IMG/VR virus record: IMGVR_UViG_3300028805_000039
Coordinates: 1-63,851 of that record
Length of the DNA stretch: 63,851 bases
Origin: a virus
Lineage: Duplodnaviria > Heunggongvirae > Uroviricota > Caudoviricetes
Direction: 5' to 3' (one strand)
How positions within the stretch are numbered: the first letter of the stretch is position 1; the number at the start of each line of letters is the position of its first letter. A program made the position numbers and the translations under genes. The notes under the pieces are model-generated. The model ran no database searches, had not been told where the DNA came from, and worked only from the letters and a program-made list of their open reading frames with translations. Of this stretch, positions 1 to 63,851 are shown piece after piece.

Positions 1-173
1 CACCGATAACAAAAACAATTCCTGAATATAAAGTAACAATAGATAAAAATGTTAGTCTTGTTGAATTTTATGATAAATATACAGTTTTAGAACAAGATGG
101 TTTGATTTTCACTATCATAGATAAAGATTGGGAAAATAAGGACTATAATGAGGTTTTAAATAATAATGAATAA
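1..173 (+). CDS. small membrane protein, paralog family (C-terminal fragment; 5' end outside window)
   Basis: Open frame ending at TAA 171-173. Its translation (...FYDKYTVLEQDGLIFTIIDKDWENKDYNEVLNNNE) resembles the C-terminus of the next two genes (FYEKYDVIKQDGMIFTIRDKDYKERDYE). Confidence 0.5.
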   Translation, partial: PITKTIPEYKVTIDKNVSLVEFYDKYTVLEQDGLIFTIIDKDWENKDYNEVLNNNE

Positions 174-552
174 TGGACTTATTTTATTAAATACACAACA
201 AGCATTTGAACATATTAAATTTGATTGGTATTTTGCTGGGAAACCTCTTTCTTGGGTAGCGGTTATCGCTACAGCTATACTTGTTATTATTGGAGTAATT
301 TTGATTATTTATGGAATACATAATTATGATGATGATGCTCTAGCATTTGGAGTTGTTTTTACTATAGTAGCTATTGGTATTATGATATTTACACTTATCC
401 ATGAAGTTAATAAAACATATCCACAATATCAAGTAACAATTACTGAAAAAACTAATATGAAAGAATTTTATGAAAAATATGATGTTATAAAACAAGACGG
501 TATGATATTTACTATTAGAGATAAAGACTATAAGGAGCGAGATTATGAATAA
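166..552 (+). CDS. small membrane protein (one TM helix), paralog 2 of a tandem family
   Basis: 128-aa ORF from the track with a hydrophobic TM segment. Its start overlaps the upstream stop and its stop overlaps the next start (ATGA). Confidence 0.6.
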   Translation: MNNGLILLNTQQAFEHIKFDWYFAGKPLSWVAVIATAILVIIGVILIIYGIHNYDDDALAFGVVFTIVAIGIMIFTLIHEVNKTYPQYQVTITEKTNMKEFYEKYDVIKQDGMIFTIRDKDYKERDYE

Positions 553-913
553 TATCCCAGGAATTAATATAATTAATCAAACCAGTGAAATGGTTACTGT
601 TTATGGAACTTCTTATCATTTTAAAGAGAGTATATTATATTTAGTAATTGTTTTAATTTTAGTTATAGGAGGTATTTTTCTACTTGAAAAAATACCTAAA
701 TTTGTTCTATTAATTTTACCAATAATAATATGTCTTGGTGGTTTTCTAACCGCCCAAGGTATTATGGCAGGTTTTCAAAAAGAAGAAAAAGAAATAATTA
801 CTTATACTGTTACTATGGATAAAACTACTCCATATATTGATTTATTGGACTATGAATTAATCGAAATAAAAGATAATAATACATATATCTTTAAAACAAA
901 AATAAATCCATAA
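545..913 (+). CDS. small membrane protein (two TM segments), paralog 3 of a tandem family
   Basis: 122-aa ORF. The C-terminus (YTVTMDKTTPYIDLLDYELIEIKDNNTYIF) resembles the C-terminus of the 166-552 product. Confidence 0.6.
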   Translation: MNNIPGINIINQTSEMVTVYGTSYHFKESILYLVIVLILVIGGIFLLEKIPKFVLLILPIIICLGGFLTAQGIMAGFQKEEKEIITYTVTMDKTTPYIDLLDYELIEIKDNNTYIFKTKINP

Positions 914-937
914 GATATAAAATCTTGTGGATTTTTT
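903..937 (+). terminator. rho-independent terminator (stem AATCCA/TGGATT followed by T6)
   Basis: Inverted repeat followed by a T-run directly after the stop at 913. Confidence 0.5.
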
Positions 938-938
938 A

Positions 939-967
939 TTTGAAAATTTTAAAAAAATATTATATAA
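939..967 (+). promoter_or_regulatory. sigma70-like promoter TTGAAA-N17-TATAAT with an A7 tract in the spacer
   Basis: Exact 17-bp spacing. The same architecture recurs at least 12 times in the window. Confidence 0.6.
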
Positions 968-1021
968 TATATATGTAAGATAAAGAAAGGAATGATTTCC
1001 TATGTGCAGGTGTTTTAATTG

Positions 1022-1879
1022 ATGGATTATGCTGCTAAAAAATATATTGATAATTATAGAGATTGGTTTGTAAATGAAGATAAGTGTGGCTGGAAAGATA
1101 ACTTTATTATTGATGAAATAAAACGAGATAAACGACCAGATAAATGGGAAATTTATGCATCAAATTTAACAGGCGAACCTATTTATGATAATAATGGTAA
1201 TTTAATTAAAAAATCTAATAAAAAAAATAAAAAGGAGAATAATAATATGAATATGGATTTTGGTTTTGGAAAGATGTTTAATGGTATGTTTGCTCCCGTT
1301 GCTCATGGTTATGTTAAAATGGGTATGAACGGTGAAGTGGCTATTCGAGTTGGTAATGATTATAAAACCTTTGATATTAAGAGGATGAAACTTGTCAATT
1401 GTGATAATTTTGCTTTTGATATGGATGGTATGTTTTGGGTTGTTCCTACCTTTAAGGTTGAGTGCGGCGACATTATCATGGTAAATGGCAAGCCTCGTTG
1501 TGTAATTGAAGTTAAGGATAAGTCTATTAGAACTTTTTCTTATGAAAATTCTACTATTGATGAAATCATTCCTGAGCATCACGTTTTTATGGGTAAGACT
1601 TATTGTTATGGCAAAATTTTCAGTCCTTTTATGAATATGGATAAATCTGATAATATGATGTCTAATATGATGCAGATGGCTATGATGAGCCAGATGTTTG
1701 GCGGCAATAATTCTAATAATAATGTATTTATGGGAATGAATCCTATGGCAATGATGTTTATGATGAATAATAATAATGGTGGCAATATGTTTAGTGATAT
1801 GTTCGCCGGAGCTTTTAATTTTGGAGAAGATGAAACCAAGACTGATAAACTTGGTACTGCTGTTAAGGAGGATAAGTAA
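1022..1879 (+). CDS. hypothetical protein with a Met/Asn-rich low-complexity C-terminal region
   Basis: ORF 1019-1879 with a probable ATG at 1022 and an internal strong RBS/ATG at 1247. The C-terminus is roughly 25% Met (MMSNMMQMAMMSQMF...MNPMAMMFMM). Confidence 0.6.
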   Translation: MDYAAKKYIDNYRDWFVNEDKCGWKDNFIIDEIKRDKRPDKWEIYASNLTGEPIYDNNGNLIKKSNKKNKKENNNMNMDFGFGKMFNGMFAPVAHGYVKMGMNGEVAIRVGNDYKTFDIKRMKLVNCDNFAFDMDGMFWVVPTFKVECGDIIMVNGKPRCVIEVKDKSIRTFSYENSTIDEIIPEHHVFMGKTYCYGKIFSPFMNMDKSDNMMSNMMQMAMMSQMFGGNNSNNNVFMGMNPMAMMFMMNNNNGGNMFSDMFAGAFNFGEDETKTDKLGTAVKEDK

Positions 1880-1881
1880 AG

Positions 1882-2763
1882 ATGGGTGGAGGCAGTTGGA
1901 CTAGTTCGGCATATGATACTTATACCAAAAGTACGCGAGGAATGAGTGCGGCAGAATATACAACTGCCCACCTTTCTACTCAGGAAGTTTTTAAAGTTAA
2001 TGAACTTTCTCCTGTTCTTAATCCTTATAATGTTGTTAGAGCTTGTCATGATAGTGATGAGCATCCTAATACTCTTCCGGTTATTTTAGCCCTTGATGTA
2101 ACTGGTTCAATGGGCTCTGCGGCTCGTACTGTTAACCAGAAGTTAAATGAAATTATGACTAAAATTTATGAAAATCCCAATATGCCTGATGTAGAATTCT
2201 GTGTAATGGGTATTGGTGATTTAAGTTATGATGATGCTCCTATTCAAATGTCACAATTTGAAAGCGATATTCGTATCGCGGAGCAGAATGACCAGATTTA
2301 CTTTGAAGCAGGTGGCGGTGCAAATCGTTATGAAAGCTATACTGCTGCTTGGTATATGGGCTCTCGCCATTGTGATTTACATTGTTGGAATCGTGGTAAG
2401 AAAGGAATCATTATCACTCTTGGTGATGAATTGCCTAATCCATATCTTCCAAAGGGCATGCTTAATAAAGTAACTGGTGACCACTTACAGGCAGACGTCG
2501 AAACCCCTGAACTTTATAATGAAGTAATTGAGAAATTTAATGTATATCATATTGCTGTTAATGATCATCATAGTTCTTATATATATTATAAAGAAGATGG
2601 CATTGATAAAAAATGGAGCAAATTACTTGGAGATCATTATAGTGTAGAAACTATTAATAGTCTTCCTTTGAGAATTACTCAAATTATTGAGGAAAATATT
2701 GAGGGCAATACAGAAAATACCTCTGGTATTGTTTTTGATGAAAATAATGCTGTAAAATGGTAA
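1882..2763 (+). CDS. von Willebrand factor type A (vWA) domain protein
   Basis: A MIDAS-like DxTGS motif (ILALDVTGSMG) and a downstream ITLGDELPN motif typical of vWA folds. Confidence 0.7.
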   Translation: MGGGSWTSSAYDTYTKSTRGMSAAEYTTAHLSTQEVFKVNELSPVLNPYNVVRACHDSDEHPNTLPVILALDVTGSMGSAARTVNQKLNEIMTKIYENPNMPDVEFCVMGIGDLSYDDAPIQMSQFESDIRIAEQNDQIYFEAGGGANRYESYTAAWYMGSRHCDLHCWNRGKKGIIITLGDELPNPYLPKGMLNKVTGDHLQADVETPELYNEVIEKFNVYHIAVNDHHSSYIYYKEDGIDKKWSKLLGDHYSVETINSLPLRITQIIEENIEGNTENTSGIVFDENNAVKW

Positions 2764-2772
2764 AAATAAAAA

Positions 2773-2808
2773 ATAGCGGATTTCCAAAATTTGGAAATCC
2801 GCTATTTT
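2773..2808. terminator. bidirectional rho-independent terminator (AATAGCGGATTTCCAAA/TTTGGAAATCCGCTATT)
   Basis: Perfect 15-bp inverted repeat between the convergent genes 1882-2763(+) and 2810-3070(-), flanked by T/A runs. Confidence 0.7.
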
Positions 2809-2809
2809 C

Positions 2810-3070
2810 TTAACCATAAACATATGGTCCCCAATCACCTGGCACCCAATATGGGTCAACTGTTGGGGTTGGAGTTTGAATCGGCATAGGGGCTGGCTGA
2901 GCCTAAAACAACAAAGGCGGCTATGTCGGTATTGGAGTTTCAATAATTACAGGAGTAAAAGTTGTCACAGGAGGATCAATAACTGGTTCTCTAATATATA
3001 TATACCAATAAGCAGCAGCTCCTACTAAAATCACAAGGATAAGAATCGCAATAACTATATTTTTAAACAT
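2810..3070 (-). CDS. small signal-anchored proline-rich protein, two in-frame TAG (Gln) codons
   Basis: ATG at 3070 preceded by an AAGGG RBS. The product reads MFKNIVIAILILVILVGAAAYWYIY...PIPTQPPLLFQAQPAPMPIQTPTPT...GDWGPYVYG and ends at TAA 2810-2812. Continuous only if TAG is read as sense. Confidence 0.5.
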
Positions 3071-3143
3071 TACATTCACACCCTTTCTAATTAAATTTAA
3101 AAGTAAATATAACTTTTTTAATCTTATTTACCCAATCTTTTAT

Positions 3144-3172
3144 TTGAAAATATTAAAAAAATATTATATAAT
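3144..3172 (+). promoter_or_regulatory. sigma70-like promoter TTGAAA-N17(A7)-TATAAT
   Basis: Same consensus as 939-967. Confidence 0.6.
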
Positions 3173-3207
3173 ATTTATAGAAAATAAAGAAAAAGGAATT
3201 AATATTT

Positions 3208-3393
3208 ATGGAATGGAATGAAAAAATTAAAGAAGGAATGAAATTAATTGCCGCAGGATGTTTTGAAGAAGGTGGATTTGCCACTTGTCGAATGAGTAAA
3301 TGTCCTTTTGGAGATTATTGTTGGATTATCAAAAGAGAAAAAGAAGAATATGATAATGACTTAATGGAGCCTTTGTATTGGGATGAAATTTAA
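3208..3393 (+). CDS. small Cys-containing hypothetical protein
   Basis: 61-aa ORF downstream of a promoter and RBS. Confidence 0.5.
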   Translation: MEWNEKIKEGMKLIAAGCFEEGGFATCRMSKCPFGDYCWIIKREKEEYDNDLMEPLYWDEI

Positions 3394-3408
3394 AGGAGTT
3401 GATAGAAT

Positions 3409-4578
3409 ATGAAGAAAGTAAAAATTGTTGTTGGTGCCAATTATGGAGATGAAAGCAAAGGGCTGGTTACTCATCAGTTTTGTAAAGATGCTATACACAC
3501 TTATGATAATACTATTGTAATTTTTCATAATGGTTCTGCCCAGCGTGGGCATACCGTAGATTATAATCCTGATTTCCGCCATGTTTATCATCATTTTGGA
3601 TGCGGAACCGCAGAAGGCATTCCTACTTATTTCGCTGATACCTTTTGGGTTCATCCTATGGAATATTATCGAGAATATGGAGAACTTCTTCGTCAAAATA
3701 TTCATCCACCTATTACTCAATGTAGTCCAAAAGCAAAAGTAGTTACTCCATTTGATATGATTGTAGACCACGCAACAGAGGCTTATATTGGATGGCAGAA
3801 TGGAGAACGCGAGCATGGCTCTTGCGGTTATGGCACTTGGTGTGCTACTGATAGAGAATTTTTTGGACATAAAATCTATACCATAGAAGATTATCTTAAA
3901 GCAGAAAATAACACTAAACTTGGAGTAATGCTTCGTCTTACTTTTTATGATTGTTTAACATTATTGCAGAATATTCGTAATGTTGATTTAGATAAAATTC
4001 CTGAATATGCTGTGTATTTTAAAGATGAAACTCGTATTGATAATACAATTAATCATTTTATTGATGATTTAAAATTCTTTATATCACATAATGAGTTTTT
4101 TTCATTCGATAGTGTTTATTATATTTTTGATAATTTGATTTTTGAAGGAGCACAAGGTCTTGGCCTTGATAAAGATTGCGGAAAAGAATGGCACACTACT
4201 TCTTCTACTGGTTTGACAAATCCTTATAACATGTTAAAAGATAAAGATAATTTTAAAGCAGAAGTATGTTATGTCTCTCGTGCTTATAATACCCGACATG
4301 GAATTGGAGACCTTGAAGAAGAAACAACTAAATCTTCTATTAATAAAGATATGGAAGATAAAACTAATATTCATAATGAATTTCAAGGTAGTCTTCGTTA
4401 TGGATATATTGATGATGCTGAACGCGGAAAAAGAATTTCAAAAGATTATTCTATTGTTGAAAAAGATAATAGATTTTTTAGGACTGATGCTCTTACTCAT
4501 TGTAATGAATTTCCAGAAGTAAATCCTAAATTATATAATTATGCTAGTTTTAATCCATATAGTGTATTGAAAGGATAA
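3409..4578 (+). CDS. adenylosuccinate synthetase family protein (PurA/PurZ-like)
   Basis: N-terminal VVGANYGDESKG (PurA P-loop GDEGKGK-like) and NGSAQRGHTV (PurA GHT His motif). The 389-aa length is shorter than bacterial PurA, as is typical of phage PurZ. Confidence 0.6.
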   Translation: MKKVKIVVGANYGDESKGLVTHQFCKDAIHTYDNTIVIFHNGSAQRGHTVDYNPDFRHVYHHFGCGTAEGIPTYFADTFWVHPMEYYREYGELLRQNIHPPITQCSPKAKVVTPFDMIVDHATEAYIGWQNGEREHGSCGYGTWCATDREFFGHKIYTIEDYLKAENNTKLGVMLRLTFYDCLTLLQNIRNVDLDKIPEYAVYFKDETRIDNTINHFIDDLKFFISHNEFFSFDSVYYIFDNLIFEGAQGLGLDKDCGKEWHTTSSTGLTNPYNMLKDKDNFKAEVCYVSRAYNTRHGIGDLEEETTKSSINKDMEDKTNIHNEFQGSLRYGYIDDAERGKRISKDYSIVEKDNRFFRTDALTHCNEFPEVNPKLYNYASFNPYSVLKG

Positions 4579-4583
4579 ATTAC

Positions 4584-5243
4584 ATGACTAATTTTGTTAT
4601 GACTCGTTTTGGTGATGTTCTTTTTGGTCTTATTATTATTTTTAGTCTTTATAAATTTGGAATGACAATTTATCATTTAACATCATTTTATAACCATACA
4701 CATGGGCAAGCATATTTTACTAATGTAGGAACTACATTAAATTTTGAAGATCTGCCAAGACTTACTTTTAAACAATTTTTAAGTTTTTATAATATTAATC
4801 CTGAAAAATGGTTTATTATGCAAGGCACAAAATGGAACCATCATCCCACTAGAATTTATCAAAGCAGTGGGCAGCCCATTTGTTTTAAAACTGTTTTTGA
4901 TTATGTAAAATATATTAAATGGATTAAAAAGCAAGCTAAAAACAAAAAAGAAAAAGCCCGTGCTGAAAAACTTCAATCTATTGTTGATGATGTAAAAAAA
5001 GATATTAATAAAATTAATAAAGATTATGAAAATGTCCTTACTGAAAGCACTAAAACTTATTTACAAGTTGCTACTCGCCTTAAAGATGATATGAAATATT
5101 ATGTAGATATTAATGAAGTTAGTAGTATAGATACATCAAAATTATATAAAGGGGAACCTATATGTATCATTAATAGTTTGACTGGTAAAAGAAAATATTA
5201 TATTTGGGATGGAGAAAACTTTATCTTTGTTAAAATTTTTTAA
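4584..5243 (+). CDS. hypothetical protein
   Basis: 219-aa ORF with a hydrophobic N-terminus. Confidence 0.5.
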   Translation: MTNFVMTRFGDVLFGLIIIFSLYKFGMTIYHLTSFYNHTHGQAYFTNVGTTLNFEDLPRLTFKQFLSFYNINPEKWFIMQGTKWNHHPTRIYQSSGQPICFKTVFDYVKYIKWIKKQAKNKKEKARAEKLQSIVDDVKKDINKINKDYENVLTESTKTYLQVATRLKDDMKYYVDINEVSSIDTSKLYKGEPICIINSLTGKRKYYIWDGENFIFVKIF

Positions 5244-5246
5244 AAG

Positions 5247-5276
5247 GAATGGATATTAACCATTCCTTTTTTTAAT
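5247..5276 (+). terminator. rho-independent terminator (GGAATGG...CCATTCC + T7)
   Basis: Hairpin followed by a T-run immediately after the stop. Confidence 0.6.
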
Positions 5277-5291
5277 AAAAAGATTTTTTAT

Positions 5292-5320
5292 TTGAAAATT
5301 TATAAAAAATATTGTATAAT
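5292..5320 (+). promoter_or_regulatory. sigma70-like promoter TTGAAA-N17-TGtTATAAT (extended -10)
   Basis: Consensus match with 17-bp spacing. Confidence 0.6.
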
Positions 5321-5353
5321 ATTTATAGAAAATAAATAAAGGAGTTTTTATTT

Positions 5354-5539
5354 ATGTGGTATGCTTATAAACTTAATGACCAACAGGAATGGGTTAAAAT
5401 GAAAACTTTTGACAAACTTGAAGATTATAAAGCCTATGTTGAAACACATCGAGTAACTAATTCAATGTGCTCGAATAATGAAATTGATTTGCGCGGAAAG
5501 GCTTATAGCGAACGATGGGACAAAGCAGTAATGAATTAA
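5354..5539 (+). CDS. hypothetical protein
   Basis: 61-aa ORF. Confidence 0.5.
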   Translation: MWYAYKLNDQQEWVKMKTFDKLEDYKAYVETHRVTNSMCSNNEIDLRGKAYSERWDKAVMN

Positions 5540-5700
5540 TTCAAATAGAAATTGACCATGTCTTAAATAGCCAAAATGCGAATGAACAATTAAGGATTTT
5601 CTAGAAAGTTTTCCCAAAGCGTGAAATAATTGGAGTATCTATGGTGCCTGCTGATCCAGTAGGTTGGTTTATGACAATAACTTATAAAGTATTATACTAA
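5515..5700 (+). CDS. possible small protein (one TAG codon), GC-richer island
   Basis: The frame is open from 5488 to TAA 5698-5700 if TAG is read as sense. ATG candidates are 5515 or 5641 (the latter has a GGAG RBS). Overlaps the preceding gene. Confidence 0.25.
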
Positions 5701-5713
5701 GGAGTTGATAAAG

Positions 5714-6466
5714 ATGGCAGTTTATGCTTGCGCTGATTTGCATGGTTGTTACTGGGCATGGGAACAGATTAAGAATATTTTACAGCCAAATGATACATTA
5801 TATTTTTTAGGCGACGCAGCAGATAGAGGTCCTGATGGTTGGACTATTATGAAAGAATTATTGAACAATAGTCAAGTAATTTATTTAATTGGTAATCATG
5901 AACGAATGTTTCTTAATAATTGGGGAAGTTATGATGGACATGACCTTGAAAATTATCATCATTTAGATGATCATATTTGGAATTGGTATTGTAATGGTGG
6001 AGAAATTACCGATTCTCAATTTATTCAAGATTCTATCTCTGGCGAAGAAAAGGTTAGTTATATTAGACAATTAAATGACTTACCTTTTATAACAGTTTAT
6101 CATAATGAATTTAATGAAGACGTAGTTCTTTGCCATGCCGGATGTGACTATCATGATATTGATAAATTAACAGAAGAAGCAGCTATTTGGGACAGAACTC
6201 ATTATATATTTAATAAATGGGATGGCCCCAATAATGTTTATATTATTCATGGGCATACTCCTATTCCTCTACTTATCCAAGAGCAAGAAAAGTTTAACAG
6301 ATGGCATAGCCTTGGATATAGTATTCCAAAAGCCGAAGCACTTGAAGGAGCTTATTGGTATGCTGGCGGGCATAAGTGTTGTATTGATTGTGGGGCAGTA
6401 TTTACAGATCAAACAGTATTATTAAATCTTGATACATGGGAAGAAATTATAATTAATAAGGAGTAA
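5714..6466 (+). CDS. calcineurin-like metallophosphoesterase (Ser/Thr phosphatase / ApaH-like)
   Basis: Motifs ADLHG, GDAADRG and GNHE. AGGAG lies 9 nt before ATG 5714. Confidence 0.7.
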   Translation: MAVYACADLHGCYWAWEQIKNILQPNDTLYFLGDAADRGPDGWTIMKELLNNSQVIYLIGNHERMFLNNWGSYDGHDLENYHHLDDHIWNWYCNGGEITDSQFIQDSISGEEKVSYIRQLNDLPFITVYHNEFNEDVVLCHAGCDYHDIDKLTEEAAIWDRTHYIFNKWDGPNNVYIIHGHTPIPLLIQEQEKFNRWHSLGYSIPKAEALEGAYWYAGGHKCCIDCGAVFTDQTVLLNLDTWEEIIINKE

Positions 6467-6471
6467 AAATT

Positions 6472-6657
6472 ATGTGGGATCTTGTTGAAGAAATGTTGAA
6501 AACTATTGCTATTATACTTGGAATTGTACTTCTGTTTTGTTTTCCAGCTATGTGGCTTTGGAATTGGTTAATGCCATATATTTTTAATTTACCAACGTTA
6601 ACATTTGGACAGATGGGTGGCCTTTTGCTTTTAGCTTATTTATTTTTCCATGAATAA
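6472..6657 (+). CDS. small membrane protein
   Basis: 61 aa with two hydrophobic segments. Confidence 0.45.
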   Translation: MWDLVEEMLKTIAIILGIVLLFCFPAMWLWNWLMPYIFNLPTLTFGQMGGLLLLAYLFFHE

Positions 6658-6671
6658 GGAGGAACTATATA

Positions 6672-6941
6672 ATGAAAACTAAAAGAATGGATAGACATAG
6701 TTTTTATTGTATGAATTGTGGAGAAAAAGTTTATGAATTAATGAGACCGGTCAGCCATCAATATGGAAAACATCATCGTAAAGCATTATATTGTCCTTGG
6801 TGCAAGTTAACTGTTAATACGATAGAATGTCGTAATGACAATGAAGTTTATGAGTTTAAAGAAGCCTTCGCCGCCGGAGAATATAAAGAAGAATTAAAAG
6901 AATCTATTGATTTTATTAAAAATAATTATATGGAGTTGTGA
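6672..6941 (+). CDS. zinc-ribbon protein
   Basis: CMNCG...CPWC Cys pairs. Confidence 0.5.
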   Translation: MKTKRMDRHSFYCMNCGEKVYELMRPVSHQYGKHHRKALYCPWCKLTVNTIECRNDNEVYEFKEAFAAGEYKEELKESIDFIKNNYMEL

Positions 6942-6945
6942 TACT

Positions 6946-7431
6946 ATGACTACTTTATACATTATGGTTGGAGCTCCTGGTAGTGGAAAAAGTTATTTTG
7001 CTAAGAAATATCTCTTTGCTGGTAAACCTCATATTGTATATATTTCTCGTGATGAAGTTAGATATTCAATGATTAATGAAAAAGACTCTTATTTTAGTAA
7101 AGAAGATGATGTTTTTGCTGAATTTGTAAGGCGTATTAAATATCATATTGCTATTGGAGCTGATGCGGTCATTGCTGATGCTACTCACTTAAATTGGAAT
7201 AGTCGTCGTAAATTGCTTAATGCTTTAAATATCCTTAATGAAACAAATAATAATTTGGCTATTATTCCAGTTGTATTAAAACCAAATATTAATATTGTTT
7301 TAGAAAGGAATAATACTAGAGAAGGACGAGCCAATGTCCCAGAAGATGTAGTAAAAAGAATGTGGAATAATCAGACTTCTCCTAAAACCGATCCTTTTAA
7401 CTATACTGCAATAATGGAGGTAATTACATGA
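6946..7431 (+). CDS. P-loop kinase (AAA/zeta-toxin-like nucleotide or polynucleotide kinase)
   Basis: Walker A motif GAPGSGKS. ATG 6946 lies inside the longer track ORF 6907-7431. Confidence 0.55.
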   Translation: MTTLYIMVGAPGSGKSYFAKKYLFAGKPHIVYISRDEVRYSMINEKDSYFSKEDDVFAEFVRRIKYHIAIGADAVIADATHLNWNSRRKLLNALNILNETNNNLAIIPVVLKPNINIVLERNNTREGRANVPEDVVKRMWNNQTSPKTDPFNYTAIMEVIT

Positions 7432-7646
7432 TAATTACTACATTACTTTATATTTTTGCTACTATTGGAGTATTAAATACAATTACTGCTATTATTTTTT
7501 TAATCTATTTAATAGTAGATATAAATAACTATAAAGAATGGGAATATATAGAAGGGTATGGATTTAAAAATATTTGGAAAAATGAACGAAATGGAAATGA
7601 AGAGGAAATATCTGGAAGTAATCAAAATAATAGTAGCAAATGCTAA
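7428..7646 (+). CDS. small membrane protein
   Basis: 72 aa with a hydrophobic N-terminus. ATGA start overlaps the upstream stop. Confidence 0.45.
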   Translation: MIITTLLYIFATIGVLNTITAIIFLIYLIVDINNYKEWEYIEGYGFKNIWKNERNGNEEEISGSNQNNSSKC

Positions 7647-7805
7647 ACCAGAATCTTATACATTAAACTAGTTGCGGTGTGTTAATCAAATTTTAATGTA
7701 TGGTGCTAATACAACTCACCTTAAAGGATCTAATAATAGTTTTGGAATGGATGAAGGTTGGAAGGTAGATTATTTTCCAACTTCTTTTGTAAAGGATGAT
7801 AATGA

Positions 7806-8378
7806 ATGAATAAAATTTGGCTTTCTAGCGACTATCATTTCCAGCATGATAGAGAATTTATTTATAAACCAAGAGGATTCAATAGTGTAGATGAAATGAA
7901 TAATACTATTATTACAAATCATAATAATATTGTTGATAATGATGATGATGTATATTTACTTGGTGATTTAATGTTAGGTGGTCCTGATAAAATGGATACA
8001 GGACTTGAAATGATTAGAGCATTAAATGGGCGGCTCCATTTAGTGCGAGGAAATCATGATACTAATAAAAGATGGGAAGTATATGCTACACTTCCTAATG
8101 TAATAGAACAGAAAAATGCTATTTATTTAGATTATCATAAATATCATTTTTATATGAGCCATTATCCTACAATTACTAGCAATCTTGAAAAAGAAAGTCT
8201 TCATCAATGTACTATTAATCTATATGGACATACTCATCAACATAATTCTAATTTTTATATGGATATTCCATATATCTATCATGTTGGGCTTGATTCTCAT
8301 CATAATTGTTTAATTAATTTAGATGATGCTATTTTAGATATGAAACAAAAGGTGCAGGAGTGTTTTGATGAACTTTGA
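7806..8378 (+). CDS. metallophosphoesterase (YfcE/MPP family)
   Basis: Motifs SDYHF, GDLMLGG, GNHD and GHTH. Confidence 0.7.
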   Translation: MNKIWLSSDYHFQHDREFIYKPRGFNSVDEMNNTIITNHNNIVDNDDDVYLLGDLMLGGPDKMDTGLEMIRALNGRLHLVRGNHDTNKRWEVYATLPNVIEQKNAIYLDYHKYHFYMSHYPTITSNLEKESLHQCTINLYGHTHQHNSNFYMDIPYIYHVGLDSHHNCLINLDDAILDMKQKVQECFDEL

Positions 8379-8715
8379 AAAATTTTTTGATTTAATGCGG
8401 GAATCACGTTGTGGCCTTTGTGCTGAAAAAGATAAAGGTTGTAAAGGGTTTGATATTGCTGGTAAATGTAAAGATTTTAAATTAAAGCCTTTTTCAGATA
8501 GAATGAATATATACTATAAAGCTTGTTTTTGTTGTGAAAATTATTTTAATTGTGATGAAAAAGATAATGACAGTTTCAAATGCCATAATTATAAAAAATA
8601 TATCCCTAGATGTGATAAATGTGTTTTTACAAAAGGTATTTGTGGTTATCATGACACGCATGGAGAGTGTATTTCTTATAAACGTGATCCCCCTGATGGT
8701 GGATACTATGGATAA
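8365..8715 (+). CDS. Cys-rich hypothetical protein
   Basis: 116 aa with about 20 Cys residues. Confidence 0.5.
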   Translation: MMNFEKFFDLMRESRCGLCAEKDKGCKGFDIAGKCKDFKLKPFSDRMNIYYKACFCCENYFNCDEKDNDSFKCHNYKKYIPRCDKCVFTKGICGYHDTHGECISYKRDPPDGGYYG

Positions 8716-8878
8716 AAACGGACGCTGAGGCGAAAGTCTCGGCGTCTTCGTGCTATATCAAACGCCCCGTACTGCCAAAAAAATCGCGTTAGGAAATTTT
8801 TTCCAGAAATGTCTATCTCCATTAATTTTATTATTTTAACTTTCATATTTTTATGAAAGAAAGGAGAGAAAAGACGCA

Positions 8879-9076
8879 ATGATTTTACATTATACTATCT
8901 TATGGTTTGTTATGATGATTGCTGGTATATTAATGTATGAGCAACCATTAATTACTAAGGTAAAAGGAAAAATGCTTAAAGCTTTATAGCAAATAGGATG
9001 GATGATTATGTTTATTGCTATGCTAGGTTTTATGCATGGCGTATTAAGTCTTATTAAACTTATCCCTCCATTATAA
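8879..9076 (+). CDS. small membrane protein (one TAG=Gln codon)
   Basis: ATG 8879 after a GGAGAG RBS. The product MILHYTILWFVMMIAGILMYEQPLITKVKGKMLKAL-Q-QIGWMIMFIAMLGF... ends at TAA 9074-9076. Confidence 0.45.
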
Positions 9077-9082
9077 AAGAAA

Positions 9083-9115
9083 AAAGTCAATGGATTATTC
9101 CATTGACTTTTTTCT
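9083..9115 (+). terminator. rho-independent terminator (AGTCAATGG...CCATTGACT + T-run)
   Basis: Perfect 9-bp stem followed by TTTTTTCTTTTTTT. Confidence 0.65.
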
Positions 9116-9137
9116 TTTTTTATTATATAATAATCAT
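9102..9137 (+). promoter_or_regulatory. sigma70-like promoter TTGACT-N17-TATAAT embedded in the terminator tail
   Basis: The descending terminator arm supplies the -35 element. Same cassette design as at 27399-27454 and 43990-44038. Confidence 0.5.
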
Positions 9138-9164
9138 ATATAAAATAAAAAAGGAGTTCTAAAT

Positions 9165-9590
9165 ATGATTATTGAAGATTGGAATAATGATTTAGGAATG
9201 GCTCAATGTATCATTGAAGATACTTCAACTAATGGGGTAACATTACGAGGATATGGAAAAGCAACTTGTCATGATGATGATAAATAGTGGAAAAGTGAGT
9301 TTACTGGAAAATATATCGCAATGACTCGTGCTCAAATTGATATTCTTCGTAAAAAACGTGATTATGAAATCAAACCAAGTATTATGGCATTAGAGCATGT
9401 TTTATCTACAATGAAACAAAGCAAGAAATATAACCCAAAATCTTATGAAGCAATACGTATTAAAAAAGAATTAAAACATTATCAAGAAGATTTACATATG
9501 ATACAAACTATCATTATTGATGAACAAGAAAATTTAAGACTTTATTTGGCCGGAAAAGACCAATTACATCATTAGGACGAAAATAAATAA
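9165..9590 (+). CDS. hypothetical protein (two TAG codons)
   Basis: AAGGAG RBS before the ATG. The frame runs from 9165 through track ORF 9321-9575 and ends at TAA 9588-9590. Confidence 0.5.
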
Positions 9591-9630
9591 AATAATTTAA
9601 AGAAATTGTATAAAATACATAAGAGAGGAA

Positions 9631-9879
9631 GTGGTTTTTATTCTCAAATATGTATTTTTAGGAATAAGTCTATATGTTCTAATCATTCCAATTTTAGAAT
9701 CATTATCTGCCTTAATTTGCCAAGGTATCGAAGTCCTTAAAGGAAAACTTGTTTATTAGCAAGCAATACTCCAATAGCAAGTTGATGAAATTAGAGCTAG
9801 ACCATCCTCAGGTTCTACTCATGCAATAGGTTTTACGATACCGGCAGAAAGTGAATATTATGAGGAGGAAGAAGAATGA
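9631..9879 (+). CDS. possible small membrane/acidic protein (GTG start, two TAG codons)
   Basis: An open frame whose TGA overlaps the ATG of the PhoH-like gene (ATGA coupling). The start codon is uncertain. Confidence 0.3.
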
Positions 9880-11102
9880 AATTTTATGATACTAGTTCCT
9901 TATTATTAAAAGCTGGAACGCTTTTTGATGAAAACGAAGAAAAATTCGCTATTTCGTCTATAACATTAAAAGAACTTGAAGAAATAAAAACTTCTTTTAA
10001 TAAAGATGCTAATATCAAATACGCTGCTCGTTAGCTGCTTCATCTTTTAGATGAACATGATGGAGAATATGAAATTAGTATTTATAAAGAATCAATGTTA
10101 CAAAAAATTATTGAAAATGATTTACCAATTACTAATGATATGAAAATATTGGCGTCAGCATTAAATTATGACATTTTTGTTACTAATGATTTAGCTTTAA
10201 AAAAAATAGCTCAAATCTTTTTTGATTCCAATAAAATTGAAAGTGTCGGAGAAGATTTTGATAATAATTATACAGGCTATCTTGAAGTTGTAATGGATAA
10301 CTCATAGATGGAAGATTTTTATTCTAACTTAAATAAAAATACTTTAAAAGCATTAATTAACCAATATATTATTATTAAAGACATAAATGGAACTATTGTA
10401 GATAAACGGGTATGGACTGGCGAAACATATAGAAATATTAGTTTTGAAAACTTTAATTCTAACGAATTAGGTCCTATTCGTCCTATGCCCGGAGATGCTT
10501 AGTAGTAGTTTGTGGCAGATAGTTTATGCCACAATAAGATAACGGTTATACGTGGCCCAGCTGGGTCTGGTAAATCACAATTATCTCTTGGCTGTTTATT
10601 CTGGCTATTAGAAAGACGTAAAATTGAGAAAATTATTATCTTTTGTAATACAGTTGCCGCAAAAGGGGCTGCTAGGCTAGGATTTTTACCTGGTACAAGA
10701 GAAGAAAAGTTATTGGATAGCCAGATAGGAAATTTCTTAATAAGTAAATTAGGAGATAGAATAGAAGTAGAAAGATTAATTGATGATAATAAATTATTGT
10801 TATTACCAATGGCAGATATTCGTGGTTATGATACAACGAGTATGAATGCAGGAATATATATAACAGAAGCTTAGAATTTAGATCGAGATTTAATGAAATT
10901 AGCACTTCAACGCATAGGAGAAGATTGTATCTGTATCATTGATGGAGATGAAAAAACTTAGGTAGATGATGTAGCTTTTGCTGGGGCAAACAATGGTATG
11001 CGTAGAATGTCAAAAGTATTTCGTGGACATGATGTTTATGGAGAAATTGAATTAAAGAAAATCTATCGTTCTAAAATAGCTGAAATTGCTGAAAATATTT
11101 AA
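9876..11102 (+). CDS. phoH: PIN domain - PhoH-like ATPase fusion (YlaK-like), six in-frame TAG codons
   Basis: Walker A GPAGSGKS, GFLPGTREEK, and motifs IYITEA-Q-N (PhoH DEAQN) and KT-Q-VD (PhoH TQID) where TAG sits exactly at conserved Gln positions. The N-terminus matches a PIN domain (ITLKELEEIK...ARQLLHLLDE). Confidence 0.8.
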
Positions 11103-11103
11103 G

Positions 11104-11132
11104 AGACTGATTTTTATCAGTCTCTTTTTTTA
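11104..11132 (+). terminator. rho-independent terminator (AGAGACTGA...TCAGTCTCT + T7)
   Basis: Perfect hairpin directly after TAA 11100-11102. Confidence 0.7.
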
Positions 11133-11156
11133 TAAGTCAAGAAAGGAGGAAAACAT

Positions 11157-11657
11157 ATGACAGTACAAGAACAATTATGGCAATATTTTATTAACAAAGG
11201 TTTTACTCCACAATCTATTGCTGGCATTATGGGTAATGTAGATGAAGAAAGTAAATTTTAGCCAAATGCTGTATAGAAAAATAATTTATATACAAATGCT
11301 TCATATACTAATATGGTAGATACTGGTATATATAGTAATTTTATTCATGATGATTTAGGATATGGTTTAGTTCAATGGACTTATGATGCTTTTAAACAAG
11401 ATTTATATAATAGATGTAAATCAGCAAATAAATCAATTGCTGATTTAAATTGTCAACTTGATTAGATGTATGCTCATTTATAGAGTGAAGGACTATTAAA
11501 TCAAATGAAAACTTTTACTTCTATAAAAGAAGCGACTATTTTTTATATGTTGAGATTTGAAAAACCATAGGATTAGAGTGATGATGCTCAAAACAAAAGA
11601 ATTGAAGCAGCTCAAAAATGGTTTAATATATTTAATAAAAATAAATAGTAGCAATAG
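11157..11657 (+). CDS. phage tail-lysozyme-like (PF18013-like) cell wall hydrolase domain protein
   Basis: AAAGGAGG RBS. Contains FTPQSIAGIMGNVDEES and GYGLVQWTY motifs and six internal TAG codons. The frame ends in TAG TAG CAA TAG and runs without TAA/TGA into the amidase gene, so the boundary is uncertain. Confidence 0.5.
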
Positions 11658-11669
11658 GGAGGTAAAAAA

Positions 11670-13604
11670 ATGAAATATTCTCAATCAAATCCTCCATTAG
11701 TATGTATGATGACAAATTCTACTTGTTATCAATCAACAAACTAGATGCAAGTTAAAGGAGTCCTCTGGCATAGTACTGGGGCAAATAATAAAACAATAAA
11801 AAGATATGTTCAACCAACTGAAGGTGATCCAAATTATGCTTACTTAATGAATTTAATTGGTAAAAATACTGGCGCAAATGATTGGAATCATATTTCCATG
11901 TAGGCTGGTTTAAATGCTTGGATAGGAACACTAGCTGATGGATCTGTTACTTCTGTTCAAACAATGCCTTGGGATTATAAGCCTTGGGGATGCGGTTCAG
12001 GTAGTAAAGGCAGCTGTAATAATGGTTGGATTCAATTTGAAATTTGTGAAGATAGTCTTGTTGATGGGACATATTTTTATAAAGTCTATCAAGAAGCATG
12101 TGAATTAACCGCTTATTTATGTAAATTATACAATATAAATCCTCTTGGAAATGTTCTTTTTAATGGCACAACTGTACCAACAATTTTATGCCATCAAGAC
12201 AGTTACCAATTAGGATTAGGAACAAATCATAGTGATGTATACCATTGGTTCAATAAATATGGCAAAACTATGGATAATGTTCGTAAAGATGTAGCAAATT
12301 TATTAGGAATTAATATTAATACTAATTCTCCAATTAACGATAATGTTTCCGTTATGATGTTAAAACGAGGAATGAAAGATAATCCTCAAATTAATTTATT
12401 ACAAGAAAAATTAATTGAACTTGGATATAATGTAGGACCAAAAGGAGCAGATGGAAACTTCGGCCAGGCTACTGAATTAGCAATTAAAACTTTTCAATAG
12501 AAAAATGGATTAACTCCTAATGGAGTATTTGGCGCAGAAACATTTTTAGCTATGAAAAAAGCATTAGAAATGAAAAATTCTATAGTAGCTCCATTAATCA
12601 ATAAAGAAGAAATTTATAGAGTCCGTAAAGCATGGAATCAACCAGGCACACAAGTTGGAGCCTATAAAAATTTAAACAATGCAAAAGAAACAGTTGATAA
12701 ATTACCTGCTGGATATCATGTATATGATAACAATGGTTCAGAAATTTACCCAATAGTTTCTTCTGCTATTACAAATAATAAAACTTCTAATAGTAGTGTT
12801 GCCGTAAATCTTCCAATAGCAAAAACTTACTCTGGTGTAAAACTAGCATCTTCTTCAAAAGATGAGAATGGTAGATATACTGGTGGATAGCGTGGGGACC
12901 AAACTGGAAGGGAAGTATATATTTTAGATTGGTATCGTAGTGGTTGGAATTATGTATTAAGACCAAAAACTCAAAGATTAGCTGAAAATATTGCTCGTGC
13001 TGCTGAGGCAGGGTGTGCTAATGACAATATCGGTTATAGTCAAGGGGCAAGAAATACATTATATATAGAAGCTCAAAAAGTAGGATTAGATTTATCAAAA
13101 ATAACAACTCCTTGTGATTGTGATTGTAGCTCATTTGTCAGTATTTGCTGTATTTGTGCTGGTTTATCTCCAAGTATTTTTTATGCTGATGGAAATATGA
13201 GAACTACTTATAATATGAAATAGGCATGTGAAGCAACCGGATAGTTTTTAGTATTATCCGGCAATCAATACATTGGTCAAAAAGATTATTTAAAACGTGG
13301 AGATATTTTACTTAATTCTAATTCTCATGTAACTATTGTCCTTTCCAATGGAGATTGTGTAGAAGATTTAACAAGTTAGTTTGAAACTTCAACAACTCAA
13401 CCTATTATTAGTGGAACTAGTTATACTGTTCAAATTACAGTACCATTTTTAAATATTCGATTAAATCCTAATCCTGATGGAAAAATAGTTGGACAAGTTA
13501 AATATAATCAAATATTTACTATCGTCCAAGAGGAAGGAGGATATGGTAAACTTAAATCTGGTGTTGGCTGGATAGATTTAAGATATACCAGAAAATTATC
13601 ATGA
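11670..13604 (+). CDS. multidomain endolysin: N-acetylmuramoyl-L-alanine amidase (Amidase_2/PGRP) + PG_binding_1 + hydrolase domain + SH3-like
   Basis: GGGAGG RBS with 7-nt spacing to ATG 11670. PG_binding_1 motif LGYNVGPKGADGNFGQATELAIKTFQ-Q-KNGLTPNGVFG with TAG at the conserved Gln. The C-terminus has an SH3-like fold. Eight in-frame TAG codons; ends at TGA 13602-13604. Confidence 0.75.
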
Positions 13605-13915
13605 AAGGAAAACATAATAAAAAATTAGAATTTTCAAAAACATTATTAATCCAAGAGTCAATATTAATTTGGATTCATACTATTTCAATGCTAGTCCTAG
13701 CTTATATTTGTGTTTTTCGTGGTTATTTTGCGGAATTACCTTGGCTTACCGCTATGGTAGCTTTGCCATGGGGAGCTTACGCAGTTAGCCAACGAGCATA
13801 TTATAAGAAATCAGAAGCTGAAAATACCGAAGGCGGTATTAAGTTTGAAACAGTAATGTCTGATTATAGAGAATAGACTGACCCTTATCTTTTTAATGAC
13901 TCTGCTGTTGGATAA
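13601..13915 (+). CDS. holin-like small membrane protein
   Basis: Starts at ATGA overlapping the endolysin stop. Two TM helices, one TAG codon, stop TAA 13913-13915. Confidence 0.45.
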
Positions 13916-13920
13916 TTTTT

Positions 13921-13966
13921 ATTGAAAAACCAAGATAATATAATTTTTTTATATTATCTTGGTTTA
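13921..13966 (+). terminator. rho-independent terminator (AAAACCAAGATAATAT...ATATTATCTTGGTTT)
   Basis: Long perfect inverted repeat followed by a T-rich tract. Confidence 0.65.
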
Positions 13967-13975
13967 TTTTTATAT

Positions 13976-14004
13976 TGACAATTATATTTTTTTATTATAT
14001 AATA
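13976..14004 (+). promoter_or_regulatory. sigma70-like promoter TTGACA-N16/17-TATAAT
   Basis: Consensus hexamers upstream of the RNase H gene. Confidence 0.55.
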
Positions 14005-14091
14005 TTTATATATAAATAGATAGTTTTTTATTTTATCTCATATATATGATACAATAAAAAAAACGAAATGTCAAGTTAAGTAGGTGTAACA

Positions 14092-14538
14092 ATGAGAATA
14101 TACTATACAGATGGTTCTGCCACAGGAAATGGTACTGAAAATTCTATTGGCGGTTTTGGAATCGTTGAAGTAGATGAAAATGATAATATCCTTTGGGAAT
14201 ACCAAGAAAATAATTTAAAATATGAAACAAATAATTCTATGGAATTAACTGCTATTTTGTATGCTTTAAATCATATAGAAGTTGAAGAAGCCTCTTTTAT
14301 GAAACCAATTATTTATAGTGATAGTGCTTATTGTGTAAATCTTATAAATGATTGGATGTATAGTTGGGAACGAAATGGGTGGAAACGTCCTAAAAATCAA
14401 GAGGTTAAAAATTTAAATCTTATTAAACAAATTTTTGAATTAGCTGATTTAGCAGAAATAAGAAAAATAAAAGGACATGCTAGCAATAAGTGGAATGAAT
14501 ATGCAGATAAATTAGCAACAGGAGTATATAAAATATAA
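14092..14538 (+). CDS. rnhA: ribonuclease H (RNase HI)
   Basis: YTDGS, TNNSMEL, YSDSAY and KIKGHASNKWNEYADKLA catalytic motifs. Confidence 0.8.
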   Translation: MRIYYTDGSATGNGTENSIGGFGIVEVDENDNILWEYQENNLKYETNNSMELTAILYALNHIEVEEASFMKPIIYSDSAYCVNLINDWMYSWERNGWKRPKNQEVKNLNLIKQIFELADLAEIRKIKGHASNKWNEYADKLATGVYKI

Positions 14539-14822
14539 TGAAAATTAATTTTTTACCAGTAAATATTTATATTAGTCGTAATGAAAGATTTTTTGCTAAA
14601 ATACAATGGTTTTTATATAAAAATTTTGATATGAAAAGAACTGTTCCTTGTGGGCAAACTAAAAAAAATAAATATTTATGGTGTGCCCAGCCAACTGATG
14701 AAGAACATTGCTATTATAGTAAAGAAGATAGAACAGAAGTTAGATGTAAATGTTGTAATCAATTAAAAATAATGAGCAATCAACCTATTGATTTAAAAAA
14801 AATTCATGAAGAAGGCTTTTAA
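14538..14822 (+). CDS. Cys-rich zinc-finger protein
   Basis: 94 aa with multiple CxxC motifs. Start overlaps the rnhA stop. Confidence 0.5.
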   Translation: MKINFLPVNIYISRNERFFAKIQWFLYKNFDMKRTVPCGQTKKNKYLWCAQPTDEEHCYYSKEDRTEVRCKCCNQLKIMSNQPIDLKKIHEEGF

Positions 14823-14823
14823 C

Positions 14824-14852
14824 TTGACTTTAATTAAAAAATATGATATAAT
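14824..14852 (+). promoter_or_regulatory. sigma70-like promoter TTGACT-N17-TATAAT
   Basis: Consensus match. Confidence 0.55.
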
Positions 14853-14885
14853 ATAGTATAAAAAAATTAAAATAGGAGAAATCTT

Positions 14886-15218
14886 ATGTTGAATGAATTA
14901 TTAAGACGATGTTGGACATGTCCAGTATGTGGGCGGATTCTATATCGTCCTTTAAAAGGTTATTGGTGTCCATTTTGTGGGCATAATTTATCTGCTGATG
15001 AATAGGAAGATAATTTAGATTTATCAACAAGAATTACTGCTCGTGATGAAAATGGAGTACCATATTATTGTGGAGAAAGAGGACTTAGACAAAGAACATA
15101 TGCTCATGATATGGACGTAAATATTATCGCAGAAATATTAGAAAAACTTTGTCAATATGAAGAAATTGAAGTTGAAAATGATAGAATAATTGATGAATTA
15201 ATAAATTAGGAGGATTAA
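14886..15218 (+). CDS. zinc-ribbon protein (two TAG codons)
   Basis: CWTCPVCG...CPFCGH motifs. Ends at TAA 15216-15218; the next gene starts at GTG 15219 with an AGGAGG RBS. Confidence 0.5.
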
Positions 15219-15941
15219 GTGAATAAAATAATAAATAATCTTCAACTTAAATATTATATTCATGATCCAAATAATATATTAAGTGAAGAAGAAATATTAA
15301 AATTTAAAAAAATATTTTTAAATAAAGATTTTAAAACTTTTACCGAATTACGAGAAAGTGAAAAATATGAGAAATGCGCTGGATTAGATAAAGACGATAA
15401 AAATGTCTATCACCTTTATCAAATTATGCCTTGGTTTGGTTATTTATATTATGAAGATAAATGTATTGGTAATATTGATTTAACTTCTGAGGATGGATTC
15501 AATCTTATTACTCATGTTTATTTGCATGCTCGTGAGCAAGTATATGAATTATTTACAAATGATAATATTAATCTTAATTGTGATATATAGTATGTGATTC
15601 ACAATTATAATGATCATATTGAAACAAAAGATTTAATTAAAGGCGTTGTTGCAATTAGAGATAAAGATTTTAATGCTTATCTTGAATTAATAAGTAAATA
15701 TCCAAATGTTTATGGTTATACAAAAGATGATTATGCATATATGGTAGAATATTTTCCTGATCATGCAAATATTTTATACAATAATAAATGTATTGGAGAA
15801 TTATTTATTGTCTCAGAAGAAAAAGATAAAGATGGCAATTATCATTTAATTAATAATAATGGTATGAATTTTATTACTTCATATAAAATAGATAATAGTG
15901 ATTATTGGTCAGATAAGGAAATTGTAAGATGGGAAATATAA
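15219..15941 (+). CDS. hypothetical protein with an internal tandem domain duplication (one TAG at the junction)
   Basis: The two halves share YxxYxxxNKCIG(N/E)(I/L) motifs. Track ORFs 15219-15590 and 15594-15941 are in frame and separated only by a TAG. Confidence 0.5.
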
Positions 15942-17842
15942 AAGATAAAACTTTATATACAGAAGAATCAATTGAATCATTATCTCCGCTTGAATTTACT
16001 CGTTTAAGACCAGGAGTATACGCAGGTGATACGACATATGCTACACAATTGGCTGTCGAAATTTTTTCTAATGCTGTTGATGAATTTCGTCTTGGACATG
16101 GAGATAAGATTGATGTAGATATTAAAGGGCCAAGAGTAAGAATACGAGATTATGGGCAAGGTTTTATTCCTAATAGTTTTCGTGATGATGGAAAAACAAT
16201 TCTTGAAGCAGCATTTAGTGTTTTAAATACTTCTGGTAAGTATCGTGAAGATGGTACTTATGAAGGTACTTCATTGGGTTCTTTTGGTATTGGTTCTAAA
16301 ATTACTACTTATCTTTCACATTGGTTAGAAGTATATACTTATAGAGATGGAGAATCAGAATTTTGTTCTTTCACAGAAGGCGTCTTTAATGAACGTAAAT
16401 CAGCTAAAGTAGATAGTTCTGTGCATGGAACTGATGTAACATGGGAACCTAGTGAAGAATTTTTTACACATCCAGAAGTAAATGTAAATGAATTAAAAAC
16501 TTTATTTAAGACAATAGCGGCTTTATGTCCTGGATTAACTATTAATTTAGATGATAATGGTAGTAAAACAACTTATTTCTCTAAAAACGGTATTAGTGAT
16601 TTAGTTGATGAAGCAGTTGAAGGAAAAGAATTAATTAAAAATCGTTTTGTTATGAATTATCAAAATGATAAAAATAAAATTGATATGGTTATGACATATA
16701 CATCTAACTATTCAATGAATTTAATTCCTTATGTTAATACAGGTTTAACAGCAAATGGACCACATATTTCACAGATTAAATCTCTTTTAACTCGTGAATT
16801 TAATAAATTTTTCCGTGATAAAAAATGGTTAAAGGAAAAAGAAGAAAATCTTTCTGGTGAAGATATACAAGAAGGACTTTATATTGTATTTAATATTACC
16901 GCTCCAAATGTAGCATATGATGCTCAGGTAAAGACAAGAGTCACTAAATTAGAAATGATTCCTTTCACTTCGGCAATCGCAGAAGAACTTCGTATCTGGT
17001 TCACAGCAAATGAAAAAGATATTAAAATGATTGCTGATAAAGCGTTAGGGGCAAGAAAAGCAAGATTAGCCGCACAAAAAGCAAGAGATAATGCTCGTGA
17101 AGGCCAAAAGAAAAAGGAAAAAGCTTTAAAATTTGATAGTAAATTAGCTGATTGTTATAGTAAAGATCGCAAAAAGTGCGAAATTTATATTACAGAGGGC
17201 GATAGTGCGAGTGGTAAATTAAAAGAAGCCAGAGACAATGAATTTCAAGCAATTATGCCAGTCCGAGGCAAAATTTTAAATACTCAAAAAGCAACCATTG
17301 ATAAAATACAGAAAAATGCTGAAATTATGTCAATGATTCAAGCTTTTGGTCTTGAAATTGATTTAAAAACAATGAAAGTGACATATCATCCAGATAAAAT
17401 TCGATATGGGAAAATTATTATTATGAGTGATGCTGATGTTGATGGTGCTCATATTAAAAATTTGTTTTATACTTTTATTTGGAATTTCTGCCCTCAATTA
17501 ATTCAAGATGGTTATATCTATGCTGGTGTCCCGCCACTTTATAAAGTTACAATGGCTAAAAAATATTATTATTTAAAGAATGATAATGCTTTAGAAGAAT
17601 TTCGTAAGAAAAATGCTGGTAAGAATTACATTGTAAATCGTATGAAAGGTTTGGGCGAAATGGATGCTGAAGAAGTTGAAGAAACTTTAATTAGCCCAGA
17701 AGGTAGAATTATTCGTCAAGTTACTGTAAATGATATTCCAACTACTAATAAATTATTTGATGATTTAATGGGCACAGCTGTAGTTCCACGTAAATTGTAT
17801 ATTAAAGAACATAGTAAAGAGGCTACTTATAATGCAGAATAA
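15929..17842 (+). CDS. type II DNA topoisomerase, ATPase/TOPRIM subunit (GyrB / T4 gp39-like)
   Basis: GHKL ATPase N-terminus, TOPRIM motifs (EGDSASG, IMSDADVDGAHI). No TAG codons. Confidence 0.8.
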   Translation: MGNIKDKTLYTEESIESLSPLEFTRLRPGVYAGDTTYATQLAVEIFSNAVDEFRLGHGDKIDVDIKGPRVRIRDYGQGFIPNSFRDDGKTILEAAFSVLNTSGKYREDGTYEGTSLGSFGIGSKITTYLSHWLEVYTYRDGESEFCSFTEGVFNERKSAKVDSSVHGTDVTWEPSEEFFTHPEVNVNELKTLFKTIAALCPGLTINLDDNGSKTTYFSKNGISDLVDEAVEGKELIKNRFVMNYQNDKNKIDMVMTYTSNYSMNLIPYVNTGLTANGPHISQIKSLLTREFNKFFRDKKWLKEKEENLSGEDIQEGLYIVFNITAPNVAYDAQVKTRVTKLEMIPFTSAIAEELRIWFTANEKDIKMIADKALGARKARLAAQKARDNAREGQKKKEKALKFDSKLADCYSKDRKKCEIYITEGDSASGKLKEARDNEFQAIMPVRGKILNTQKATIDKIQKNAEIMSMIQAFGLEIDLKTMKVTYHPDKIRYGKIIIMSDADVDGAHIKNLFYTFIWNFCPQLIQDGYIYAGVPPLYKVTMAKKYYYLKNDNALEEFRKKNAGKNYIVNRMKGLGEMDAEEVEETLISPEGRIIRQVTVNDIPTTNKLFDDLMGTAVVPRKLYIKEHSKEATYNAE

Positions 17843-18011
17843 TAATCCTTATGAATATGCTGAATTAAGAGAAGAAATTCATTATATTTTGAATGATTTT
17901 TTTAAATATGAATATGAACTTTTTAAAAATGGTGAATTTGATCATGAATTTTTAGAAGTATCTACAGATAATATTTTAAGATTAATTAGACGTCAAGGAG
18001 GACAAGTATAA
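17832..18011 (+). CDS. small hypothetical protein
   Basis: 59 aa. ATG overlaps the gyrB-like stop and its own stop overlaps the next ATG. Confidence 0.4.
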   Translation: MQNNNPYEYAELREEIHYILNDFFKYEYELFKNGEFDHEFLEVSTDNILRLIRRQGGQV

Positions 18012-20368
18012 TGATAAGTGATATACAATTTAATGATTTAACTCAAGAATTAGGTGTAAATTTTATTGAATATGCAGTTGCTGTTAATACTGATCGTGCT
18101 ATCCCTGACGCTAAAAGTGGTTTAAAACCAGTAGCAAGAAGAATCATTTATGATGCTTATGTAACTGGTTGTACTAATAATAAACCGCATGTAAAATGTG
18201 CGGCAATTGTTGGAGATACGATGGGCCGTTTCCATCCTCATGGCGACAGCTCAATTTATGGAGCTTTAATTAGGATGTCTCAACCATGGTCTTTACGTTA
18301 TCCATTAATAGATTTTCATGGTAATAATGGTAGCAGAGATGGCGATCCTCCAGCCCACTATCGTTATACAGAAGCAAGATTAGCAAAAATAACAGAAGAT
18401 GGCATGCTTGGTGGAATGAAAAAAAAGGTAGTTGATTTTATTCCTAACTATTCAGAATCAGAAGACGAACCAGCTACTTTACCATCCATTTTCCCAAATT
18501 TACTTTGTAATCCAAATACTGGTATTGGAGTAGCTATTGCTTGCAACTGGGCCCCGCATAATTTAAATGAAGTAGCACAAGCTATTAATGATTATATAGA
18601 TGGAAAAGAGCCAATGTTGCCTGGACCGGATTTTCCAACTGGTGGAATAATAATTAATAAAGATGATGTTCCTAATATTATGAGGACTGGCCGTGGCAGT
18701 GTAAAAGTCCGTGGAAAATATCATATGGAAGATAATAATATTATTTTTACAGAAGTGCCATATGGTGTTATTACAGAGCCTTTACTTGAATCTATTGGTG
18801 AATTATGTGATAGCGGAGAGATTCAAGGTATTACAAATATTCGTAATGAAAGTAATAGAAAAAAAGGTTATAGATTAGTTTTTGAATGTGCGAAAGATGC
18901 TAATATTTCTAAAATTATAATGTTACTTTTCCAAAAAACTGATTTACAATCTTCATTTTCTTATAATCAAGTCGCTTTAATAGATAAGACTCCTGTAGAA
19001 TTAAATCTTAAAGATTGTTGTAAGATTTATGTTGAGCATAATACAGAATGCATCCGTAAAGAATTAACATTTGATCTCCAGAAAGCGAAAGATAGATTAA
19101 ATATTGTAAATGGTCTATTAAAGGCATTAGAAGATATTGATAATATTATTACTTTAATCAAAGCATCTGAAAGTAGTGCTAAAGCTCGTGAAAAATTAAT
19201 TGAGAAATATAACTTTAATGAAGAACAAGCTAAAGCAATTACTGATATGAAACTTGGTAAATTAGCTGGATTAGAAAGAATAGAAATTGAGAATGAGCAA
19301 GTTGAATTAAAGGACACCATTGAGAAACTTAATGTTATTCTTAATGATTTAATTGGTGAGTTAAAAAGAAGATTATCTGATATTGTTAAAAAGTATGGTG
19401 ATTCTCGTCGTACTGAGTTAACTCAAATTAATGAATCTAAGAGTAAGGAAGAAAAAGAAATTGCTCTCATTCCACCAGAAAAATGTGTTGTTGTAATGAC
19501 TGAAAGTGGTAGCTTAAAGCGTATTCCAGCAACTTCATTTAAGGCACAACGTAGAGGCGGAAAAGGCGTTAAAACACAAGAAGATATAACATCTGCGGTT
19601 ATTCGTACTAATACAGTTGATAGTTTAATGATTTTTTCTAACAAAGGTAAAATGTACCGTTTAGTAGTAAATAATATTCCAGAAGGAACTAATACTTCAA
19701 AAGGAACTCCGGCAAGGGCTTTAGTTGAAATGGAAACTGGTGAAGATGTTGCTACTATTTATTCTATTTATCGTGATACAGATGCTAAATATGTTTTATT
19801 TGTCACTAAAAATGGTCTTGTTAAAAAGACAGCACTAAGTGAGTATGTTGGGACTAAAAAATCTAAAGGCATTGGTGCTATAAATATCAAAGAAGGCGAT
19901 GAATTAGCAGTGGTTACACTGGTTAAAGATGAACCTCTTCTTATTGTCAGCAAAAATGGTTATGTAATTAGATTTAATAGTGCTGAAATCAGTGCTACTG
20001 GTAGACTTACTGCTGGAGTTAAGGGTATCAATCTTGGAGAAGATGATTATGTAGTCGCTGCTTTGCCAATTCGTCATACTGAAGATGATTTAGCTGTATT
20101 TTCTAGTAAAGGCTATGGTAAAAAAGTTAAGTTAAATGATATCCCAACTCAAAAACGTGGCGGCAAAGGTATAATTATTTATAAGCCAAATGATATTTAT
20201 GGTAATGCTAGTTGTGGTCAATTGATTAGTGATGAAGATATGGTATTATTAATTGGCAATAAAAATTCTGTATGTCTGTCAGCAAAAGATATTCCAGAAA
20301 TGGGGAGAACGGCTTATGGAAATATAATGTTAAAAAATAACTTTATTTTAGATGTGAGTAAAGTATAA
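18011..20368 (+). CDS. type II DNA topoisomerase, DNA-cleavage subunit (GyrA / T4 gp52-like)
   Basis: 785 aa with GyrA-like N-terminal winged-helix region and catalytic Tyr context. No TAG codons. Confidence 0.8.
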   Translation: MISDIQFNDLTQELGVNFIEYAVAVNTDRAIPDAKSGLKPVARRIIYDAYVTGCTNNKPHVKCAAIVGDTMGRFHPHGDSSIYGALIRMSQPWSLRYPLIDFHGNNGSRDGDPPAHYRYTEARLAKITEDGMLGGMKKKVVDFIPNYSESEDEPATLPSIFPNLLCNPNTGIGVAIACNWAPHNLNEVAQAINDYIDGKEPMLPGPDFPTGGIIINKDDVPNIMRTGRGSVKVRGKYHMEDNNIIFTEVPYGVITEPLLESIGELCDSGEIQGITNIRNESNRKKGYRLVFECAKDANISKIIMLLFQKTDLQSSFSYNQVALIDKTPVELNLKDCCKIYVEHNTECIRKELTFDLQKAKDRLNIVNGLLKALEDIDNIITLIKASESSAKAREKLIEKYNFNEEQAKAITDMKLGKLAGLERIEIENEQVELKDTIEKLNVILNDLIGELKRRLSDIVKKYGDSRRTELTQINESKSKEEKEIALIPPEKCVVVMTESGSLKRIPATSFKAQRRGGKGVKTQEDITSAVIRTNTVDSLMIFSNKGKMYRLVVNNIPEGTNTSKGTPARALVEMETGEDVATIYSIYRDTDAKYVLFVTKNGLVKKTALSEYVGTKKSKGIGAINIKEGDELAVVTLVKDEPLLIVSKNGYVIRFNSAEISATGRLTAGVKGINLGEDDYVVAALPIRHTEDDLAVFSSKGYGKKVKLNDIPTQKRGGKGIIIYKPNDIYGNASCGQLISDEDMVLLIGNKNSVCLSAKDIPEMGRTAYGNIMLKNNFILDVSKV

Positions 20369-20406
20369 TGGAAATTAAAGAATTTAAATTAGTAGAAATG
20401 AGTTCC

Positions 20407-20432
20407 TATAGCCCTGATTAGGGCTATAGGAA
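20407..20432 (+). repeat. perfect 10-bp stem hairpin (CCTATAGCCC-TGATTA-GGGCTATAGG)
   Basis: GC-rich palindrome after the topoisomerase gene with no T-run following. Confidence 0.5.
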
Positions 20433-20500
20433 ATGGTATGAGTTTCAACCACAATACGATAATAAAACAGTTTATATTAATTTAGGAGAAATAAATAAAA

Positions 20501-20698
20501 ATGCTGGCAGAGCAGATAACACTTAATCATATTCAACATTATTATTGTCAAATAGAAGCTATTGATAGAATTTTAGAACAATATGATTTTACTTGGCATG
20601 ATTTATGGGCAGTATTAGAAAATGCTAAACCATTTTTTAATCATGGTGGTCATCTTTTAAATATTTATAATAATAAGGAATTAAATCAAAATGAATAA
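20501..20698 (+). CDS. hypothetical protein
   Basis: 65-aa ORF ending in TAA. Confidence 0.4.
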   Translation: MLAEQITLNHIQHYYCQIEAIDRILEQYDFTWHDLWAVLENAKPFFNHGGHLLNIYNNKELNQNE

Positions 20699-20708
20699 AC
20701 TTGATTAG

Positions 20709-22673
20709 ATGCGAGAATTAATTGATAAATTAAATTATTATATTAAAATGTATGATGAAGGAACTCCTGTAATTTCTGATAAAGAATATGATGATTTATA
20801 TTTTCAATTGGAAGAATTAGAAAATCAGTCTGGTATTTGTATGGCAAATTCTCCAACTTGTCATGTAGACTATTTTTCATTGAATAAATTAAAAAAAGTA
20901 AAACATTCTCATCCAATGTTATCATTGAATAAAACTAAATCTATTCAAGATATTTTAGATTTTAAAAATGATAAAGATGTTATTGCTATGTTGAAAATGG
21001 ATGGATTAACCTGTTCTCTTCGATATGAACAAGGAGTACTGGTTAGTGCTGAGACTCGTGGCAACGGCGAAATAGGAGAAGATATTACTCATAATATTAT
21101 TACAGTTAAATGTGTCCCAATAGAAATTCCATTTAAAAATACATTAGTTGTTGATGGAGAAGTTATTTGTACCTATAAAGATTTTGAACCATTTAGTGAT
21201 AAATTTGCCAATCCACGTAATTTTGCAGCTGGTAGTATTAGATTATTAAATAATGGAGAATGTGCTAACCGACATTTAACATTCATAGTTTGGGATGTTA
21301 TTCAAGGATTTGAAGATTGTAAAACATTAACTGAAAAATTATATAAAATTGATAGTTTAGGTTTTACTTTTGTCCCACATTTACATTGGTTTCCTGATAT
21401 GGAAGTTTCAGAGGGTAAATTTGATCATATTTCAAGACTTATTACTGATTGGGCTACAGGAGAAGATTTCCAATATCCATATGATGGATTAGTGTTTAAA
21501 TATAATGATTGTAATTATTATTCTTCTCTTGGAGAAACTGGTCATCATCCAAAAGGTGGATTAGCATTTAAGTTTTATGATGAAGAATATGAAACTAGAT
21601 TATTCAATATTGAATATACCATGGGTAAAACTGGAATTTTAACTCCAGTAGCAGAATTTGAACCAGTACATACTGATGATAGTACTATTGAGAAAGCTTC
21701 ACTTCATAATTTAAATATTATGAAATCACTTCTCGGCAATAATCCTTATCAAGGTCAGCATATTATTGTAGTTAAAATGAATCAAATTATCCCACAAATA
21801 GTTCGAGCAGATACAACTTTCCCACTTGTGCCAGTTGAATTTTTTAGATTGCCTCAAGTATGCCCAATTTGTGGAGAACCTACTATTATTAAAGATGATT
21901 TTCTTTATTGTAGTAATCCTAATTGTGAAGGTAAATTAATTAATAAATTAGATCATTTTGTAGGGAAAAAAGGTCTTGACATTAAAGGTTTGTCAAAGGC
22001 AACACTTCAAAAATTAATTAATTGGGAATGGGTTAATTCTATTTCTGATATTTTTGGATTATATCAATATCGTGATGAATGGTATAAAAAAGATGGTTTT
22101 GGAGTTAAATCTGTTGATAATATTCTTGAAGCTATAGAAAATAGTAAAGAATGCGAGCTATGGCAATTTATTTCTGCCCTTAGTATTCCATTAATTGGTA
22201 GTACATATGCCAAAGATATCGCTAGACATTGTGCTGGGTGGCTCCAGTTTATGGAATGTATTGGCCCTCATATGCTAAATAAAAATGGGTATAATTTCAC
22301 TCAATGGGATGGCTTTGGCCCAAATATGGATGCTTCATTACATAATTTTAATTACGATGAAGCAGATCAAATTGTAAATAAATATTTACATTTGAGGAAT
22401 ACTTTATTTACTATTCCAAAAGATGTTCAAATTATTAATTCTAATATAAATGGAATTAATTTCGTAATTACAGGAAAATTAAAAAAATATAAAAATCGTG
22501 ATGAATTAATTAATATTATTGAAAATAATGGTGGAAAAGTATTAAATTCTGTTACTAAAAATACTAATTATTTAATTAATAATGATATTAATAGTACATC
22601 ATCTAAAAATGTAAAAGCTAAAAGTCTTAGTATTCCGATTATTACAGAAGAACAATTTGACGCTTTACTTTGA
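20709..22673 (+). CDS. ligA: NAD-dependent DNA ligase (LigA) with C-terminal BRCT
   Basis: KMDGLTCSLRYE (KxDG adenylation motif), OB and Zn-finger regions, BRCT at the C-terminus. No TAG codons. Confidence 0.85.
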   Translation: MRELIDKLNYYIKMYDEGTPVISDKEYDDLYFQLEELENQSGICMANSPTCHVDYFSLNKLKKVKHSHPMLSLNKTKSIQDILDFKNDKDVIAMLKMDGLTCSLRYEQGVLVSAETRGNGEIGEDITHNIITVKCVPIEIPFKNTLVVDGEVICTYKDFEPFSDKFANPRNFAAGSIRLLNNGECANRHLTFIVWDVIQGFEDCKTLTEKLYKIDSLGFTFVPHLHWFPDMEVSEGKFDHISRLITDWATGEDFQYPYDGLVFKYNDCNYYSSLGETGHHPKGGLAFKFYDEEYETRLFNIEYTMGKTGILTPVAEFEPVHTDDSTIEKASLHNLNIMKSLLGNNPYQGQHIIVVKMNQIIPQIVRADTTFPLVPVEFFRLPQVCPICGEPTIIKDDFLYCSNPNCEGKLINKLDHFVGKKGLDIKGLSKATLQKLINWEWVNSISDIFGLYQYRDEWYKKDGFGVKSVDNILEAIENSKECELWQFISALSIPLIGSTYAKDIARHCAGWLQFMECIGPHMLNKNGYNFTQWDGFGPNMDASLHNFNYDEADQIVNKYLHLRNTLFTIPKDVQIINSNINGINFVITGKLKKYKNRDELINIIENNGGKVLNSVTKNTNYLINNDINSTSSKNVKAKSLSIPIITEEQFDALL

Positions 22674-22698
22674 CTTTTCAAAAAAAATTTATTATAAT
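22670..22698 (+). promoter_or_regulatory. sigma70-like promoter TTGACT-N17(A8)-TATAAT
   Basis: Consensus match. Confidence 0.55.
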
Positions 22699-22729
22699 AT
22701 ATTCGTAAATAAGGAAGAGAAAAATTTTT

Positions 22730-22924
22730 ATGAAAAAGAAAGAACTCAAAAACTTAGCTGAAAAGATTGCTAAATGTGAGTATGTAATAGAAAATAGTAA
22801 AGATGCGAGCGTAATAAACGCCGCACAAGAAGAAATTATGCGTCTTTCCAGTAAAGTTCATGATTTCTAGGATATAGATACCATAGATGAATTAGTCTAG
22901 AACCTATTGAAAAAAATGTCTTGA
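22730..22924 (+). CDS. small hypothetical protein (two TAG codons)
   Basis: AAGGAAGAG RBS, 64 aa, ends at TGA 22922-22924. Confidence 0.45.
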
Positions 22925-22949
22925 CAATAAAAAAATTTTTTCGTATAAT
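22921..22949 (+). promoter_or_regulatory. sigma70-like promoter TTGACA-N17-TATAAT
   Basis: Consensus match. Confidence 0.55.
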
Positions 22950-23002
22950 ATTTACAACAAAATAAAAAATATTTATTTAATTATTAAAGGAGATTATTTA
23001 TT

Positions 23003-23269
23003 ATGGCTATGAAAGAAAATTCTAAGAACGTACTTAATTATTTGAAGAGCATTAATGGTTAGAATGTAACCTCTGCTGATGTTGCTAGCGCACTTGGTCT
23101 TGAGAAGCGTCAAGTTGATGGTATCTTTACTAGTGCTATTTAGCGCAAGGCTCTTGGTATCCGTGTTCCTGCTGAAATCGAGCTTGAGGATGGCACTCAT
23201 AAGGCTGTGAAGTTTCTTCAGCTCACTCCTGCCGGCATGGATTTTGATCCAGACGCAGCTGAGGAATAA
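23003..23269 (+). CDS. small winged-helix-like DNA-binding protein (two TAG codons), GC-rich
   Basis: AAAGGAG RBS. The product is paralogous to the 24831-25196 product (VLNYLKS.../VLKYLQE...). Confidence 0.5.
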
Positions 23270-23285
23270 TTCTAATATAAGTTAA

Positions 23286-23320
23286 ACAAGGGGTAATAAA
23301 TATTTTACCCCTTTATTTTT
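23286..23320 (+). terminator. rho-independent terminator (AAGGGGTA...TACCCCTT + T-run)
   Basis: GC-rich hairpin followed by TTATTTTTTT. Confidence 0.65.
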
Positions 23321-23326
23321 TTAATA

Positions 23327-24478
23327 ATGATTTCTATTATTTTAAGTGGAATTATTTGTATTTTACTTGGTTTTCTAATACATTCATTTGTAAAAACTGT
23401 AAAAATAAAAGAGAAAAACCAAGAGATTGAAAGAGAAGAAAATTAGGCTTAGTTACGTATTAAAGATTTAGAGAAAGAATATATCCAAAAACAAGCTGAA
23501 TTAGATAAATAGTATAATGAAACTATAAATCAATATAAAGCCGATTATGAAAAACAAAATTTACGTTTAGAAGAAGCGGCAAATACTGCTTTATCTCAAA
23601 TAAATTCTGAAAAATAGGCTTGGGAGCAAGAAAAAACAAAAAAAATTTTAACTTGGTCTTAGCATGAATCTGATTTAAAATCAGAAGTATCTAGTTTGGA
23701 ACGTTAGATTATTGATAAAAAAAGATTTATTGATGATTTAGATGAATAGGCAAAAACTGCTGTAAAATTAGTTGAAGAACAAGTTATTGATAATATGACT
23801 AATACAGTAGAGTAGCAAAGTAAAGAATTATATTCAACTTATGAAAAATTAGAAAGTGAATTAAAAGTACATTATATTGATTTAGCTGATGAATTATATG
23901 AAAAATTCCAAGAACGTGATGAAAAATTAAGTAATTTAATTCTTACAAAACAAAATGAATTAAATGAATTACGATCAAAAGCAAAAGCTGCTATTGAAGC
24001 AAATAAACGAATGGAATTAGAAAAATAGCAAAAAGATTTTTATAGATTACAACTTTCTAACATAGATTTAGAAGAAATAAAACATATTAGATCTATTGAA
24101 CATTATTTAAGGAAAAAAGAACCTTTAAATAAAGTTATTTGGAAAGTATATTATGAAAAACCTTATACAGATTTAATCGGTCGTGTTATTGGATAGGGTA
24201 GAAAAACTGGTATTTATAAAATTACTAATATAGATAATGGGATGTGCTATATAGGATAGGCAATAGATATAGCAGAAAGATGGAAATAGCATATTAAACG
24301 TGGGGTAGGGGCAGATCCTCCTACATAGAATAAACTATATCCAGTTATGTTATCTATTGGAGTAGAAAATTTTACATTTGAAGTGATTGAAGAATGCGCT
24401 GGTAATTTATTAAATGAACGAGAGGATTACTGGCAAACATTTTATCAAGCAAAAGAATTTGGTTATAGTATAAAATGA
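23327..24478 (+). CDS. membrane-anchored coiled-coil protein with C-terminal GIY-YIG nuclease domain (13 TAG codons)
   Basis: N-terminal TM helix, about 250 aa of heptad-like sequence, and a C-terminal GIYKITNIDNGMCYIGQAIDIAERWKQH GIY-YIG signature. Continuous only with TAG=Gln. Confidence 0.55.
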
Positions 24479-24487
24479 GGATAAAAT

Positions 24488-24760
24488 ATGATTAGAATTA
24501 TTAATGATAGAGGTACTGGAAAAACTAGTTAGCTATTACTTCTAGCAAAAGAACATAATGCTACTTTTGTATGCAGCAATCCTCGGGCAATGGAATACAA
24601 AGCCAAACAATATGGGATTGATGGTATTGAATTTATTTCTTATGAAGAATTTAGTACAATTTTAACTCATAAAAAAGAATATGTTATAGATGAATTAGAG
24701 TATTTTGTAAAATCAGCTTTTGGAAATTCTTTAATTGCATATACCTTGAGTAAAGAATAA
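24488..24760 (+). CDS. small P-loop-like protein (one TAG)
   Basis: Contains RGTGKT-S-Q-L. 90 aa, ends at TAA. Confidence 0.4.
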
Positions 24761-24766
24761 AATAAT

Positions 24767-24794
24767 TGATTTTTATAAAAAAATATTGTATAAT
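24767..24794 (+). promoter_or_regulatory. sigma70-like promoter TTGATT-N16/17-TGtTATAAT
   Basis: Consensus match. Confidence 0.5.
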
Positions 24795-24830
24795 TATTAT
24801 AGAAAATAAGTAATTTGAAAGAGAGATTTT

Positions 24831-25196
24831 ATGAAACAAGAATTTCTAAATTTTATTGAAACTTTAATGAAAGCGAATCCTGACCTTACAAGTTCTCTTA
24901 TGACAGAGAATATTCAAGCATATCTTAATATCTTAAAAGATATTAAAGAAGAAAAAAGTGAACTTACTGATAATGGTAAGATTGTTTTAAAATATCTTCA
25001 AGAACATCAAGATATTAAAATTTGGAAAGCTAAAGATTTAGCTGAACAGATTGGAATTTCATCTCGTGGAGCTTCTGGAGTTATGAGAAAACTTGCAAAT
25101 GATGGTTTTTGTGAAAAATTAGGCCAAGACCCTGTTATTTATGCTTTAACAGAAAAAGGTAAAAATTATGTAATTATTGAAGGAGAAAATGAATAA
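24831..25196 (+). CDS. winged-helix DNA-binding protein (paralog of the 23003 gene)
   Basis: 121 aa with an HTH-like segment LAEQIGISSRGASGVMRKL. Confidence 0.5.
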   Translation: MKQEFLNFIETLMKANPDLTSSLMTENIQAYLNILKDIKEEKSELTDNGKIVLKYLQEHQDIKIWKAKDLAEQIGISSRGASGVMRKLANDGFCEKLGQDPVIYALTEKGKNYVIIEGENE

Positions 25197-25198
25197 AA

Positions 25199-26140
25199 AT
25201 GAAAAATACTATGAAAAATTCAACTCATATTGAGGGTCTTTTATATTAGCATGCGCTTACTTTGAAAACTAGTGGTGAAAATTCAAAAAATCCTGGAACA
25301 CAATTTATTAATGGAACTATTGATATTGCTACTGATGATGCAATGATTAATATTGTAACTATTCACTTTACTTATGTAACTGCAAAAACTAAAAATGGTT
25401 CTGATAATGCTACTTTTAATACTTTACAAAATATTATTAATGGTACTTATGGGAATGTTACTGAACATGGTGCAGATAAAGCTACAAAGCTTCGTATTGA
25501 CTCTGCAATTGGTTTGAATGAGTTTTTCTCTAATAGAAATGGAGCTGAAGAGCTTGTAAGTGTTAAACGTAATGAAGGTGGCTTTGTCCATGTAGTGTAG
25601 ACTCTTGCTGCTGATGAAACAACTCGTAATACTTTTGAATGTGATATGATTATCACTGGAGCAAAAAGAATTGAAGCTGATGAAGAGCGCAATAATCCTG
25701 AGCGTGTCATTGTTAAGGGATTTGTCTTTGATTTCCGCAAGGCACTTCTTCCTGTTGAATTTACTGCATTAACTAATGGAGCTATGGATTATTTTGAAGG
25801 ACTTGATGCTTCTCAAAAGGATCCTGTATTTACTAAGGTTTGGGGTCGTCAGGTATCTCAAATTACTATGGTGAAAACGGTAGAGGAATCTGCATTTGGT
25901 GGGCAGAAAGTTACTGAAACTCCTCGTGCAAATCGTGATTTTGTAATTACTGGAGCTTCTGTTGATCCTTATGTTTGGGATGATGAAGGAACCATTACTA
26001 AGAAAGAATTTGAGCAATGTCTTGCTGATCGTGAATTAGCTCTCGCTGATATTAAAAAGCGTCAAGATGATTATAATGCTTCTAAGGCTCAAACTCAGAC
26101 ACAAGCTCCAGCTGGTGGGGCTTCAGGATTTAACTTCTAA
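25199..26140 (+). CDS. putative single-strand DNA-binding/annealing-associated protein (three TAG codons), GC-rich codon usage
   Basis: 313 aa, sits directly upstream of the Sak4-like ATPase, and has a Gly-rich tail. Function is inferred from position only. Confidence 0.35.
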
Positions 26141-26159
26141 TTAATAGGAGGAAAGTCTT

Positions 26160-27158
26160 ATGGCAATTAATCTTTTAGGAATTTAGCCACATAAAGTTAG
26201 TAAAGATCTTTCTGGTTATATTACATTTATTTATGGGCCTCCAAAGGTAGGTAAAACTACCTTAGCGGCTCAAATGCCTGGTGCGTTACTCCTTGCTTTT
26301 GAAAAAGGTTATTCAGCTTTGCCAGGAGTAATGGCTTAGGATGTTACTACTTGGGGTGAAATGAAACAAGTATATAGAGAATTAAAAAAACCAGAAGTTC
26401 AAGAAAGGTTTAAAACTATTGTTGTTGATACTGTTGATATCGCTGCTGATCTTTGTCAAAAATATATTTGTAATTAGCTTGGTATTGATAATATGGGCGA
26501 CGGTGGCTGGGGAACTAATAGCTGGTCTAAATATAAGAAAGAATTTGAAGATGTATTCCGTGGACTTACTATGATGGGCTATGCTGTTGTTTTTATTAGT
26601 CATTCTAAAACTGGTGTAGATAAAGACCAAAATGGTAAGGAATATGGTTTTACAAAGCCTACAACTCAATCATCAGCACTTCAAATTATTGAAAATATGA
26701 CCGACCTTTATGCTTATGCTCGTTCTTATGTTGATATTAATGGGGAAGAAAAACGAGTTCTTACTTTGCGTTCGCCAGCTGGTTCTGGTATTTCTTGTGG
26801 ATGTCGTTTTAGATATATTGCTCCAGAAGTTGCTCTTAATTATGATGCTTTAACTAAAGCACTTACAGATGCAATTGAAGCAGAAGCAAAAGAGCATGGT
26901 GATCAATATATCACTACTGAAAGAGAAACTACTCCAGAAGTTAAAGAATATGATTTTGATGATCTTATGGCTAAGTTTGAAACTACTGTTGGAGCATTAA
27001 TGAATAAAAATCAAGCTTATTATGCACCTCGTATTACTCAAATTATTGAGAAATATCTTGGGAAAGGCAAAAAAATTGCTGGTGTAACTCGCGATCAAGC
27101 TGAACTTGTATATCTTATTGTTACTGAAATTCAAGAGGACCTAGTAGATAAAAACTAA
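26160..27158 (+). CDS. RecA-like recombination ATPase (Sak4-like)
   Basis: TAGGAGG RBS. Walker A motif IYGPPKVGKTTLA, Walker B motif IVVDTVD. Three TAG codons. Confidence 0.65.
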
Positions 27159-27391
27159 TGAATGTTATCTATCCTACTAAAATTCTTTTACCTGGTGAAA
27201 TAATTCCAGCTGGATATGGAAAATTAAGATGCCCAAGGTGTCATTATTAGGAAAATGAAGAAATTAATTATGATCCCAGTATGATTTATCAAATGATAGA
27301 ACGAAATAAAGTAAATAAAAAAATAGAATTATCATATTGGGTAGATTGTCCAACATGTCATTATGAAATCTTGCTAAAAAGAATTACTTAA
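27158..27391 (+). CDS. zinc-ribbon protein (one TAG)
   Basis: CPRC...CPTC pairs. 77 aa. Confidence 0.45.
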
Positions 27392-27398
27392 TAATAAG

Positions 27399-27436
27399 AA
27401 CCCTTTGGCATTTCTTGCCAAAGGGTTGATTTTTTT
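27399..27436 (+). terminator. rho-independent terminator (AACCCTTTGGC...GCCAAAGGGTT + T7)
   Basis: Perfect hairpin whose tail contains the -35 TTGATT of the next promoter. Confidence 0.7.
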
Positions 27437-27454
27437 AAAAAAATATGTTATAAT
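27426..27454 (+). promoter_or_regulatory. sigma70-like promoter TTGATT-N17(A7)-TATAAT
   Basis: Consensus match. Confidence 0.55.
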
Positions 27455-27486
27455 ATATTAAAAGAAAAATATAAAGAGGAATGCCA

Positions 27487-28173
27487 ATGGCGACAGTAAC
27501 TTGTAAATATTGTAATAAAAAATTTGATAGAGAAAAAGAATCATATGTACAAATACCATATGGTTAGAAAGCTTTTCGATATGGACATTCATAGTGTTAT
27601 TTAAATGCAGTAAATTCAGGCAAAGAGAAAAATCATTATGAAATATATGATCCAAAATAGTTTAAAAATTGTTTTTGGTGTTCTTAGGCTATTAGACCTA
27701 CTGATACGGATGTTATGGAATTACCAAATATGTTTGGACGATATGCTCATATTAAATGTGCAAAAGAACATCCTGCTGATGATAGAGAAAAATTTAAAGT
27801 TTATATAATTCAATTATATAAAATGAAAAATGATAAAAGTTGGCCAGGATATTTATAGAGAGCTGATAAGATAGCAAAAGATTATAATTTTACTTATTCT
27901 GGAATGACTAAAGCATTGGAATATTTTCATAAAATAAAAGGGAATGCAATTGATCCTACAAAAGAGCCCACTCCAGGAATTATTCCTTATGTTTATAATC
28001 AAGCTTATAATTATTATTATAATTTATGGTTAGCAGCAGAAGCTAATAAGAGTAAAAATCTTAATGATTATATTCCAAAAGATATAGTAGTTGTAATTAA
28101 ATCTCCACAAAAACAAGAGTATAAACGAAAATTATTTACATTTTTAGACGAGGAAGATGTCGATGCCAAGTAA
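27487..28173 (+). CDS. hypothetical protein with N-terminal zinc finger (five TAG codons)
   Basis: AAAGAGGA RBS. N-terminus TCKYCNKKF...CYLNA. Joins track ORF 27904-28173. Confidence 0.5.
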
Positions 28174-29707
28174 ATATACAGATACACCTAGTATAGTTTA
28201 GGTAATTGGTTGTGTTTATAAAACACCATAGTTATTAGATTATTCAGATAAATATTCTATTACAGATGAAGATTTTCCAGATTAGTTTCATAAAATAATT
28301 TTTGGGACAATTTATAAATTATATTAGTTAGGATCAGAAAAAATTACAATAAGCAATATTTTAGATTATTTAGCATCAAGGCCAAAAAGTGAAGCTATTT
28401 TTATTAAACAAAAAGGTGAAGAATGGCTTATTAAAGCAGAAGAAAATGCTTAGACAGCGTCATTTGATTATTATTATAATCGTATGAAAAAAATGACTTT
28501 ATTACGAGCTTTTGATAATGTTGGATTTGATGTTAGCGATATTTATGATCCAGATAATATTATTGATACTAAAAAACGTCAATAGCAAGAAGATTTATTA
28601 GATAATTCATCATTAGAATAGATCGCACAAAAAATTCAAGATAAAATTGATAGCATTAAAGCTACATACGTAAACGGTTCTTGGGGTGAAGCATTTCAAG
28701 CTGGTGAAGGAATTTTTGATTTATTAACAAGATTAAAAGAAAGTCCAGATGTTGGTGTACCGCTTTATGGACCATTAATTAATACTATAACTAGAGGAGC
28801 CAGACTTCGTAAATTTTATTTAAGAAGTGCTGCTACTGGTACAGGTAAAACTCGTAGTATGATTGCTGATGCATGTTATATTGGGTGTAATCGCATATAT
28901 GATGATATTTTTGGATGGATAAAAAATGGAGTTGCTGAGCCAACTTTATTTATTGCTACAGAACAAGATTTAGAAGAAGTTCAAACTATGATGTTAGCCT
29001 TTATTTCTAATGTAGATGAAGAACATATTATAAATCATACCTACGACGGAGATGAAGAAGAACGAGTTTTAGAAGCAGGGCAAATCATTTCAAATAGTCC
29101 AATTTATGTTGAAATTCTTCCAGATTTTTCCTTATAGGATGTTGAAGATAAGATAAAGAAAAATATTCGAGATCATGATATAAAATATGTATTTCATGAT
29201 TATATTCATACTAGTCTTAAAATTCTTGAAGAAATTAATAGACGAGCAGGTGGAATACGTTTAAGAGAAGATAATATTTTATTTATGTTATCAGCTAGAC
29301 TAAAAGATATCTGTAATAAATATGGTATTTTTATTATGTCTGCAACACAATTAAATGGCGCATATGTAGATAGTGATTCACCAGATCAAAATTTATTACG
29401 AGGATCAAAAGCTATCGCTGATAAAATTGACTGGGGTAGTATTTTATTAACTGTTACTAAAGAAGATATTGACAATTTACAACAAATATTAACAAATAAT
29501 ACTTTTGATAAACCAAATTTAAAATTATCTATTTATAAAAATAGACGTGGAAGATATAAAGATATTTACTTATGGTGTAAAGCAAACTTAGGCACATGTA
29601 GAATAAAACCTATGTTTGCTACTACATATAATTATGAAATAATATAGATTGATAATTTAAAAATTATGACAACAGAGCCGAGCGCTTTTGATAATGAAGG
29701 AGATTAA
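28163..29707 (+). CDS. dnaB: replicative DNA helicase (DnaB-like), 12 TAG codons
   Basis: DnaB-like N-terminus, Walker A RSAATGTGKT and a RecA-like core. Continuous over track ORFs 28859-29137 and 29285-29647 with TAG=Gln. Confidence 0.7.
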
Positions 29708-29709
29708 AT

Positions 29710-29928
29710 ATGTTTAAAATAACAAATATTGAAAATAAAAGCGGAACAGTGTGGTCAAAACCTTCTTATGGCGAAATTGAGTATGAAATGCCAAAAGAAT
29801 TAGCTAAACAAATTTTAGCTACACGAAAAGGAACAGATCAAAATATGCACCCACAGGAATTTCTTAAAAAGGTAGTTAATGAAGAGTTTGGCTTGAAAGG
29901 ATATTGTACTCATGTAATCACGATATGA
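29710..29928 (+). CDS. hypothetical protein
   Basis: 72-aa ORF. Confidence 0.4.
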   Translation: MFKITNIENKSGTVWSKPSYGEIEYEMPKELAKQILATRKGTDQNMHPQEFLKKVVNEEFGLKGYCTHVITI

Positions 29929-31022
29929 AAACTTATAATAAAAAAGAAGTCCGTGAGAAGCTCGGTATTGAACAAATACACGAGCTTCTTGTTGAATGGG
30001 GTGGAGAACCAGAATATTCTAGTTTTGGACTAATAGCAGCTACTATATGTCATAATCCACCAGGAGAAGGAAGTCGTAAATTATATTATTATAGTAATAC
30101 AGATTTATTCCAGTGTTATACTGGGTGCGGCAGTTTTGATATTTTTCAATTAGTAGTAAAAGTTGCTAAAATTCAATGGGATAAAGAATATGACTTAAAT
30201 GACGCCGTTCGATATATAGCTATTAGATTTGGATTAGCTGGAGAAGTAGAGTTAGAAGATGATGATAGTTTAATTGATTGGAAAACATTTAATAATTATG
30301 ATAGGATACAAAGTTTAGAGATTAAAGATTATCATACTATTTTAAAAGAATACGATGTAAATATTTTAAAAAATTTAAATTATAAAGTGGAATTAACTCC
30401 ATGGCTAAATGAAGGCATCACTAAAGAAAGCATGACGCGAGCAATAATTGGCTTCTTCCCACCAACAGCTCAAATAACAATTCCGCATTTTGACATTAAT
30501 AATAGATTTGTAGGATTGCGCGGACGTTTTTTATGCCAACCTGATATAGATGCTTATGGAAAATATCGCCCAATGATGATTAATAAAAAACAATATAACC
30601 ATCCTCTTGGTATGAATTTATATAATTTAAATAATTCACAAAAAAATATTAGATTAATAAAAAAAGCAATAGTATTTGAGGGAGAGAAAAGTTGTTTAAA
30701 ATATTCATCTTATTTTGGAATCGACAATGATATTTCAGTAGCTTGTTGTGGTTCTAATATATCTGCTTATCAAATTTAGTTATTATTAGATTGTGGAGTA
30801 GAAGAAATTATTATCGCTTTTGATAGACAATTTCAAGTGATTGATGATGAAGAATTTAAACACTTAACTGGAAATTTAACTAAAATTAATGAAAGATATA
30901 AAAATTATGTAGATATATCTTTTATTTTTGATAAGAAAATGATTACTGGATATAAAGATGCTCCAATTGATAAAGGACCGGAGGTTTTTATGGAGTTATT
31001 GAGAAAAAGAATAAAATTATAA
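29904..31022 (+). CDS. dnaG: DNA primase (DnaG-like zinc finger + TOPRIM), one TAG
   Basis: Zn finger CHNPPGEGSRKLYYYSNTDLFQCYTGCG and TOPRIM motifs (VFEGEKS, IIAFDRQ). Joins track ORF 30837-31022. Confidence 0.7.
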
Positions 31023-31252
31023 TTTGTCCTAATTGTGGTAATGAATGCTTTTATTTATATGATGAATGGGGCCGTACCCCATGGCATTTACATTGTGATA
31101 CATGTAAAATTAATATTGGTGGAGATAATTTTTAGTTCTGCGAAGTTCTATTAAAAGATTATCACCAACCTAATACGTATTTAGAATATTATAATAAAAA
31201 AATTCATTATTTATAGATTGATAAAAAAGAAATTCTCCCTTGGGAGGACTAA
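31019..31252 (+). CDS. zinc-ribbon protein with no canonical start codon (two TAG codons)
   Basis: Clear CPNCGNEC...CDTCK ribbon in the -1 frame relative to the primase 3' end. No ATG/GTG/TTG lies between the upstream stop and the ribbon; the A5 run at 31004-31008 is a possible slip site. Confidence 0.3.
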
Positions 31253-31253
31253 T

Positions 31254-31541
31254 ATGGTAGGAATAATTTTTTATAAAAATTAGGCAAATGGTAAATGGCA
31301 ATTTAAAAAAATAATTGAAAATTATAAACAACTGAATATAAAAGTAGTTAAAATAAAAACTGATGAAGTAGAATTTGAAAATGGAGATTTGTGGTACGCA
31401 ATTCCATTTTCTCTTAGTATAGTAGGTAGAAGATGTAATATAGCTTATGTTGAATGGAGTATAAGCAAGCAAGAGATTTATACTATAATTGAACCAATGC
31501 TAACTTTAAAACCATATACTGCTATACATATATTTTATTAA
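31254..31541 (+). CDS. hypothetical protein (one TAG)
   Basis: GGGAGG RBS, 95 aa. Confidence 0.5.
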
Positions 31542-31561
31542 AAAAGAAATGAAGTGACATT

Positions 31562-33277
31562 TTGGAGTATAAATTAATAGCAAAATAGAAAAATAATACA
31601 ACTTTATTAGAACAGATTTTATATAATAGAGGATTTACTGATAGAGATGACATATTACATTATTTATCAGTTGATGAAACTGATTTATTAAATCCATTAT
31701 TATTAGACAATATGAAAGAAGGAGCTGCACTTTTAGCTAAACATATTTCTATGAATAATGATGCTATTCTAATCATTGATGCTGATTGTGATGGTTATTG
31801 CTCAGGAGCAATTTTTCTGAATTATTTCAACAGATTATTTCCAGCTTGGGTACAGAATCATGTCTATTACAAGACTCATGAAGGAAAATAGCATGGATTA
31901 AATGATTAGGATATTAGTGAATATATAGAAAAAAATATTAAATTAGTTATTGTGCCTGATGCAGCAAGCAATGATATTGCTTAGCATTACCAATTATCTT
32001 CTCATGGTATTGATTGTTTAATTTTAGATCATCATGAAGCGGATCAAGGATATTCCCAATGGGCTACAGTTATTAATAATTAGCTATCAACTAATTATGA
32101 AAATAAATCCTTATGTGGAGCTGGAGTTGTTTATAAATTTATTTGTTATTTTGATACAATAATGGGAACTAATTATGCTATTGATTATGAAGATTTGACC
32201 GCCCTAGCAGAAATTGGAGATATGATGAGTTTAAAAACATATGAAACTCATTTTATCGTTAAAGATGGCTTGCAAAGAATTAAAAATCCATTTTTTGTTG
32301 AAATGATGAATAGACAAAAATTTCAATTTGAAGGTGGTATAACCCCTATTGGAATTGCGTTTTATATTGTTCCATACATAAATGCTATGACAAGATCTGG
32401 AACCATGGAAGAGAAAATTTTAATCTTTGAGGCGATGCTAGAATGGCGTAGTAATGAAATGATTCCTTCTACTAAAAGAGGATGTAAAGGGCAAATTGAA
32501 ACTCGTCATGAACAAGCTGGACGCACTTGCGTTAATGTAAAAAGTCGATAGAAACGATTGCAAGATGCTAGTTTAGAAAATATTGAAGCTCGTATTAATG
32601 ATGAAAATTTATTAAATAATAAAATTTTAATTGTTAGAGTTCCAGAAGAAGAAGTTGATAAAAATTTAGCAGGATTAATTGCAAATTAGCTTGCTTCTAA
32701 ATATGCACGACCTACTCTTATCTTACGTACTATTGAAGACGAAGAAGGAAATATTGTTTATTCTGGTTCTGGACGTAATTATGGAAAGTCTCGCTTAGAT
32801 GATTTTAGAGAATTTTGTAATAATACTCATTTAATAAATTTTGCTCAGGGACATGCTAGTGCTTTTGGAATTTCTATTAAAGATAAATATTTTGATCAAT
32901 TTGTAAAAAATACTAATGATAAATTGGCTAATTTTGATTTTTCTCCTTGTTATTTAGTCGATTTAGAGGTAACAGTAGATCAATTAAATGATAATGAAGT
33001 TTTTGCTATTGGTTCAAATGCTGATATTTGGGGACAGGAAATGGACGAACCTTTAATTGCTATTACTGGTATTCATATTAATAAAGATAGTATTCAATAT
33101 ATGGGATCTAATAAAGACACATTAAAATTAACATTCCCTGGAAGAAAAACTAGTATGATAAAATTTCATGTTAAAGAAGAGGATAAAATGTTATTAGATC
33201 CAGGAGAAGGAACATTAGAATTAGTAGCTATTGGCAAGTGCGCTTTAAATCATTATAATGGGAATGTAACTCCATAG
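31562..33277 (+). CDS. recJ: RecJ-like DHH/DHHA1 single-strand DNA exonuclease (11 TAG codons)
   Basis: DHH motifs (IIDADCDGYCSGAIF, LDHHEADQ) and DHHA1 (AQGHASAFG). TTG start is probable. Continuous over track ORFs 32162-32551 and 32924-33277 with TAG=Gln. Confidence 0.65.
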
Positions 33278-33404
33278 ATCTTATTAGAAGATTTTGAAAT
33301 AATAAGAAGGACACAATGGGATTTTTAAATCTCCTCGCGACGAAAACAACTGGCAAAACCGTATTCCAAAATTAAAAATTGTTTTGGAAATTTTTAGAGT
33401 AAAT

Positions 33405-33470
33405 AGCGGTTACCAAAATTTTCCAGTAAAATTAATAAGATGGAAAATTTTGGTAACCGCTATTTCTATT
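33405..33470. terminator. large hairpin (24-bp perfect stem AAATAGCGGTTACCAAAATTTTCC, 17-nt loop)
   Basis: Perfect long inverted repeat directly upstream of a TTGACA promoter. It shares the AATAGCGG core with the 2773 terminator. Confidence 0.6.
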
Positions 33471-33499
33471 TGACAATATTAAATTATTATGATAAAATA
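33471..33499 (+). promoter_or_regulatory. sigma70-like promoter TTGACA-N17-TAAAAT
   Basis: Consensus hexamers. Confidence 0.5.
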
Positions 33500-33620
33500 T
33501 ATATGAGAAAATAATAAGGTGATGAAAATATGGTAAATAATATAAAATTTGCTTTAACATTTGATGCTACAAAAACCATAAATTAGATTTTAGCAATATT
33601 AAGAGAGTTGAGAAAAAATA

Positions 33621-33947
33621 ATGATAAATAATGATTATAAAAAAGCAATAGAAATAACAGAACAATTATTAGATATGATACAAATAGATAATTGGCTTTT
33701 ACCTAGTTATCATGAAAAAGATATTCACGATATTATGTAGGATATTGAAGATAGTATAGAAATTATTAGAGATGTATATGAAATAAAAAATTTTATGGAT
33801 GAACATAATGATGTTTTTGAAGGAATAATTTTTAATTGGATGGGCGCCGATGAATTTTTACAATATTGTAAAAAACGTTACCCTCAAATTAAATGGCGTA
33901 CAGAAATTATTGAGCGAACTTATATTGTAAGCATAGGAGAGGACTGA
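33621..33947 (+). CDS. hypothetical protein (two TAG codons)
   Basis: 108 aa. ATG 33621; ends at TGA 33945-33947 just before the helicase ATG. Confidence 0.4.
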
Positions 33948-33949
33948 CA

Positions 33950-35236
33950 ATGGGTGATTTACTTACATTTTATTCTTCTGGAAATTCAATTACTCTTACA
34001 GCGAAACAAGAAGCAGCATTAAAATTAGCAGTTTCTCGATATGAGTTAGGAATGCCATATACTGTTATCGCTGGTTACGCAGGATCGGGAAAATCTACTC
34101 TTGTTAAATTTATTATTGCTGCTTTAAATATTCCTGATGAAAAAGTAGCTTATGTAGCTTATACAGGCAAAGCTGCTAATGTTCTTAAAAATAAAGGTTG
34201 TCCAAATGCAACTACTGCTCACAAATTACTTTATCATGCTCGTCAAACTAAAAGTGGAAATTATGTCTTTACTCCAAAATCTACTCTTGATGAACCATAT
34301 GAATTAATTGTTGTAGATGAAGTATCTATGCTACCGCAAGAATTATGGTATCAATTACTTTCTCATGGGGTATATGTATTAGCAATGGGTGATCCTGGAC
34401 AGTTATCTCCTCCATCTGGCGAAACTAATCCAGCATTAGAAAAACCACATATTTTCTTGGATGAAATTATGAGACAAGCTCAAGAAAGTGCAATTATTAG
34501 GCTTTCTATGGATATTAGAGAAGGAAAAGATTTTCGTAATTTTCCAACAGTTAGTGGAGAGGTTCGTATAATTCCTCATAAATGGCAATTTGAAGATGAA
34601 AATGAAACATTGCTTCAAGCAAGTCAAATTTTATGTGGTACTAACGCTCAACGATATGATCTCAATGATAGAGTCCGCAAGATGTTGGGTCGAGGGCCAA
34701 TGCCAGAACCAGAAGATAAAATTATTGGTTTAAAAAATCATTGGGATGACATTAGCAACCAAGGAAATGCATTAACAAACGGGGCTATTGGTTCTATTAC
34801 CCCGCATAAACATTTTATTCAAGAGTATCCTAAAATAGCAAAGTTTAAAGATTATCAAGATACTGATATATTATTTGCTGATTTTATTACAGATGATGGA
34901 GACACTTTCGTAAATTTACCTATGGATTATTTATGTCTTAGTAAAAATGTTCCAGCCCTTACCGGAGCGCAAGAATATTAGTTAGGTGGATATAATAGAG
35001 CAGTAGATAAAAGAATAGAAGAATATGGAAGATCCTCTACTCCTAGATTAATTATTCCATATGCTTTTAATTATGGATATGCTATTACAACTTGGAAGTC
35101 ACAAGGTAGTGAATATCCATATGTTTTAGCATATGATTGTGGCTGGTTATATAAGAAAGATAAAGAAGAATATATTAAATATCTTTATACAGCAGTAACA
35201 CGAGCAGAAAAAGCAGTAATTTTAGTAGGAGATTAA
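33950..35236 (+). CDS. SF1 DNA helicase (Dda/RecD-like), one TAG
   Basis: Walker A GYAGSGKST, Walker B VVDEVSML, motif VI TTWKSQGSEYPYV. Extends track ORF 33950-34981 to TAA 35234-35236. Confidence 0.75.
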
Positions 35237-35237
35237 A

Positions 35238-35417
35238 ATGGAAATTGATATAAATCAAGAAATATTAGATGAAGTAAATATATTATTACATAATGGATTA
35301 GTTTAGCTTTTAAATGATACTGGAATAAGTTTTCCGGCATTGGCATTTATAACACAAAGTATAGTATCTGCCGTTGATGAAGCACAAGAAAAACTTGACG
35401 AAGAAGAAAAAAAGTGA
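35238..35417 (+). CDS. small acidic hypothetical protein (one TAG)
   Basis: 59 aa, ends at TGA 35415-35417. Confidence 0.4.
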
Positions 35418-35455
35418 TATAATATAATAAATAAATAATAAAAGGAGTTTTTAGT

Positions 35456-38400
35456 TTGATAGATACATTTTTTGATGTTCATGCACATACAGAATATTCA
35501 AATATAAGATTAATTGACTGTATCAATCATCCAAAAGACTTAATCAATAGAGCGATTGAAGTAGGGCTTAGTGGATGCAGTATAACTGACCACGAAGCTC
35601 TATGTTCGCATATGATTGTTAATAAGTATGCTAAAGAGATAAAAGAAAAGTATCCTGACTTTACAATCGCATTGGGCAATGAAATTTATCTTACAGATAC
35701 GAGAAATAAAGGACAAAAATATTATCACTTTATCTTATTAGCAAAGGATAGATTAGGATATAAAGGTCTTTGTGAATTAAGCTCAACTGCTTGGTATAAT
35801 ATTTATGTAGATAGACGGCTTGAAAGAGTACCAACCTTAAAAAGTGAACTGAAAGAAATTATGCAAAAATATAAGGGTCATATAATAGCCACTACTGCTT
35901 GCATGGGTGGAGAATTATCTACAAATTTATATGGATTTGCAATAGCAAAACAAGAAAATGATACTGAATATATGAATTTATATTATAATAATGCTATTCA
36001 GTTTATTCAATTTTGTATAGATACTTTTGGAAAAAATGATTTTTATATTGAATGCGCCCCTAGTCCTAAACCAGACCAAGTAATAGTTAATAGAGAATTA
36101 TTAAAAATTGCTAAAGAAAATGATTTAAAAATGGTTATTGGTACAGATGCTCATTATCTTAAAAAAGAAGACAGATATGTTCATAAATCATATTTAAATT
36201 CAAAGCAAGAAGAGCGTGAGGTTGATGATTTTTATGAATATACTTATATGCAATCTCCAGAAGAAGTAAGAGAGCATTTAAGAATTTCAATGAGTGATCG
36301 AGATATTGATTGGATATTTGAAAATTCATTAGAAGTTAAAGAGAAAATAGATTTTTATAGTTTAGAAAAACATCAACATATTCCAGAGGTAAGAGTCAAA
36401 GGTTATAGTAAAGATTGCTGGAAATATATCCATATTGATTTAAATAAATATCCAATTTTAAAACAATTATTTATAAGTGATAATATTCAAGAACGATATT
36501 GGGTTAATGAATGTATTAATGCTTTAATTTTAAAAGGATTAATAGATGACGAAAGGTATTTGAATAGACTTGAAGAAGAGGCACGAGTAAAAAGAGTTAT
36601 TGGTGAAAAACTTCAAACATGCATGTTTGCTTATCCAAATACTTTATAGCATTATATTGATTTATTTTGGGAGTGTGGTAGCACTGTTGGTGCAGGCCGT
36701 GGTTCAGCGTGCTCGGGTTTAAATCATTATCTTTTAGGAGTTACATAGCTTGATCCTATTGAATGGAATTTACCATTTTGGCGTTATCTTAATGATGAAC
36801 GAGTAGAGCTTGGTGATATTGATATTGATCTTGCCCCAAGTAAATTACCTAAAATATTTGAAGCTATTAGAAAAGAACGTGGAGAATTAGGTATAGTACA
36901 AGTTTGTACTTTTGGTACAGAAGCAACTAAATCTGCAGTTTTAACCGCATGTCGTGGTTATAGGAGTGAAGAATATCCAGATGGAATAGATGTTGATGAT
37001 GCTCAATATATTTCATCATTAGTCCCACAAGAGCGAGGATTTTTATGGGATCTTCATGATATGATTGAAGGAAATCCTGATAAAGGTAGATTGCCGCAAA
37101 AACAGTTTATTAATACAGTAAATCAATATCCTGGTCTTTTAGACATTATGAAAGGTATTGAAGGACTAGTGTCTCGTCGAGGAATTCATGCTTCTGGTGT
37201 TATTTTATTTGATGAAGATATATTTAGTGAAGCAGCTATTATGCGAGCAAGAAATGGAAATTTAACGACTCAATGGGATTTACATGATCAAGAATCCGCT
37301 GGTAGTGTTAAGTATGACTTTCTTTTAACCGCAGTTCAAGATATTATTATTGAAACAATAGATTTACTTCAAGCAGATGAAGTAATAGATCCATCTTTGT
37401 CTTTAAGACAAGTATATAATAAATATTTACATCCAAACGTAATCCCTCAACATGATCCAAAAATGTGGGATGCTTTAGCAAAAGGTAGCGTGCTAGGAGT
37501 ATTCCAGTTTGAAGGTTCTGTTGGAGCACAAGCAGCTAAAAAAATTAAACCACAAAATCCATTGGAAATGGCTGATGCAAATGGATTAATGCGACTTATG
37601 GCAAGCGAACCAGGGGCAGAAATGCCACTTGATAAATATGTCCGTTATAAAAATGATATTAATCAGTGGTATATGGAAATGAATAGATGTGGATTAACAA
37701 AAGAAGAGCAAAAAGCAATTGAACCACATTTTAAATCTTCATATGGTGTCCCACCAAGTCAAGAGTAGTTAATGCGAATGTTAATGGATGAAAATATTTG
37801 CGGTTTTACATTAGCAGAAGCAAATGCGGCTCGTAAAATTGTCGGTAAAAAACAAATGTCTAAAATTCCTGGATTAAAAGAGAAAGTATTAACATCTGCA
37901 AAATCTCCAAAATTAGGTGCTTATATTTGGAAGTATGGGGCCGGCCCATAGATGGGTTATTCATTCTCGATTATTCATGCTTTGGCTTATTCATTTATTG
38001 GTATGCAAACCTTATATCTTGGAGTTTATTATCCAGTATATTGGAATACCGCATATCTGATCGTTAATAGTGGAGCATTAGGCGGCGATGAAGATGATGA
38101 TGGCGATAAACAAGATGGGACAGATTATAAAAAAATCGCAAAAGCAATTGGACAAATTAGAGCGGCTGGTATTCAAGTAAGTTTAGCAGATATTAATCGT
38201 TCTGAATTTGGATTTGTCCCAGATCCAGAAAATAATCAAATTCTTTTTGGAATGAAAGGTATGTTAAATGTTGGTGATGATATTATTGAAGAAATTATTT
38301 CACATCGACCTTATGTATCTCCAAGAGATTTTATTAATAAAGTAAAACCAAATAAACAAGTTATGATTTCTTTAATCAAAGGTGGCGCTTTTGATAATTT

Positions 38401-39352
38401 AATGGATCGAAAAGAATGTATGGCTTGGTATTTATGGGAAATATGTGATAAAAAGAAAAAAGTAAATCTTCAAAATATGGCTGGATTAATGAAATATAAA
38501 TTAATTCCAGAAGATACAGATGAAAAAATTATGGCTCGTAGAATTTATGAATTTAATAGATATTTAAAAGCAATTACAATTCCTGCCAATAAATTAAAGC
38601 CATATTTTGTTTTAAACGAACGAGCAATAAATTTTTTATTTGATATAGATAAAGAAGATTTAATTTGTCAAAATGGAAATTGGTATTGTATATTAAAAGC
38701 AGATTGGGAAAAAATTTATCAAAAGTATATGGACGTATTTCGTCAATGGATTTCAGAGCACCATGATGAAATATTAGATAGTTTTAATAAATTAATCTTT
38801 TTAGATGAATGGAATAAATATGCAAAAGGAACAATTTCAGCATGGGAAATGGAAGCATTATGTTTTTATTATCATGAACATGAATTAGCGCATATAGACA
38901 ATTATCGTTATGGCTTTGCAAATTTTTATGATTTACCTTCAGAGCCTGAAATTGATAGAAGTTTTACAAAAGCAGGAAAAACAATAAATTTATATAAATT
39001 GTATAAAATTTGTGGCACATGCATTGCTAAAAATAAAACAAAAAGCACTGTAACAATTTTAACAACAGATGGAGTTGTTGATGTAAAATTTAGAAAAGAA
39101 TATTTTGCTTTATTTGATAAATAGATTTCAGCAAAAGGTGATGACGGTAAAAAGCATATCGTAGAGCGCAGTTGGTTTAATCGCGGTTCAATGATTATTG
39201 TTCAAGGGATAAGAATGGAAGATATGTTTGTTGCAAAAAAATATGCTTCTTCTGGCGGTCATTAGCTATATAAAATTGATGAAGTAAATTATGATACAAT
39301 AAAAATTAGAACAACAAGAGCACAAGGAGATGAAGAAGAGGATAATGGATAA
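35456..39352 (+). CDS. dnaE: DNA polymerase III alpha subunit (DnaE-type, PHP domain), 1298 aa, 7 TAG codons
   Basis: N-terminal PHP motif FFDVHAHTEYS...ITDHEAL. One frame is continuous across track ORFs 35456-36649, 37061-37768 and 37952-39124, and on to TAA 39350-39352, when TAG is read as Gln. Confidence 0.75.
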
Positions 39353-39926
39353 TACATATACAATTATTGCGCTTATGGGAAAAGCTGGTTCTGGAAAAGA
39401 TACTATAATGCGGGCACTTTTAAAATAGCCCGCATTTAAAGATGCTGTCCCTATTATTAGTTGTACAACTCGTCCAATAAGAGATAATGAGAAAGACGGA
39501 ATAGATTATCATTTTTTAACAAAAGAATAGTTTACAAATAAAATTCTTTCTGGAGAAATGTTAGAAGCAACTGTCTTTAATGATTGGTGTTATGGGACTT
39601 CATTAGATAATCTTGCGCCAAATAAAGTAAATATTGGTGTATTTAATCCAGAAGGAGTAGGATTATTACGTGATAGATCTAATATTAATTTAAAATTAAT
39701 TTATATTGAAGCAAGAGATAAAGATAGATTAATGCGTTAGTTAAATCGAGAAAAAGATCCTGATATACATGAAATTATCCGTAGATATTCTGCTGATGAA
39801 ATGGATTTTTCGGAGGAAGAAATTCAATATCTTGAACCAGATTGTTTTATTACAAATAATGATGGTGGCAGTGTAAATTAGATTGCGGCAGCTATCGCTA
39901 GAGCATGGAGTAATGGTCAATTATAA
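39345..39926 (+). CDS. gmk: guanylate kinase-like nucleoside monophosphate kinase (five TAG codons)
   Basis: P-loop GKAGSGKDT and the GMP-kinase signature SCTTRPIRDNEKDGIDYHF. GAGG RBS; overlaps the dnaE stop. Confidence 0.7.
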
Positions 39927-40005
39927 TTAAAGAAATAAAAAGAAAAAGCTAAATATAGTGATAAACGAAAATTTTATACTATATTTAGTGGAGGAATATA
40001 TAGAT

Positions 40006-42276
40006 ATGGTTATTAAACGTGATAACTCAAAAGTAACTTTTGATGGCAAAAAAATTATAGACGCTATTAATAAGGCTTTCATTGATGTAGATGGTTAGAT
40101 ATATGAAAATGATACAGCAACTGATATTGCCATTGAAATAGGTAAGAAATATATTAATACTGATGTTGATGTTGAAACAATACAAAATGAAGTAGAAGAT
40201 TATTTAATGCGTTCAGAGCGTAAAGATGTAGCTCGTGCTTATATTCGTTATAGATATAAAAAAGAAGTAGCTAGAAAAGTCAAAGATGATTTTATTGCTC
40301 CTATCAAAGATAAACTTGAAGCAGCTAATGTATAGAATCAAAATGCTAATGTCGATGAACATTCATTCGGTGGCCGTATGGGCGAAGCTGCAAGTTATAT
40401 GACTAAAAAATATGCTCTTGACTATCTTATTTCTGATATGGCAAAATATAATCATTTAAATAATAGAATTTATATTCATGATTTGGATCATTATGCTCTT
40501 GGTGACCATAATTGTTTAAGTGTACCATTTGATGAATTACTTGCTAAAGGATTTAATACTCGTCAATCTGATGTACGTCCTGCTGGATCTGTAAATACAG
40601 CTTGCCAATTAGTAGCTGTTATTTTCCAACTTCAATCATTACAATAGTTTGGCGGAGTAAGTGCTACACATATTGACTGGACAATGGTTCCATATATTCG
40701 TAAAAGTTTTACTAAACATATTGAAGATGGATTAGTTTATATAGAACATTTATCTTAGTATAAATAGAAACGTTTTACTAAATGGTTAAAAAATGATCCA
40801 GAACATCCAGATGGAACTATTCACTTTGATGATATTGATTTTTAGAAGAAGCATCCAGAAGTATTTGAATATGCTATGGATATGACTGAAAAAGAAGTTC
40901 ATCAAGCAGTTGAAGGTCTTTATCATAATTTAAATACATTACAAAGTCGTTCTGGAAATCAATTGCCATTTACTTCTATTAATTATGGTACTTGTACTTT
41001 ACCAGAAGGAAGAATGTTTACTCGTGCTTTACTAGAAGTCAGTATTGAGGGACTTGGAAAATTACATAAAACTTCTATTTTTCCATGCGGTATTTTTTAG
41101 TGCATGAATGGCGTTAATCGTAAATATGGTGATCCAAATTATGATTTATATATTTTAGCATTAGAAAGTACTTCTAAACGTCTTTATCCAAATTATGCTA
41201 ATGTAGATTGGTCTGGTAATGCTGGGTATGATAAAAATGATCCGACTACATATTTTAGTACTATGGGTTGCCGCACCGTTAATGGGGCCGATATTAATGC
41301 AGAACCAGGAGTTAATCCACAACGCAAAGATGGCCGTGGTAATATTTGCCCAGTAACTATTATTATGCCGACCTTAGCTATGGAAGCTAAACAAACTTGG
41401 GGAATATATAATTATTCAGCTGAAACTACAATAAAAGATACAGTAGATATTTTTATGAAATTACTTGATAAAGCAATTTATGATGCCAGAGATATGCTTT
41501 TAGAACGTTTTGAATGGATATGTTCACAAGATCCGTCTAGTGCTAAGTTTATGTATGAAAATAATACCATGAGTGGTTATCATCCAAGAGAAGGAATTAT
41601 CAGTGCCCTTAAACATGGTACATTAGTTATTGGGCAACTTGGTTTAGCTGAAACTCTCCAAATTCTTATTGGAAAAGACCATACAACACCAGAAGGAATG
41701 GAATTAGCTAAGCGTATTGAACAATTATTTAAAGATAGATGCGCTCAATTTAAGCAAGAAGAACATTTAAATTTTGGCGTATATTATACTCCTGCTGAAA
41801 ATCTTTGTTATACAGCTCTTAAAAAATTCCGTGAAAAATATGGGATTATTAAAAATGTTAGTGATAAGGATTTCTTTACAAATTCTATTCATGTGCCTGT
41901 TTGGAAAAATATGAGCCCATTCGACAAAATTGATATTGAAAGTCAATTAACTGGATATAGTAATGCTGGATGCATTACATATGTAGAATTAGATGCTTCT
42001 GTTGTTCATAATATTGAAGCATTAGAATAGATTGTTAATTATGCTATGGATCATGATATTCCTTATTTCGCTATTAATGTTCCATCTGATACTTGTTTAG
42101 ATTGTGGTTTTTAGGGCGAAATAAATGATAAGTGCCCTATGTGTGGAAGTACTCATATTCAGCAATTACGTCGTGTGACTGGTTATTTAACTGGTAATTA
42201 TAAAACTGCTTTCAATCTTGGCAAACAAGATGAAGTCCATCATCGAGTAAAACATGTTGGAGAAATGACACAATGA
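40006..42276 (+). CDS. nrdD: anaerobic ribonucleoside-triphosphate reductase NrdD (class III) with ATP-cone, 10 TAG codons
   Basis: GGAGG RBS. N-terminal ATP-cone (VIKRDNSKVTFDGKKI), glycyl-radical motif RVTGYL near the C-terminus, and Zn ribbon CLDCGF...CPMCG. One frame over 40378..42030 with TAG=Gln. Confidence 0.8.
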
Positions 42277-42752
42277 GATATGCTGGGATTATAAAAAATG
42301 ACGTCGCTGCTGGAAAAGGTGTTTGCGTCACATTCTTTGTCCAAGGATGTGACGCACATTGCCCTGGATGCCATAATCCAGAAACTTGGGATTTTGATGG
42401 TGGATATGAATTTACACAAAACACAATTAATTCAATTATTAATGCTTTAAATGCGAATGGAGTTTAGCGTAATTTGTGCATTATGGGTGGAGAACCATTA
42501 CATGAACGTAATTAGTTTTTAGTACAGCTTTTAATACAAGAAGTTAAAAAAGTTTATCCTGATATAAAAATATATTTATGGACAGGATATATCTATGAGG
42601 ATTTAATTGAAAAACACGAAAAAATATTGTAGAATATATTATCGGAAATAGATGTATTAATTGATGGACCTTTTATCCAAGAGCAAAGAGATATTACTCT
42701 TGCTATGAGAGGTTCTAGAAATCAACGAATTATAAATTTAAAGGAAAAATAA
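42273..42752 (+). CDS. nrdG: anaerobic RNR activating enzyme NrdG (radical SAM), three TAG codons
   Basis: Cys cluster GCDAHCPGCHNPETW and a GGEPL motif. ATGA overlap with the nrdD stop. Confidence 0.7.
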
Positions 42753-42753
42753 A

Positions 42754-43128
42754 ATGGAAGAAAAATCATACGGACAAAGAGATATTCCAGATATTATTAT
42801 TAATTTTTAGGGATATAGTTATAATTTAAAATCTTATTATTAGAAATTTACTTGTATCCACAAAACAAATAAACGTAGTAAGTGGATTATAAAAGTGGCC
42901 GTTTTACCTGAATATTTAAGAGAATCTCTTTTTGAAAGATATGTAGATGTAACAATTAAAGAGATCCATAGGATGGTAGAGACTAATGAAGATATTGAAT
43001 ATACCTATAATTTATATAAACCTAAAATTAAAATAATAGAATATCAAGATTGCACTATTGATGAACCAGTATCTTATAAAATTGTTATTACTGGTCGTAT
43101 TTTAGAAAAAAAGGAGATACAAATATGA
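42754..43128 (+). CDS. hypothetical protein (two TAG codons)
   Basis: 124 aa; joins track ORF 42895-43128. Confidence 0.4.
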
Positions 43129-43466
43129 TTATTACACTTTGTGGAAGTACTAGATTTAAAAATGAGTATGAAGAAGTAGCAAAAAAATTAGCTCTTGACG
43201 GACATTGCGTATTAAGTGTTAATATGTATTCTCATGCAGATAATATTGAATTAACACAAGAACAAAAAATTTAGTTAGATAATGCTCATAAACAAAAAAT
43301 TAGTATTAGTGATGCTATTTTTGTTATTAATAAAGATGGTTATATTGGAGAAAGTACTTTTAGTGAAATTGATTGGGCTCAACGTATGAAAAAAGAGATT
43401 TATTTTCTTGAAGATATCAATCAAAAAGATGATGAAAATAAAACAGAAAAAGCTGAGGGTAACTAA
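43125..43466 (+). CDS. nucleoside 2-deoxyribosyltransferase-like protein (degenerate), one TAG
   Basis: MIITLCGSTRF...ISDAIFVINKDGYIGESTFSEIDWA resembles the NDT/Rcl Rossmann-like fold. Confidence 0.4.
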
Positions 43467-43469
43467 TTT

Positions 43470-43985
43470 ATGAATATATATTTAGCTGGACCAATTTTTT
43501 TCTATGGTGATTATTTAAGAAATATTGAATGGGCTAATAAAATTAGATAGGCATTTCCTGATGTCTATCTGTATAGTCCAGTAGAAAATACTGATATAAA
43601 TGGTGTAGAGGGCAAAAAAAAGTTTGCCGGCTCACAAGAAATTGCTAATGGAGATAATAGTCGTCTTGATATGACTGATGTATTGATTGCTTGTATTGAT
43701 GGTGATGTACTTCCTTCTGGCACTTGCGCTGAAATTGGTAAATTTCATGAAAAGGTTATGCGTGGCGATAATAAATATATTATTGGTATTTGCACTGATA
43801 CTCGTTAGTGCTATAATACTCATAGTGCTGAAAAAGATATGGGTGGAGCTGCTAGCTTGGGTGAGTAGCAATATAGCTATCAAAATCTTTATGTGACAGG
43901 TTTAATTAAACAAGCTGGAACATTAGTGTATAATATTGATGAAGTTATTGAAATTTTAAAAGAAATTCATAATAGATTTAATTAA
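43470..43985 (+). CDS. nucleoside 2-deoxyribosyltransferase family protein (four TAG codons)
   Basis: Hallmark N-terminus MNIYLAGPIFF and a downstream acidic catalytic region. Confidence 0.6.
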
Positions 43986-43989
43986 AAAG

Positions 43990-44020
43990 ATAGAGTAAGA
44001 ATATAATTCTTACTCTATTT
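43990..44020 (+). terminator. rho-independent terminator (AGAGTAAGAAT...ATTCTTACTCT + T-run) overlapping the next -35
   Basis: Perfect hairpin followed by ATTTGACTTTTTT. Confidence 0.65.
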
Positions 44021-44038
44021 GACTTTTTTAAAAAAATA
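44010..44038 (+). promoter_or_regulatory. sigma70-like promoter TTGACT-N17(A7)-TAAACT
   Basis: Same architecture as the other promoters, with a weaker -10. Confidence 0.45.
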
Positions 44039-44079
44039 TGATAAACTTAATGTAAATATGAGTTAAAGGAGTATTTTTT

Positions 44080-44271
44080 ATGTATAATATATTATATTAT
44101 GATTTAGAGTATTTTGATACTGATGAAGTAAAAGAAATAATAACTTTATTAAAAGAATAGTTACCAGAAACTATATCAAAAAAATTAATTGCTCTTCCAA
44201 AGGGAACAAAGCTAACAAACTATTATGAAGAACAAGATTTAGAATATTTAAAGCAAGGAGCACATTGGTGA
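44080..44271 (+). CDS. small hypothetical protein (one TAG)
   Basis: 63 aa; its TGA overlaps the permease ATG. Confidence 0.4.
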
Positions 44272-44272
44272 T

Positions 44273-45511
44273 ATGATTTATAATATTAATGATAAACTTC
44301 CATTTAATAAATTAATAATGTTCGCAATTTAGTTGGTCTTATCTGTCTTCGTAGCAACAGTTCTTATTGCGAATATTTGCGGTGTTGCCGTATCAGGCGC
44401 ATTAGTTGGTGCTGGTCTTTCAACTATTATTTATTTAATAATTACAAGATTTAAATCGCCAATGTTTGTATCAAGTTCAGGCGCTTTTGTCGCTCCAGTA
44501 ATGGCAGCTCTGGCGGCTGGCGGATATACAGCAGTAGCAATTGGTGGTTTAGTAACTTGTATTATTTATTCTATTTTTGGAATTATATTTACTAAAATTC
44601 CAGTAGAAAAGATTTACAAAGTATTTCCACCTGCATTAATTGGCGCAGTTACAGTTGTTATTGGAGTTAATCTTATGCCATTTATTCTTACATATGTTTA
44701 GGTAAATGGAGTTACAAATATGTGGGGTGTGAGTGCCGCATTGATTACTATGTTAGCGATTGCTCTTATTTCGCATTATGCTAAAGGTGTTTGGCAAATA
44801 CTTCCATTTTTACTTGGTACATTAATTGGTTATGTGTATGCAATTATTCTTACTATAACTGGTATATATAAAATTGTTGATTTTAGTGTTTTTACTAATT
44901 TAAAATTATTTAGCGTTCCAGACTTTGCATTTTTACATTGGACTTCCATAGATTGGACTGTAGTTCTTCCAGTGGTAATTATGTATATTGCTTTTACAAT
45001 TTCAGCAATGATGGAATGTTTAAGTGACCATGCAGCATTAGGAGGTATTATTGGTGTTGATTTATACAAAGAACCTGGGCTTGGAAGGCTCTTCATCGGT
45101 GAAGGATTTGCTAATATAGTCGGTACTTCAATTGGCGGACTAGGAATATGTTCTTACGGTGAAGGAGTAGCCTGTGTTGGATTTAGTAAAGTTGCCTCCA
45201 CGCTTGTCACCTGTACAGCTGCCATTATCCTTATCTTGCTTGGCTTCTTAGCCCCCATTCAAGCATTTATCGCTAGTATCCCAAGCTGTGTATTTGCCGG
45301 AGCCGCAATAATTCTTTATGGGTTTATTGCATGTTCAGGAATTAAAATGTTACAAAAAACTGATTTAAACATTCAAAAGAATTTAGTAATTGTTTCTACT
45401 GTATTATCTCTTGGTATTAGTGGATTGGTCGTTGGTGGAACTACTATAAGTTTAAGTGCTACAGGTCTTGCTTTAGTAGTTGGAATTATTTTAAATTTAA
45501 TTTTAAAATAA
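44273..45511 (+). CDS. nucleobase:cation symporter (NCS2 xanthine/uracil permease family), two TAG codons
   Basis: 412-aa polytopic membrane protein with NCS2-like motifs (SSSGAFVAPV..., GEGFANIVGTSIGG). The N-terminal third is AT-rich with TAGs; the C-terminal half is conspicuously GC-richer and TAG-free. Confidence 0.65.
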
Positions 45512-45534
45512 ATTTTTAAGAAAGGAGTTAAAAA

Positions 45535-48198
45535 ATGGCAACTAGAAATGATTATAATAATCCGGAATATAATTTAATATCTTTAAAGGCTGGGAATGTT
45601 ACTCATCCAAAGTATTCATCAATTGTCGCGGTAGTTAATAATGATGGTAGTATTACATTAAATTTTACTATTGAAGGTATAATTATGGAAGATAATACTA
45701 TTACTAGTGGAATGCATGATTATAATGATGGACCAGGTATTAATTTAGATATTCCTTTAGAGAAACCTCTTTATTTAATTCCAGGGCAATATAAATATTC
45801 AATTGATATTATATCTGATAATTTTGAAATTGTTCCTGGGACAACAATTCCAATAACATATGTATTAACTAATGATATTGATTCTCCTTCAGAATTGCCT
45901 TCTATTACAACAAGTAGCGCAACAACTGAAATTAATTATCCCAATCCTTCATCACAAATCACAGGATATATTGAACCTGGTGGTAGTAATGAAGATTACC
46001 ATTATCCAAATAGTGAGAAACTTAAAAAACCATATTATATTTATACGAAATTATCCTTAAAACTAGGTTCGGCTGGAACAGCATCTTACATAGCGATTAG
46101 CAATAATAAAAAATATGATGATACAGTTTTTTCTAATTTTACTTTTAAGCCCATCTTTAATTGTTTATCTTGTACAGGAGAAGATTTACCAATTGAAGCA
46201 TACGAAGATGTATCTGGCTCTTATACTTTGCCTCAATCTGATATTATTACTTAGAATGAATCATATATTACAACTCAAGAAATGGGAATAATGACAAATA
46301 AATTAGAATCATTTTTAGATAATAATTCTCCTGGTGGTTTTGTACAAACAAGTATTAATATTAGTTCAGATGATTTAAGTACAAGAATTAATACTATTTT
46401 ACAAAATAAGAATTTTTTATCAGTAAATTCTCGAATTAATTATTCTTAGATTGATAATGCTCCTGTTTTTGCTGATATTGCTTTAAGTGGTGAGTATAAA
46501 GATTTAAAACATAGCCCAGACTTAGCGTCTGTAGCAATAACTGGCAATTATAATGATTTAAATAATAAACCAATTATTTCTGGGAATAATGGAGGAAATA
46601 ATGGAGGAAATAATCAACGTCAAATATATTACAATGAATTAGTTGGCGCCCCTACTTTAGCTACCGTGGCAAAAACAGGCAGTTATAATGACTTAATAGA
46701 TAAACCTAATTCTTTCGCAACGGTTGCTTTTTCTGGAAATTTTAATGATTTAGACTTTGTTCCAAATTTTGTAGAACGAGAAAATTTAAGTAATGCGGCT
46801 TTTTCAGGTGATTACAATGATTTATTAAATGCTCCTGAAGGTGTTGATTCAGATGATATTATTCATCATTTTGATATTAGTAATACTGATTGCTAGCCTT
46901 TAAAATATTTGGCCAATAATTTAATAGATACTACTACTGTTTTATCATAGCAAAATAATGCTAATTATACTATTGAATTATTTTTAATAGATTTAATGAA
47001 TACTTATTTTGACACTCCAGAAATAGATCCTAATGATGAAACTGAAATAAATTTAAATCATTATCAATCATCAGTGGTAATAAAAGTAACTACATTTTTA
47101 GGAGATATGATATTAACTGGTATTCATTAGCAAGATTCATCTTTTGTATTTACGTTTACACCATTAGATATGAATACTTATCTTTTAACTACAAAAACTA
47201 ATGAGCATATTACTGGTAATGATGTATAGGCTGAAACAATTTTAAATGAATTAACTCCAAATTATTTTTACCCAGTATTAATTTTTGTCCCTGCGAAACA
47301 TGAATTATGGATCAAAAGAATGACCTTGATTTTATAGGAATAGTTAAAGACAGTTGCTGTTACTGGTTCTTATAATGATTTAATAGATACTCCTCAATTA
47401 AAAAAAGTTGCTACTACTGGAGCTTATATAGATTTAGAGGGAGTTCCAGCATTAAAAACAGTAGCTACTTCAGGTTCATATACAGATTTAATAAATCGTC
47501 CTACTTTAGCTGAAGTTGCTACTTCAGGTTCATATAATGACTTAATAAATCGTCCTACTTTAGCTGAAGTTGCTACTACAGGTTCATATAATAGTTTAGC
47601 AGATATTCCAACTTTATCAGCAGTTGCGTTATCTGGCTCATATAATAGTTTAGAAGATCGTCCCAATTTAGCTGATGTAGCTTTAACTGGCTCATATTTA
47701 AATTTAACTAATAGACCAGATTTTGCTACAGTTGCTTTTACTGGCTCTTACAATAATTTATTAGATAAACCTGTTATTGCTCAATCTAATGATATTATTA
47801 AAATTTTTAATGTTGGGAATTTTAGTTCTAATTTATTAAAAACTTTTTCACCAGGGGAAGTTAATACCACAGGAAGAATATCTAATGATGTAGATGCAAG
47901 TACTATTAACAATTGGTTAGAAGATATTATAAATGCTTATAAATACAATAATGTTTTCAATTTAAATATTATAAAAATAACAAATAATAAACAACAATTA
48001 ATTTTAACTTATATTGAAGAAAATAATGATATTTATATTTTTCATTTTACCCCTATTAGTGAAAATAATTTACAATAGTTAATTAATGATAATATACCTC
48101 TTACAGAAAATAATATTACTTTTTCAAATTATTTTGTTTATTTTATTTATGATAAAAGTCGAGATAAATTATTTATTTACAATAAAAATATAACTTAA
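45535..48198 (+). CDS. tail fiber protein with tandem (A/S)xTGSYNDLxxxP repeats, 888 aa, 10 TAG codons
   Basis: One continuous frame from ATG 45535 to TAA 48196-48198 when TAG=Gln. Two blocks of 15-residue repeats (xVAxTGSYNDLIxKPxL). Confidence 0.65.
47350..47790 (+). repeat. tandem 45-nt coding repeats (SYNDL fiber repeats), including a near-identical duplication at about 47491-47585
   Basis: The unit cgtcctactttagctgaagttgctacttcaggttcatataatgac... repeats with few substitutions. Confidence 0.6.
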
Positions 48199-48224
48199 AT
48201 TTTTAATTGAATGGAGTTTAATAA

Positions 48225-49364
48225 ATGTTCACTGAAATTGATTATAAACCAGAATATGCCTTATTAAGTAATGGAATTATTAATGTAACAGATGATTGTA
48301 ATTTATAGTGTAAATATTGTTTTGTAGAATAGCATCCTCATTATATGACATTAGATACAGCTAAAGCTATAGCTGATTTTCTGTATAAAAATGCTGAAAA
48401 GAAAAAAGAATTAGGAATAATGCCAAAAAATAAAAAATGTGATTATTATTTTTTTGGTGGAGAACCTATGTTATAGTATGAGCAAATTATAAAACCTATG
48501 ATTGAATATTGTGAAACTATTTATCCAAATCAATTTAAATATGGAATTACTACTAATGGCACTTTATTAACAAAAGAAGTTATAGATTTTTTTAAAAAGT
48601 ATAAATTTGGAGTTATGATTTCTATGGATGGGATTAAAGAGTCTCAGGATTTTACTCGTCCTTGTAGAGATAAAAAATTAAGTAGTTATGATTTATTAAT
48701 TAAAAATATCCCATATTTATTAGAGCAATTACCAAATACAGTTACTAGAGGAACAGTATATCGTGAAAGTGCTCAATATTTATTAGAAAATTATAAATTT
48801 GCTGAATCGTTAGGATTTAAAAATTGGGCATTCTTAGCAGATCATAGGCACCCTTGGACACAAGAGCAAATGAATATTTTAGAAGAACAAATTAATGAAA
48901 TTTATCGTTATAGATTAAATTAGTTGATTGAAGGTAAATTACCAATGCATTCTTGGCGACATTCTTTTTGGATGCGAAGTACTATCAATTTATTAGATCC
49001 TGAAAGCACAGCTTTTAATATTGAAGAAAATAATTCAATTTTACGATGTGGTTTAGGCACAACGCTAGGAGCTATAGGATATGATGGAGCTATTTATGGA
49101 TGCCAAGAGCAATGTTCAAAAGAAAATAAAAATATTTTTTATATTGGAAATATTTTTAATGGTGGAATTGATATAGAAAAACATAAAGCATTATTAAATT
49201 TATATTTGCAAGCATAGGATGGACCTAAAGATCATTATGAAAAATGTGTTACTTGTCCATTACGAAAAGCATGTGCAGTTAATACTTTAGTTTGTCCATC
49301 TAGCACTTTTGATTTATATAATAATTTTGAAACAATAGATGATTTTAATTGTTTTTTAAGATAG
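48225..49364 (+). CDS. radical SAM / SPASM-domain maturase (anSME / ranthipeptide-maturase-like), six TAG codons
   Basis: GGAG RBS. CNLQCKYCF (CxxxCxxC with TAG=Q) and C-terminal SPASM Cys clusters (CGLGTTLGAIGYDGAIYGC...CVTCPLRKAC). In-frame TAG at 49362-49364; if read through the frame ends at TAA 49470-49472. Confidence 0.7.
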
Positions 49365-49479
49365 ATATATTTTAAAAATTCTTTATTATATTTAAATATC
49401 TTTATGCAATGTAAACATTTTAAAATTATTGAAGATTTCTTAAAATCAGAAATAGAAGGAATAAGGGGGTAATGTTATA

Positions 49480-50223
49480 ATGAGTGATTCCGCATGCGTA
49501 ACTGCTCAAAATTTTTGCCAAACTTGTTAGACAGGAGCTGAGACTGTAGGATATACTTTAACAAAAGGATTGCCTGATACTTAGGATTATATTACTAGTG
49601 AATTAGGACCAGCTATTAGAGCAGCATTATAGAAATTACATGATTATGGAAAAAAAGGAAGCAGAGAGTGGCCTTCACAAAATGAAATTAATTCTATTCC
49701 AAATATAAATAAAAGTGCTGGACAAAAAATTACTGCTGAAGAATATAATAAAATATTAAAAATTATTTCTGTTACTCCAATTACTGTTAGTGAAACAACT
49801 TAGACTGTTCATGTGCCTGGAGAATTAGAATAGTATAGTTGTTATAATTTATGTCCAGATATTTTCTCAGCTTTACCAGATTGGACAGCAAATGTAGTAT
49901 TAACAGAGGAAATGCTTTGGGGTAAGGATTATACTTACACTACTAAAAAACAAAAAAAATCAGAACCTCAATATCAAGTAGATACAGGAGATGTAGTAAG
50001 TATTAATGTTATTAAACAATTCTTACGAGATTATCAAATAGATTATAATAGATGTAATGACTGTAATACTTCTAATAATTGTGCTCAATGTCATTGCGAT
50101 TGTCATCGTTCTTCATGTGATACTAGTAGTAGTAGTGGTTGTAGTGAATGTTGTATGTACGGAGGAAGTAATGCTGGAGCTGGATGCCATACTCATAGCA
50201 GTTGTAGCGATTATAGTTGGTAA
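49480..50223 (+). CDS. 248-aa protein with Cys/Ser/Thr/Gly-rich C-terminal core (candidate RiPP precursor-like substrate), five TAG codons
   Basis: The C-terminal 55 residues are CNDCNTSNNCAQCHCDCHRSSCDTSSSSGCSECCMYGGSNAGAGCHTHSSCSDYSW (13 Cys). Sits immediately downstream of the rSAM gene. Confidence 0.55.
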
Positions 50224-50230
50224 TTATATA

Positions 50231-50268
50231 AAAAATGGTAGATTATTTTTTAATCTACCATTTTTTTT
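50231..50268 (+). terminator. rho-independent terminator (TGGTAGATT...AATCTACCA + T8)
   Basis: Perfect hairpin after TAA 50221-50223. Confidence 0.7.
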
Positions 50269-50744
50269 ATATAATTTTTATAAGTATTATTTTTATTTAA
50301 ATTAATTAAAAATATTTTTTTAAAAATTATTATTTTATTTAAACTTTTTATTTTTATATTTATATTAAAAATATTCTAAAATATCTTTTTAATTTCATTA
50401 TTATCATATTTGTCCTAAGATAACAAAATTAATAATAATATATCTTTTTTAATATTTTTATGCTGCTTTTTATAATAACAATTAATAAAATGATAACTAT
50501 TATTATTTAAAAAAGTATTAAAATAATAATTAGGTTTTATACCATTTAATCCTTTAAAAAACAAAACTAAACAATCACTTTCTTTATTATAAAAGCTAAA
50601 TAAATCTGGTATATAATATAAATAATCAAAAATTAAATTATAAAATTCTATATTCTAATTAATTTGATCTTTATAATTAAAAAATAAATTTTTTAAATAA
50701 TTAAAATTATTATTAACTAAATATTGCTAAGTACTATAAATAAA

Positions 50745-52025
50745 ATCATATAAAAATATTAAACATTTTGTTTTTAAAGATTTATTATTATTTTTTATAA
50801 ACTAATAATGCATATGAGGAAAAATATTATAATTATCTAAAAATACATGAACGGCAAATAAATTATTACATTGTGAACTATTATAATAATAAAAATTTAA
50901 TTTTAAATTATTATTTAATTCAATATAATAATTTAATAAATCTTTATCAGTAATTATCTATTTATTTAAAAATATTTTTTGATTATAATTATCATATTTA
51001 ATAGTATTAAAAAACTACTATTCATTATAACATTCTCTTAAATTTAAATTACTAAAATGCTAATATTGATAATATAGCGGATCTGATAAATTCTTAAAAG
51101 GTATAGCAAGGTTTGTTTTTTTTGTTTGACTTAATATTCCCTAATAGATTTCAGTAAAACATCGTTCTAAAGCTATCTCAAATATAGGAAAAGAACCTAA
51201 AATTAATGAATAATTATAATTTTTCTAATCTATTAATAATAAACCAATAACAGGAATAGAATATAAATATGAATAGTCAAAAATTTTAAAATTATATCCT
51301 AATGTATATAATTTATTTCCTTTATCTTTTAATGTTTCTGGTAATTTTAATTTATCAAAATTTAATTCTGGAGTAGGTTGATTAATATTCTCATAAACTT
51401 TATTCCAAACCATATGCTCATAAACTTCTGAAATACCCTATACTAATGCTTCTTCTAAAGTATTCCCCGCAGCCATTCCATCACTACCAGTAACAGCCTA
51501 TACTATTTCTGGCATTAAATATTGTTTTTCATTATTATTACCTATTTTAATAAAAGGTACTCCAATAAATTTATTGAAAGCTAATTGATATACTTTTTCT
51601 AAATTATTATTATCATCATTCATTAAATCAAATTTATATTTAATCCTCGAAGATAGCTATGTTGCTTCATAAAATGTTAATTCTTTTTCATCGGGACAAA
51701 AATAATAACCATATTTTTTATACCGTTCTTTTTTTATATCTTGATAACTCATAGTAGCATACATTTCATTTCCAGCATTACAAAAACGTTCATATAATTC
51801 TGCATATGCCGAAGCTTTAGAAAATTGTTCTGTTATACCTTTTCCATTTGATGATAATAATAAAAAATCTTTATAATATAATTGCAAAGATATCCACCAA
51901 GTACCAATTTCAGTCTATGTATTATTTTTTTCTTCAATTCTTAAACCTTTATTATAAAAAAACTATTGAATTAATTTAATTGTATCTATAGGTTTTCTAT
52001 TTTTATATTTATCATTATAATTCAA
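50745..52025 (-). CDS. YcaO-domain protein (cyclodehydratase / thioamidation family), TTG start, about 20 TAG codons
   Basis: Minus-strand frame continuous from TTG 52025 (AGGTGG RBS 6 nt upstream) to TGA 50745-50747 when TAG=Gln. Contains both YcaO hallmark motifs, SNGKGITEQFSKASAYAELYERF and SDGMAAGNTLEEALVQGISEVYEHM. The C-terminal third is extremely AT-rich and low-complexity. Confidence 0.6.
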
Positions 52026-52047
52026 TTATAACCACCTACCTAAAAAT

Positions 52048-52076
52048 AGGATAACATATTTTTTTAAAATAGTCAA
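52048..52076 (-). promoter_or_regulatory. sigma70-like promoter (minus strand) TTGACT-N17(A7)-TATCCT upstream of the YcaO gene
   Basis: The reverse complement matches the window-wide promoter architecture. Confidence 0.45.
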
Positions 52077-52087
52077 ATAAAATAATA

Positions 52088-52130
52088 AAAAGCTCATATG
52101 ACGATAATTGTCATATGAGCTTTTTATTAT
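52088..52130. terminator. bidirectional terminator (AAAAAGCTCATATGAC...GTCATATGAGCTTTTT)
   Basis: Perfect 16-bp stem flanked by A-run and T-run at the end of the minus-strand tail module. Confidence 0.7.
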
Positions 52131-52294
52131 TTTATTTTAATCCAAATTCTATTATTAACTTCAATATTATCAGAACCCCAATTTTTATAATTTGGAATTT
52201 CACTAACAATACCAATAATACAATCAGGATACATACAAATTTCTTCTCTAGTCATAATATCAACTGTACCATTCGGAGCAGAACAAACTGCCAT
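52127..52294 (-). CDS. possible small Cys-containing protein at the end of the tail module
   Basis: ATG 52294 in the same frame as the upstream fiber gene, 24 codons after its TAA. Ends in TAA TAA. No clear RBS. Confidence 0.3.
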   Translation of the reverse strand: MAVCSAPNGTVDIMTREEICMYPDCIIGIVSEIPNYKNWGSDNIEVNNRIWIKIK

Positions 52295-52366
52295 ACCAGC
52301 GTGATAATTGTCTCGATCCTAATAAGGATATACTAATACTCGTCCTGCGACAGCCAATGGAGTCTA

Positions 52367-55252
52367 ATTATCTTCCGTATACCCCATAGAATGTCCAAAA
52401 GTATCAGATATAACTTGAGCTCCTGGCTATAAACGCTAAGAAGCACACTATAAAGATCCATTATCACAATCTATTACTACTCGACCAGGTTCTAAATCAA
52501 TTGTTTTTCTATATTCAGCATAATCATTATATACTGCATTAAAAACTTTATTTGCTCTTAAATTTTTACCAAAATAACCATTTCCAGCACATCTAAAAGT
52601 ACTAGTATTATCATCTTTTGGAATAAATGCGGTATGTGTGGTTCCAGTCTAAGATAAAATTAAACTTCCGGTTAATTCATTACTCCAAGAAGGAGTACTT
52701 CCTCCTCGCCAAAATTGTTCAGTTGTTCCATTAGAACGTGGAATATTTGCTGTAATATCAGCGCCTTGAATTTTTAAAGTTTCAAAATCACCATTAAAAG
52801 CAAAAATATTTAACCATTGCTAGCCAGGAGAACCTAAATTATATTTTTTAGTTTGACCTGGAAGTATATCTCCATCCATCTATAATTTTTCTATTATTAC
52901 ATCAGCAAATCTACAAGTGCTATTTAAATTTACTGGCCCATCAACAGTTAATTCTCCACCAACAGTTAATGCCCCATCAACAGTTAATGCCCCATCAATT
53001 TTAACATCTTTTTTCATTAATACGCCTTTACCAGCTATTAAACGTCCGTCTATAAATGTGTTTCCTTTAAGAGTTGCTTGATTGCGTAAAATAGTTTCGC
53101 CTGTGACATCTAAACCAGCTGTAGCGTATATATTTCTAGCTTTAAAATCTACGTAAGTATTATCGCTGGGAATATTACGAGCTTCAAGAACATTATCATT
53201 ATTCCTTAACCCAATAGAATTATCTCCATTAATTAAAGCTAATTGATAAGTACCAAAACGAACTGTATTATTATCATTAGAAATATTCCAAGTTCGTAAT
53301 AACTTATTTCCATTTCCACCATCATACCACAAACCCGCTGTATCAACAGGATTATAAGTATTAATAGATACTTCATTAGTATCTACTGGAAAACCTCTTA
53401 TGCCTAAATAAGTAGCTGAAACTATAGCTCCTCCACTAGCATAAATATTACCATTATTAGTTACAATATTTCCAGAAGCTAAAATATTACCAAGCATATT
53501 TATGCTACCACCTGTAGTAACATTTCCTTTTTTAGTTGCTTGAGTACGAATATAAATATCCTAATTTGAAATATGACCTTCGCCACCGCTAAAGCCTTTA
53601 ATAGGAACTTCATATATCATTTCATTAAGACTAATTCTAAAAGTTCCAGAAGCCTAATGATAATTTTCCTATGTTGTAATTAAATTAGTCTATGAATTGC
53701 GGACACTTTTTAATACAGCAGAATCAAAATTACCTACACTAAAATCTTCGTTATTTCCAAATTCTGTTTTATCCCATTTTATATTAGTGCCTAATTTTAC
53801 ATATTTATAACCATATAAAATTCTATCTCCGGCCTAATTAAGAATTTGTTCTTCTAAATTAGCAATGCGCTATTTCGTCCAACCAATTTGATCTTGTAAA
53901 CGAATAATTTGAGATTGAAAACTATCAGTTCCTTCAACTAATTTACTTTTTAAACGAATTAAATTCTAAGCAATTATATCAGTAATAGTAATTGCAATTT
54001 GCTCCATATTATCATGGAAAGAAGCTAACATTGCTGAATAATTTGGACGTGTCTAATTTCGCCAAATCCAAGTATCGTCATCTACTATTTCATTTAAAAT
54101 ATTTGCTATTCTTTCCAAACCACTTGAATTAAAATTAAATAATTCGCTTTGGCGAGTTAAACGAATTTGTTCAATTTGCTCTTCTGTTAAGGTCTACCCC
54201 TAAAAAGTGTTAATATATTCTGCCTATAAACTATCTAAAAAACTTAAATAATTATAACTTCTAATAAAATCCTAAAATTCTGTAATAAAATTACGTTGTT
54301 CTTCGGTAAAAACATAATTAGTAATTCCATTGTCATTTTCGAAGGCACTATTTTTAATACGCTCTAATTCCAGTAAAATATTAAGTTTTTTACTAGCATC
54401 TAATGTAGTATATCTAAAAGTAATATATTTAAAACTCTTCCCATCTGGTATATTAGTTTCTAATTTAATATCCTAATATTTTAAAGGAATATTTCTAATA
54501 TCTAAAATTGTACTAGTTTTTGTGACACTTTCTTCATTTATTACTAGAACAAAAACATCCTAATTATTAGATAAAGCTATACTAGCTTCAGTATCATTTA
54601 AAGGTGACGATTTATTAATATTCCCATTAATATCTTTTAAATAATAATTTATATCTTTTCTAAGAACAGTATTTTTATCAATTTTTTCATATCTTAAACT
54701 AATTTGTTCATTATAATCAATTAAGTCATCTAATTTATAATTTGGATTTAATAATTTTCCATCAAATTTTGCATTATAATATCTACTAAAAGGGAAATTT
54801 AACAAAGATAAACCAGCAACTAAATAAGCATTTTTACTTTTTAAAAAAGTATCCATTTTCTACTCTAGTTGAGCAATTTGTTCTTCTTTCTCTTTTTGTG
54901 CTTTTTTGTTTTCTTCAAAAGCTTTTTTATATTTTTCATAAGTATAAATTAATTCATTTAATTCAATCTATAACTATGTTAATTCTCTCTAGCGCTAATC
55001 AATTTCTTCTTTAACATTTTTTGCAAAGATAATATTACCTTTTAAAGTACGTTCATCACCATAAGTGATTTTTAAACAAGGAGTATAATCAGTATAATCA
55101 GGCCAAATTTTATCTTTATGGAGAATATCAATATCTTTTTCATCAACATAATCAATATCAATAATTGGATAATTTTTAATATGAGTTAAAAGATTTTGAA
55201 ATGCTTCTTTCTTTAGCACTATATTATCTTCATAACGCTTATCATATAACAT
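52367..55252 (-). CDS. tail fiber / tail spike-like protein, 961 aa, about 40 TAG codons
   Basis: Minus-strand frame continuous from ATG 55252 (AAAGGAG upstream; in-frame TGA just upstream at 55274-55276) through track ORFs 54995-55252, 54560-54856 and 52880-53497 to TAA 52367-52369. Has a coiled-coil segment and beta-repeats (DGALTVDGALTVGGELTVDG). Confidence 0.6.
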
Positions 55253-55383
55253 AAAAAAATCAAAACTCCTTTCTCACTAAATATAAAAATCTTTCTATAT
55301 TAGAATAAAAAAAGAATAAAAATAATTATTCATAATAGGCCAAAAAAATAAAGTGAGTAATAATAAAATTACTCACTTTATTT

Positions 55384-56073
55384 TTAAACATCTAACCAAT
55401 AAACATTAAATTTTTTGTTAAAATCATAAATTTCTTGAATTTTTGACCAAATTCCCACCCCAGTTATCTTCATTTTTGGCTATCCATTTTCATCAATAAC
55501 TGGATTCCCATAAGAATCTAAAATTGGTTCTAATTGTCCATCAGTTAAAATTTCATTTACGGTGAACTAATTATATTTATGGTTAGCACCATTTTTATTA
55601 GCCCATCCAACAGATACCTTTGATTTACAAACTAAAGTATTTAATTCATATAATACTTCACCAGATGCTCTATCAATTTTAAAAAATTTAAAAGAGAATT
55701 GAATTGAGCCTCCATACTTAGTGACAGGACTTTGAATATTCCAACCAAAAATAATCTTTCCAGGATAACTTAATAAATCATAAGCTGGAATAATATACAT
55801 ATACTCTTCATGTTTAGCATTTTTAAACTGAACGGCTCCAATACAGGTTGATAAATCAATATTTTTATAATATCTATCCATAATAAAAAATAATGATTCA
55901 GCCTAATGGTCAGCCTCCACTCCTAAAAAAGGTGGAGGCTCTATAACTCTTGTTTCTAAATCAACTTTATATACTGGTTCTTCCGCCGGTATTCTAATTA
56001 ATATGCTAGGAGGATTATATGAATTAGCCAATGACGCTAAATATTCTTTGTATTCTGCACTACCTGTAATCAT
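55384..56073 (-). CDS. tail/baseplate-associated hypothetical protein, 229 aa, four TAG codons
   Basis: ATG 56073 preceded by TAGGAGGG with an in-frame TAA upstream. Continuous to TAA 55384-55386 and contains track ORF 55567-55881. Confidence 0.55.
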
Positions 56074-56098
56074 ATTATTTCCCTCCTAAAATTATATA

Positions 56099-58915
56099 TT
56101 AGTGAGTAGTAATACCAAAAACATCAGTATAACTGATATGGCAAGTTCCATGATAAAAAGTAGTTACTTTAATACGGTAATATCCAGGGTCATTATTAAT
56201 TTCAAATGTTAGATTACCATTTGTATCCATAACAATTTCACGCAAATCTTCTTCTCCGTAAAACTCATAAGGAACTTGAGTACCAGGAACATGACCATCA
56301 CTATCAGGGATACGAGGAATTACAATATCATTAACAATATCGTATTCAACCTCTTCTACATAATATTTAGTAACAATATCTTCTACTTTGTATTTAGTAT
56401 TATCGATATTTGTATTATTAACGATATTAAAAGTATAACGAGGATGAATTCGATTAATTTCTAAATTCACTAAAACTTTCTATCCATCAACGACAGGTCG
56501 ATCACCATCAACTAAAACTTCTTGATAACCAGCTGTAGGACGATCTTCATCATCACGATCCCAAATAGCACCAGCTATAGTTAATTTTCTATTTTCTGGA
56601 GCAACAAATGAAGTCGTAATAGTTTGAGCCTATTCAGTATCAGAGATACTATATGTTCCATTTCGACGATTAATAATACGAGCTAAATAAGTTCCTTCTC
56701 CTTCTTCTGGAGTGAAAACAAATTTACCATCGACTGGTAAACGATTAAAGGTATAAGGACCTTTTTCAATGTCATCTTTAGTAATTTGAGCTACTTTTCC
56801 TTCAGAATCAGTTTTTATTAATTCAGCTGCAAAAGCTCCTTGGCTATCTTCAATATGCTCAGAAGGAATAGTAACTGTAGCAATTAAAGTTGGCATTTGA
56901 GTATCATCTAAATAAACAAATTCAGGACCATCATAATCTTCTTGTCTAATAATTGTCCCACCATCTGCATCAAACTCATATTCTGATCCAACTTCTAAAC
57001 TAACTTCTGGCTATACAGCAGGAGGGATTGTTAAAACTGAACTTTCTACAACAGCACTATTTCTAGCAGCACTAGTGAAAATATAAAGTTCTTTCCCTTG
57101 TCCAGCAGCAATTGAAGCTAATTCATTGCTAACAGGATTTAATTTATCAATATTACCATTTTCATCTTTCAAGTAATAATTTGTATTAACTTTTAAATTA
57201 CTTGTATCTAATACTTTTTCATAATGATCTCCAACACTGATTCTTGCTTGTGCAGCAACTTGATAATTGCCAGCTGCCAATGCACGATAAGAAGAGCCAC
57301 GAATAGCAAATCTAGGTTTATCACCATCGTTAGTTACAACAGAATTAATATTATCAGTGTTAGCTGATGGGTCAATTCCATCATAATAAATACTAAATTG
57401 AGTATCTTTATAGCCATCTTTTGTTAAAATAATTGTCCTTGGTACAACCTAAAGACTATTAGCTTTTGCCCAAAAGATTATATGCCCGGCTGGTAAACCA
57501 GCTGATGAAGCTTCAATAACATCATTAGCATCTAATGGATAACCATTCCAAGTAACTCCAACAATTGTTTCAAGACCTGTATCAATATCAAGAGCAACCC
57601 ATTTTGCTTCTCCCTGATCGGGATCGGTAGATGCAAAAGTATTTAATTCATCAAGGCTAACCATTTTAACGATATTGCCATGTACATCAACAATAATATT
57701 ATCTTGATTTTCTTGACTTTGTTCTGTTTTTTCTGTATCATTAAAATCTACTGTATTAGTTAATTTTGTTATTCTTAAAGGTAAATAAGAAATAGAATCA
57801 TCTTGTTTATATTCATCTAATTTTGCCTTAGCTTCAGCCCACGTTAATACATGTTCAGTATTAATTTGTCCAGATTCATCTTTAAAGTAATAATGTTCTC
57901 CATTATCTTCTGCCGGTAATTGGACTTCAATATAATCACTAGATAAATTAACTGTATTAAAGTCACGTCCCATTGCTACATTACTATTTAATGGACTTTC
58001 TGTCCATTTATAAGTTACGTCAGCAGTAGCTGGATTTACAATAGCATAAGCAGTTAATAAAGCTCCTTGTTCATATATATTACGTAAATCTTCTTCTGGC
58101 GCAAAATAAGCAACTTTTTCTAATCCCGTATAATTTCCATTTTCATCTTTATCGCCAGATTTCCAAACAGGAGTTCCAACAGGAGAAATAGTATTATCTT
58201 GATAGACACTATTTGTGAAACGATTTAAATAATTATCAATTTCATCATGAATAATAGAAGGATTAGTTAAAGTTAAAGTATCATTAATAACAACAGATGC
58301 TGTTAAAGTATTGAAACTATAATCAATAACATTACTATTAGTAGTATAAAAAGTAACAGAAAAAGTAAGGACCCCACGTCCTTTAGTCATATTTTTATCA
58401 ATAATAAAACCAAAAGTAACTTTTTCTGGATTTAAGTCTGCATTTGGCGCGAAGGCTGGAACAGCTTGTGGTTCATCAAATATAGGAGTTTTTGCCCCTA
58501 TAGGAGTAAAATTCCAGTTAATAGCAACATTAGTATTCAATAAATCCTAACTATCAAAATATCTGTCTATATTTAAAACAATCATTTCAGCATTATGATC
58601 GCCATAAACGCCAATGCCATTTTTCTTTACCCCAGCTGGAACAGAAATAGTACGAGTATTTGCGTCAATTTCAAAAATTTCTTCATCAGCAGGCATAAGA
58701 AGTAAATAGCCACCACGAATACCAGTAATGTTTCCTTCAGAATCCTAACGTTGATTAACTAATAAAGGAATAATATCAGAAGTAAGATTGTTAAAATAAT
58801 CTTCTAAAGAATGAATTCTTAAAGGATTACCTGCTGTTTCTAAAGCTTGATTTATTAATTCAAAAACTGGTGCATAATAAAGTCCAGAATTTTCAGCAGT
58901 TAATTTTGTAATCAT
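56099..58915 (-). CDS. large tail/baseplate structural protein, 938 aa, about 17 TAG codons
   Basis: Minus-strand frame continuous from ATG 58915 (in-frame TAA at 58976-58978 upstream) through track ORFs 57449-58540, 57011-57280, 56630-56896 and 56099-56470 to TAA 56099-56101. Shares a YYLKDxNGNIxK...ASIA motif with the 52367-55252 protein. Confidence 0.6.
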
Positions 58916-58950
58916 AGACTTTTTTCTTCCTTTCTCATATATTTTTAAAG

Positions 58951-58981
58951 TAATAAGAGAGATTTTTTCTCTCTCTTATTA
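58951..58981. repeat. intergenic hairpin (AATAAGAGAG-ATTTTTT-CTCTCTTATT)
   Basis: Perfect inverted repeat between two minus-strand structural genes. Confidence 0.45.
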
Positions 58982-59011
58982 CTTTTATAAAAACTTATAA
59001 TTCAATCAATT

Positions 59012-59215
59012 TTATTTGGCCGGAATTTCTTGCCAATTTGCAACTTCATCTTCAGGAACTTTAATAGAATATACCTATTTTGTCCCATCAGTTAAAACTT
59101 TCCCAGGATCAGCATATAAAGCTATAATACGAACATAATATATATCTTCTAAATGCACTGGAGATTCAATAACTCCATTTGTCCCAAGATATTTATAAAA
59201 AATTTCTTTAGTCAT
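59012..59215 (-). CDS. small hypothetical virion-module protein (one TAG)
   Basis: ATG 59215 with a GGAGGATGG RBS; 67 aa; ends at TAA 59012-59014. Confidence 0.45.
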
Positions 59216-59235
59216 TATTTGCCATCCTCCTTTAT

Positions 59236-62200
59236 TTAATGATGAACAATTGTAAAACGTAATAGAGCTCTACCAGTTGGTCTACACTTCTCGCTTAAAA
59301 TATCTTCTAAATCTGCATCAGCCATTCCGTGATGATCATGATAAGTAATCATAATAGGATCTCTATATGTATCATTAAATCCACCATTCTAACTACTTTC
59401 ATTTAAAATACCATATGTAATATTTGTCCAATCAGCACAATTTAAGGTTGTATTAGAAACACTACCAAATGTAATTCCACCTGGAATAGCGCATCTAGCA
59501 AAAGCACCTTGAGCAATTGATATTATATTTGGTAAATTAATACTCTTTTGTCCTAAGACATGAGCACCTTTCGTTGTATGTGATATAGTTCCCATTGATA
59601 AGAATGCATCAGCTTCAATATTTGTAATATTAGCAAAAAATTTATTCATATCATCCTAAGTAATTCCATTAAATAAATTACGAGTTTGATAAAAACTACG
59701 ATAGAAGACTTTTGTGCCAGCATTTGGTAATTCAAAATATTTTAATTTATCCCAATAAGCGCAAGCATAGCGTCCAACGCCCTCTAAAGTACTTCCATTT
59801 TCCCAGAAAATATGAGTAATTTCAGTAGGACGATTAGTTGCTCGTTCAGAGACTTCTGAAGCTTCATTAAAATAATTAATGATAGTGCCATTTACTTCTT
59901 TTGGAAGTGTGATTTTACCTTTTAATTTATAAGCTGCTGGGGCAAGATTCAATACATTATAAGCTTTACCTCCAGTAGAGAAACGTGTTATTGTATAATA
60001 CTAAGAGTCTCTTAAAACATTATCATATACACTTTCTTCTTCAAAAATGGCGTAATAAGTTAAATTTGATTCTACTCGTTTAATGCTTAAATCTTTTATA
60101 TCTCCATTTGGTTCTTGTGCCCATCCTTTAAAGGCATAAGTCTAAGTTAATGGCAAGGCTGAATCATCTTTATATGGAATGCCATCTGGCTAATTTACTA
60201 TATCTCCATATGGAGTTTGAATTACAATTGGTTCATTATCAATATAAAAAGTAATATCAAAAGGATGAGGTACATATTTAGCAAATAAAGTAATAGTAGT
60301 TTGTTCTGGTGAAAAACTAATATTATCCCAAGTCTCGGTAGTTGTATAATCATTAGTAGATTCATTGTAAATTAAAACAACTTCAGTATTTATATTAACT
60401 AAAGGATCTTCTAAGCACCAGCCTACAAAATCATAATTATTTCTAACAAATAATTCATTTGTAATACTATTAGGATGAGTAATATTTGAACCATATCGAA
60501 TTAAATCAATTTCTTCATCTCTGCCGTCATATCTATAAATATATTTTACAATATTTGATTCTCGAATATATTTAGCATATAATTTTAAATTCGGGAAGAA
60601 TGCTTGAATTTCTTTAATTCCAAGTCCAGTTTCTTCATTAGTTTCATCTATTAAATGTTCTTCATCATTACTAATATACATAACACCGCTTATATTAGGT
60701 TTAGTAATATCTTCAGTATCTTTTGTATTTCTATAATGGTTGTCTGAAACAGATGTTGCATTTTTACAATCTATAATAATTAATTTTAATAAATCAAGAT
60801 TAGAAATTAAAGATTCTTTTTCCTACATCTAAGGAGAATTATCATATACAAATAATTTATTATTTAATTTTAATAAATCCCATTTATCTTGAGAATGATT
60901 TGTATATTCAATAAAATTATTATGATCTGTTAACTCATAAAATGTTTTATTTTCATCATATTCAGTATCTGATTCGATGTTTGAATATGGACTCCAATTA
61001 ACATTATCATAATTAATAGCTAAGAAACTATTTGGTCTAAACTTTTCTCTAATATCAACAGCATTATCTAACAGTATATATGAATCATAACCTAAATTAA
61101 CGTCTGTTAAATTTAAAGTAGCAACTTTTGAAATACGTTTAGAAAGCTCAATTTCAGGGATACTGCCAACAGCTATAGATTTATCCCAATCTGTAAGATT
61201 TTCAATATATAAACCTTTATAAGTATCCAATGGTTTATAGCTATATCCATCTATATTATTCTCTTCCATAATAACTGGATAAGATGTTAAGATATTATTT
61301 AAATTTTTAGCATGGACAATATTTACAGAAGTTACAGACTAAGGCAAATGGACTGTATCTAAAGGAGAACCATCAGCAAAAATAACAGAAGGAATAGCTG
61401 TATTTAGAGCTCTAAATTCTCTTAATTTTTCTGAACCAGAAACATCTTGTCCTTCTGATAATGCTACGAGTCCAGTTAATACAATCTTCTATAGCAAACC
61501 TTTCTTATTTGTACCAGTAGCTCTATCATTTAAATCAAAAGTACCAGATTCTTTTCCGATAATACCATTTTTATAGCCTGGGGCATCACTTCCAATTAAT
61601 AACTAAGTTAATCGTTTACCTGTGTTAAGCTTAAAGTGAGATGGATATTTAAGACTCAAATCTCCTAAATCAGAAATATAATCTCCACCAGGAATATATG
61701 TTAATTGCTCATTATAAGGATGAATAGATTTATACCCATTTAAAACAGATGGTGTAGTATGAGTTGTAACAGCATTAATTCCATCAAATTTTATAGTAGG
61801 TGTTAAAGGATCTTCATCATAAAAAACAGTAACATATTGCGCTAAAAATGGAGTAATTTCAAATTCTGGAACAGCATCATAAAACTTTTTAGGATAATGA
61901 ACTCTTTCATATCCAGCTACATCATTCGCTACTTTAGTTTTATCTAAATATGTATCTGAAGTAGAAATATCATTAGCATTAGCACGAATCATAATTTCTG
62001 TTTTATAACCAGAAGATGTTGAATCATAAGCTCCTGCTAACCACCAAGAATCAAGATAATTTAATCTATTACGAATAAATAATTCTCTTGATAATTTTCT
62101 ATCTCCCTAACAAGTATAAACATATGAAGCATCTGTTGTTTTCTATTGTCCATTTTCATAAGACTATACATAAAATCCATATCGACGATCAGTTCCGTTA

Positions 62201-63851
62201 TACCAATTTCCTGTCTATTTACCAGGAGCAATATACTTATACCATTCATCAAGACCTAAAGCAATAACCGGACGAACACCACGCATAGCATAAGAATTGG
62301 AGAATACAGATGGGTCACATAAATAAGCTCCTTCAATTGTTGTTTCAGTTAAACGAGAAGATTTACGTAAAGCTCTATATTTTTCTTCAATTTCTTTACG
62401 GAATCCAGCAAAGAAATTAGTCCAAAGAACACTATTAGCAGTAGAAAATGTTCCGTCAATTGATGCATCAGTATCATAATCCCATAATACAGCACCAATA
62501 TTATTTAAACCTAACTATGTATCAATATCATAGAAAATTGGGAACCAGATATAATCTCCGCCAAGACGTTTTGGCCCCCAGGTAGCAATCATCATATTTT
62601 TCCCACGAGAGTCATAGCATAATAATAACTCTGTTAAAATAAAATAAATTAAACAATACTCTAAATCTAAATGAGATGAAAACTCTTTAACAAATTTCTT
62701 TAAACGATAACCAGCACAATCAGTGGTATAAGTAATTAAAGTATCGTCTTTTGAACGAACTGTACCGGTATAATTGTTAGGAGCGAGAGCCTTTGTCATT
62801 ATATTTTCGCCATCTTTTTCATAAACATAAAATTTATTGGCATCTTCTAAAACTACATCAGAAACTTTTACTAATAAGTTACCTTCAATATCGACATAAT
62901 AGGCTACATCAACACCGTCTTCATGAACTGTTTCTACCATATAATAAATAGTATTATCAAAAGTTTGAGGCTCAGCCAATGGGATACCAGTATCTGTAGA
63001 TGGCACAGCAGTCGTATCAGTTGAATCTAACCAATTAAATAATACTTCTAAATTACTAAATTTTTCTCTTACATATTCATTTTTCTTTTGATTAGTAGAT
63101 AAATCTCGTACACTTCCATCGGCCATTTTGATGGCTGTAGTATCATTATATCCTAATTCAGCAGCTGAAGTAACTCCTGTAGCATATTCAAACTGATCAG
63201 CTTCATTATTATATCTTACTTCAAAATGCTTTGCAACTTCTAAACCGCCTTCGGCTGTTGTAGTCGCAAAACCAGTTGTTCTTTCAGTAACGCCAGGATA
63301 TTTAAAAGATGTCCAAGTGCCTTGATTATCCCTTAATTCCCAGCACTCAGCTACATCGGCTATACTTTTTTCTCCATCTACATAAGGATGTATAGTATCT
63401 AATTCAAAACCATAAAATTCATTAGAACTTTTATCTAAGTTTAAATTATAGCGACCTATATATTCATAAGCTAAAAATTCTTGATCTTCATTTAACTATT
63501 TATCAGCTGGTGTAGAGTGTTTATGGAATACTAAGCATGGGAAACCATATACAGATGTTCTATATCCTCTGCCATCATTATCAAATCCAGGATATTGAGA
63601 TAATGGATGATAATTATACATACTATTACCAACAAGATTGGCAAAACCAGTATTGTATGTGCCAGAAGATTCCATATAGTCAATTTTCCATGTAAATTTA
63701 TTAGTACAACAAACTTCATTATCCATATACCACTTTTTAAAAGCGCATCTATTTAAAGCTGCATCTCGTTCCTCTTGAGATGCATTTGTTCCATCTGGAT
63801 TTTTCCCAGTCAACCAAGTATTATAATCATCTTTATATGGGCCATTAGTAT
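59236..63851 (-). CDS. very large structural protein (more than 1538 aa, N-terminus outside window), about 27 TAG codons
   Basis: One minus-strand frame joins track ORFs 63496-63813, 62515-63126, 61603-61992, 60829-61269, 60190-60681, 59656-59952 and 59389-59649. Each is separated only by TAG. The frame runs to TAA 59236-59238 and is still open at the window end. Confidence 0.6.

What the first reader, a model, noticed from the sequence alone, without database searches (positions are those of the whole stretch)
9876..13604. Tandem TAG codons at domain or gene junctions: TAG TAG TAG between the PIN and PhoH domains, and TAG TAG CAA TAG between the lysozyme and amidase genes
At 10500-10508 three consecutive TAGs separate the PIN domain from the PhoH ATPase core. 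At 11646-11657 three TAGs in four codons lie between the lysozyme-domain ORF and the GGGAGG RBS + ATG (11670) of the amidase, with no TAA/TGA. So the lysozyme and amidase are in one uninterrupted frame. If suppression is efficient, the products are fusion proteins (PIN-QQQ-PhoH; a lysozyme-QQQQ-amidase-PGBD-SH3 endolysin of about 815 aa). If suppression is partial, tandem TAGs would act as leaky terminators and give both short and fused isoforms, tunable by suppressor tRNA level during infection.
Basis: seen in the sequence. Interest (0 to 1): 0.65.

Follow-up and report, generated by a model that had tools for sequence, protein, structure and literature searches.

The report
TAG runs are ordinary glutamine codons
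The two runs of TAG codons are real, but this phage reads TAG as glutamine and both runs lie inside single genes that relatives using the standard code also keep as single genes, so they are not special leaky stops at gene or domain junctions.

Summary
TAG TAG TAG lies at 10500-10508, and TAG TAG CAA TAG lies at 11646-11657. Each is in one frame free of TAA and TGA. The window is a 29% GC phage fragment that reads TAG as Gln (code 15), which is a known phenomenon.

- **PhoH run.** It is not in a linker. It lies inside the PhoH domain. The middle TAG aligns with a Gln that is invariant in 23 relatives and in PDB 3b85. The closest relative has TAG CAG ATG at this place.
- **Lysin run.** It lies in the variable linker of an 815-aa multidomain endolysin. 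In 16 related lineages, 10 of them free of TAG, the lysozyme and amidase domains form one uninterrupted ORF. The fusion is therefore ancestral.
- **GGGAGG + ATG.** It is conserved inside those fused ORFs and has the strongest Shine-Dalgarno pairing of any internal ATG. This marks a candidate internal start of the known Type I kind, as in Ply2638A. That start, not the TAGs, could give two isoforms.
- **Statistics.** Adjacent TAG-TAG pairs occur at the expected rate (4 seen, 3-4 expected). Triple clusters are nominally enriched (2 seen, about 0.2 expected). None occurs among 562 TAGs in relatives.
- **Isoform argument.** Six TAGs lie upstream of the lysin run and two upstream of the PhoH run, so the runs cannot define isoforms.

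The finding is ordinary and of low interest.

The parts
9876..11102 (+). Single gene for a 408-aa PIN-PhoH (PhoH2-type) protein. It has 7 in-frame TAG (Gln) codons, at codons 53, 144, 209, 210, 211, 333 and 362.
   Evidence: Pfam finds PIN_4 at 5-112 and PhoH at 207-403. PHROG 2765 matches residues 4-407 as one stretch. Twenty-three IMG/VR relatives carry it as one ORF.
10500..10508 (+). TAG TAG TAG, encoding Gln209-Gln210-Gln211 at the N-terminal edge of the PhoH ATPase domain. Gln210 lies 17 residues upstream of the Walker A motif GPAGSGKS.
   Evidence: Relatives read Y-Q-x at this place, and the middle Q is invariant. PDB 3b85 aligns its Q to the middle TAG. The closest relative has TAG CAG ATG.
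11101..11126 (+). Intrinsic-terminator-like hairpin with a T run, between the PhoH gene and the lysin gene.
   Evidence: One search reports 11 pairs followed by TTTTTAT.
11157..13604 (+). Single gene for an 815-aa multidomain endolysin with 16 in-frame TAGs. Domains: Phage_lysozyme2, Amidase_2, PG_binding_1, ELLD and SH3_3.
   Evidence: Pfam. Relatives carry the lysozyme2 and amidase domains in one uninterrupted ORF.
11646..11657 (+). TAG TAG CAA TAG, encoding Gln164-167 in the variable linker between the two catalytic domains.
   Evidence: Linker alignment. Relatives read x-[Q/E/K/T]-G-G-x-x-(K)-M-K-Y at this place. The closest relative L038 has q-T-K-q-G-G.
11657..11672 (+). GGGAGG (11657-11662), a 7-nt spacer, then in-frame ATG (11670, codon 172). 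This is a candidate Type I internal translation start site that would give a 644-aa amidase-PGBD-ELLD-SH3 short isoform.
   Evidence: The anti-SD duplex energy is -12.1 kcal/mol, as strong as at the gene's own start (-11.9). It is the best of the ORF's 20 internal in-frame ATGs. The motif is conserved in 15 of 17 fused lineages, even where the peptide changes. In the window, GGAGG-N4-10-ATG occurs mostly at gene starts.
13601..13915 (+). Gene for a 104-aa product with hydrophobic stretches. Its ATG overlaps the lysin stop (ATGA). It is a possible holin, but this is unverified.
   Evidence: The sequence is. It has no PHROG match. A terminator-like hairpin lies at 13927-13965.

Best explanation
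The window belongs to a low-GC phage that decodes TAG as glutamine (genetic code 15). Both TAG runs are ordinary Gln codons inside single genes.

**PhoH run.** 10500-10508 encodes QQQ at the start of the PhoH ATPase domain of a PIN-PhoH protein. The middle residue is an invariant Gln 17 residues upstream of Walker A. The first arose from the usual Tyr (TAT to TAG). The third occupies a variable position.

**Lysin run.** 11646-11657 encodes QQQQ in the variable linker of an 815-aa endolysin. Its lysozyme-amidase fusion is ancestral and is shared with relatives that use the standard code.

**How the runs arose (inferred).** They came from point substitutions (CAG/CAA to TAG, TAT to TAG) in a genome where TAG makes up about 28% of Gln codons. 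They have no junction-specific role.

**The GGGAGG + ATG (inferred).** This motif after the lysin run is a conserved in-frame internal start of the Type I kind. It probably produces a short amidase-containing isoform alongside the full-length enzyme, whether or not TAGs are present.
For: **Code.** Reading TAG as sense restores long ORFs. TAGs align with invariant Gln at PhoH 210, 333 and 362 and at lysin 140 and 249. No gene ends in TAG.

**PhoH.** All 23 relatives carry one PIN-PhoH ORF with Y-Q-x at the site. PDB 3b85 shows the same Q.

**Lysin.** In 16 related lineages the two domains share one frame with no stop between them. Ten of these lineages have no TAG. Pfam confirms Phage_lysozyme2 plus Amidase_2 in seven ORFs translated with table 11.

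**Runs not conserved.** The closest relative has TAG CAG ATG and TAG ACA AAA TAG. No triple cluster occurs among 562 TAGs of relatives.

**Adjacency.** Adjacent TAG pairs occur at the expected rate.

**Internal start.**
- The junction ATG has anti-SD pairing of -10.6 to -13.4 kcal/mol.
- It is the strongest internal ATG in 15 of the 16 fused lineages that keep the SD-like motif and ATG. The other internal ATGs average -0.0 to -3.7 kcal/mol.
- The SD is kept in the L002 group although the peptide changes from GG to KEE.
- Type I internal starts between two catalytic domains are documented for Ply2638A and are predicted to be common (PMC12203907, PMC9430671).
Against: - Clusters of at least 3 TAG in 4 codons are nominally enriched: 2 seen against 0.16-0.25 expected, P about 0.01-0.02.
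- No suppressor tRNA lies in the window or in the loci held. The decoding agent is therefore not shown.
- Several TAGs align with invariant non-Gln residues. These are Tyr209 in PhoH and Glu40, Phe103, Ala138 and Lys196 in the lysin. No other single amino acid fits better.
- The internal start is inferred from sequence only. GGA GGN also encodes a flexible Gly-Gly linker. Two fused lineages (L050, L073) lack the motif.
Confidence: 0.85

Rival explanations
1. The tandem TAGs are selected leaky terminators at junctions. The level of suppressor tRNA sets the ratio of short products (PIN alone, lysozyme alone) to fused products.
For: Triple clusters are nominally enriched in the window. The lysin run sits at a linker, directly upstream of an SD + ATG.
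Against: - The runs are absent from the closest relative and from all other recoded relatives.
- The PhoH run lies inside the ATPase domain and includes an invariant Gln.
- No start or SD follows the PhoH run.
- Six TAGs in the lysin and two in PhoH lie upstream of the runs, so partial suppression would truncate earlier.
- Relatives using the standard code have the same fusions with no stop at all.
- No gene in the window uses TAG as a terminator.
Confidence: 0.04
2. The runs are an extra-stringent form of the known timer, in which in-frame TAGs keep late and lysis genes silent until suppression begins. Three TAGs in a row would make expression depend steeply on suppressor concentration.
For: Recoded stops in lysis genes have been proposed to control lysis timing (Borges et al., bioRxiv 10.1101/2021.08.26.457843). 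TAG-free blocks carrying gyrase and ligase genes flank the two genes, and a perfect sigma-70-type promoter precedes one block.
Against: - One TAG already blocks translation when there is no suppressor. Each gene has earlier TAGs, at codon 35 in the lysin and codon 53 in PhoH, so a run adds little (inference).
- The lysin's share of TAG among Gln codons is 16 of 53. That is not above the window-wide share of 208 of 742 by much.
- The runs are not conserved.
Confidence: 0.08
3. TAG is a true stop here (standard code). PIN, PhoH, lysozyme and amidase would then be separate short genes or pseudogene fragments.
For: Under table 11 the ORFs break at every TAG. No suppressor tRNA was found in the window.
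Against: - TAGs fall at invariant Gln positions within domain cores.
- Most fragments would lack starts.
- Coverage by ORFs of at least 100 codons rises from 0.67 to 1.06 of the window length when TAG is read as sense.
- Recoded relatives show the same pattern.
Confidence: 0.01
4. This rival concerns the internal start only. The GGAGG + ATG in the linker would be a fossil of an old gene fusion, or merely a Gly-Gly-x-x-Met peptide, and would not be used for initiation.
For: Standalone amidase genes in relatives start with the same MKY and have an SD upstream, so a fusion origin is likely. GGA GGN encodes Gly-Gly. L050 and L073 have lost the motif.
Against: The SD is retained at full strength across 15 of 17 fused lineages. 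These share only 35-43% identity in the lysozyme domain. The L002 group keeps AAGGAGGAA although the peptide is K-E-E.
Confidence: 0.3

Closest known systems
Phages recoded to genetic code 15, TAG to Gln (crAss-like, Lak, phAss and others; Borges et al. bioRxiv 10.1101/2021.08.26.457843; PMC9523058; PMC10607447)
   Same: The GC content is low. In-frame TAGs occur in lysis, structural and some replication genes. There are TAG-free blocks. TAGs align with conserved Gln. TAG is not used as a terminator.
   Different: The lineage is not a close relative of any GenBank phage. No suppressor tRNA lies in the part of the genome held. It has two runs of three TAGs, which relatives lack.
PhoH2 / PIN-PhoH fusion proteins (PHROG 2765; PhoH ATPase structure PDB 3b85)
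   Same: An N-terminal PIN domain and a C-terminal PhoH P-loop ATPase lie in one polypeptide. Walker A is GPAGSGKS. The motifs Q...Walker A, EAQN and TQVD are conserved.
   Different: Three of the conserved Gln residues are encoded by TAG. The usual Tyr before the conserved Gln is replaced by a TAG-encoded Gln.
Endolysins with a Type I internal translation start site between two catalytic domains (Ply2638A; Pinto et al. 2022; PMC12203907, PMC9430671)
   Same: There are two or more catalytic domains plus wall-binding domains in one ORF. A strong in-frame SD + ATG sits in the linker before an Amidase_2 domain. The motif is conserved across homologs.
   Different: The N-terminal domain is Phage_lysozyme2 rather than M23. 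The protein is much larger and has an additional ELLD domain. The isoforms have not been observed. The ORF is written in code 15.
Programmed stop-codon readthrough and tandem-stop leaky termination
   Same: Stop-type codons lie between two functional modules in one frame.
   Different: The codons are reassigned throughout the genome rather than read through locally. Relatives have no conserved stop at the position. Many other TAGs lie upstream and downstream in the same ORFs.

Membership tests
Code-15 (TAG to Gln) recoded phage | Conserved genes are broken by in-frame TAG and restored when TAG is read as sense. | tested here: met
   ORF coverage rises from 0.67 to 1.06 of the window length.
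Code-15 (TAG to Gln) recoded phage | TAG positions align with conserved Gln in standard-code homologs. | tested here: met
   This holds at PhoH 210, 333 and 362 and at lysin 140 and 249. TAGs in NrdD fall at variable positions and are uninformative.
Code-15 (TAG to Gln) recoded phage | A suppressor tRNA with anticodon CTA is encoded by the phage. | tested here: inconclusive
   There are no tRNAs in the 63.9-kb window or in 43 related loci, apart from one tRNA-Thr. The window is only part of the genome, and some recoded phages lack such a gene (PMC10607447).
Code-15 (TAG to Gln) recoded phage | TAG is not used as a gene terminator. | tested here: met
   All of about 70 called genes end in TAA or TGA. 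TAG-free genes have no TAG before their stop.
PhoH2 (PIN-PhoH) | A PIN domain and a PhoH ATPase with Walker A lie in one polypeptide. | tested here: met
   Pfam finds PIN_4 and PhoH. PHROG 2765 matches the full length. GPAGSGKS is present.
Endolysin with a Type I internal start site | Two catalytic domains and a wall-binding domain lie in one ORF. | tested here: met
   Phage_lysozyme2, Amidase_2, ELLD, PG_binding_1 and SH3_3 are all found.
Endolysin with a Type I internal start site | An in-frame start codon with its own RBS lies between the catalytic domains and is conserved among homologs. | tested here: met
   GGGAGG-N7-ATG ends at 11670 and has a duplex energy of -12.1 kcal/mol. It is the strongest internal ATG in 15 of the 16 lineages that keep the motif.
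Endolysin with a Type I internal start site | Two polypeptides are produced from the one gene. | not testable with these tools
   This needs a western blot, N-terminal sequencing or initiation-site profiling.
Programmed readthrough / leaky tandem terminator | Related genomes have a stop at the end of a complete upstream product, conserved at that position. | tested here: not met
   Relatives have sense codons there, and ten lineages have no TAG in the ORF. The closest relative lacks the runs. Earlier TAGs lie in the same ORFs.

The most novel reading that the evidence does not exclude
In this lineage, and in its closest relative L038, TAG codons directly abut the conserved internal SD (TAG GGA GG). 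Early in the late phase, when suppression is incomplete, ribosomes that terminate at these TAGs could reinitiate at the ATG 12-24 nt downstream. The ratio of full-length to short endolysin would then follow suppressor tRNA level. That would couple the change of code to the composition of the lysin.
Probability: 0.04. Interest if true: 0.55.

Novelty: new member of a known kind. Interest (0 to 1): 0.15.

Why it matters
The practical value is in annotation. In code-15 phages, a run of TAGs followed by an RBS and ATG can look like a gene boundary, and comparison with standard-code relatives shows here that it is not. The work also adds a family of large lysozyme2-amidase endolysins with a conserved candidate internal start. 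That may interest endolysin engineers. It does not reveal a new regulatory mechanism.

Tried and rejected
- **tRNA and RNA families.** The tRNA and Rfam scans of the window found nothing. The tRNA scan of 43 related loci found only one tRNA-Thr.
- **GenBank phages.** A blastn of 9600-13900 gave only weak PhoH and endolysin matches of 66-84% identity over at most 7% of the query. No close relative is deposited.
- **Reaching outside the window to look for a suppressor tRNA.** An exact-protein look-up gave only 2-kb contigs. An exact 42-mer from the window start is absent from IMG/VR.
- **NrdD against PDB, with X at the TAG positions.** This was meant as an independent check of TAG = Gln. The TAGs fall at variable positions (I/V, M/Q, K/T, S/A, E), so it is uninformative.
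- **PHROG search of the small downstream membrane protein and the two small upstream genes.** No useful match was found.
- **First permutation script.** It timed out and was rerun in a lighter form.
- **TAG as Tyr.** This was considered because Tyr is usual at PhoH 209. It was rejected because five invariant positions are Gln, and the non-Gln invariants (Y, E, F, A, K) disagree with each other.
- **The third TAG-TAG pair.** It lies at 51020 on the minus strand. Whether it marks a domain end was checked. It falls at about profile position 270 of 325 of the YcaO model, which is inside the domain.
Full report
**1. The observation**

The sequence shows TAG TAG TAG at 10500-10508 and TAG TAG CAA TAG at 11646-11657. 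GGGAGG follows at 11657-11662 and ATG at 11670. With TAA and TGA as the only stops, 9876-11102 is one frame of 408 codons holding 7 TAGs. Likewise 11157-13604 is one frame of 815 codons holding 16 TAGs.

- PhoH protein: PIN_4 at 5-112 and PhoH at 207-403.
- Lysin: Phage_lysozyme2 at 3-159, Amidase_2 at 196-347, PG_binding_1 at 409-466, ELLD at 564-733 and SH3_3 at 765-808.

**2. Context: a phage that reads TAG as Gln**

The window is 29% GC.
- Reading TAG as sense raises coverage by ORFs of at least 100 codons from 0.67 to 1.06 of the window length. Reading TGA as sense does not give a comparable gain.
- The called genes hold 208 TAG, 476 CAA and 58 CAG codons.
- Genes in about 1-9000 and 14092-22673 are almost free of TAG. 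The second block includes gyrB, gyrA and an NAD-dependent ligase.
- The lysin, PhoH, tail-fibre-like genes, DnaB-like and NrdD genes and others carry many TAGs.
- No gene ends in TAG.

This is the pattern described for recoded gut phages, where in-frame stops in late and lysis genes are proposed to time expression (Borges et al., bioRxiv 10.1101/2021.08.26.457843; PMC10607447; PMC9523058). None of the passages searched in the Borges preprint mentions tandem or consecutive recoded stops.

No tRNA or Rfam family lies in the window. The suppressor is therefore not shown.

**3. The PhoH run**

A scan of IMG/VR gave 36 related loci.
- In all 23 full-length loci read, PIN-PhoH is one ORF, and most of these have no TAG.
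- At the site of the run the relatives read Y-Q-x (YQK, YQV, YQQ, YQA, YQM, YQL). The middle Gln is invariant.
- The closest relative (L081, 82% identity) has TAG CAG ATG there.
- The solved PhoH structure 3b85 aligns its GQK to the run. It also aligns EAQN and TQVD to the TAGs at codons 333 and 362.

So the run lies inside the ATPase domain. The Pfam match starts at residue 207, and the Gln sits 17 residues upstream of Walker A (GPAGSGKS). The run arose by substitutions such as TAT to TAG and CAG to TAG, and it must be read as Gln for the protein to keep its conserved motif. No SD or start follows it, so a separate PhoH product is not possible.

**4. The lysin run**

A scan with the amidase domain gave 80 loci.
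- In 58 of them a lysozyme2 domain is present. Where it lies upstream, it is always in the amidase frame with no TAA or TGA between the two.
- Sixteen distinct fused lineages were examined. Ten of them have no TAG in the whole ORF, meaning they use the standard code: L001, L017, L018, L028/L030, L032, L040, L043/L044, L060, L076 and L079.
- Seven of these ORFs translate cleanly with table 11 and contain both Pfam domains. Some carry an extra M15 or CHAP domain.

The fusion is therefore ancestral. The TAG run occupies a linker of variable length and sequence, whose common form is x-[Q/E/K/T]-G-G-x-x-(K)-M-K-Y-S. The closest relative L038 reads F-q-T-K-q-G-G-S-N-G-K-M, with two separated TAGs. 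Other recoded relatives (the L002 group, L047/L048 and L074) have no TAG next to the linker's GG.

**5. What the RBS + ATG is**

- In relatives where the amidase begins the gene, an SD precedes the same MKY start.
- In 15 of 17 fused lineages the SD-like motif and the ATG persist inside the ORF. This includes the L002 group, where the peptide is K-E-E (aag gag gaa) rather than G-G. The signal is therefore kept at the nucleotide level.
- Duplex energies with the anti-SD are -10.6 to -13.4 kcal/mol at the junction ATG in 15 lineages. That equals or exceeds the value at the gene starts.
- The junction ATG is the strongest internal in-frame ATG in 15 of the 16 lineages that keep the motif. The other internal ATGs average -0.0 to -3.7 kcal/mol.
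- In the window, 15 sites match GGAGG-N4-10-ATG, and most are gene starts. The lysin site is one of two that lie in frame inside a gene.

This fits the documented Type I internal translation start site, which lies between two catalytic domains and gives a short amidase-plus-binding-domain isoform. It is shown experimentally for Ply2638A and predicted for about half of the endolysins analysed in phages of Gram-positive hosts (PMC12203907, PMC9430671). Its use in this phage is inferred, not shown.

**6. Is the clustering more than chance?**

- Adjacent TAG-TAG pairs number 4. The expectation is 4.0 if Gln codon labels are shuffled within genes, and 3.1 if TAGs are placed at random.
- Clusters of at least 3 TAG in 4 codons number 2, against 0.25 or 0.16 expected. 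The nominal P is about 0.02 or 0.01, and the test was made after the clusters had been noticed.
- In deduplicated recoded ORFs of relatives there are 562 TAGs, 13 adjacent pairs and no triple cluster.
- The only other TAG-TAG pair in the window (51020, minus strand) lies inside a YcaO domain.

**7. Why the leaky-terminator model fails**

- The lysin has six TAGs before the run (codons 35, 40, 103, 109, 138, 140) and seven after it. PhoH has two before and two after.
- If each TAG were read through with probability p, truncation would occur at every TAG. A discrete product ending at the run would form only after p^6 or p^2 survival. Efficient suppression is therefore required anyway (inference).
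- Without a suppressor, the first TAG already stops translation, so a run adds nothing to a timer.
- The runs are not conserved, and the same junctions carry no stop in standard-code relatives.

**8. Layout of the region**

Terminator-like hairpins lie at 9075-9118, 11101-11126 and 13927-13965. A promoter-like site lies at 9103-9131. A perfect TTGACA-17-TATAAT lies at 13975-14003, ahead of the TAG-free block. A 104-aa product with hydrophobic stretches overlaps the lysin stop. It is a possible holin but has no family match.

**9. Verdict**

The feature is an ordinary consequence of code 15 in a new, uncultured lineage. The one point of modest interest is the conserved candidate internal start in a family of large lysozyme2-amidase endolysins.

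Noticed in passing
window 48225-52025 (both strands): Three genes lie side by side in a phage, all carrying in-frame TAGs. They are a radical SAM enzyme (48225-49472, +), a 247-aa protein with a very Cys-rich C-terminus (49480-50223, +) and a YcaO cyclodehydratase-like protein (50250-52025, -). The set resembles a cluster for peptide modification (RiPP-like).
   Followed up: partly
window 23327-24478 (+): A 383-aa protein has a long coiled-coil-like N-terminus and a C-terminal GIY-YIG nuclease domain. It carries 13 TAGs out of 28 Gln codons, one of the highest TAG shares in the window. Borges et al. report preferential recoding of a homing endonuclease.
   Followed up: partly
window 9165-9590 and 14886-15218 (+): Each of these genes has a TAG only 4 or 2 codons before its TAA stop (...LHHqDENK*, ...LINqED*). 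These may be former TAG terminators that became short readthrough extensions after recoding.
   Followed up: no
window 13975-14003 (+), with hairpins at 9075-9118, 11101-11126 and 13927-13965: A perfect sigma-70 consensus promoter (TTGACA-17-TATAAT) follows a terminator directly and precedes the TAG-free block that holds gyrB, gyrA and the ligase. No comparable promoter lies in the 30 nt between the terminator at 11126 and the lysin start.
   Followed up: partly
loci L039, L052, L055-L057, L065, L067, L070, L078 (about 4680-5180); L040, L043, L076, L079: In some relatives the lysozyme2 domain lies downstream of the amidase rather than upstream. In others the fused lysin carries an extra Peptidase_M15 or CHAP domain. 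This points to extensive domain shuffling around a conserved amidase module that begins MKY.
   Followed up: partly
window 44273-45511 (+) and 3409-4578 (+): The phage encodes a xanthine/uracil permease family transporter (412 aa) and an adenylosuccinate synthetase-like protein. Both look like auxiliary genes of nucleotide metabolism.
   Followed up: partly
window 52127-55252 (-): A 1041-aa ORF, judged tail-fibre-like by eye only (no family search was run on it), has 27 TAGs, more than its 23 CAA codons. It shows loose TAG groups at codons 86/88/93/95, 351/353 and 935/939/942.
   Followed up: no
L117, L118: The TAG-free protein 1882-2763 occurs with the exact same sequence on short contigs from SRR9006654 and from JGI metagenome 3300028888. 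This phage or a near-identical one is therefore present in at least those samples.
   Followed up: no

What the first reader, a model, noticed from the sequence alone, without database searches (positions are those of the whole stretch)
44273..45511. Phage-encoded nucleobase permease with a mosaic composition
A full-length NCS2-family (xanthine/uracil-type) transporter is encoded next to two nucleoside 2-deoxyribosyltransferase genes and nrdDG. This implies phage-directed base salvage. The N-terminal portion is AT-rich and contains TAG codons. The C-terminal half (about 44900-45330) is distinctly GC-richer and TAG-free, suggesting a recent chimeric acquisition from a host permease gene.
Basis: partly seen in the sequence, partly recalled or inferred. 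Interest (0 to 1): 0.55.

Follow-up and report, generated by a model that had tools for sequence, protein, structure and literature searches.

The report
Phage nucleobase permease paired with deoxyribosyltransferase
A gut or rumen phage that reads TAG as glutamine carries an intact nucleobase transporter that sits beside a deoxyribosyltransferase gene in about a hundred related phage contigs, but its GC-rich stretch is a short inherited patch, not a half-gene taken from a host.

Summary
The gene at 44273-45511 is real. Read with TAG as Gln, it gives a 412-aa full-length NCS2/NAT permease (Pfam E 7e-50) that aligns end to end with E. coli UraA.

It is not a recent host chimera. Both halves rank the same relatives. 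These are 36-95% identical proteins on about 100 viral contigs. The nearest cellular homologues are only 31-42% identical.

In 72 of 80 related loci the permease lies within about 1.5 kb of a highly conserved nucleoside 2-deoxyribosyltransferase (NDT). A small neighbouring protein (43125-43466) has an NDT/DNPH1-like predicted fold.

The compositional claim is only partly right:
- The N-terminal part is not AT-rich.
- The lack of TAG in the C-terminal half is chance (P 0.37), and relatives carry TAG there.
- A roughly 165-nt patch of GC-ending codons (45128-45292) is real. It is the strongest such anomaly in the window (z 6.5) and all close relatives share it.
- RNA structure, an overlapping ORF and every sampled donor fail to explain the patch.

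Real mosaicism exists, but as allele-level recombination among related phages. Substrate and transport direction remain inferred.

The parts
44273..45511 (+). NCS2/NAT-family nucleobase permease gene, 412 codons with TAG read as Gln
   Evidence: Pfam PF00860 E 7e-50, covering 2-384 of 389 profile positions. Aligns with E. coli UraA 3QE7 residues 8-407, E 4e-37. An independent gene call of 412 aa exists on the source contig. dN/dS is 0.05-0.08 against relatives.
44330..44332 (+). In-frame TAG, codon 20, read as Gln. It is the invariant TM1 Gln, equivalent to UraA Q23.
   Evidence: Sequence. Gln in 33 of the 38 aligned sequences and TAG in the other 5, the window included. Q in 80 of 81 family members, the other a gap.
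44699..44701 (+). In-frame TAG, codon 143, read as Gln
   Evidence: Sequence. Of the 38 aligned sequences 29 have CAA or CAG here and 5 have TAG, the window included.
45128..45292 (+). Patch of G/C-ending codons (codons about 286-340, TM10-TM11). Origin unexplained.
   Evidence: 18 of 40 GC-ending codons against 4.8 expected, z 6.5, top of 3482 windows. GC3 is 0.33-0.36 here against 0.13-0.21 elsewhere in all close relatives. No RNA fold. The +1 ORF is not unusual.
43470..43985 (+). Nucleoside 2-deoxyribosyltransferase (NDT), 171 aa, the conserved partner of the permease
   Evidence: Pfam PF05014 E 1.3e-11. PHROG 1817 E 1.7e-21. Chroococcidiopsis NDT 7M5H E 2.4e-18 end to end. Y4, D62 and E88 are invariant. 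Relatives are 73-94% identical, with 133 confirmed stretches in IMG/VR of which the best 80 loci were kept.
43125..43466 (+). 113-aa protein with an NDT-superfamily fold (DNPH1/BcmB/MilB-like), a candidate N-glycosidase
   Evidence: No Pfam, PHROG or HHalign hit. AF2 pLDDT 87. Foldseek PDB top hits are BcmB 4JEN at E 2e-4, then CtNDT, MilB and DNPH1. Found in 22 of the 80 related loci by tblastn. C6-G7-S8-T9 and E81 are invariant.
44080..44271 (+). 63-aa ORF whose stop lies one base before the permease start. Function unknown.
   Evidence: ORF list. Gene call on the source contig. Conserved only in the closest relatives.
43988..44020 (+). Terminator-like hairpin (15-bp stem) with a T-run, just after the NDT gene
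44019..44047 (+). Sigma-70-like promoter match, TTGACT-17-TAAACT with an extended TG. It could give the small ORF and the permease their own transcript.
   Evidence: This is a consensus match only; promoter-like sites are no more frequent here than in shuffles.
40006..42752 (+). Anaerobic ribonucleotide reductase nrdD (40006-42276) and its activase nrdG (42273-42752)
   Evidence: Fer4_12 and Radical_SAM for NrdG. ATP-cone, NRDD and Gly_radical on the source-contig gene call.
39330..39926 (+). Guanylate-kinase-family protein
   Evidence: Pfam PF00625 E 1.4e-22. NCBIfam guanylate kinase is the best hit but below the cutoff.

Best explanation
44273-45511 encodes a working NCS2/NAT nucleobase:cation symporter. 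It belongs to a clade found on phage contigs rather than in cellular genomes.

It is the transport arm of a conserved phage module. The core partner is a nucleoside 2-deoxyribosyltransferase (43470-43985). In a subset, including this phage, there is also a small DNPH1/BcmB-like NDT-fold protein (43125-43466).

The most likely mechanism runs as follows. During infection the permease is inserted into the host membrane and takes up a free nucleobase. The NDT uses that base as acceptor for deoxyribose taken from deoxynucleosides, for example those released from host DNA. This reshapes the deoxynucleotide supply for phage replication, alongside NrdDG and a guanylate-kinase-like enzyme.

Shown: family membership, intactness, purifying selection, the family-specific invariant binding-site residues, and tight gene linkage.
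Inferred: uptake rather than export, the substrate, and coupling to the NDT.

The 'mosaic composition' is a roughly 165-nt patch of G/C-ending codons inherited by all close relatives. It is not a host-derived half-gene. The gene is mosaic only through allele-level recombination among related phages.
For: Intact family member:
- Pfam 170 bits against a cutoff of 27.
- End-to-end alignment to UraA.

TAG is Gln:
- TAG-sense ORFs cover 67.7 kb against 43.1 kb with the standard code.
- Every in-frame TAG in the gene and its relatives aligns with CAA or CAG.

Selection:
- dN/dS is 0.05-0.08.
- Among 81 distinct family members (36-96% identical), the equivalents of UraA E241, E290 and Y342 are invariant (E248, E297, Y349), and the S72 equivalent (S69) is kept in 78 of 81. 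D252 (UraA H245) and G70 (UraA F73) are also invariant. Residue roles are from PMC5539350.

Phage clade:
- 37 IMG/VR loci are 47-95% identical, and long contigs show the same synteny.
- There is no close homologue in GenBank phages.
- Cellular relatives are 31-42% identical.

Linkage:
- The permease is adjacent to the NDT in 72 of 80 loci, on either side, across loci with GC from 27 to 56%.
- Contigs binned in MAGs with 43% identity or more all carry the NDT upstream. Cellular loci at 31-33% do not.

Partner enzymes:
- The NDT keeps the Tyr/Asp/Glu positions that are mutated in the CtNDT structure entries.
- NDT-family enzymes are already known to reshape purine pools in phages (PMC12884076; bioRxiv 10.1101/2025.10.22.683976).
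Against: - No transport or enzyme assay exists, and substrate and direction are unknown.
- The protein scores below NCBIfam's curated cutoffs for the NCS2 superfamily (195 against 292 bits) and for uracil permease (198 against 477).
- The TM10 NAT motif and the TM1 Gln-His pair are altered (E-G-V-A...S-K, and Q-L).
- Four of about 76 informative NDT loci lack a permease within 3 kb.
- Cultured Bacillus, Lactococcus and Geobacillus phages have related NDTs without any permease, so the NDT does not need one.
- The GC3 patch is still unexplained.
Confidence: 0.6

Rival explanations
1. The gene is a recent chimera: an old AT-rich, TAG-containing N-terminal part fused to a GC-richer, TAG-free C-terminal half newly taken from a host permease gene.
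For: GC is 0.401 in 44900-45330 against 0.322 upstream. Both TAG codons lie in the first 143 codons.
Against: - Segment identities rank the same phage relatives for every segment. Nothing outside the clade exceeds 56% in the patch.
- The excess covers only about 55 codons, and the tail is AT-rich again.
- All close relatives share the patch.
- Relatives carry TAG at codons 361 and 368, and 0 of 3 has P 0.37.
- Half of the GC rise is due to amino-acid composition.
- No GC-rich carrier of the patch turned up in JGI metagenomes.
Confidence: 0.03
2. The permease works as an exporter or pool-clearing valve. The NDT-fold enzymes strip an unwanted base from dNMPs or deoxynucleosides, and the permease removes it so that it is not re-salvaged. 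This might be linked to a non-canonical purine made with the PurA-like enzyme at 3409-4578.
For: - The small neighbour has a DNPH1/BcmB/MilB-like fold, that of the nucleotide N-glycosidases.
- DmtZ, an NDT-family enzyme of PurZ0 phages, hydrolyses dAMP to adenine (PMC12884076).
- A PurA-family gene lies in the TAG-free early region.
Against: - Characterised NCS2/NAT members are uptake symporters (established knowledge; PMC6308229).
- The PurA-like protein keeps the catalytic Asp that all 147 phage PurZ sequences replace by Ser (PMC12884076; alignment). It scores 20.6 bits against a cutoff of 300 on the PurZ model.
- Some relatives encode a Dam-type adenine methylase near the module.
Confidence: 0.2
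3. The permease is a stand-alone auxiliary gene that only boosts uptake of uracil or another canonical base for RNA and DNA synthesis. Its position next to the NDT is synteny without functional coupling.
For: The best-scoring curated models and the only solved homologue are uracil permeases. A terminator-like hairpin and a promoter-like site separate the NDT from the permease transcript.
Against: - Adjacency survives inversion of gene order (NDT upstream in some loci, downstream in others). It also survives permease divergence down to 36% identity, while the other neighbours change.
- UraA's H245 is an invariant Asp here, and the uracil-permease equivalog cutoff is missed by a wide margin.
Confidence: 0.12
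4. For the GC3 patch only. It is a short gene-conversion tract from an unsampled, GC-richer homologue in another phage. It was fixed before the close relatives diverged, possibly through the homing-endonuclease-driven recombination common in this region.
For: - Blocks of differing synonymous identity show frequent recombination among close relatives.
- dS in the patch is the lowest among close relatives (0.20-0.25) but the highest against the next clade (2.4 against 0.8).
- Homologues exist in phages with up to 56% GC.
- GIY-YIG endonuclease genes occur in 20 of 80 related loci.
Against: No donor was found. Codon identity to every sampled lineage is no higher than composition predicts (best z 2.8 of 33 comparisons). 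Nucleotide-distance differences are within sampling error for 180 nt. The patch-specific scan found only low-GC relatives.
Confidence: 0.35

Closest known systems
E. coli UraA (uracil:H+ symporter, PDB 3QE7/5XLS), NAT/NCS2 subfamily COG2233
   Same: Same length class. Aligns end to end (residues 5-412 against 8-407, E 4e-37). The essential Glu241 and Glu290 and the Tyr342 equivalents are invariant, the Ser72 equivalent is kept in 78 of 81 members and the Gly289 equivalent in 75 of 81 (residue roles from PMC5539350).
   Different: The score is far below the uracil-permease equivalog cutoff (198 against 477 bits). His245 is an invariant Asp and Phe73 an invariant Gly. Asn291 is Gly, Ser or Asn. 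The TM1 Gln-His pair is Gln-Leu/Gln/Met. The gene sits in a phage genome next to an NDT, not in a pyrimidine operon. An E-x-x-x-D arrangement in TM8 is, from my own knowledge of XanQ and UapA, typical of xanthine/urate carriers, so the substrate may not be uracil.
DmtZ and NDT-M2: NDT-family enzymes of 2-aminoadenine (Z-genome) phages
   Same: These are phage NDT-superfamily enzymes that move or strip purine bases to reshape the dNTP pool (PMC12884076; bioRxiv 10.1101/2025.10.22.683976). This window also has NDT-fold genes, a PurA-family gene and a guanylate-kinase-like gene.
   Different: Neither paper mentions a permease or transporter (0 occurrences). The window's PurA-like protein fails the PurZ hallmark, keeping Asp where PurZ has Ser. 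The replicative polymerase here is of the DnaE type, not a PolA-type DpoZ. No DatZ or MazZ was seen in the 64 kb.
NDT genes of cultured Firmicutes phages (Lactococcus 949 group, Bacillus PBC2/Thrax, Geobacillus GR1)
   Same: Homologous NDT, 29-39% identical and full length.
   Different: Those genomes gave no hit to the permease. The NDT-permease pairing is confined to the uncultured gut and rumen clade.
'Uracil permease' annotated in Clostridium phage c-st, and PHROG 20031
   Same: These are phage records carrying an NCS2-family gene.
   Different: Identity is only about 25% over 88% of the query. PHROG 20031 has no assigned function. Several other hits in that search look like host or prophage-flanking DNA (my reading).

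Membership tests
NCS2/NAT nucleobase:cation symporters (Pfam PF00860, COG2233 branch) | Full-length match to the family profile above the curated cutoff | tested here: met
   PF00860 scores 170.3 bits against a cutoff of 27 and covers profile positions 2-384 of 389.
NCS2/NAT nucleobase:cation symporters | NCBIfam TIGR00801 'ncs2' superfamily cutoff | tested here: not met
   194.7 bits against a cutoff of 291.8. Relatives P0121-P0136 also fall below it. This is a divergent clade.
NCS2/NAT nucleobase:cation symporters | Carboxylates in TM8 and TM10 that bind substrate and proton (UraA Glu241, Glu290) | tested here: met
   E248 and E297 are invariant in 81 family members. Roles are from PMC5539350.
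NCS2/NAT nucleobase:cation symporters | NAT signature motif in TM10, [Q/E/P]-N-x-G-x-x-x-x-T-[R/K/G] (motif quoted from my own knowledge) | tested here: inconclusive
   The window has E297-G-V-A-C-V-G-F-S305-K306. The first and last positions fit. Asn is Gly here (Gly 47, Ser 28, Asn 5 across the family), and Thr is an invariant Ser.
NCS2/NAT nucleobase:cation symporters | 14-TM fold of 7+7 inverted repeats with core and gate domains | not tested
   Inferred only from the end-to-end sequence alignment with UraA. No structure was predicted for the permease.
Uracil permease UraA/PyrP (NCBIfam NF007995 equivalog) | Equivalog score cutoff, and His245 as the proton-coupling partner | tested here: not met
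   198.1 bits against 477. The His245 position is an invariant Asp.
Nucleoside 2-deoxyribosyltransferase (PF05014), gene 43470-43985 | Profile match above the cutoff, and the catalytic Tyr/Asp/Glu | tested here: met
   45.1 bits against 28.8. 7M5H matches at E 2.4e-18. Y4, D62 and E88 are invariant. They align with the CtNDT residues mutated in the PDB entries Y7F, D62N and E88A.
   No Pfam or PHROG hit. HHalign against the NDT171 family gives probability 0.4%. A profile search of the PDB found nothing.
NDT superfamily, gene 43125-43466 | Rossmann-like NDT/DNPH1 fold with a conserved Glu | tested here: met
   The AF2 model has pLDDT 87.1. The top 40 Foldseek PDB hits are BcmB, CtNDT, MilB, DNPH1 and trypanosomatid NDTs, with a best E of 1.9e-4. 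E81 is invariant.
PurZ (2-aminoadenine pathway), gene 3409-4578 | Ser in place of PurA's catalytic Asp, and the NCBIfam NF038379 cutoff | tested here: not met
   The sequence reads YGDESKG, with the Asp aligned to the PurA Asp. It scores 20.6 bits against 300. The Ser rule is from PMC12884076.
TAG-to-Gln recoded phage (genetic code 15) | In-frame TAG in conserved genes aligning with Gln, and a large gain in coding density | tested here: met
   Gene calls on the source contig match the TAG-sense ORFs.
TAG-to-Gln recoded phage (genetic code 15) | Phage-encoded suppressor tRNA(CUA) | tested here: not met
   ARAGORN found no tRNA in the 64 kb. The contig is 152 kb, so one may lie outside the window.

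The most novel reading that the evidence does not exclude
The conserved trio of a DNPH1-like N-glycosidase, an NDT and a clade-specific NCS2 carrier is a base-swap system. It exchanges a purine with the environment so that this phage group can build or maintain non-canonical DNA, together with the unusual PurA-family enzyme at 3409-4578, which is neither PurA nor PurZ. The carrier's invariant E-x-x-x-D plus Gly70 site would then be tuned to a non-standard base.
Probability: 0.12. Interest if true: 0.8.

Novelty: new variant of a known kind. Interest (0 to 1): 0.5.

Why it matters
Phages are known to rewire nucleotide synthesis from inside the cell. A phage-encoded membrane carrier that is genetically tied to a base-exchanging enzyme would extend that control to the cell boundary. 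If the permease imports or expels a specific base, it shows how gut and rumen phages use the free-base pool of their environment. It also gives a simple selectable function to assay (uptake, or sensitivity to base analogues), and it may mark phages with unusual DNA chemistry.

The case is also a caution. A local GC rise in an AT-rich recoded phage gene can look like host-derived mosaicism. Here it is partly amino-acid composition and partly a short inherited synonymous patch.

Tried and rejected
- RNA structure in the patch: the fold of 45100-45320 is weaker than its shuffles (z +1.4). Rfam gave no hit in the window.
- Overlapping gene: the +1 frame stays open for 95-118 codons over the patch in many relatives. 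Synonymous-codon shuffles give such lengths with P 0.05-0.37 (0.16 for the window gene), and the alternative-frame peptides are not conserved.
- Host donor or GC-rich donor: tested by segment-wise identity, nucleotide distances, codon-identity excess and a 36-mer scan of JGI metagenomes. None identified a donor.
- Z-genome reading: PHROG labels the PurA-like protein as PurZ-like, but it fails the Ser hallmark and the PurZ model.
- Close nucleotide or protein relatives in GenBank phages: none.
- A PurA-like co-occurrence scan found only one viral contig, because the method reaches close relatives only. It is uninformative.
- A third conserved salvage gene near the module: the recurrent neighbours are PhoH-PIN, ClpP, a GIY-YIG endonuclease, an NrdG-like protein and a Dam methylase, not salvage enzymes.
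The first genome scan failed because the alignment was too divergent and was repeated with a tighter one.
Full report
**1. What is in the sequence**

The window has 29.2% GC. Its coding density jumps from 43.1 kb to 67.7 kb of long ORFs when TAG is treated as a sense codon, while making TGA sense adds much less.

With TAG as sense, 44273-45511 is one 412-codon frame. It has in-frame TAG codons at 44330-44332 (codon 20) and 44699-44701 (codon 143). The public gene call on what appears to be the source contig (ENA ERZ27256871 k141_563452, 151,968 bp) gives the same 412-aa product and the same neighbouring gene lengths.

All six positions where this gene or a relative has an in-frame TAG align with CAA or CAG (Gln) in the other sequences. 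Codon 20 is Gln in 80 of 81 family members and a gap in the other. TAG is therefore read as Gln. No tRNA gene lies in the 64 kb.

**2. What the protein is**

- It matches Pfam Xan_ur_permease over essentially the whole model (E 7e-50, 170 bits).
- It aligns end to end with E. coli UraA (3QE7, E 4e-37).
- The best NCBIfam models are uracil permease and the NCS2 superfamily, but both scores fall below the curated cutoffs. This is a divergent branch, not a UraA orthologue.

Mapping onto UraA, with residue roles from PMC5539350, gives:

| UraA residue | This protein | Conservation in 81 family members |
|---|---|---|
| Glu241 | E248 | invariant |
| Glu290 | E297 | invariant |
| Ser72 | S69 | 78 of 81 |
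| Gly289 | G296 | 75 of 81 |
| Tyr342 | Y349 | invariant |
| His245 | D252 | invariant Asp |
| Phe73 | G70 | invariant Gly |
| Asn291 | G298 | Gly, Ser or Asn |
| His of the TM1 Gln-His pair | L21 | lost |

The 81 distinct family members are 36-96% identical. dN/dS against relatives is 0.05-0.08. The gene is intact and under strong purifying selection, and its binding site differs from that of every characterised group. The substrate cannot be read from the sequence.

**3. Where the family lives**

- The 120 best hits in the 5.8-billion-protein search are 86-95% identical and 413-420 aa long, on contigs up to 423 kb.
- The contigs I fetched show the same order: guanylate-kinase-like, NrdD, NrdG, small protein, NDT, small ORF, permease.
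- IMG/VR holds 37 loci at 47-95% identity, in contigs with GC from 27 to 56%. The gene's GC tracks that of its contig.
- GenBank phages hold nothing closer than 34%.
- In the 50%-identity representative library the family falls off fast. There are a few representatives at 45-66%, then proteins at about 35-42%.
- In GTDB species genomes, loci with 43% identity or more are short MAG contigs that also carry the NDT. Loci on long bacterial contigs (gut and rumen Bacilli, Erysipelotrichaceae, 'Enteromonas') are 31-33% identical and have no NDT beside them.

**4. The chimera test**

I aligned the window protein with 17 phage-contig relatives and 83 near-full-length (380-520 aa) representatives, then compared identities by segment.

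- The N half, the C half and the patch (codons 286-340) all rank the same relatives first: L004 at 95/95/98%, L001 at 88/89/91%, L008 at 88/81/82%.
- Outside the clade, no sequence exceeds about 43% in the C half or 56% in the patch.
- The C-terminal core is simply the more conserved part of all NCS2 proteins.

There is no sign of a different, host-like origin for the C-terminal half.

**5. The composition claim**

- GC is 0.322 in 44273-44899, 0.401 in 44900-45330 and 0.260 in the tail. The N-terminal part is above the window mean, not AT-rich.
- Given the amino-acid sequence and the window's codon usage, the expected GC of the two segments is 0.310 and 0.347. About half of the rise therefore comes from Gly- and Ala-rich protein sequence.
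- The rest is a real synonymous effect confined to codons about 286-340 (45128-45292). In the best 40-codon window, 18 codons end in G or C against 4.8 expected (z 6.5). That is the most extreme of 3482 windows across all genes in the 64 kb.
- All eight distinct close relatives have the patch (GC3 0.33-0.36 against 0.13-0.21 elsewhere). It is weaker in the 88%-identity clade (0.27) and absent in other low-GC lineages. It is therefore inherited, not recent.
- 'TAG-free' carries no weight. The C-terminal half has three Gln codons, and TAG makes up 28% of Gln codons in the window (P = 0.37). Relatives carry TAG at codons 361 and 368.

**6. What the patch is not, and what mosaicism is real**

The patch does not fold better than shuffles and matches no Rfam family. 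The open +1 frame over it is what the amino-acid sequence predicts.

No sampled lineage shares its codons beyond what composition explains. A 36-mer specific to the patch occurs in JGI metagenomes only in six low-GC relatives.

Two features fit a short tract imported from an unsampled, GC-richer homologue before the close relatives split:
- Among close relatives, dS is lowest in the patch (0.20-0.25 against 0.28-0.52 in the body).
- Against the next clade, dS is highest there (2.4 against 0.8).

This is not demonstrated, and I record the patch as unexplained.

Separately, sliding identities show clear block structure among close relatives:
- L004-L006 show synonymous-codon identity to the window of 0.33-0.65 (nucleotide identity 74-88%) over the first 75-90 codons, rising to 0.67-0.96 (86-97%) further on.
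- L007 dips at codons 106-165.
- L127 drops to 66-76% nucleotide identity in the first 90 nt.

The gene is mosaic, but through recombination among phage alleles. GIY-YIG homing endonuclease genes sit in 20 of 80 related loci and may drive this.

**7. The conserved partner**

The 171-aa product of 43470-43985 is a nucleoside 2-deoxyribosyltransferase:
- Pfam PF05014 and PHROG 1817.
- 7M5H at E 2.4e-18.
- Invariant Y4, D62 and E88, which match the catalytic residues mutated in the CtNDT structures.

Its relatives are 73-94% identical. The IMG/VR scan confirmed 133 matching stretches and kept the best 80 loci. The NDT is thus more conserved than the permease.

In 72 of 80 fetched loci a permease homologue (36-95% identical) lies within about 1.5 kb, sometimes downstream and sometimes upstream. 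Four of the eight exceptions are loci cut off less than 0.5 kb past the NDT.

Other neighbours vary: PhoH-PIN, ClpP, endonucleases, an NrdG-like protein and a Dam methylase. Related NDTs in cultured Bacillus, Lactococcus and Geobacillus phages come without a permease.

- It matches no sequence model.
- Its AlphaFold model (pLDDT 87) retrieves only NDT-superfamily structures at the top: BcmB, CtNDT, MilB and DNPH1.
- It has an invariant Glu and an N-terminal C-G-S-T motif. From memory, that motif resembles the phosphate-binding motif of DNPH1.
- It accompanies the pair in 22 of the 80 loci by tblastn.

**8. How it most likely works**

Shown:
- An intact, selected NCS2 carrier of a clade found on phage contigs.
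- Tight linkage to an NDT with its catalytic residues intact.
- Placement in a replication and nucleotide block (DnaE-type polymerase, guanylate-kinase-like protein, NrdDG).
- TAG codons at essential positions, so the protein can only be made when TAG is decoded.

Inferred: the carrier takes up a free base, as characterised NCS2 proteins do (PMC6308229). The NDT then uses that base as an acceptor to remodel the deoxynucleoside pool.

The main rival is export of a base stripped off by the NDT-fold enzymes. Recent work gives this precedent: phage NDT-family enzymes deplete dA or dAMP in 2-aminoadenine phages (PMC12884076; bioRxiv 10.1101/2025.10.22.683976). Neither paper mentions a transporter.

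The window does carry a PurA-family gene (3409-4578). It keeps the catalytic Asp that all phage PurZ sequences replace with Ser, and it fails the PurZ model. I therefore do not call this a Z-genome phage.

**9. Novelty**

Four literature searches found no description of a phage NCS2 carrier linked to an NDT. PHROGs holds a matching family of unknown function.

I file this as a new variant of a known kind: a divergent NCS2 clade on phage contigs with its own invariant binding-site signature, in a conserved module with NDT-fold enzymes.

The salvage idea is supported by linkage, and the host-chimera idea is not supported.

Noticed in passing
window 166-8715 versus the rest: The ten ORFs of 100 aa or more in 166-8715 contain no TAG in about 2150 codons. 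Genes from 9165 onward average about 1.2% TAG codons, so roughly 25 would be expected. The two topoisomerase genes (15929-20368) are also TAG-free. This looks like the early/late split described for recoded phages.
   Followed up: partly
window 3409-4578 (+): A PurA-family protein (Pfam Adenylsucc_synt E 6e-21; PHROG 1211 'PurZ-like' E 5e-36). It keeps the catalytic Asp and falls far below both the PurA and the PurZ curated cutoffs. It is an adenylosuccinate-synthetase-like enzyme of unknown specificity in the TAG-free early region.
   Followed up: partly
window 48225-51764: A radical-SAM protein (48225-49472), a Cys-rich 247-aa protein (49480-50223) and a YcaO-domain protein on the minus strand (50250-51764; 16.8% GC, 14 TAG codons). 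This resembles a peptide-modification (RiPP-like) trio inside a phage.
   Followed up: no
window 45535-48198 (+): An 887-aa protein directly after the permease, with many copies of a '...GSYNDL...P' repeat and no Pfam hit. Only the closest relative shares it (53% identical).
   Followed up: no
window 23003-23269 (+): The second-strongest local excess of G/C-ending codons in the window (17 of 40 against 5.8 expected, z 5.5), in an 88-aa ORF.
   Followed up: no
window 43988-44047: A 15-bp-stem hairpin with a T-run immediately after the NDT gene. It overlaps a TTGACT-17-TAAACT promoter-like site upstream of the small ORF and the permease.
   Followed up: partly
L001 3282-4217; 20 of the loci L043-L122: GIY-YIG/NUMOD homing-endonuclease genes are inserted at varying places in the nrdD-nrdG-NDT region of relatives. 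L125 has a 686-nt insertion between the 113-aa gene and the NDT, relative to the window.
   Followed up: partly
L133-L148 (GTDB genomes): The cellular permeases that share the family's motifs come from gut and rumen Bacilli MAGs (Erysipelotrichaceae, 'Candidatus Enteromonas', uncultured Mollicutes). They are 31-33% identical. This is a weak hint at the host range or the origin of the gene.
   Followed up: no
window 43125-43466; phage records H56-H64: Relatives of the 113-aa NDT-fold protein occur in a 735-kb uncultured phage (51% identical), Caulobacter phage CcrColossus and Anabaena phage A-1(L). In A-1(L) the depositor calls it a deoxyribosyltransferase.
   Followed up: partly

Follow-up and report, generated by a model that had tools for sequence, protein, structure and literature searches.

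A TAG-recoded gut phage locus with a radical SAM/SPASM enzyme, a Cys-rich protein and an E. coli-type YcaO: a probable protein-maturation cassette

In the maturation systems of ranthipeptides, sactipeptides and QhpC (PapB/PapA for freyrasin, CteB/SCIFF for thermocellin, QhpD/QhpC), a radical SAM (rSAM) enzyme with a CxxxCxxC motif and a seven-Cys SPASM region is encoded beside a Cys-rich target. Haft's uncharacterised CXXX-repeat system (TIGR04114/04115) belongs to the same group. PapB couples Cys residues with Asp or Glu (PMC9413430). A second kind of maturation is represented by E. coli YcaO (EcYcaO), which thioamidates the folded protein uL16 at the Met82 backbone with ATP, Mg and sulfide and without TfuA; a strongly acidic pI is a predictor of uL16 specificity, and non-acidic members of the EcYcaO group occur in RiPP-like contexts (Rice et al., Biochemistry 2026, PMC13063428). 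Here we describe a gut phage cassette that brings both kinds of enzyme together and that most likely introduces cross-links and other chemical edits into a protein of the phage itself, an arrangement with no earlier description for phages.

The cassette lies at positions 48225-52025 of the window, by which we mean the whole 63,851-nucleotide stretch analysed (IMG/VR record IMGVR_UViG_3300028805_000039, Caudoviricetes). When TAG is read as a sense codon, it comprises an rSAM/SPASM gene (encoding rSAM-A), a Cys-rich gene and a convergent YcaO gene (Table 1). The initial annotation had stated that all three genes need TAG recoding and that the module is invisible to standard-code annotation, and both statements are borne out. 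With TAG as sense, ORFs of 100 aa or more, counted from stop to stop, cover 68 kb instead of 43 kb, and the longest one grows from 793 aa to 1538 aa; all three genes contain in-frame TAGs, and TAG codon 196 of the YcaO gene corresponds to the family-invariant Gln of the ATP-binding motif (RVQGLSEVFER in E. coli). The three-gene arrangement is far beyond chance and recurs in related contigs. The proposal that the phage encodes here a functional module for RiPP-like maturation is supported. The genes exist as annotated, but the lengths, Cys count and promoter given for them had to be corrected, as detailed below.

Table 1. Features of the cassette and its flanks (window coordinates)
Feature	Position	Strand	Length	Basis or remark
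Fibre protein, 13 SYNDL-type repeats	45535..48198	+	887 aa	Directly upstream of rSAM gene
rSAM/SPASM enzyme (rSAM-A)	48225..49472	+	415 aa	Pfam Radical_SAM; 6 in-frame TAGs
AAGGGGG RBS in rSAM 3' end, rSAM TAA stop, ATG of Cys-rich gene	49463..49482	+		Read directly
Cys-rich protein	49480..50223	+	247 aa	Reading with TAG as sense; 5 in-frame TAGs
Cys-rich N-terminal domain	49480..50049	+	aa 1-190	Family alignments A1, A2
Cys-rich tail and stop codon	50050..50223	+	aa 191-247	Putative modification target; 12 Cys in 57 residues
Bidirectional terminator hairpin between convergent Cys-rich and YcaO genes	50230..50266	.		Folding energy, T-runs
E. coli-type long YcaO	50250..52025	-	591 aa	Pfam YcaO; 16 in-frame TAGs
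Promoter-like TTGACT-N17-TATCCT, upstream TG, then AGGTGG RBS before TTG start	52032..52076	-		Consensus match only
Terminator hairpin, 20-bp stem, after fibre-like gene	52083..52129	.		-30.9 kcal/mol, z = -12
Fibre-like protein	52127..55252	-	1041 aa	Upstream of ycaO; fibre identity inferred

The rSAM-A protein matches Pfam Radical_SAM (PF04055; 53.6 bits against a cutoff of 29.5, E = 3.8e-14), and its CxxxCxxC motif (C25/C29/C32) is kept in nine orthologs. The seven-Cys SPASM pattern of the auxiliary clusters (Cx9-15Gx4C ... Cx2Cx5CxnC ... C) was also tested, and its Cys residues (C275, C293, C341, C344, C350, C357 and C376) are kept in 9/9 orthologs. The annotation as an rSAM enzyme with SPASM clusters stands on these three features, but the Pfam SPASM profile itself stays below threshold (14.2 against 21.5). 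As for relatives, the top NCBIfam and PDB matches come from the Cys-peptide maturation systems introduced above: PapB (E = 9.6e-47), CcpM, QhpD, the CXXX-repeat maturase (4.4e-32) and the SCIFF maturase (1.1e-31), together with CteB (5wgg, 1e-17). The phage enzyme nevertheless differs from these maturases in that it misses every equivalog cutoff (PapB NF047865, 159.8 against 340; CXXX-repeat maturase TIGR04115, 112 against 350; SCIFF maturase TIGR03974, 110.3 against 425), and thus their reaction type is not transferable with confidence. It also lacks the leader-binding RRE domain that CteB, CcpM, QhpD and SCIFF maturases usually carry at the N-terminus: its radical-SAM motif begins already at residue 25, the family-model alignments begin at positions 82-101, and the CteB alignment begins at CteB residue 100.

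The Cys-rich protein is present as annotated, but it has 247 residues and not 248, and 11 rather than 13 Cys in the last 55; the Cys of the tail bring its total to 17. It is the founder of an uncatalogued family of about 41 clusters with members of 170-330 aa, composed of a folded N-domain, an RCNxCNT block and a hypervariable CxxC/CxxxC tail. Searches for a Pfam, NCBIfam or PHROG family and for a Foldseek fold match returned none, and identity among the members drops to roughly 20-35%. The N-domain carries the motifs MSDxxCxxAQNFCxxCQT and LQKLHDYGxxGxRxWPSQ (alignments A1 and A2). It is predicted to be a small helical bundle, in an AF2 model that is only moderate overall (mean pLDDT 62) and reaches pLDDT 72-89 over residues 10-100 and 170-190. 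The tail, which reads RCNDCNTSNNCAQCHCDCH...CCMYGGSNAGAGCH..., is modelled at pLDDT < 50. Family-wide, the tails consist of 18% Cys, 15% Gly and 12% Ser with CxxC and CxxxC spacing dominant, and downstream of the invariant RCNxCNT (alignment A2) they are hypervariable (28-112 aa, 5-21 Cys, variable spacing). In the tails, many Cys adjoin Asp, Asn or Glu, a likeness to the PapB system with its links from Cys to acidic residues. These properties fit not a short precursor peptide but a protein with a conserved folded domain; the proposal that the Cys-rich C-terminus is the likely substrate is supported. Four Cys are invariant in the family (C6, C13, C192 and C195), and these could equally form a zinc site.

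The order of a conserved N-domain and a hypervariable C-terminus is also that of phage fibre and receptor-binding proteins. The Cys-rich N-domain, however, is predicted to be a helical bundle and not a fibre, and shows no detectable homology or fold match to known fibre proteins; we know of no receptor-binding protein that needs an rSAM enzyme or a YcaO. A link to fibres is seen in one family member, P0028, in which a Peptidase_S74 domain, a chaperone of tail fibres, is fused behind the Cys-rich part and scores 35.9 bits for a cutoff of 22.

The third gene encodes an E. coli-type long YcaO, by sequence and by full-length fold, and not a TOMM-type enzyme. Its YcaO identity, the two hallmark motifs and the minus strand were confirmed, and so was the start, a TTG at 52025 preceded by AGGTGG, which fits the ortholog N-termini. 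The length of 427 aa originally given was wrong: codon 428 is neither TAG nor another stop, and the orthologs are 587-604 aa long, with alignments that span 100% of the sequence. The protein exceeds the cutoffs of Pfam YcaO (PF02624; 108.4 bits against 25.7, E = 5.9e-31) and TIGR00702 (79.4 against 75.65), and its best sequence match is EcYcaO (4q84, 3.3e-18), with an identity of only about 29% over the N-domain; against NF040716, the E. coli YcaO equivalog, it scores 101.4 bits for a cutoff of 700. It shares with EcYcaO (4Q84-4Q86) the ATP-binding domain and a helical C-terminal domain, the latter confidently modelled, and the predicted structure of an ortholog (P0045, pLDDT 85.6) aligns with 4q84/85/86 over its full length (TM 0.63-0.65, about 625 alignment columns). 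Residues S72, E76, E79, E200, E203, E287, R288 and E292 are invariant among 43 homologs and align with the E. coli motifs. With the ATP/Mg residues of YcaO kept and the rSAM motifs complete, both enzymes are, as judged from their sequences, likely competent.

The initial annotation had likened the Cys-rich core to those of microcin B17, TOMMs and SCIFF. The azoline-forming YcaOs of TOMMs, microcin B17 and cyanobactins (McbD, SagD, LynD, TruD) share with the phage YcaO the ATP-dependent amide-activation domain and a Cys/Ser/Gly-rich target, but their fold match to the phage enzyme covers the N-domain only (TM about 0.44), and a TOMM/microcin B17-type cyclodehydratase was rejected on a TIGR03604 score of 44.6 bits against a cutoff of 219.25. 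Among the 10 neighbouring genes, Pfam revealed no E1-like/Ocin-ThiF, FMN dehydrogenase or nitroreductase partner. TOMM YcaOs carry a Pro-rich C-terminus; the phage protein ends in ...YIKKMVD, without a Pro-rich end. A McrA-type YcaO acting with TfuA was rejected as well (TIGR03266, 38.7 against 365; no TfuA in the 10 neighbours). The phage enzyme is thus stand-alone like EcYcaO, without an E1-like or TfuA partner. EcYcaO, the sole characterised member of this type, thioamidates a folded protein and not a linear peptide, and therefore azole formation by the phage enzyme is unlikely and an azoline no more likely than a thioamide; the azole or microcin-like reading of the cassette is weakly supported.

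The phage YcaO also differs from EcYcaO in charge and in neighbourhood. Four phage YcaOs have pI values of 8.8 (the window), 8.8, 9.1 and 5.7 (L005), compared with 4.4 for EcYcaO. As the phage enzymes are basic or neutral and have dedicated Cys-rich and rSAM neighbours, their substrate is probably not uL16. The pI of the Cys-rich protein is about 5, and the value of 5.7 for the L005 YcaO makes an argument from charge complementarity weak.

The signals at the rSAM/Cys-rich junction suggest that the two genes are translationally coupled, and in relatives they likewise abut or overlap. The hairpin between the convergent genes folds with -17.8 kcal/mol on one strand and -17.4 kcal/mol on the other (z about -8), and T-runs flank it on both sides. 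Upstream of ycaO, the 'family-type promoter' of the initial annotation holds as a consensus match, with TTGACT-N17-TATnnT sites also found before the gene starts at 9103, 14824 and 22670, but a generic promoter scan did not rise above shuffled controls. The terminator that follows the fibre-like gene isolates ycaO as its own transcription unit. With a promoter-like site and terminators of its own, the YcaO may act on another substrate.

At every locus recovered (the window, L002-L009, L013-L016 and Phass-1), a Cys-rich family member comes directly behind an RRE-less rSAM-A ortholog, in the same orientation. The full trio recurs in six related TAG-recoded phage contigs (among them L002, L003, L005, L013 and the P0003 contig), and YcaO adjoins the Cys-rich gene in 6/6 loci of this subclade with enough flank, always between the Cys-rich gene and a fibre gene of 1020-1041 aa. 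In L005 the YcaO gene has the reverse orientation, with an overlap at the end of the Cys-rich gene. Most Cys-rich family members are without a YcaO, and in other clades a second rSAM and a 'protein X' are found instead. The rSAM enzyme and the Cys-rich protein are thus the core pairing across the family and YcaO is a clade-specific accessory; the exchange of YcaO for a second rSAM between clades is common for systems in which one core enzyme is combined with differing tailoring enzymes. A CCMYGG...GCH block in the tail is invariant in all YcaO-linked members, duplicated in P0003 and missing from the YcaO-less P0028, P0031, P0168 and Phass-1, an association that is confounded by phylogeny, as the linked members form a single clade.

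Family genes adjoin fibre genes in most loci; the Phass-1 pair is not part of a tail module but lies beside topoisomerase-like genes. The annotated position of the window cassette next to tail-fibre genes is supported: the repeat region of the upstream SYNDL protein shares 57% identity (E = 7e-42) with a protein of Ralstonia phage phiRSL1 that is annotated as a tail fibre, the SYNDL protein also matches cyanophage baseplate/tail-pin proteins, and orthologs stand upstream of the cassette in L003, L004, L005, L013 and L014. On the other side, no annotated relatives of the 1041-aa protein were found, and orthologs of it flank the cassette in L002 and L005; its identity as a fibre is thus putative. 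It is related (E = 4e-44) to an L012 protein of >1878 aa beside a Gp10_C baseplate-like gene.

The gene content, enzyme-family assignments, conserved catalytic residues, synteny and family architecture are established at the level of sequence. From these we infer how the product is modified and what becomes of it, and from gene neighbourhood which enzyme acts on which substrate. It is fairly probable that the locus is a late-expressed phage protein-maturation cassette in which the 247-aa protein is modified by the rSAM enzyme and YcaO. The conserved N-domain of this substrate would be the recognition or scaffold part, and its hypervariable Cys/Gly/Ser-rich tail the modified part. The RRE-less, coupled rSAM/SPASM enzyme would most likely cross-link the tail within the molecule, probably through thioethers derived from Cys, by analogy with sactipeptides, ranthipeptides and QhpC. 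In this subclade, the separately transcribed YcaO would use ATP to modify a backbone amide of the 247-aa protein as well, probably at the CCMYGG...GCH block, and a thioamide is a likelier outcome than an azoline. The TAG-rich genes, the flanking fibre genes and the S74-fused member point to a late, structural context, and a cross-linked protein that is fibre-associated or part of the virion is weakly favoured as the product, rather than a diffusible toxin.

Such a toxin would be the product if the cassette encoded a classical diffusible RiPP or bacteriocin, with the N-region of about 190 aa as a long leader (cf. NHLP/Nif11 and proteusin precursors) and the modified Cys core cleaved off and released at lysis against competing bacteria or the host. 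A conserved 'leader' and a hypervariable Cys 'core' beside rSAM/SPASM and YcaO, with the rSAM gene immediately upstream, are the canonical layout of a precursor with its maturase; among bacterial families, the Cys-peptide maturases (PapB, CcpM, CXXX-repeat, SCIFF) come closest, and the self-cleaving S74 domain of P0028 could be a release device. We nonetheless consider this unlikely. A canonical RiPP cluster combines a short precursor with a leader peptidase and an exporter or immunity gene, whereas the 'leader' here is a folded domain far longer than usual, and no leader peptidase, C39/ABC exporter or immunity gene was detected by Pfam in the 10 neighbours (39958 to 58915) or seen in related loci; the sole transporter among the neighbours is a Xan_ur_permease beside nucleotide-metabolism genes. 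The missing RRE and the setting amid fibre genes, with late-gene TAG codons, also argue against it.

Alternatively, the true unit could be the rSAM/Cys-rich pair only, with YcaO acting independently, through thioamidation or another activation, on host uL16, the 1041-aa fibre or another phage protein. The E. coli-like fold and best match, the monocistronic ycaO unit between two terminators and the scarcity of YcaO in the Cys-rich family would agree with this, as would the closest YcaO relatives outside the clade, which lie in other operons without a Cys-rich family member, and the long YcaOs that recur in other large phage contigs. Yet the adjacency to the Cys-rich gene holds throughout the subclade and survives the L005 inversion with overlap, and both the basic pI and the NF040716 score set the enzyme apart from EcYcaO, whose acidity is the marker of uL16 specificity; we judge an independent YcaO quite improbable. 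That the Cys-rich protein is a Zn or Fe-S structural or redox protein, with rSAM-A acting elsewhere in the manner of anSME, to which it is also similar, is very improbable: the four invariant Cys and many CxxC would fit metal sites, but tails so variable in length, Cys number and spacing fit a conserved metal cluster poorly, and the strict pairing, with translational coupling, to an rSAM akin to Cys-peptide maturases points to a substrate relation.

Related pairs exist in cultured jumbo phages: Erwinia phages phiEaH2, Asesino, Stratton and Caitlin and Salmonella phages SPFM16 and SEGD1 (phrog_1802) encode homologous rSAM/SPASM enzymes (about 23-25% identity; top families PapB and CXXX-repeat) with a second rSAM adjoining. 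Just upstream, ORFs with extreme CxxxC-repeat tails behind a conserved N-region are set between genes for virion structure and tail assembly; they appear unannotated or in the wrong frame in GenBank, and the papers searched reported no function for them. Unlike the phage of the window, these phages keep to the standard code and lack a YcaO, and their Cys-rich ORFs are shorter (72-133 aa), occur in several tandem copies and form another family. With such CxxxC-tail ORFs beside homologous rSAMs, the cultured Erwinia and Salmonella phages provide a starting point for experiments.

The GC content of the window is 29%, and reading TAG as a sense codon raised the coverage by stop-to-stop ORFs of 100 aa or more from 43 kb to 68 kb and the length of the longest ORF from 793 to 1538 aa; recoding of TGA gave a far smaller gain in coverage. 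The initial annotation had held that the three genes of the cassette, which encode a radical SAM (rSAM)/SPASM enzyme (rSAM-A), a Cys-rich protein and a YcaO protein, can only be read with TAG as Gln, and all three do carry in-frame TAG codons. TAG codon 196 of ycaO aligns with a Gln that 42 homologs and the E. coli YcaO (EcYcaO) share without exception, and TAG codon 28 of the rSAM gene aligns with a normally encoded Gln of the orthologs (CNLQC); both positions fit TAG = Gln. When the residues of orthologs at all TAG-aligned columns were tallied, Gln and Lys each accounted for about 15%, which supports a sense reading but would not alone single out Gln, the invariant site in YcaO being the stronger evidence. 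A tRNA search of the window found none, hence no suppressor tRNA there. The long ORFs at 1-9000 are nearly free of in-frame TAG, which becomes common from 9165 on, with 1-27 such codons in most genes at 9165-63813. This pattern agrees with reports that TAG recoding is used mainly in late genes.

The gene models had to be corrected in part. The Cys-rich protein has 247 residues, not 248, and 11 rather than 13 cysteines among its last 55. The YcaO protein, previously called at 427 aa, has 591: its orthologs (587-604 aa) align end to end, and the C-terminal third is a confidently modelled helical domain.

Coordinates of the cassette, its neighbours and related features in the window and on related contigs (L-numbers)
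Feature	Position	Strand	Remarks
rSAM gene	48225-49472	+	415 aa, 6 TAG codons
Cys-rich gene	49480-50223	+	247 aa, 5 TAG codons
YcaO gene	50250-52025	-	591 aa, 16 TAG codons
Ribosome-binding site AAGGGGG	within 3' end of rSAM gene	+	read ahead of Cys-rich start
Bidirectional hairpin	50230-50266	both	z ~ -8; between convergent Cys-rich and YcaO genes
Hairpin, 20-bp stem	52083-52129	.	z = -12; between ycaO and upstream 1041-aa gene
TTGACT-N17-TATCCT and ribosome-binding site AGGTGG	ahead of ycaO TTG start	-	consensus match only
NrdD (anaerobic ribonucleotide reductase)	39958-42276		neighbour of cassette
NrdG	42273-42752		neighbour of cassette
Nucleoside 2-deoxyribosyltransferase	43470-43985		neighbour of cassette
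Nucleobase permease, 412 aa	44273-45511	+	Pfam Xan_ur_permease, E = 7e-50; directly after NrdD, NrdG and deoxyribosyltransferase genes
Second YcaO operon	L010 1-6498; L011 1400-11030; L012 6390-15790		conserved; TAG-recoded phage contigs
Protein X	L002 4117-4740; L013 10892-11515; L015 7424-8317; L011 11309-13075; L012 16164-17797		
Locus of YcaO homolog (596 aa)	L020 3728-8791		36% identity; JGI Ga0307249_10001222, 188 kb
CxxxC ORFs	L017 (Erwinia phage phiEaH2 JX316028.1) 72-455, about 470-865, 898-1116		
CxxxC ORFs	L018 (Salmonella phage SPFM16 LR535915.1) 1121-1513, 1524-1925		

Only 7 nt separate the rSAM stop codon from the Cys-rich start codon. Upstream of ycaO, the TTG start with its ribosome-binding site was confirmed, but the "family-type promoter" also assigned there is a mere consensus match. 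Since a generic sigma-70 promoter scan did not rise above shuffled controls in the AT-rich DNA of the window, promoter claims remain tentative. Sites of the form TTGACT(TT)-N-TAT(A/C)(A/C)T occur at 9103, 14824 and 22670 (+) and at 52076 (-), 30-45 nt 5' of gene starts, and these four may represent a phage promoter family.

The cassette is a real, conserved module. Homologs of the Cys-rich protein with 35-48% identity were found on contigs L002, L003/L004, L005, L013 and L014 and on an NCBI MAG contig, each coming after an rSAM ortholog, and a YcaO of 531-604 aa lies next to the Cys-rich gene in every such locus with enough flank. In L005 ycaO and the Cys-rich gene share one strand and overlap at the end of the latter, whereas the two are convergent in the other loci; their adjacency has therefore outlasted a rearrangement. 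The RiPP-like module originally described thus exists, with one of its genes mis-sized and its likeness to TOMM systems overdone.

With TAG translated as sense, rSAM-A gave the expected match to Pfam Radical_SAM (E = 3.8e-14), and it keeps the CxxxCxxC motif and seven of seven SPASM cysteines. Its NCBIfam matches form a long list of Cys-peptide rSAM/SPASM maturases. Because the best model is PapB, at 159.8 bits against a cutoff of 340, and the others include the CXXX-repeat, SCIFF and QhpD maturases, rSAM-A resembles the thioether-forming enzymes but belongs to none of these families. PapB joins Cys to Asp or Glu (PMC9413430). Unlike CteB, CcpM, QhpD and the SCIFF maturases, rSAM-A has no N-terminal RRE.

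The YcaO protein likewise matched its Pfam family under the same code (E = 5.9e-31). Its ATP/Mg residues are invariant among homologs, and its best sequence match is EcYcaO. For structural comparison we used the ortholog P0045, which is 68% identical to the YcaO of the window. The P0045 model (pLDDT 85.6) matched the EcYcaO structures 4Q84-4Q86 over the full length (TM 0.63-0.65); TOMM heterocyclases and methanogen YcaOs matched it over the N-domain only. Among the neighbours of the cassette we found no E1-like partner, dehydrogenase or TfuA. The proposal of a microcin-like, azole-forming TOMM enzyme was rejected on the score for TIGR03604 (44.6 against a cutoff of 219) and on the absence of an E1-like partner and a dehydrogenase.

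When 1.84 billion cluster representatives were searched with a profile, the Cys-rich protein fell into a family of 41 proteins with lengths of 63-326 aa, including a few clear fragments. Members have in common an N-terminal motif C..(A/K)Q.FC, a block L..I.DYG..GTRNP and an invariant block RCNxCNT, and their tails of 28-112 residues are hypervariable in length and sequence (18% Cys, 15% Gly and 12% Ser, with CxxC and CxxxC as the main spacings). The broad alignment of the family (A2) lacks a stretch conserved enough to seed a locus search. Searches of Pfam, NCBIfam and PHROGs with the Cys-rich protein and 34 family members returned no family, except in one fusion protein, P0028, which has a genuine Peptidase_S74 tail-fibre chaperone domain C-terminal to the Cys-rich part. 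AF2 predicted a helical N-domain of moderate confidence and a disordered tail, and with this only moderate model Foldseek found nothing below E = 1 in PDB and BFVD. All loci recovered with the family are TAG-recoded, and in all of them, including L006-L009, L015/L016 and the human-gut phage phAss-1 (family profile E = 3.9e-12), an rSAM-A ortholog lies directly 5' of the Cys-rich gene. A CCMYGG...GCH block is invariant in all YcaO-linked members and missing from the YcaO-less ones. In P0003, a member from the NCBI contig GCA_016648615.1, CCMYGGSNxxxGCH occurs twice, at residues ~135-150 in a middle insert and ~225-240 in the tail, and acts like a portable unit. The Cys-rich proteins are best filed as a putative novel substrate family.

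Among the Cys-rich loci, YcaO is limited to the subclade of the window, and other enzymes vary as well. In L015/L016 a 297-aa "protein X" and a 318-aa second rSAM (rSAM-B) come after the Cys-rich gene; in L006 rSAM-B is on the upstream side, phAss-1 also has a second rSAM, and in L002 and L013 ycaO and the fibre gene are separated by a protein X homolog. Both rSAM-B and protein X recur beside the closest outside relatives of YcaO (36-47% identity), which reside in a different operon of other TAG-recoded phage contigs, with no Cys-rich family member. Its order is a Cys-containing 260-357-aa protein of no assigned function, an FkbM methyltransferase, a long YcaO, a 318-325-aa rSAM-B and a 16-Cys protein of 346-357 aa, then three small genes and two further rSAMs, a 485-aa twitch and a 424-aa SPASM enzyme. 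On the 247-kb contig L012 it adjoins a Gp10_C baseplate-like gene. Long YcaOs thus pair repeatedly with rSAMs in these phages, and the accessory variation follows the familiar logic of a core enzyme with interchangeable tailoring enzymes. Protein X, which has 207-316 aa, belongs to no known family and bears a motif like CACHKECQGTAHWLA, is common to both types of locus and absent from the window. A further YcaO homolog, on L020, is labelled a "Firmicutes bacterium" MAG protein by NCBI. Its neighbourhood is phage-like (PDDEXK_5, DUF2828, RNase_T and RNA ligase); a ThiF/E1-like gene lies upstream at a distance of 2.5 kb, and an rSAM downstream at 7 kb. This "bacterial" contig may actually come from a large phage.

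A near-identity DNA search of positions 44000-56000 against 50,697 phage records gave no match, and in a tblastn search of YcaO against phage records the sole match was the ycaO of an E. coli prophage record. The best phage match of rSAM-A is in phAss-1, of the "Caudoviricetes code 15 clade" (PMC10607447); the rSAM and Cys-rich genes go unmentioned in that paper. The exact Cys-rich protein is also present on a 152-kb metagenomic contig, and a standard-code fragment of it on a 240-kb contig. As 185,579 species-representative bacterial and archaeal genomes encoded no close relative, they provided no prophage or host clue. The NrdD, NrdG, deoxyribosyltransferase and permease genes point to an anaerobic host. 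The permease, a membrane transporter and as such an unusual phage auxiliary gene, is kept in L005 and L013; it was rejected as a RiPP exporter, since it groups with the three nucleotide-metabolism genes. Upstream of the cassette, an 887-aa protein with SYNDL-type repeats (n=13) shows 57% identity in its repeat region with the tail fibre annotated in Ralstonia phage phiRSL1; baseplate and tail-pin proteins of cyanophages are further matches. For the 1041-aa fibre-like protein on the downstream side no annotated or solved relative was found; a giant protein encoded on L012, next to a T4 gp10-like gene, is related to it.

The gene set, the conserved catalytic residues, the synteny and the family architecture are direct observations. 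In the mechanism that we propose, the rSAM would introduce cross-links, most likely thioethers, into the Cys-rich tail of the protein co-translated with it, and YcaO would next activate one of the backbone amides of that protein, with a thioamide a likelier outcome than an azoline. The CCMYGG...GCH block is a candidate site for YcaO on circumstantial grounds, its link to YcaO being confounded by phylogeny within a single clade. We weakly favour a fibre-associated or virion protein as the product, because of the position among fibre genes, a C-terminus that varies behind a conserved N-domain, the S74 fusion, the late-gene TAG usage and the lack of a protease or exporter. More specifically, and tentatively, the Cys-rich protein might be a distal adhesin or tip of the virion associated with the SYNDL fibres, its tail knotted by rSAM thioethers and, in this clade, bearing a backbone thioamide put in by YcaO. 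If so, it would be the first enzymatically cross-linked receptor-binding module of a phage, and one that diversifies as RiPP cores do; in an anoxic habitat such as the gut, the thioethers would replace disulfides independently of redox state, and would resist proteases. Release of a RiPP at lysis is possible, and the product would then be phage-delivered; a classical diffusible RiPP we consider unlikely. Another option is that YcaO works on a different substrate, such as uL16 or a fibre. EcYcaO thioamidates Met82 of folded uL16 using ATP, Mg and sulfide (2026; PMC13063428); it recognises tertiary structure, TfuA is dispensable, and non-acidic members of its group occur in RiPP-like contexts (PMC13063428). 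The phage YcaO has a pI of 8.8 (5.7 in L005) versus 4.4 for EcYcaO, and the Cys-rich proteins have a pI of ~5. Both pI and synteny speak against uL16, which was rejected as the leading idea, and a different substrate in general seems rather improbable. That the Cys-rich protein binds metal and is no substrate at all is very hard to credit.

rSAM/SPASM and YcaO chemistry is known from RiPPs of bacteria and archaea and from a small number of cellular proteins. Full-text literature searches returned no report of a phage-encoded rSAM/SPASM-YcaO system acting on a phage protein, and PHROGs has no family for YcaO or for the Cys-rich protein. The cassette is best classed as a phage-borne form of rSAM/YcaO protein maturation. 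Its enzyme families are ordinary, whereas its setting, its substrate and its use of an E. coli-type YcaO are unusual. The locus provides a candidate substrate off the ribosome for the long YcaOs of this type, 1 year after the first substrate of EcYcaO. Were the product a virion component, the host-recognition structures of phages in anaerobic habitats would be built or diversified by radical and ATP-dependent backbone chemistry. Standard annotation misses whole biosynthetic modules of this kind in stop-codon-recoded phages.

Related modules occur in cultured jumbo phages, which opens the rSAM half to experiment. In Erwinia phage phiEaH2 and Salmonella phage SPFM16 a homologous rSAM adjoins a second rSAM, and two or three ORFs (72-133 aa), each combining a conserved N-region with an extreme CxxxC-repeat tail, lie just 5' of them. 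GenBank has nothing annotated at these positions, or other frames called, and neither a jumbo-phage comparative-genomics paper nor other full-text searches yielded any discussion of them. Their scores against CXXX-repeat target models are sub-threshold only. Should the tip reading hold, such modules would extend it to a general, overlooked class of phage protein modification. The ORFs lie between virion-structural and tail-assembly genes, begin with MAI(S/N)LK.., have long Cys/Ser/Gly tails and precede a 295-aa gene and the two rSAM genes.
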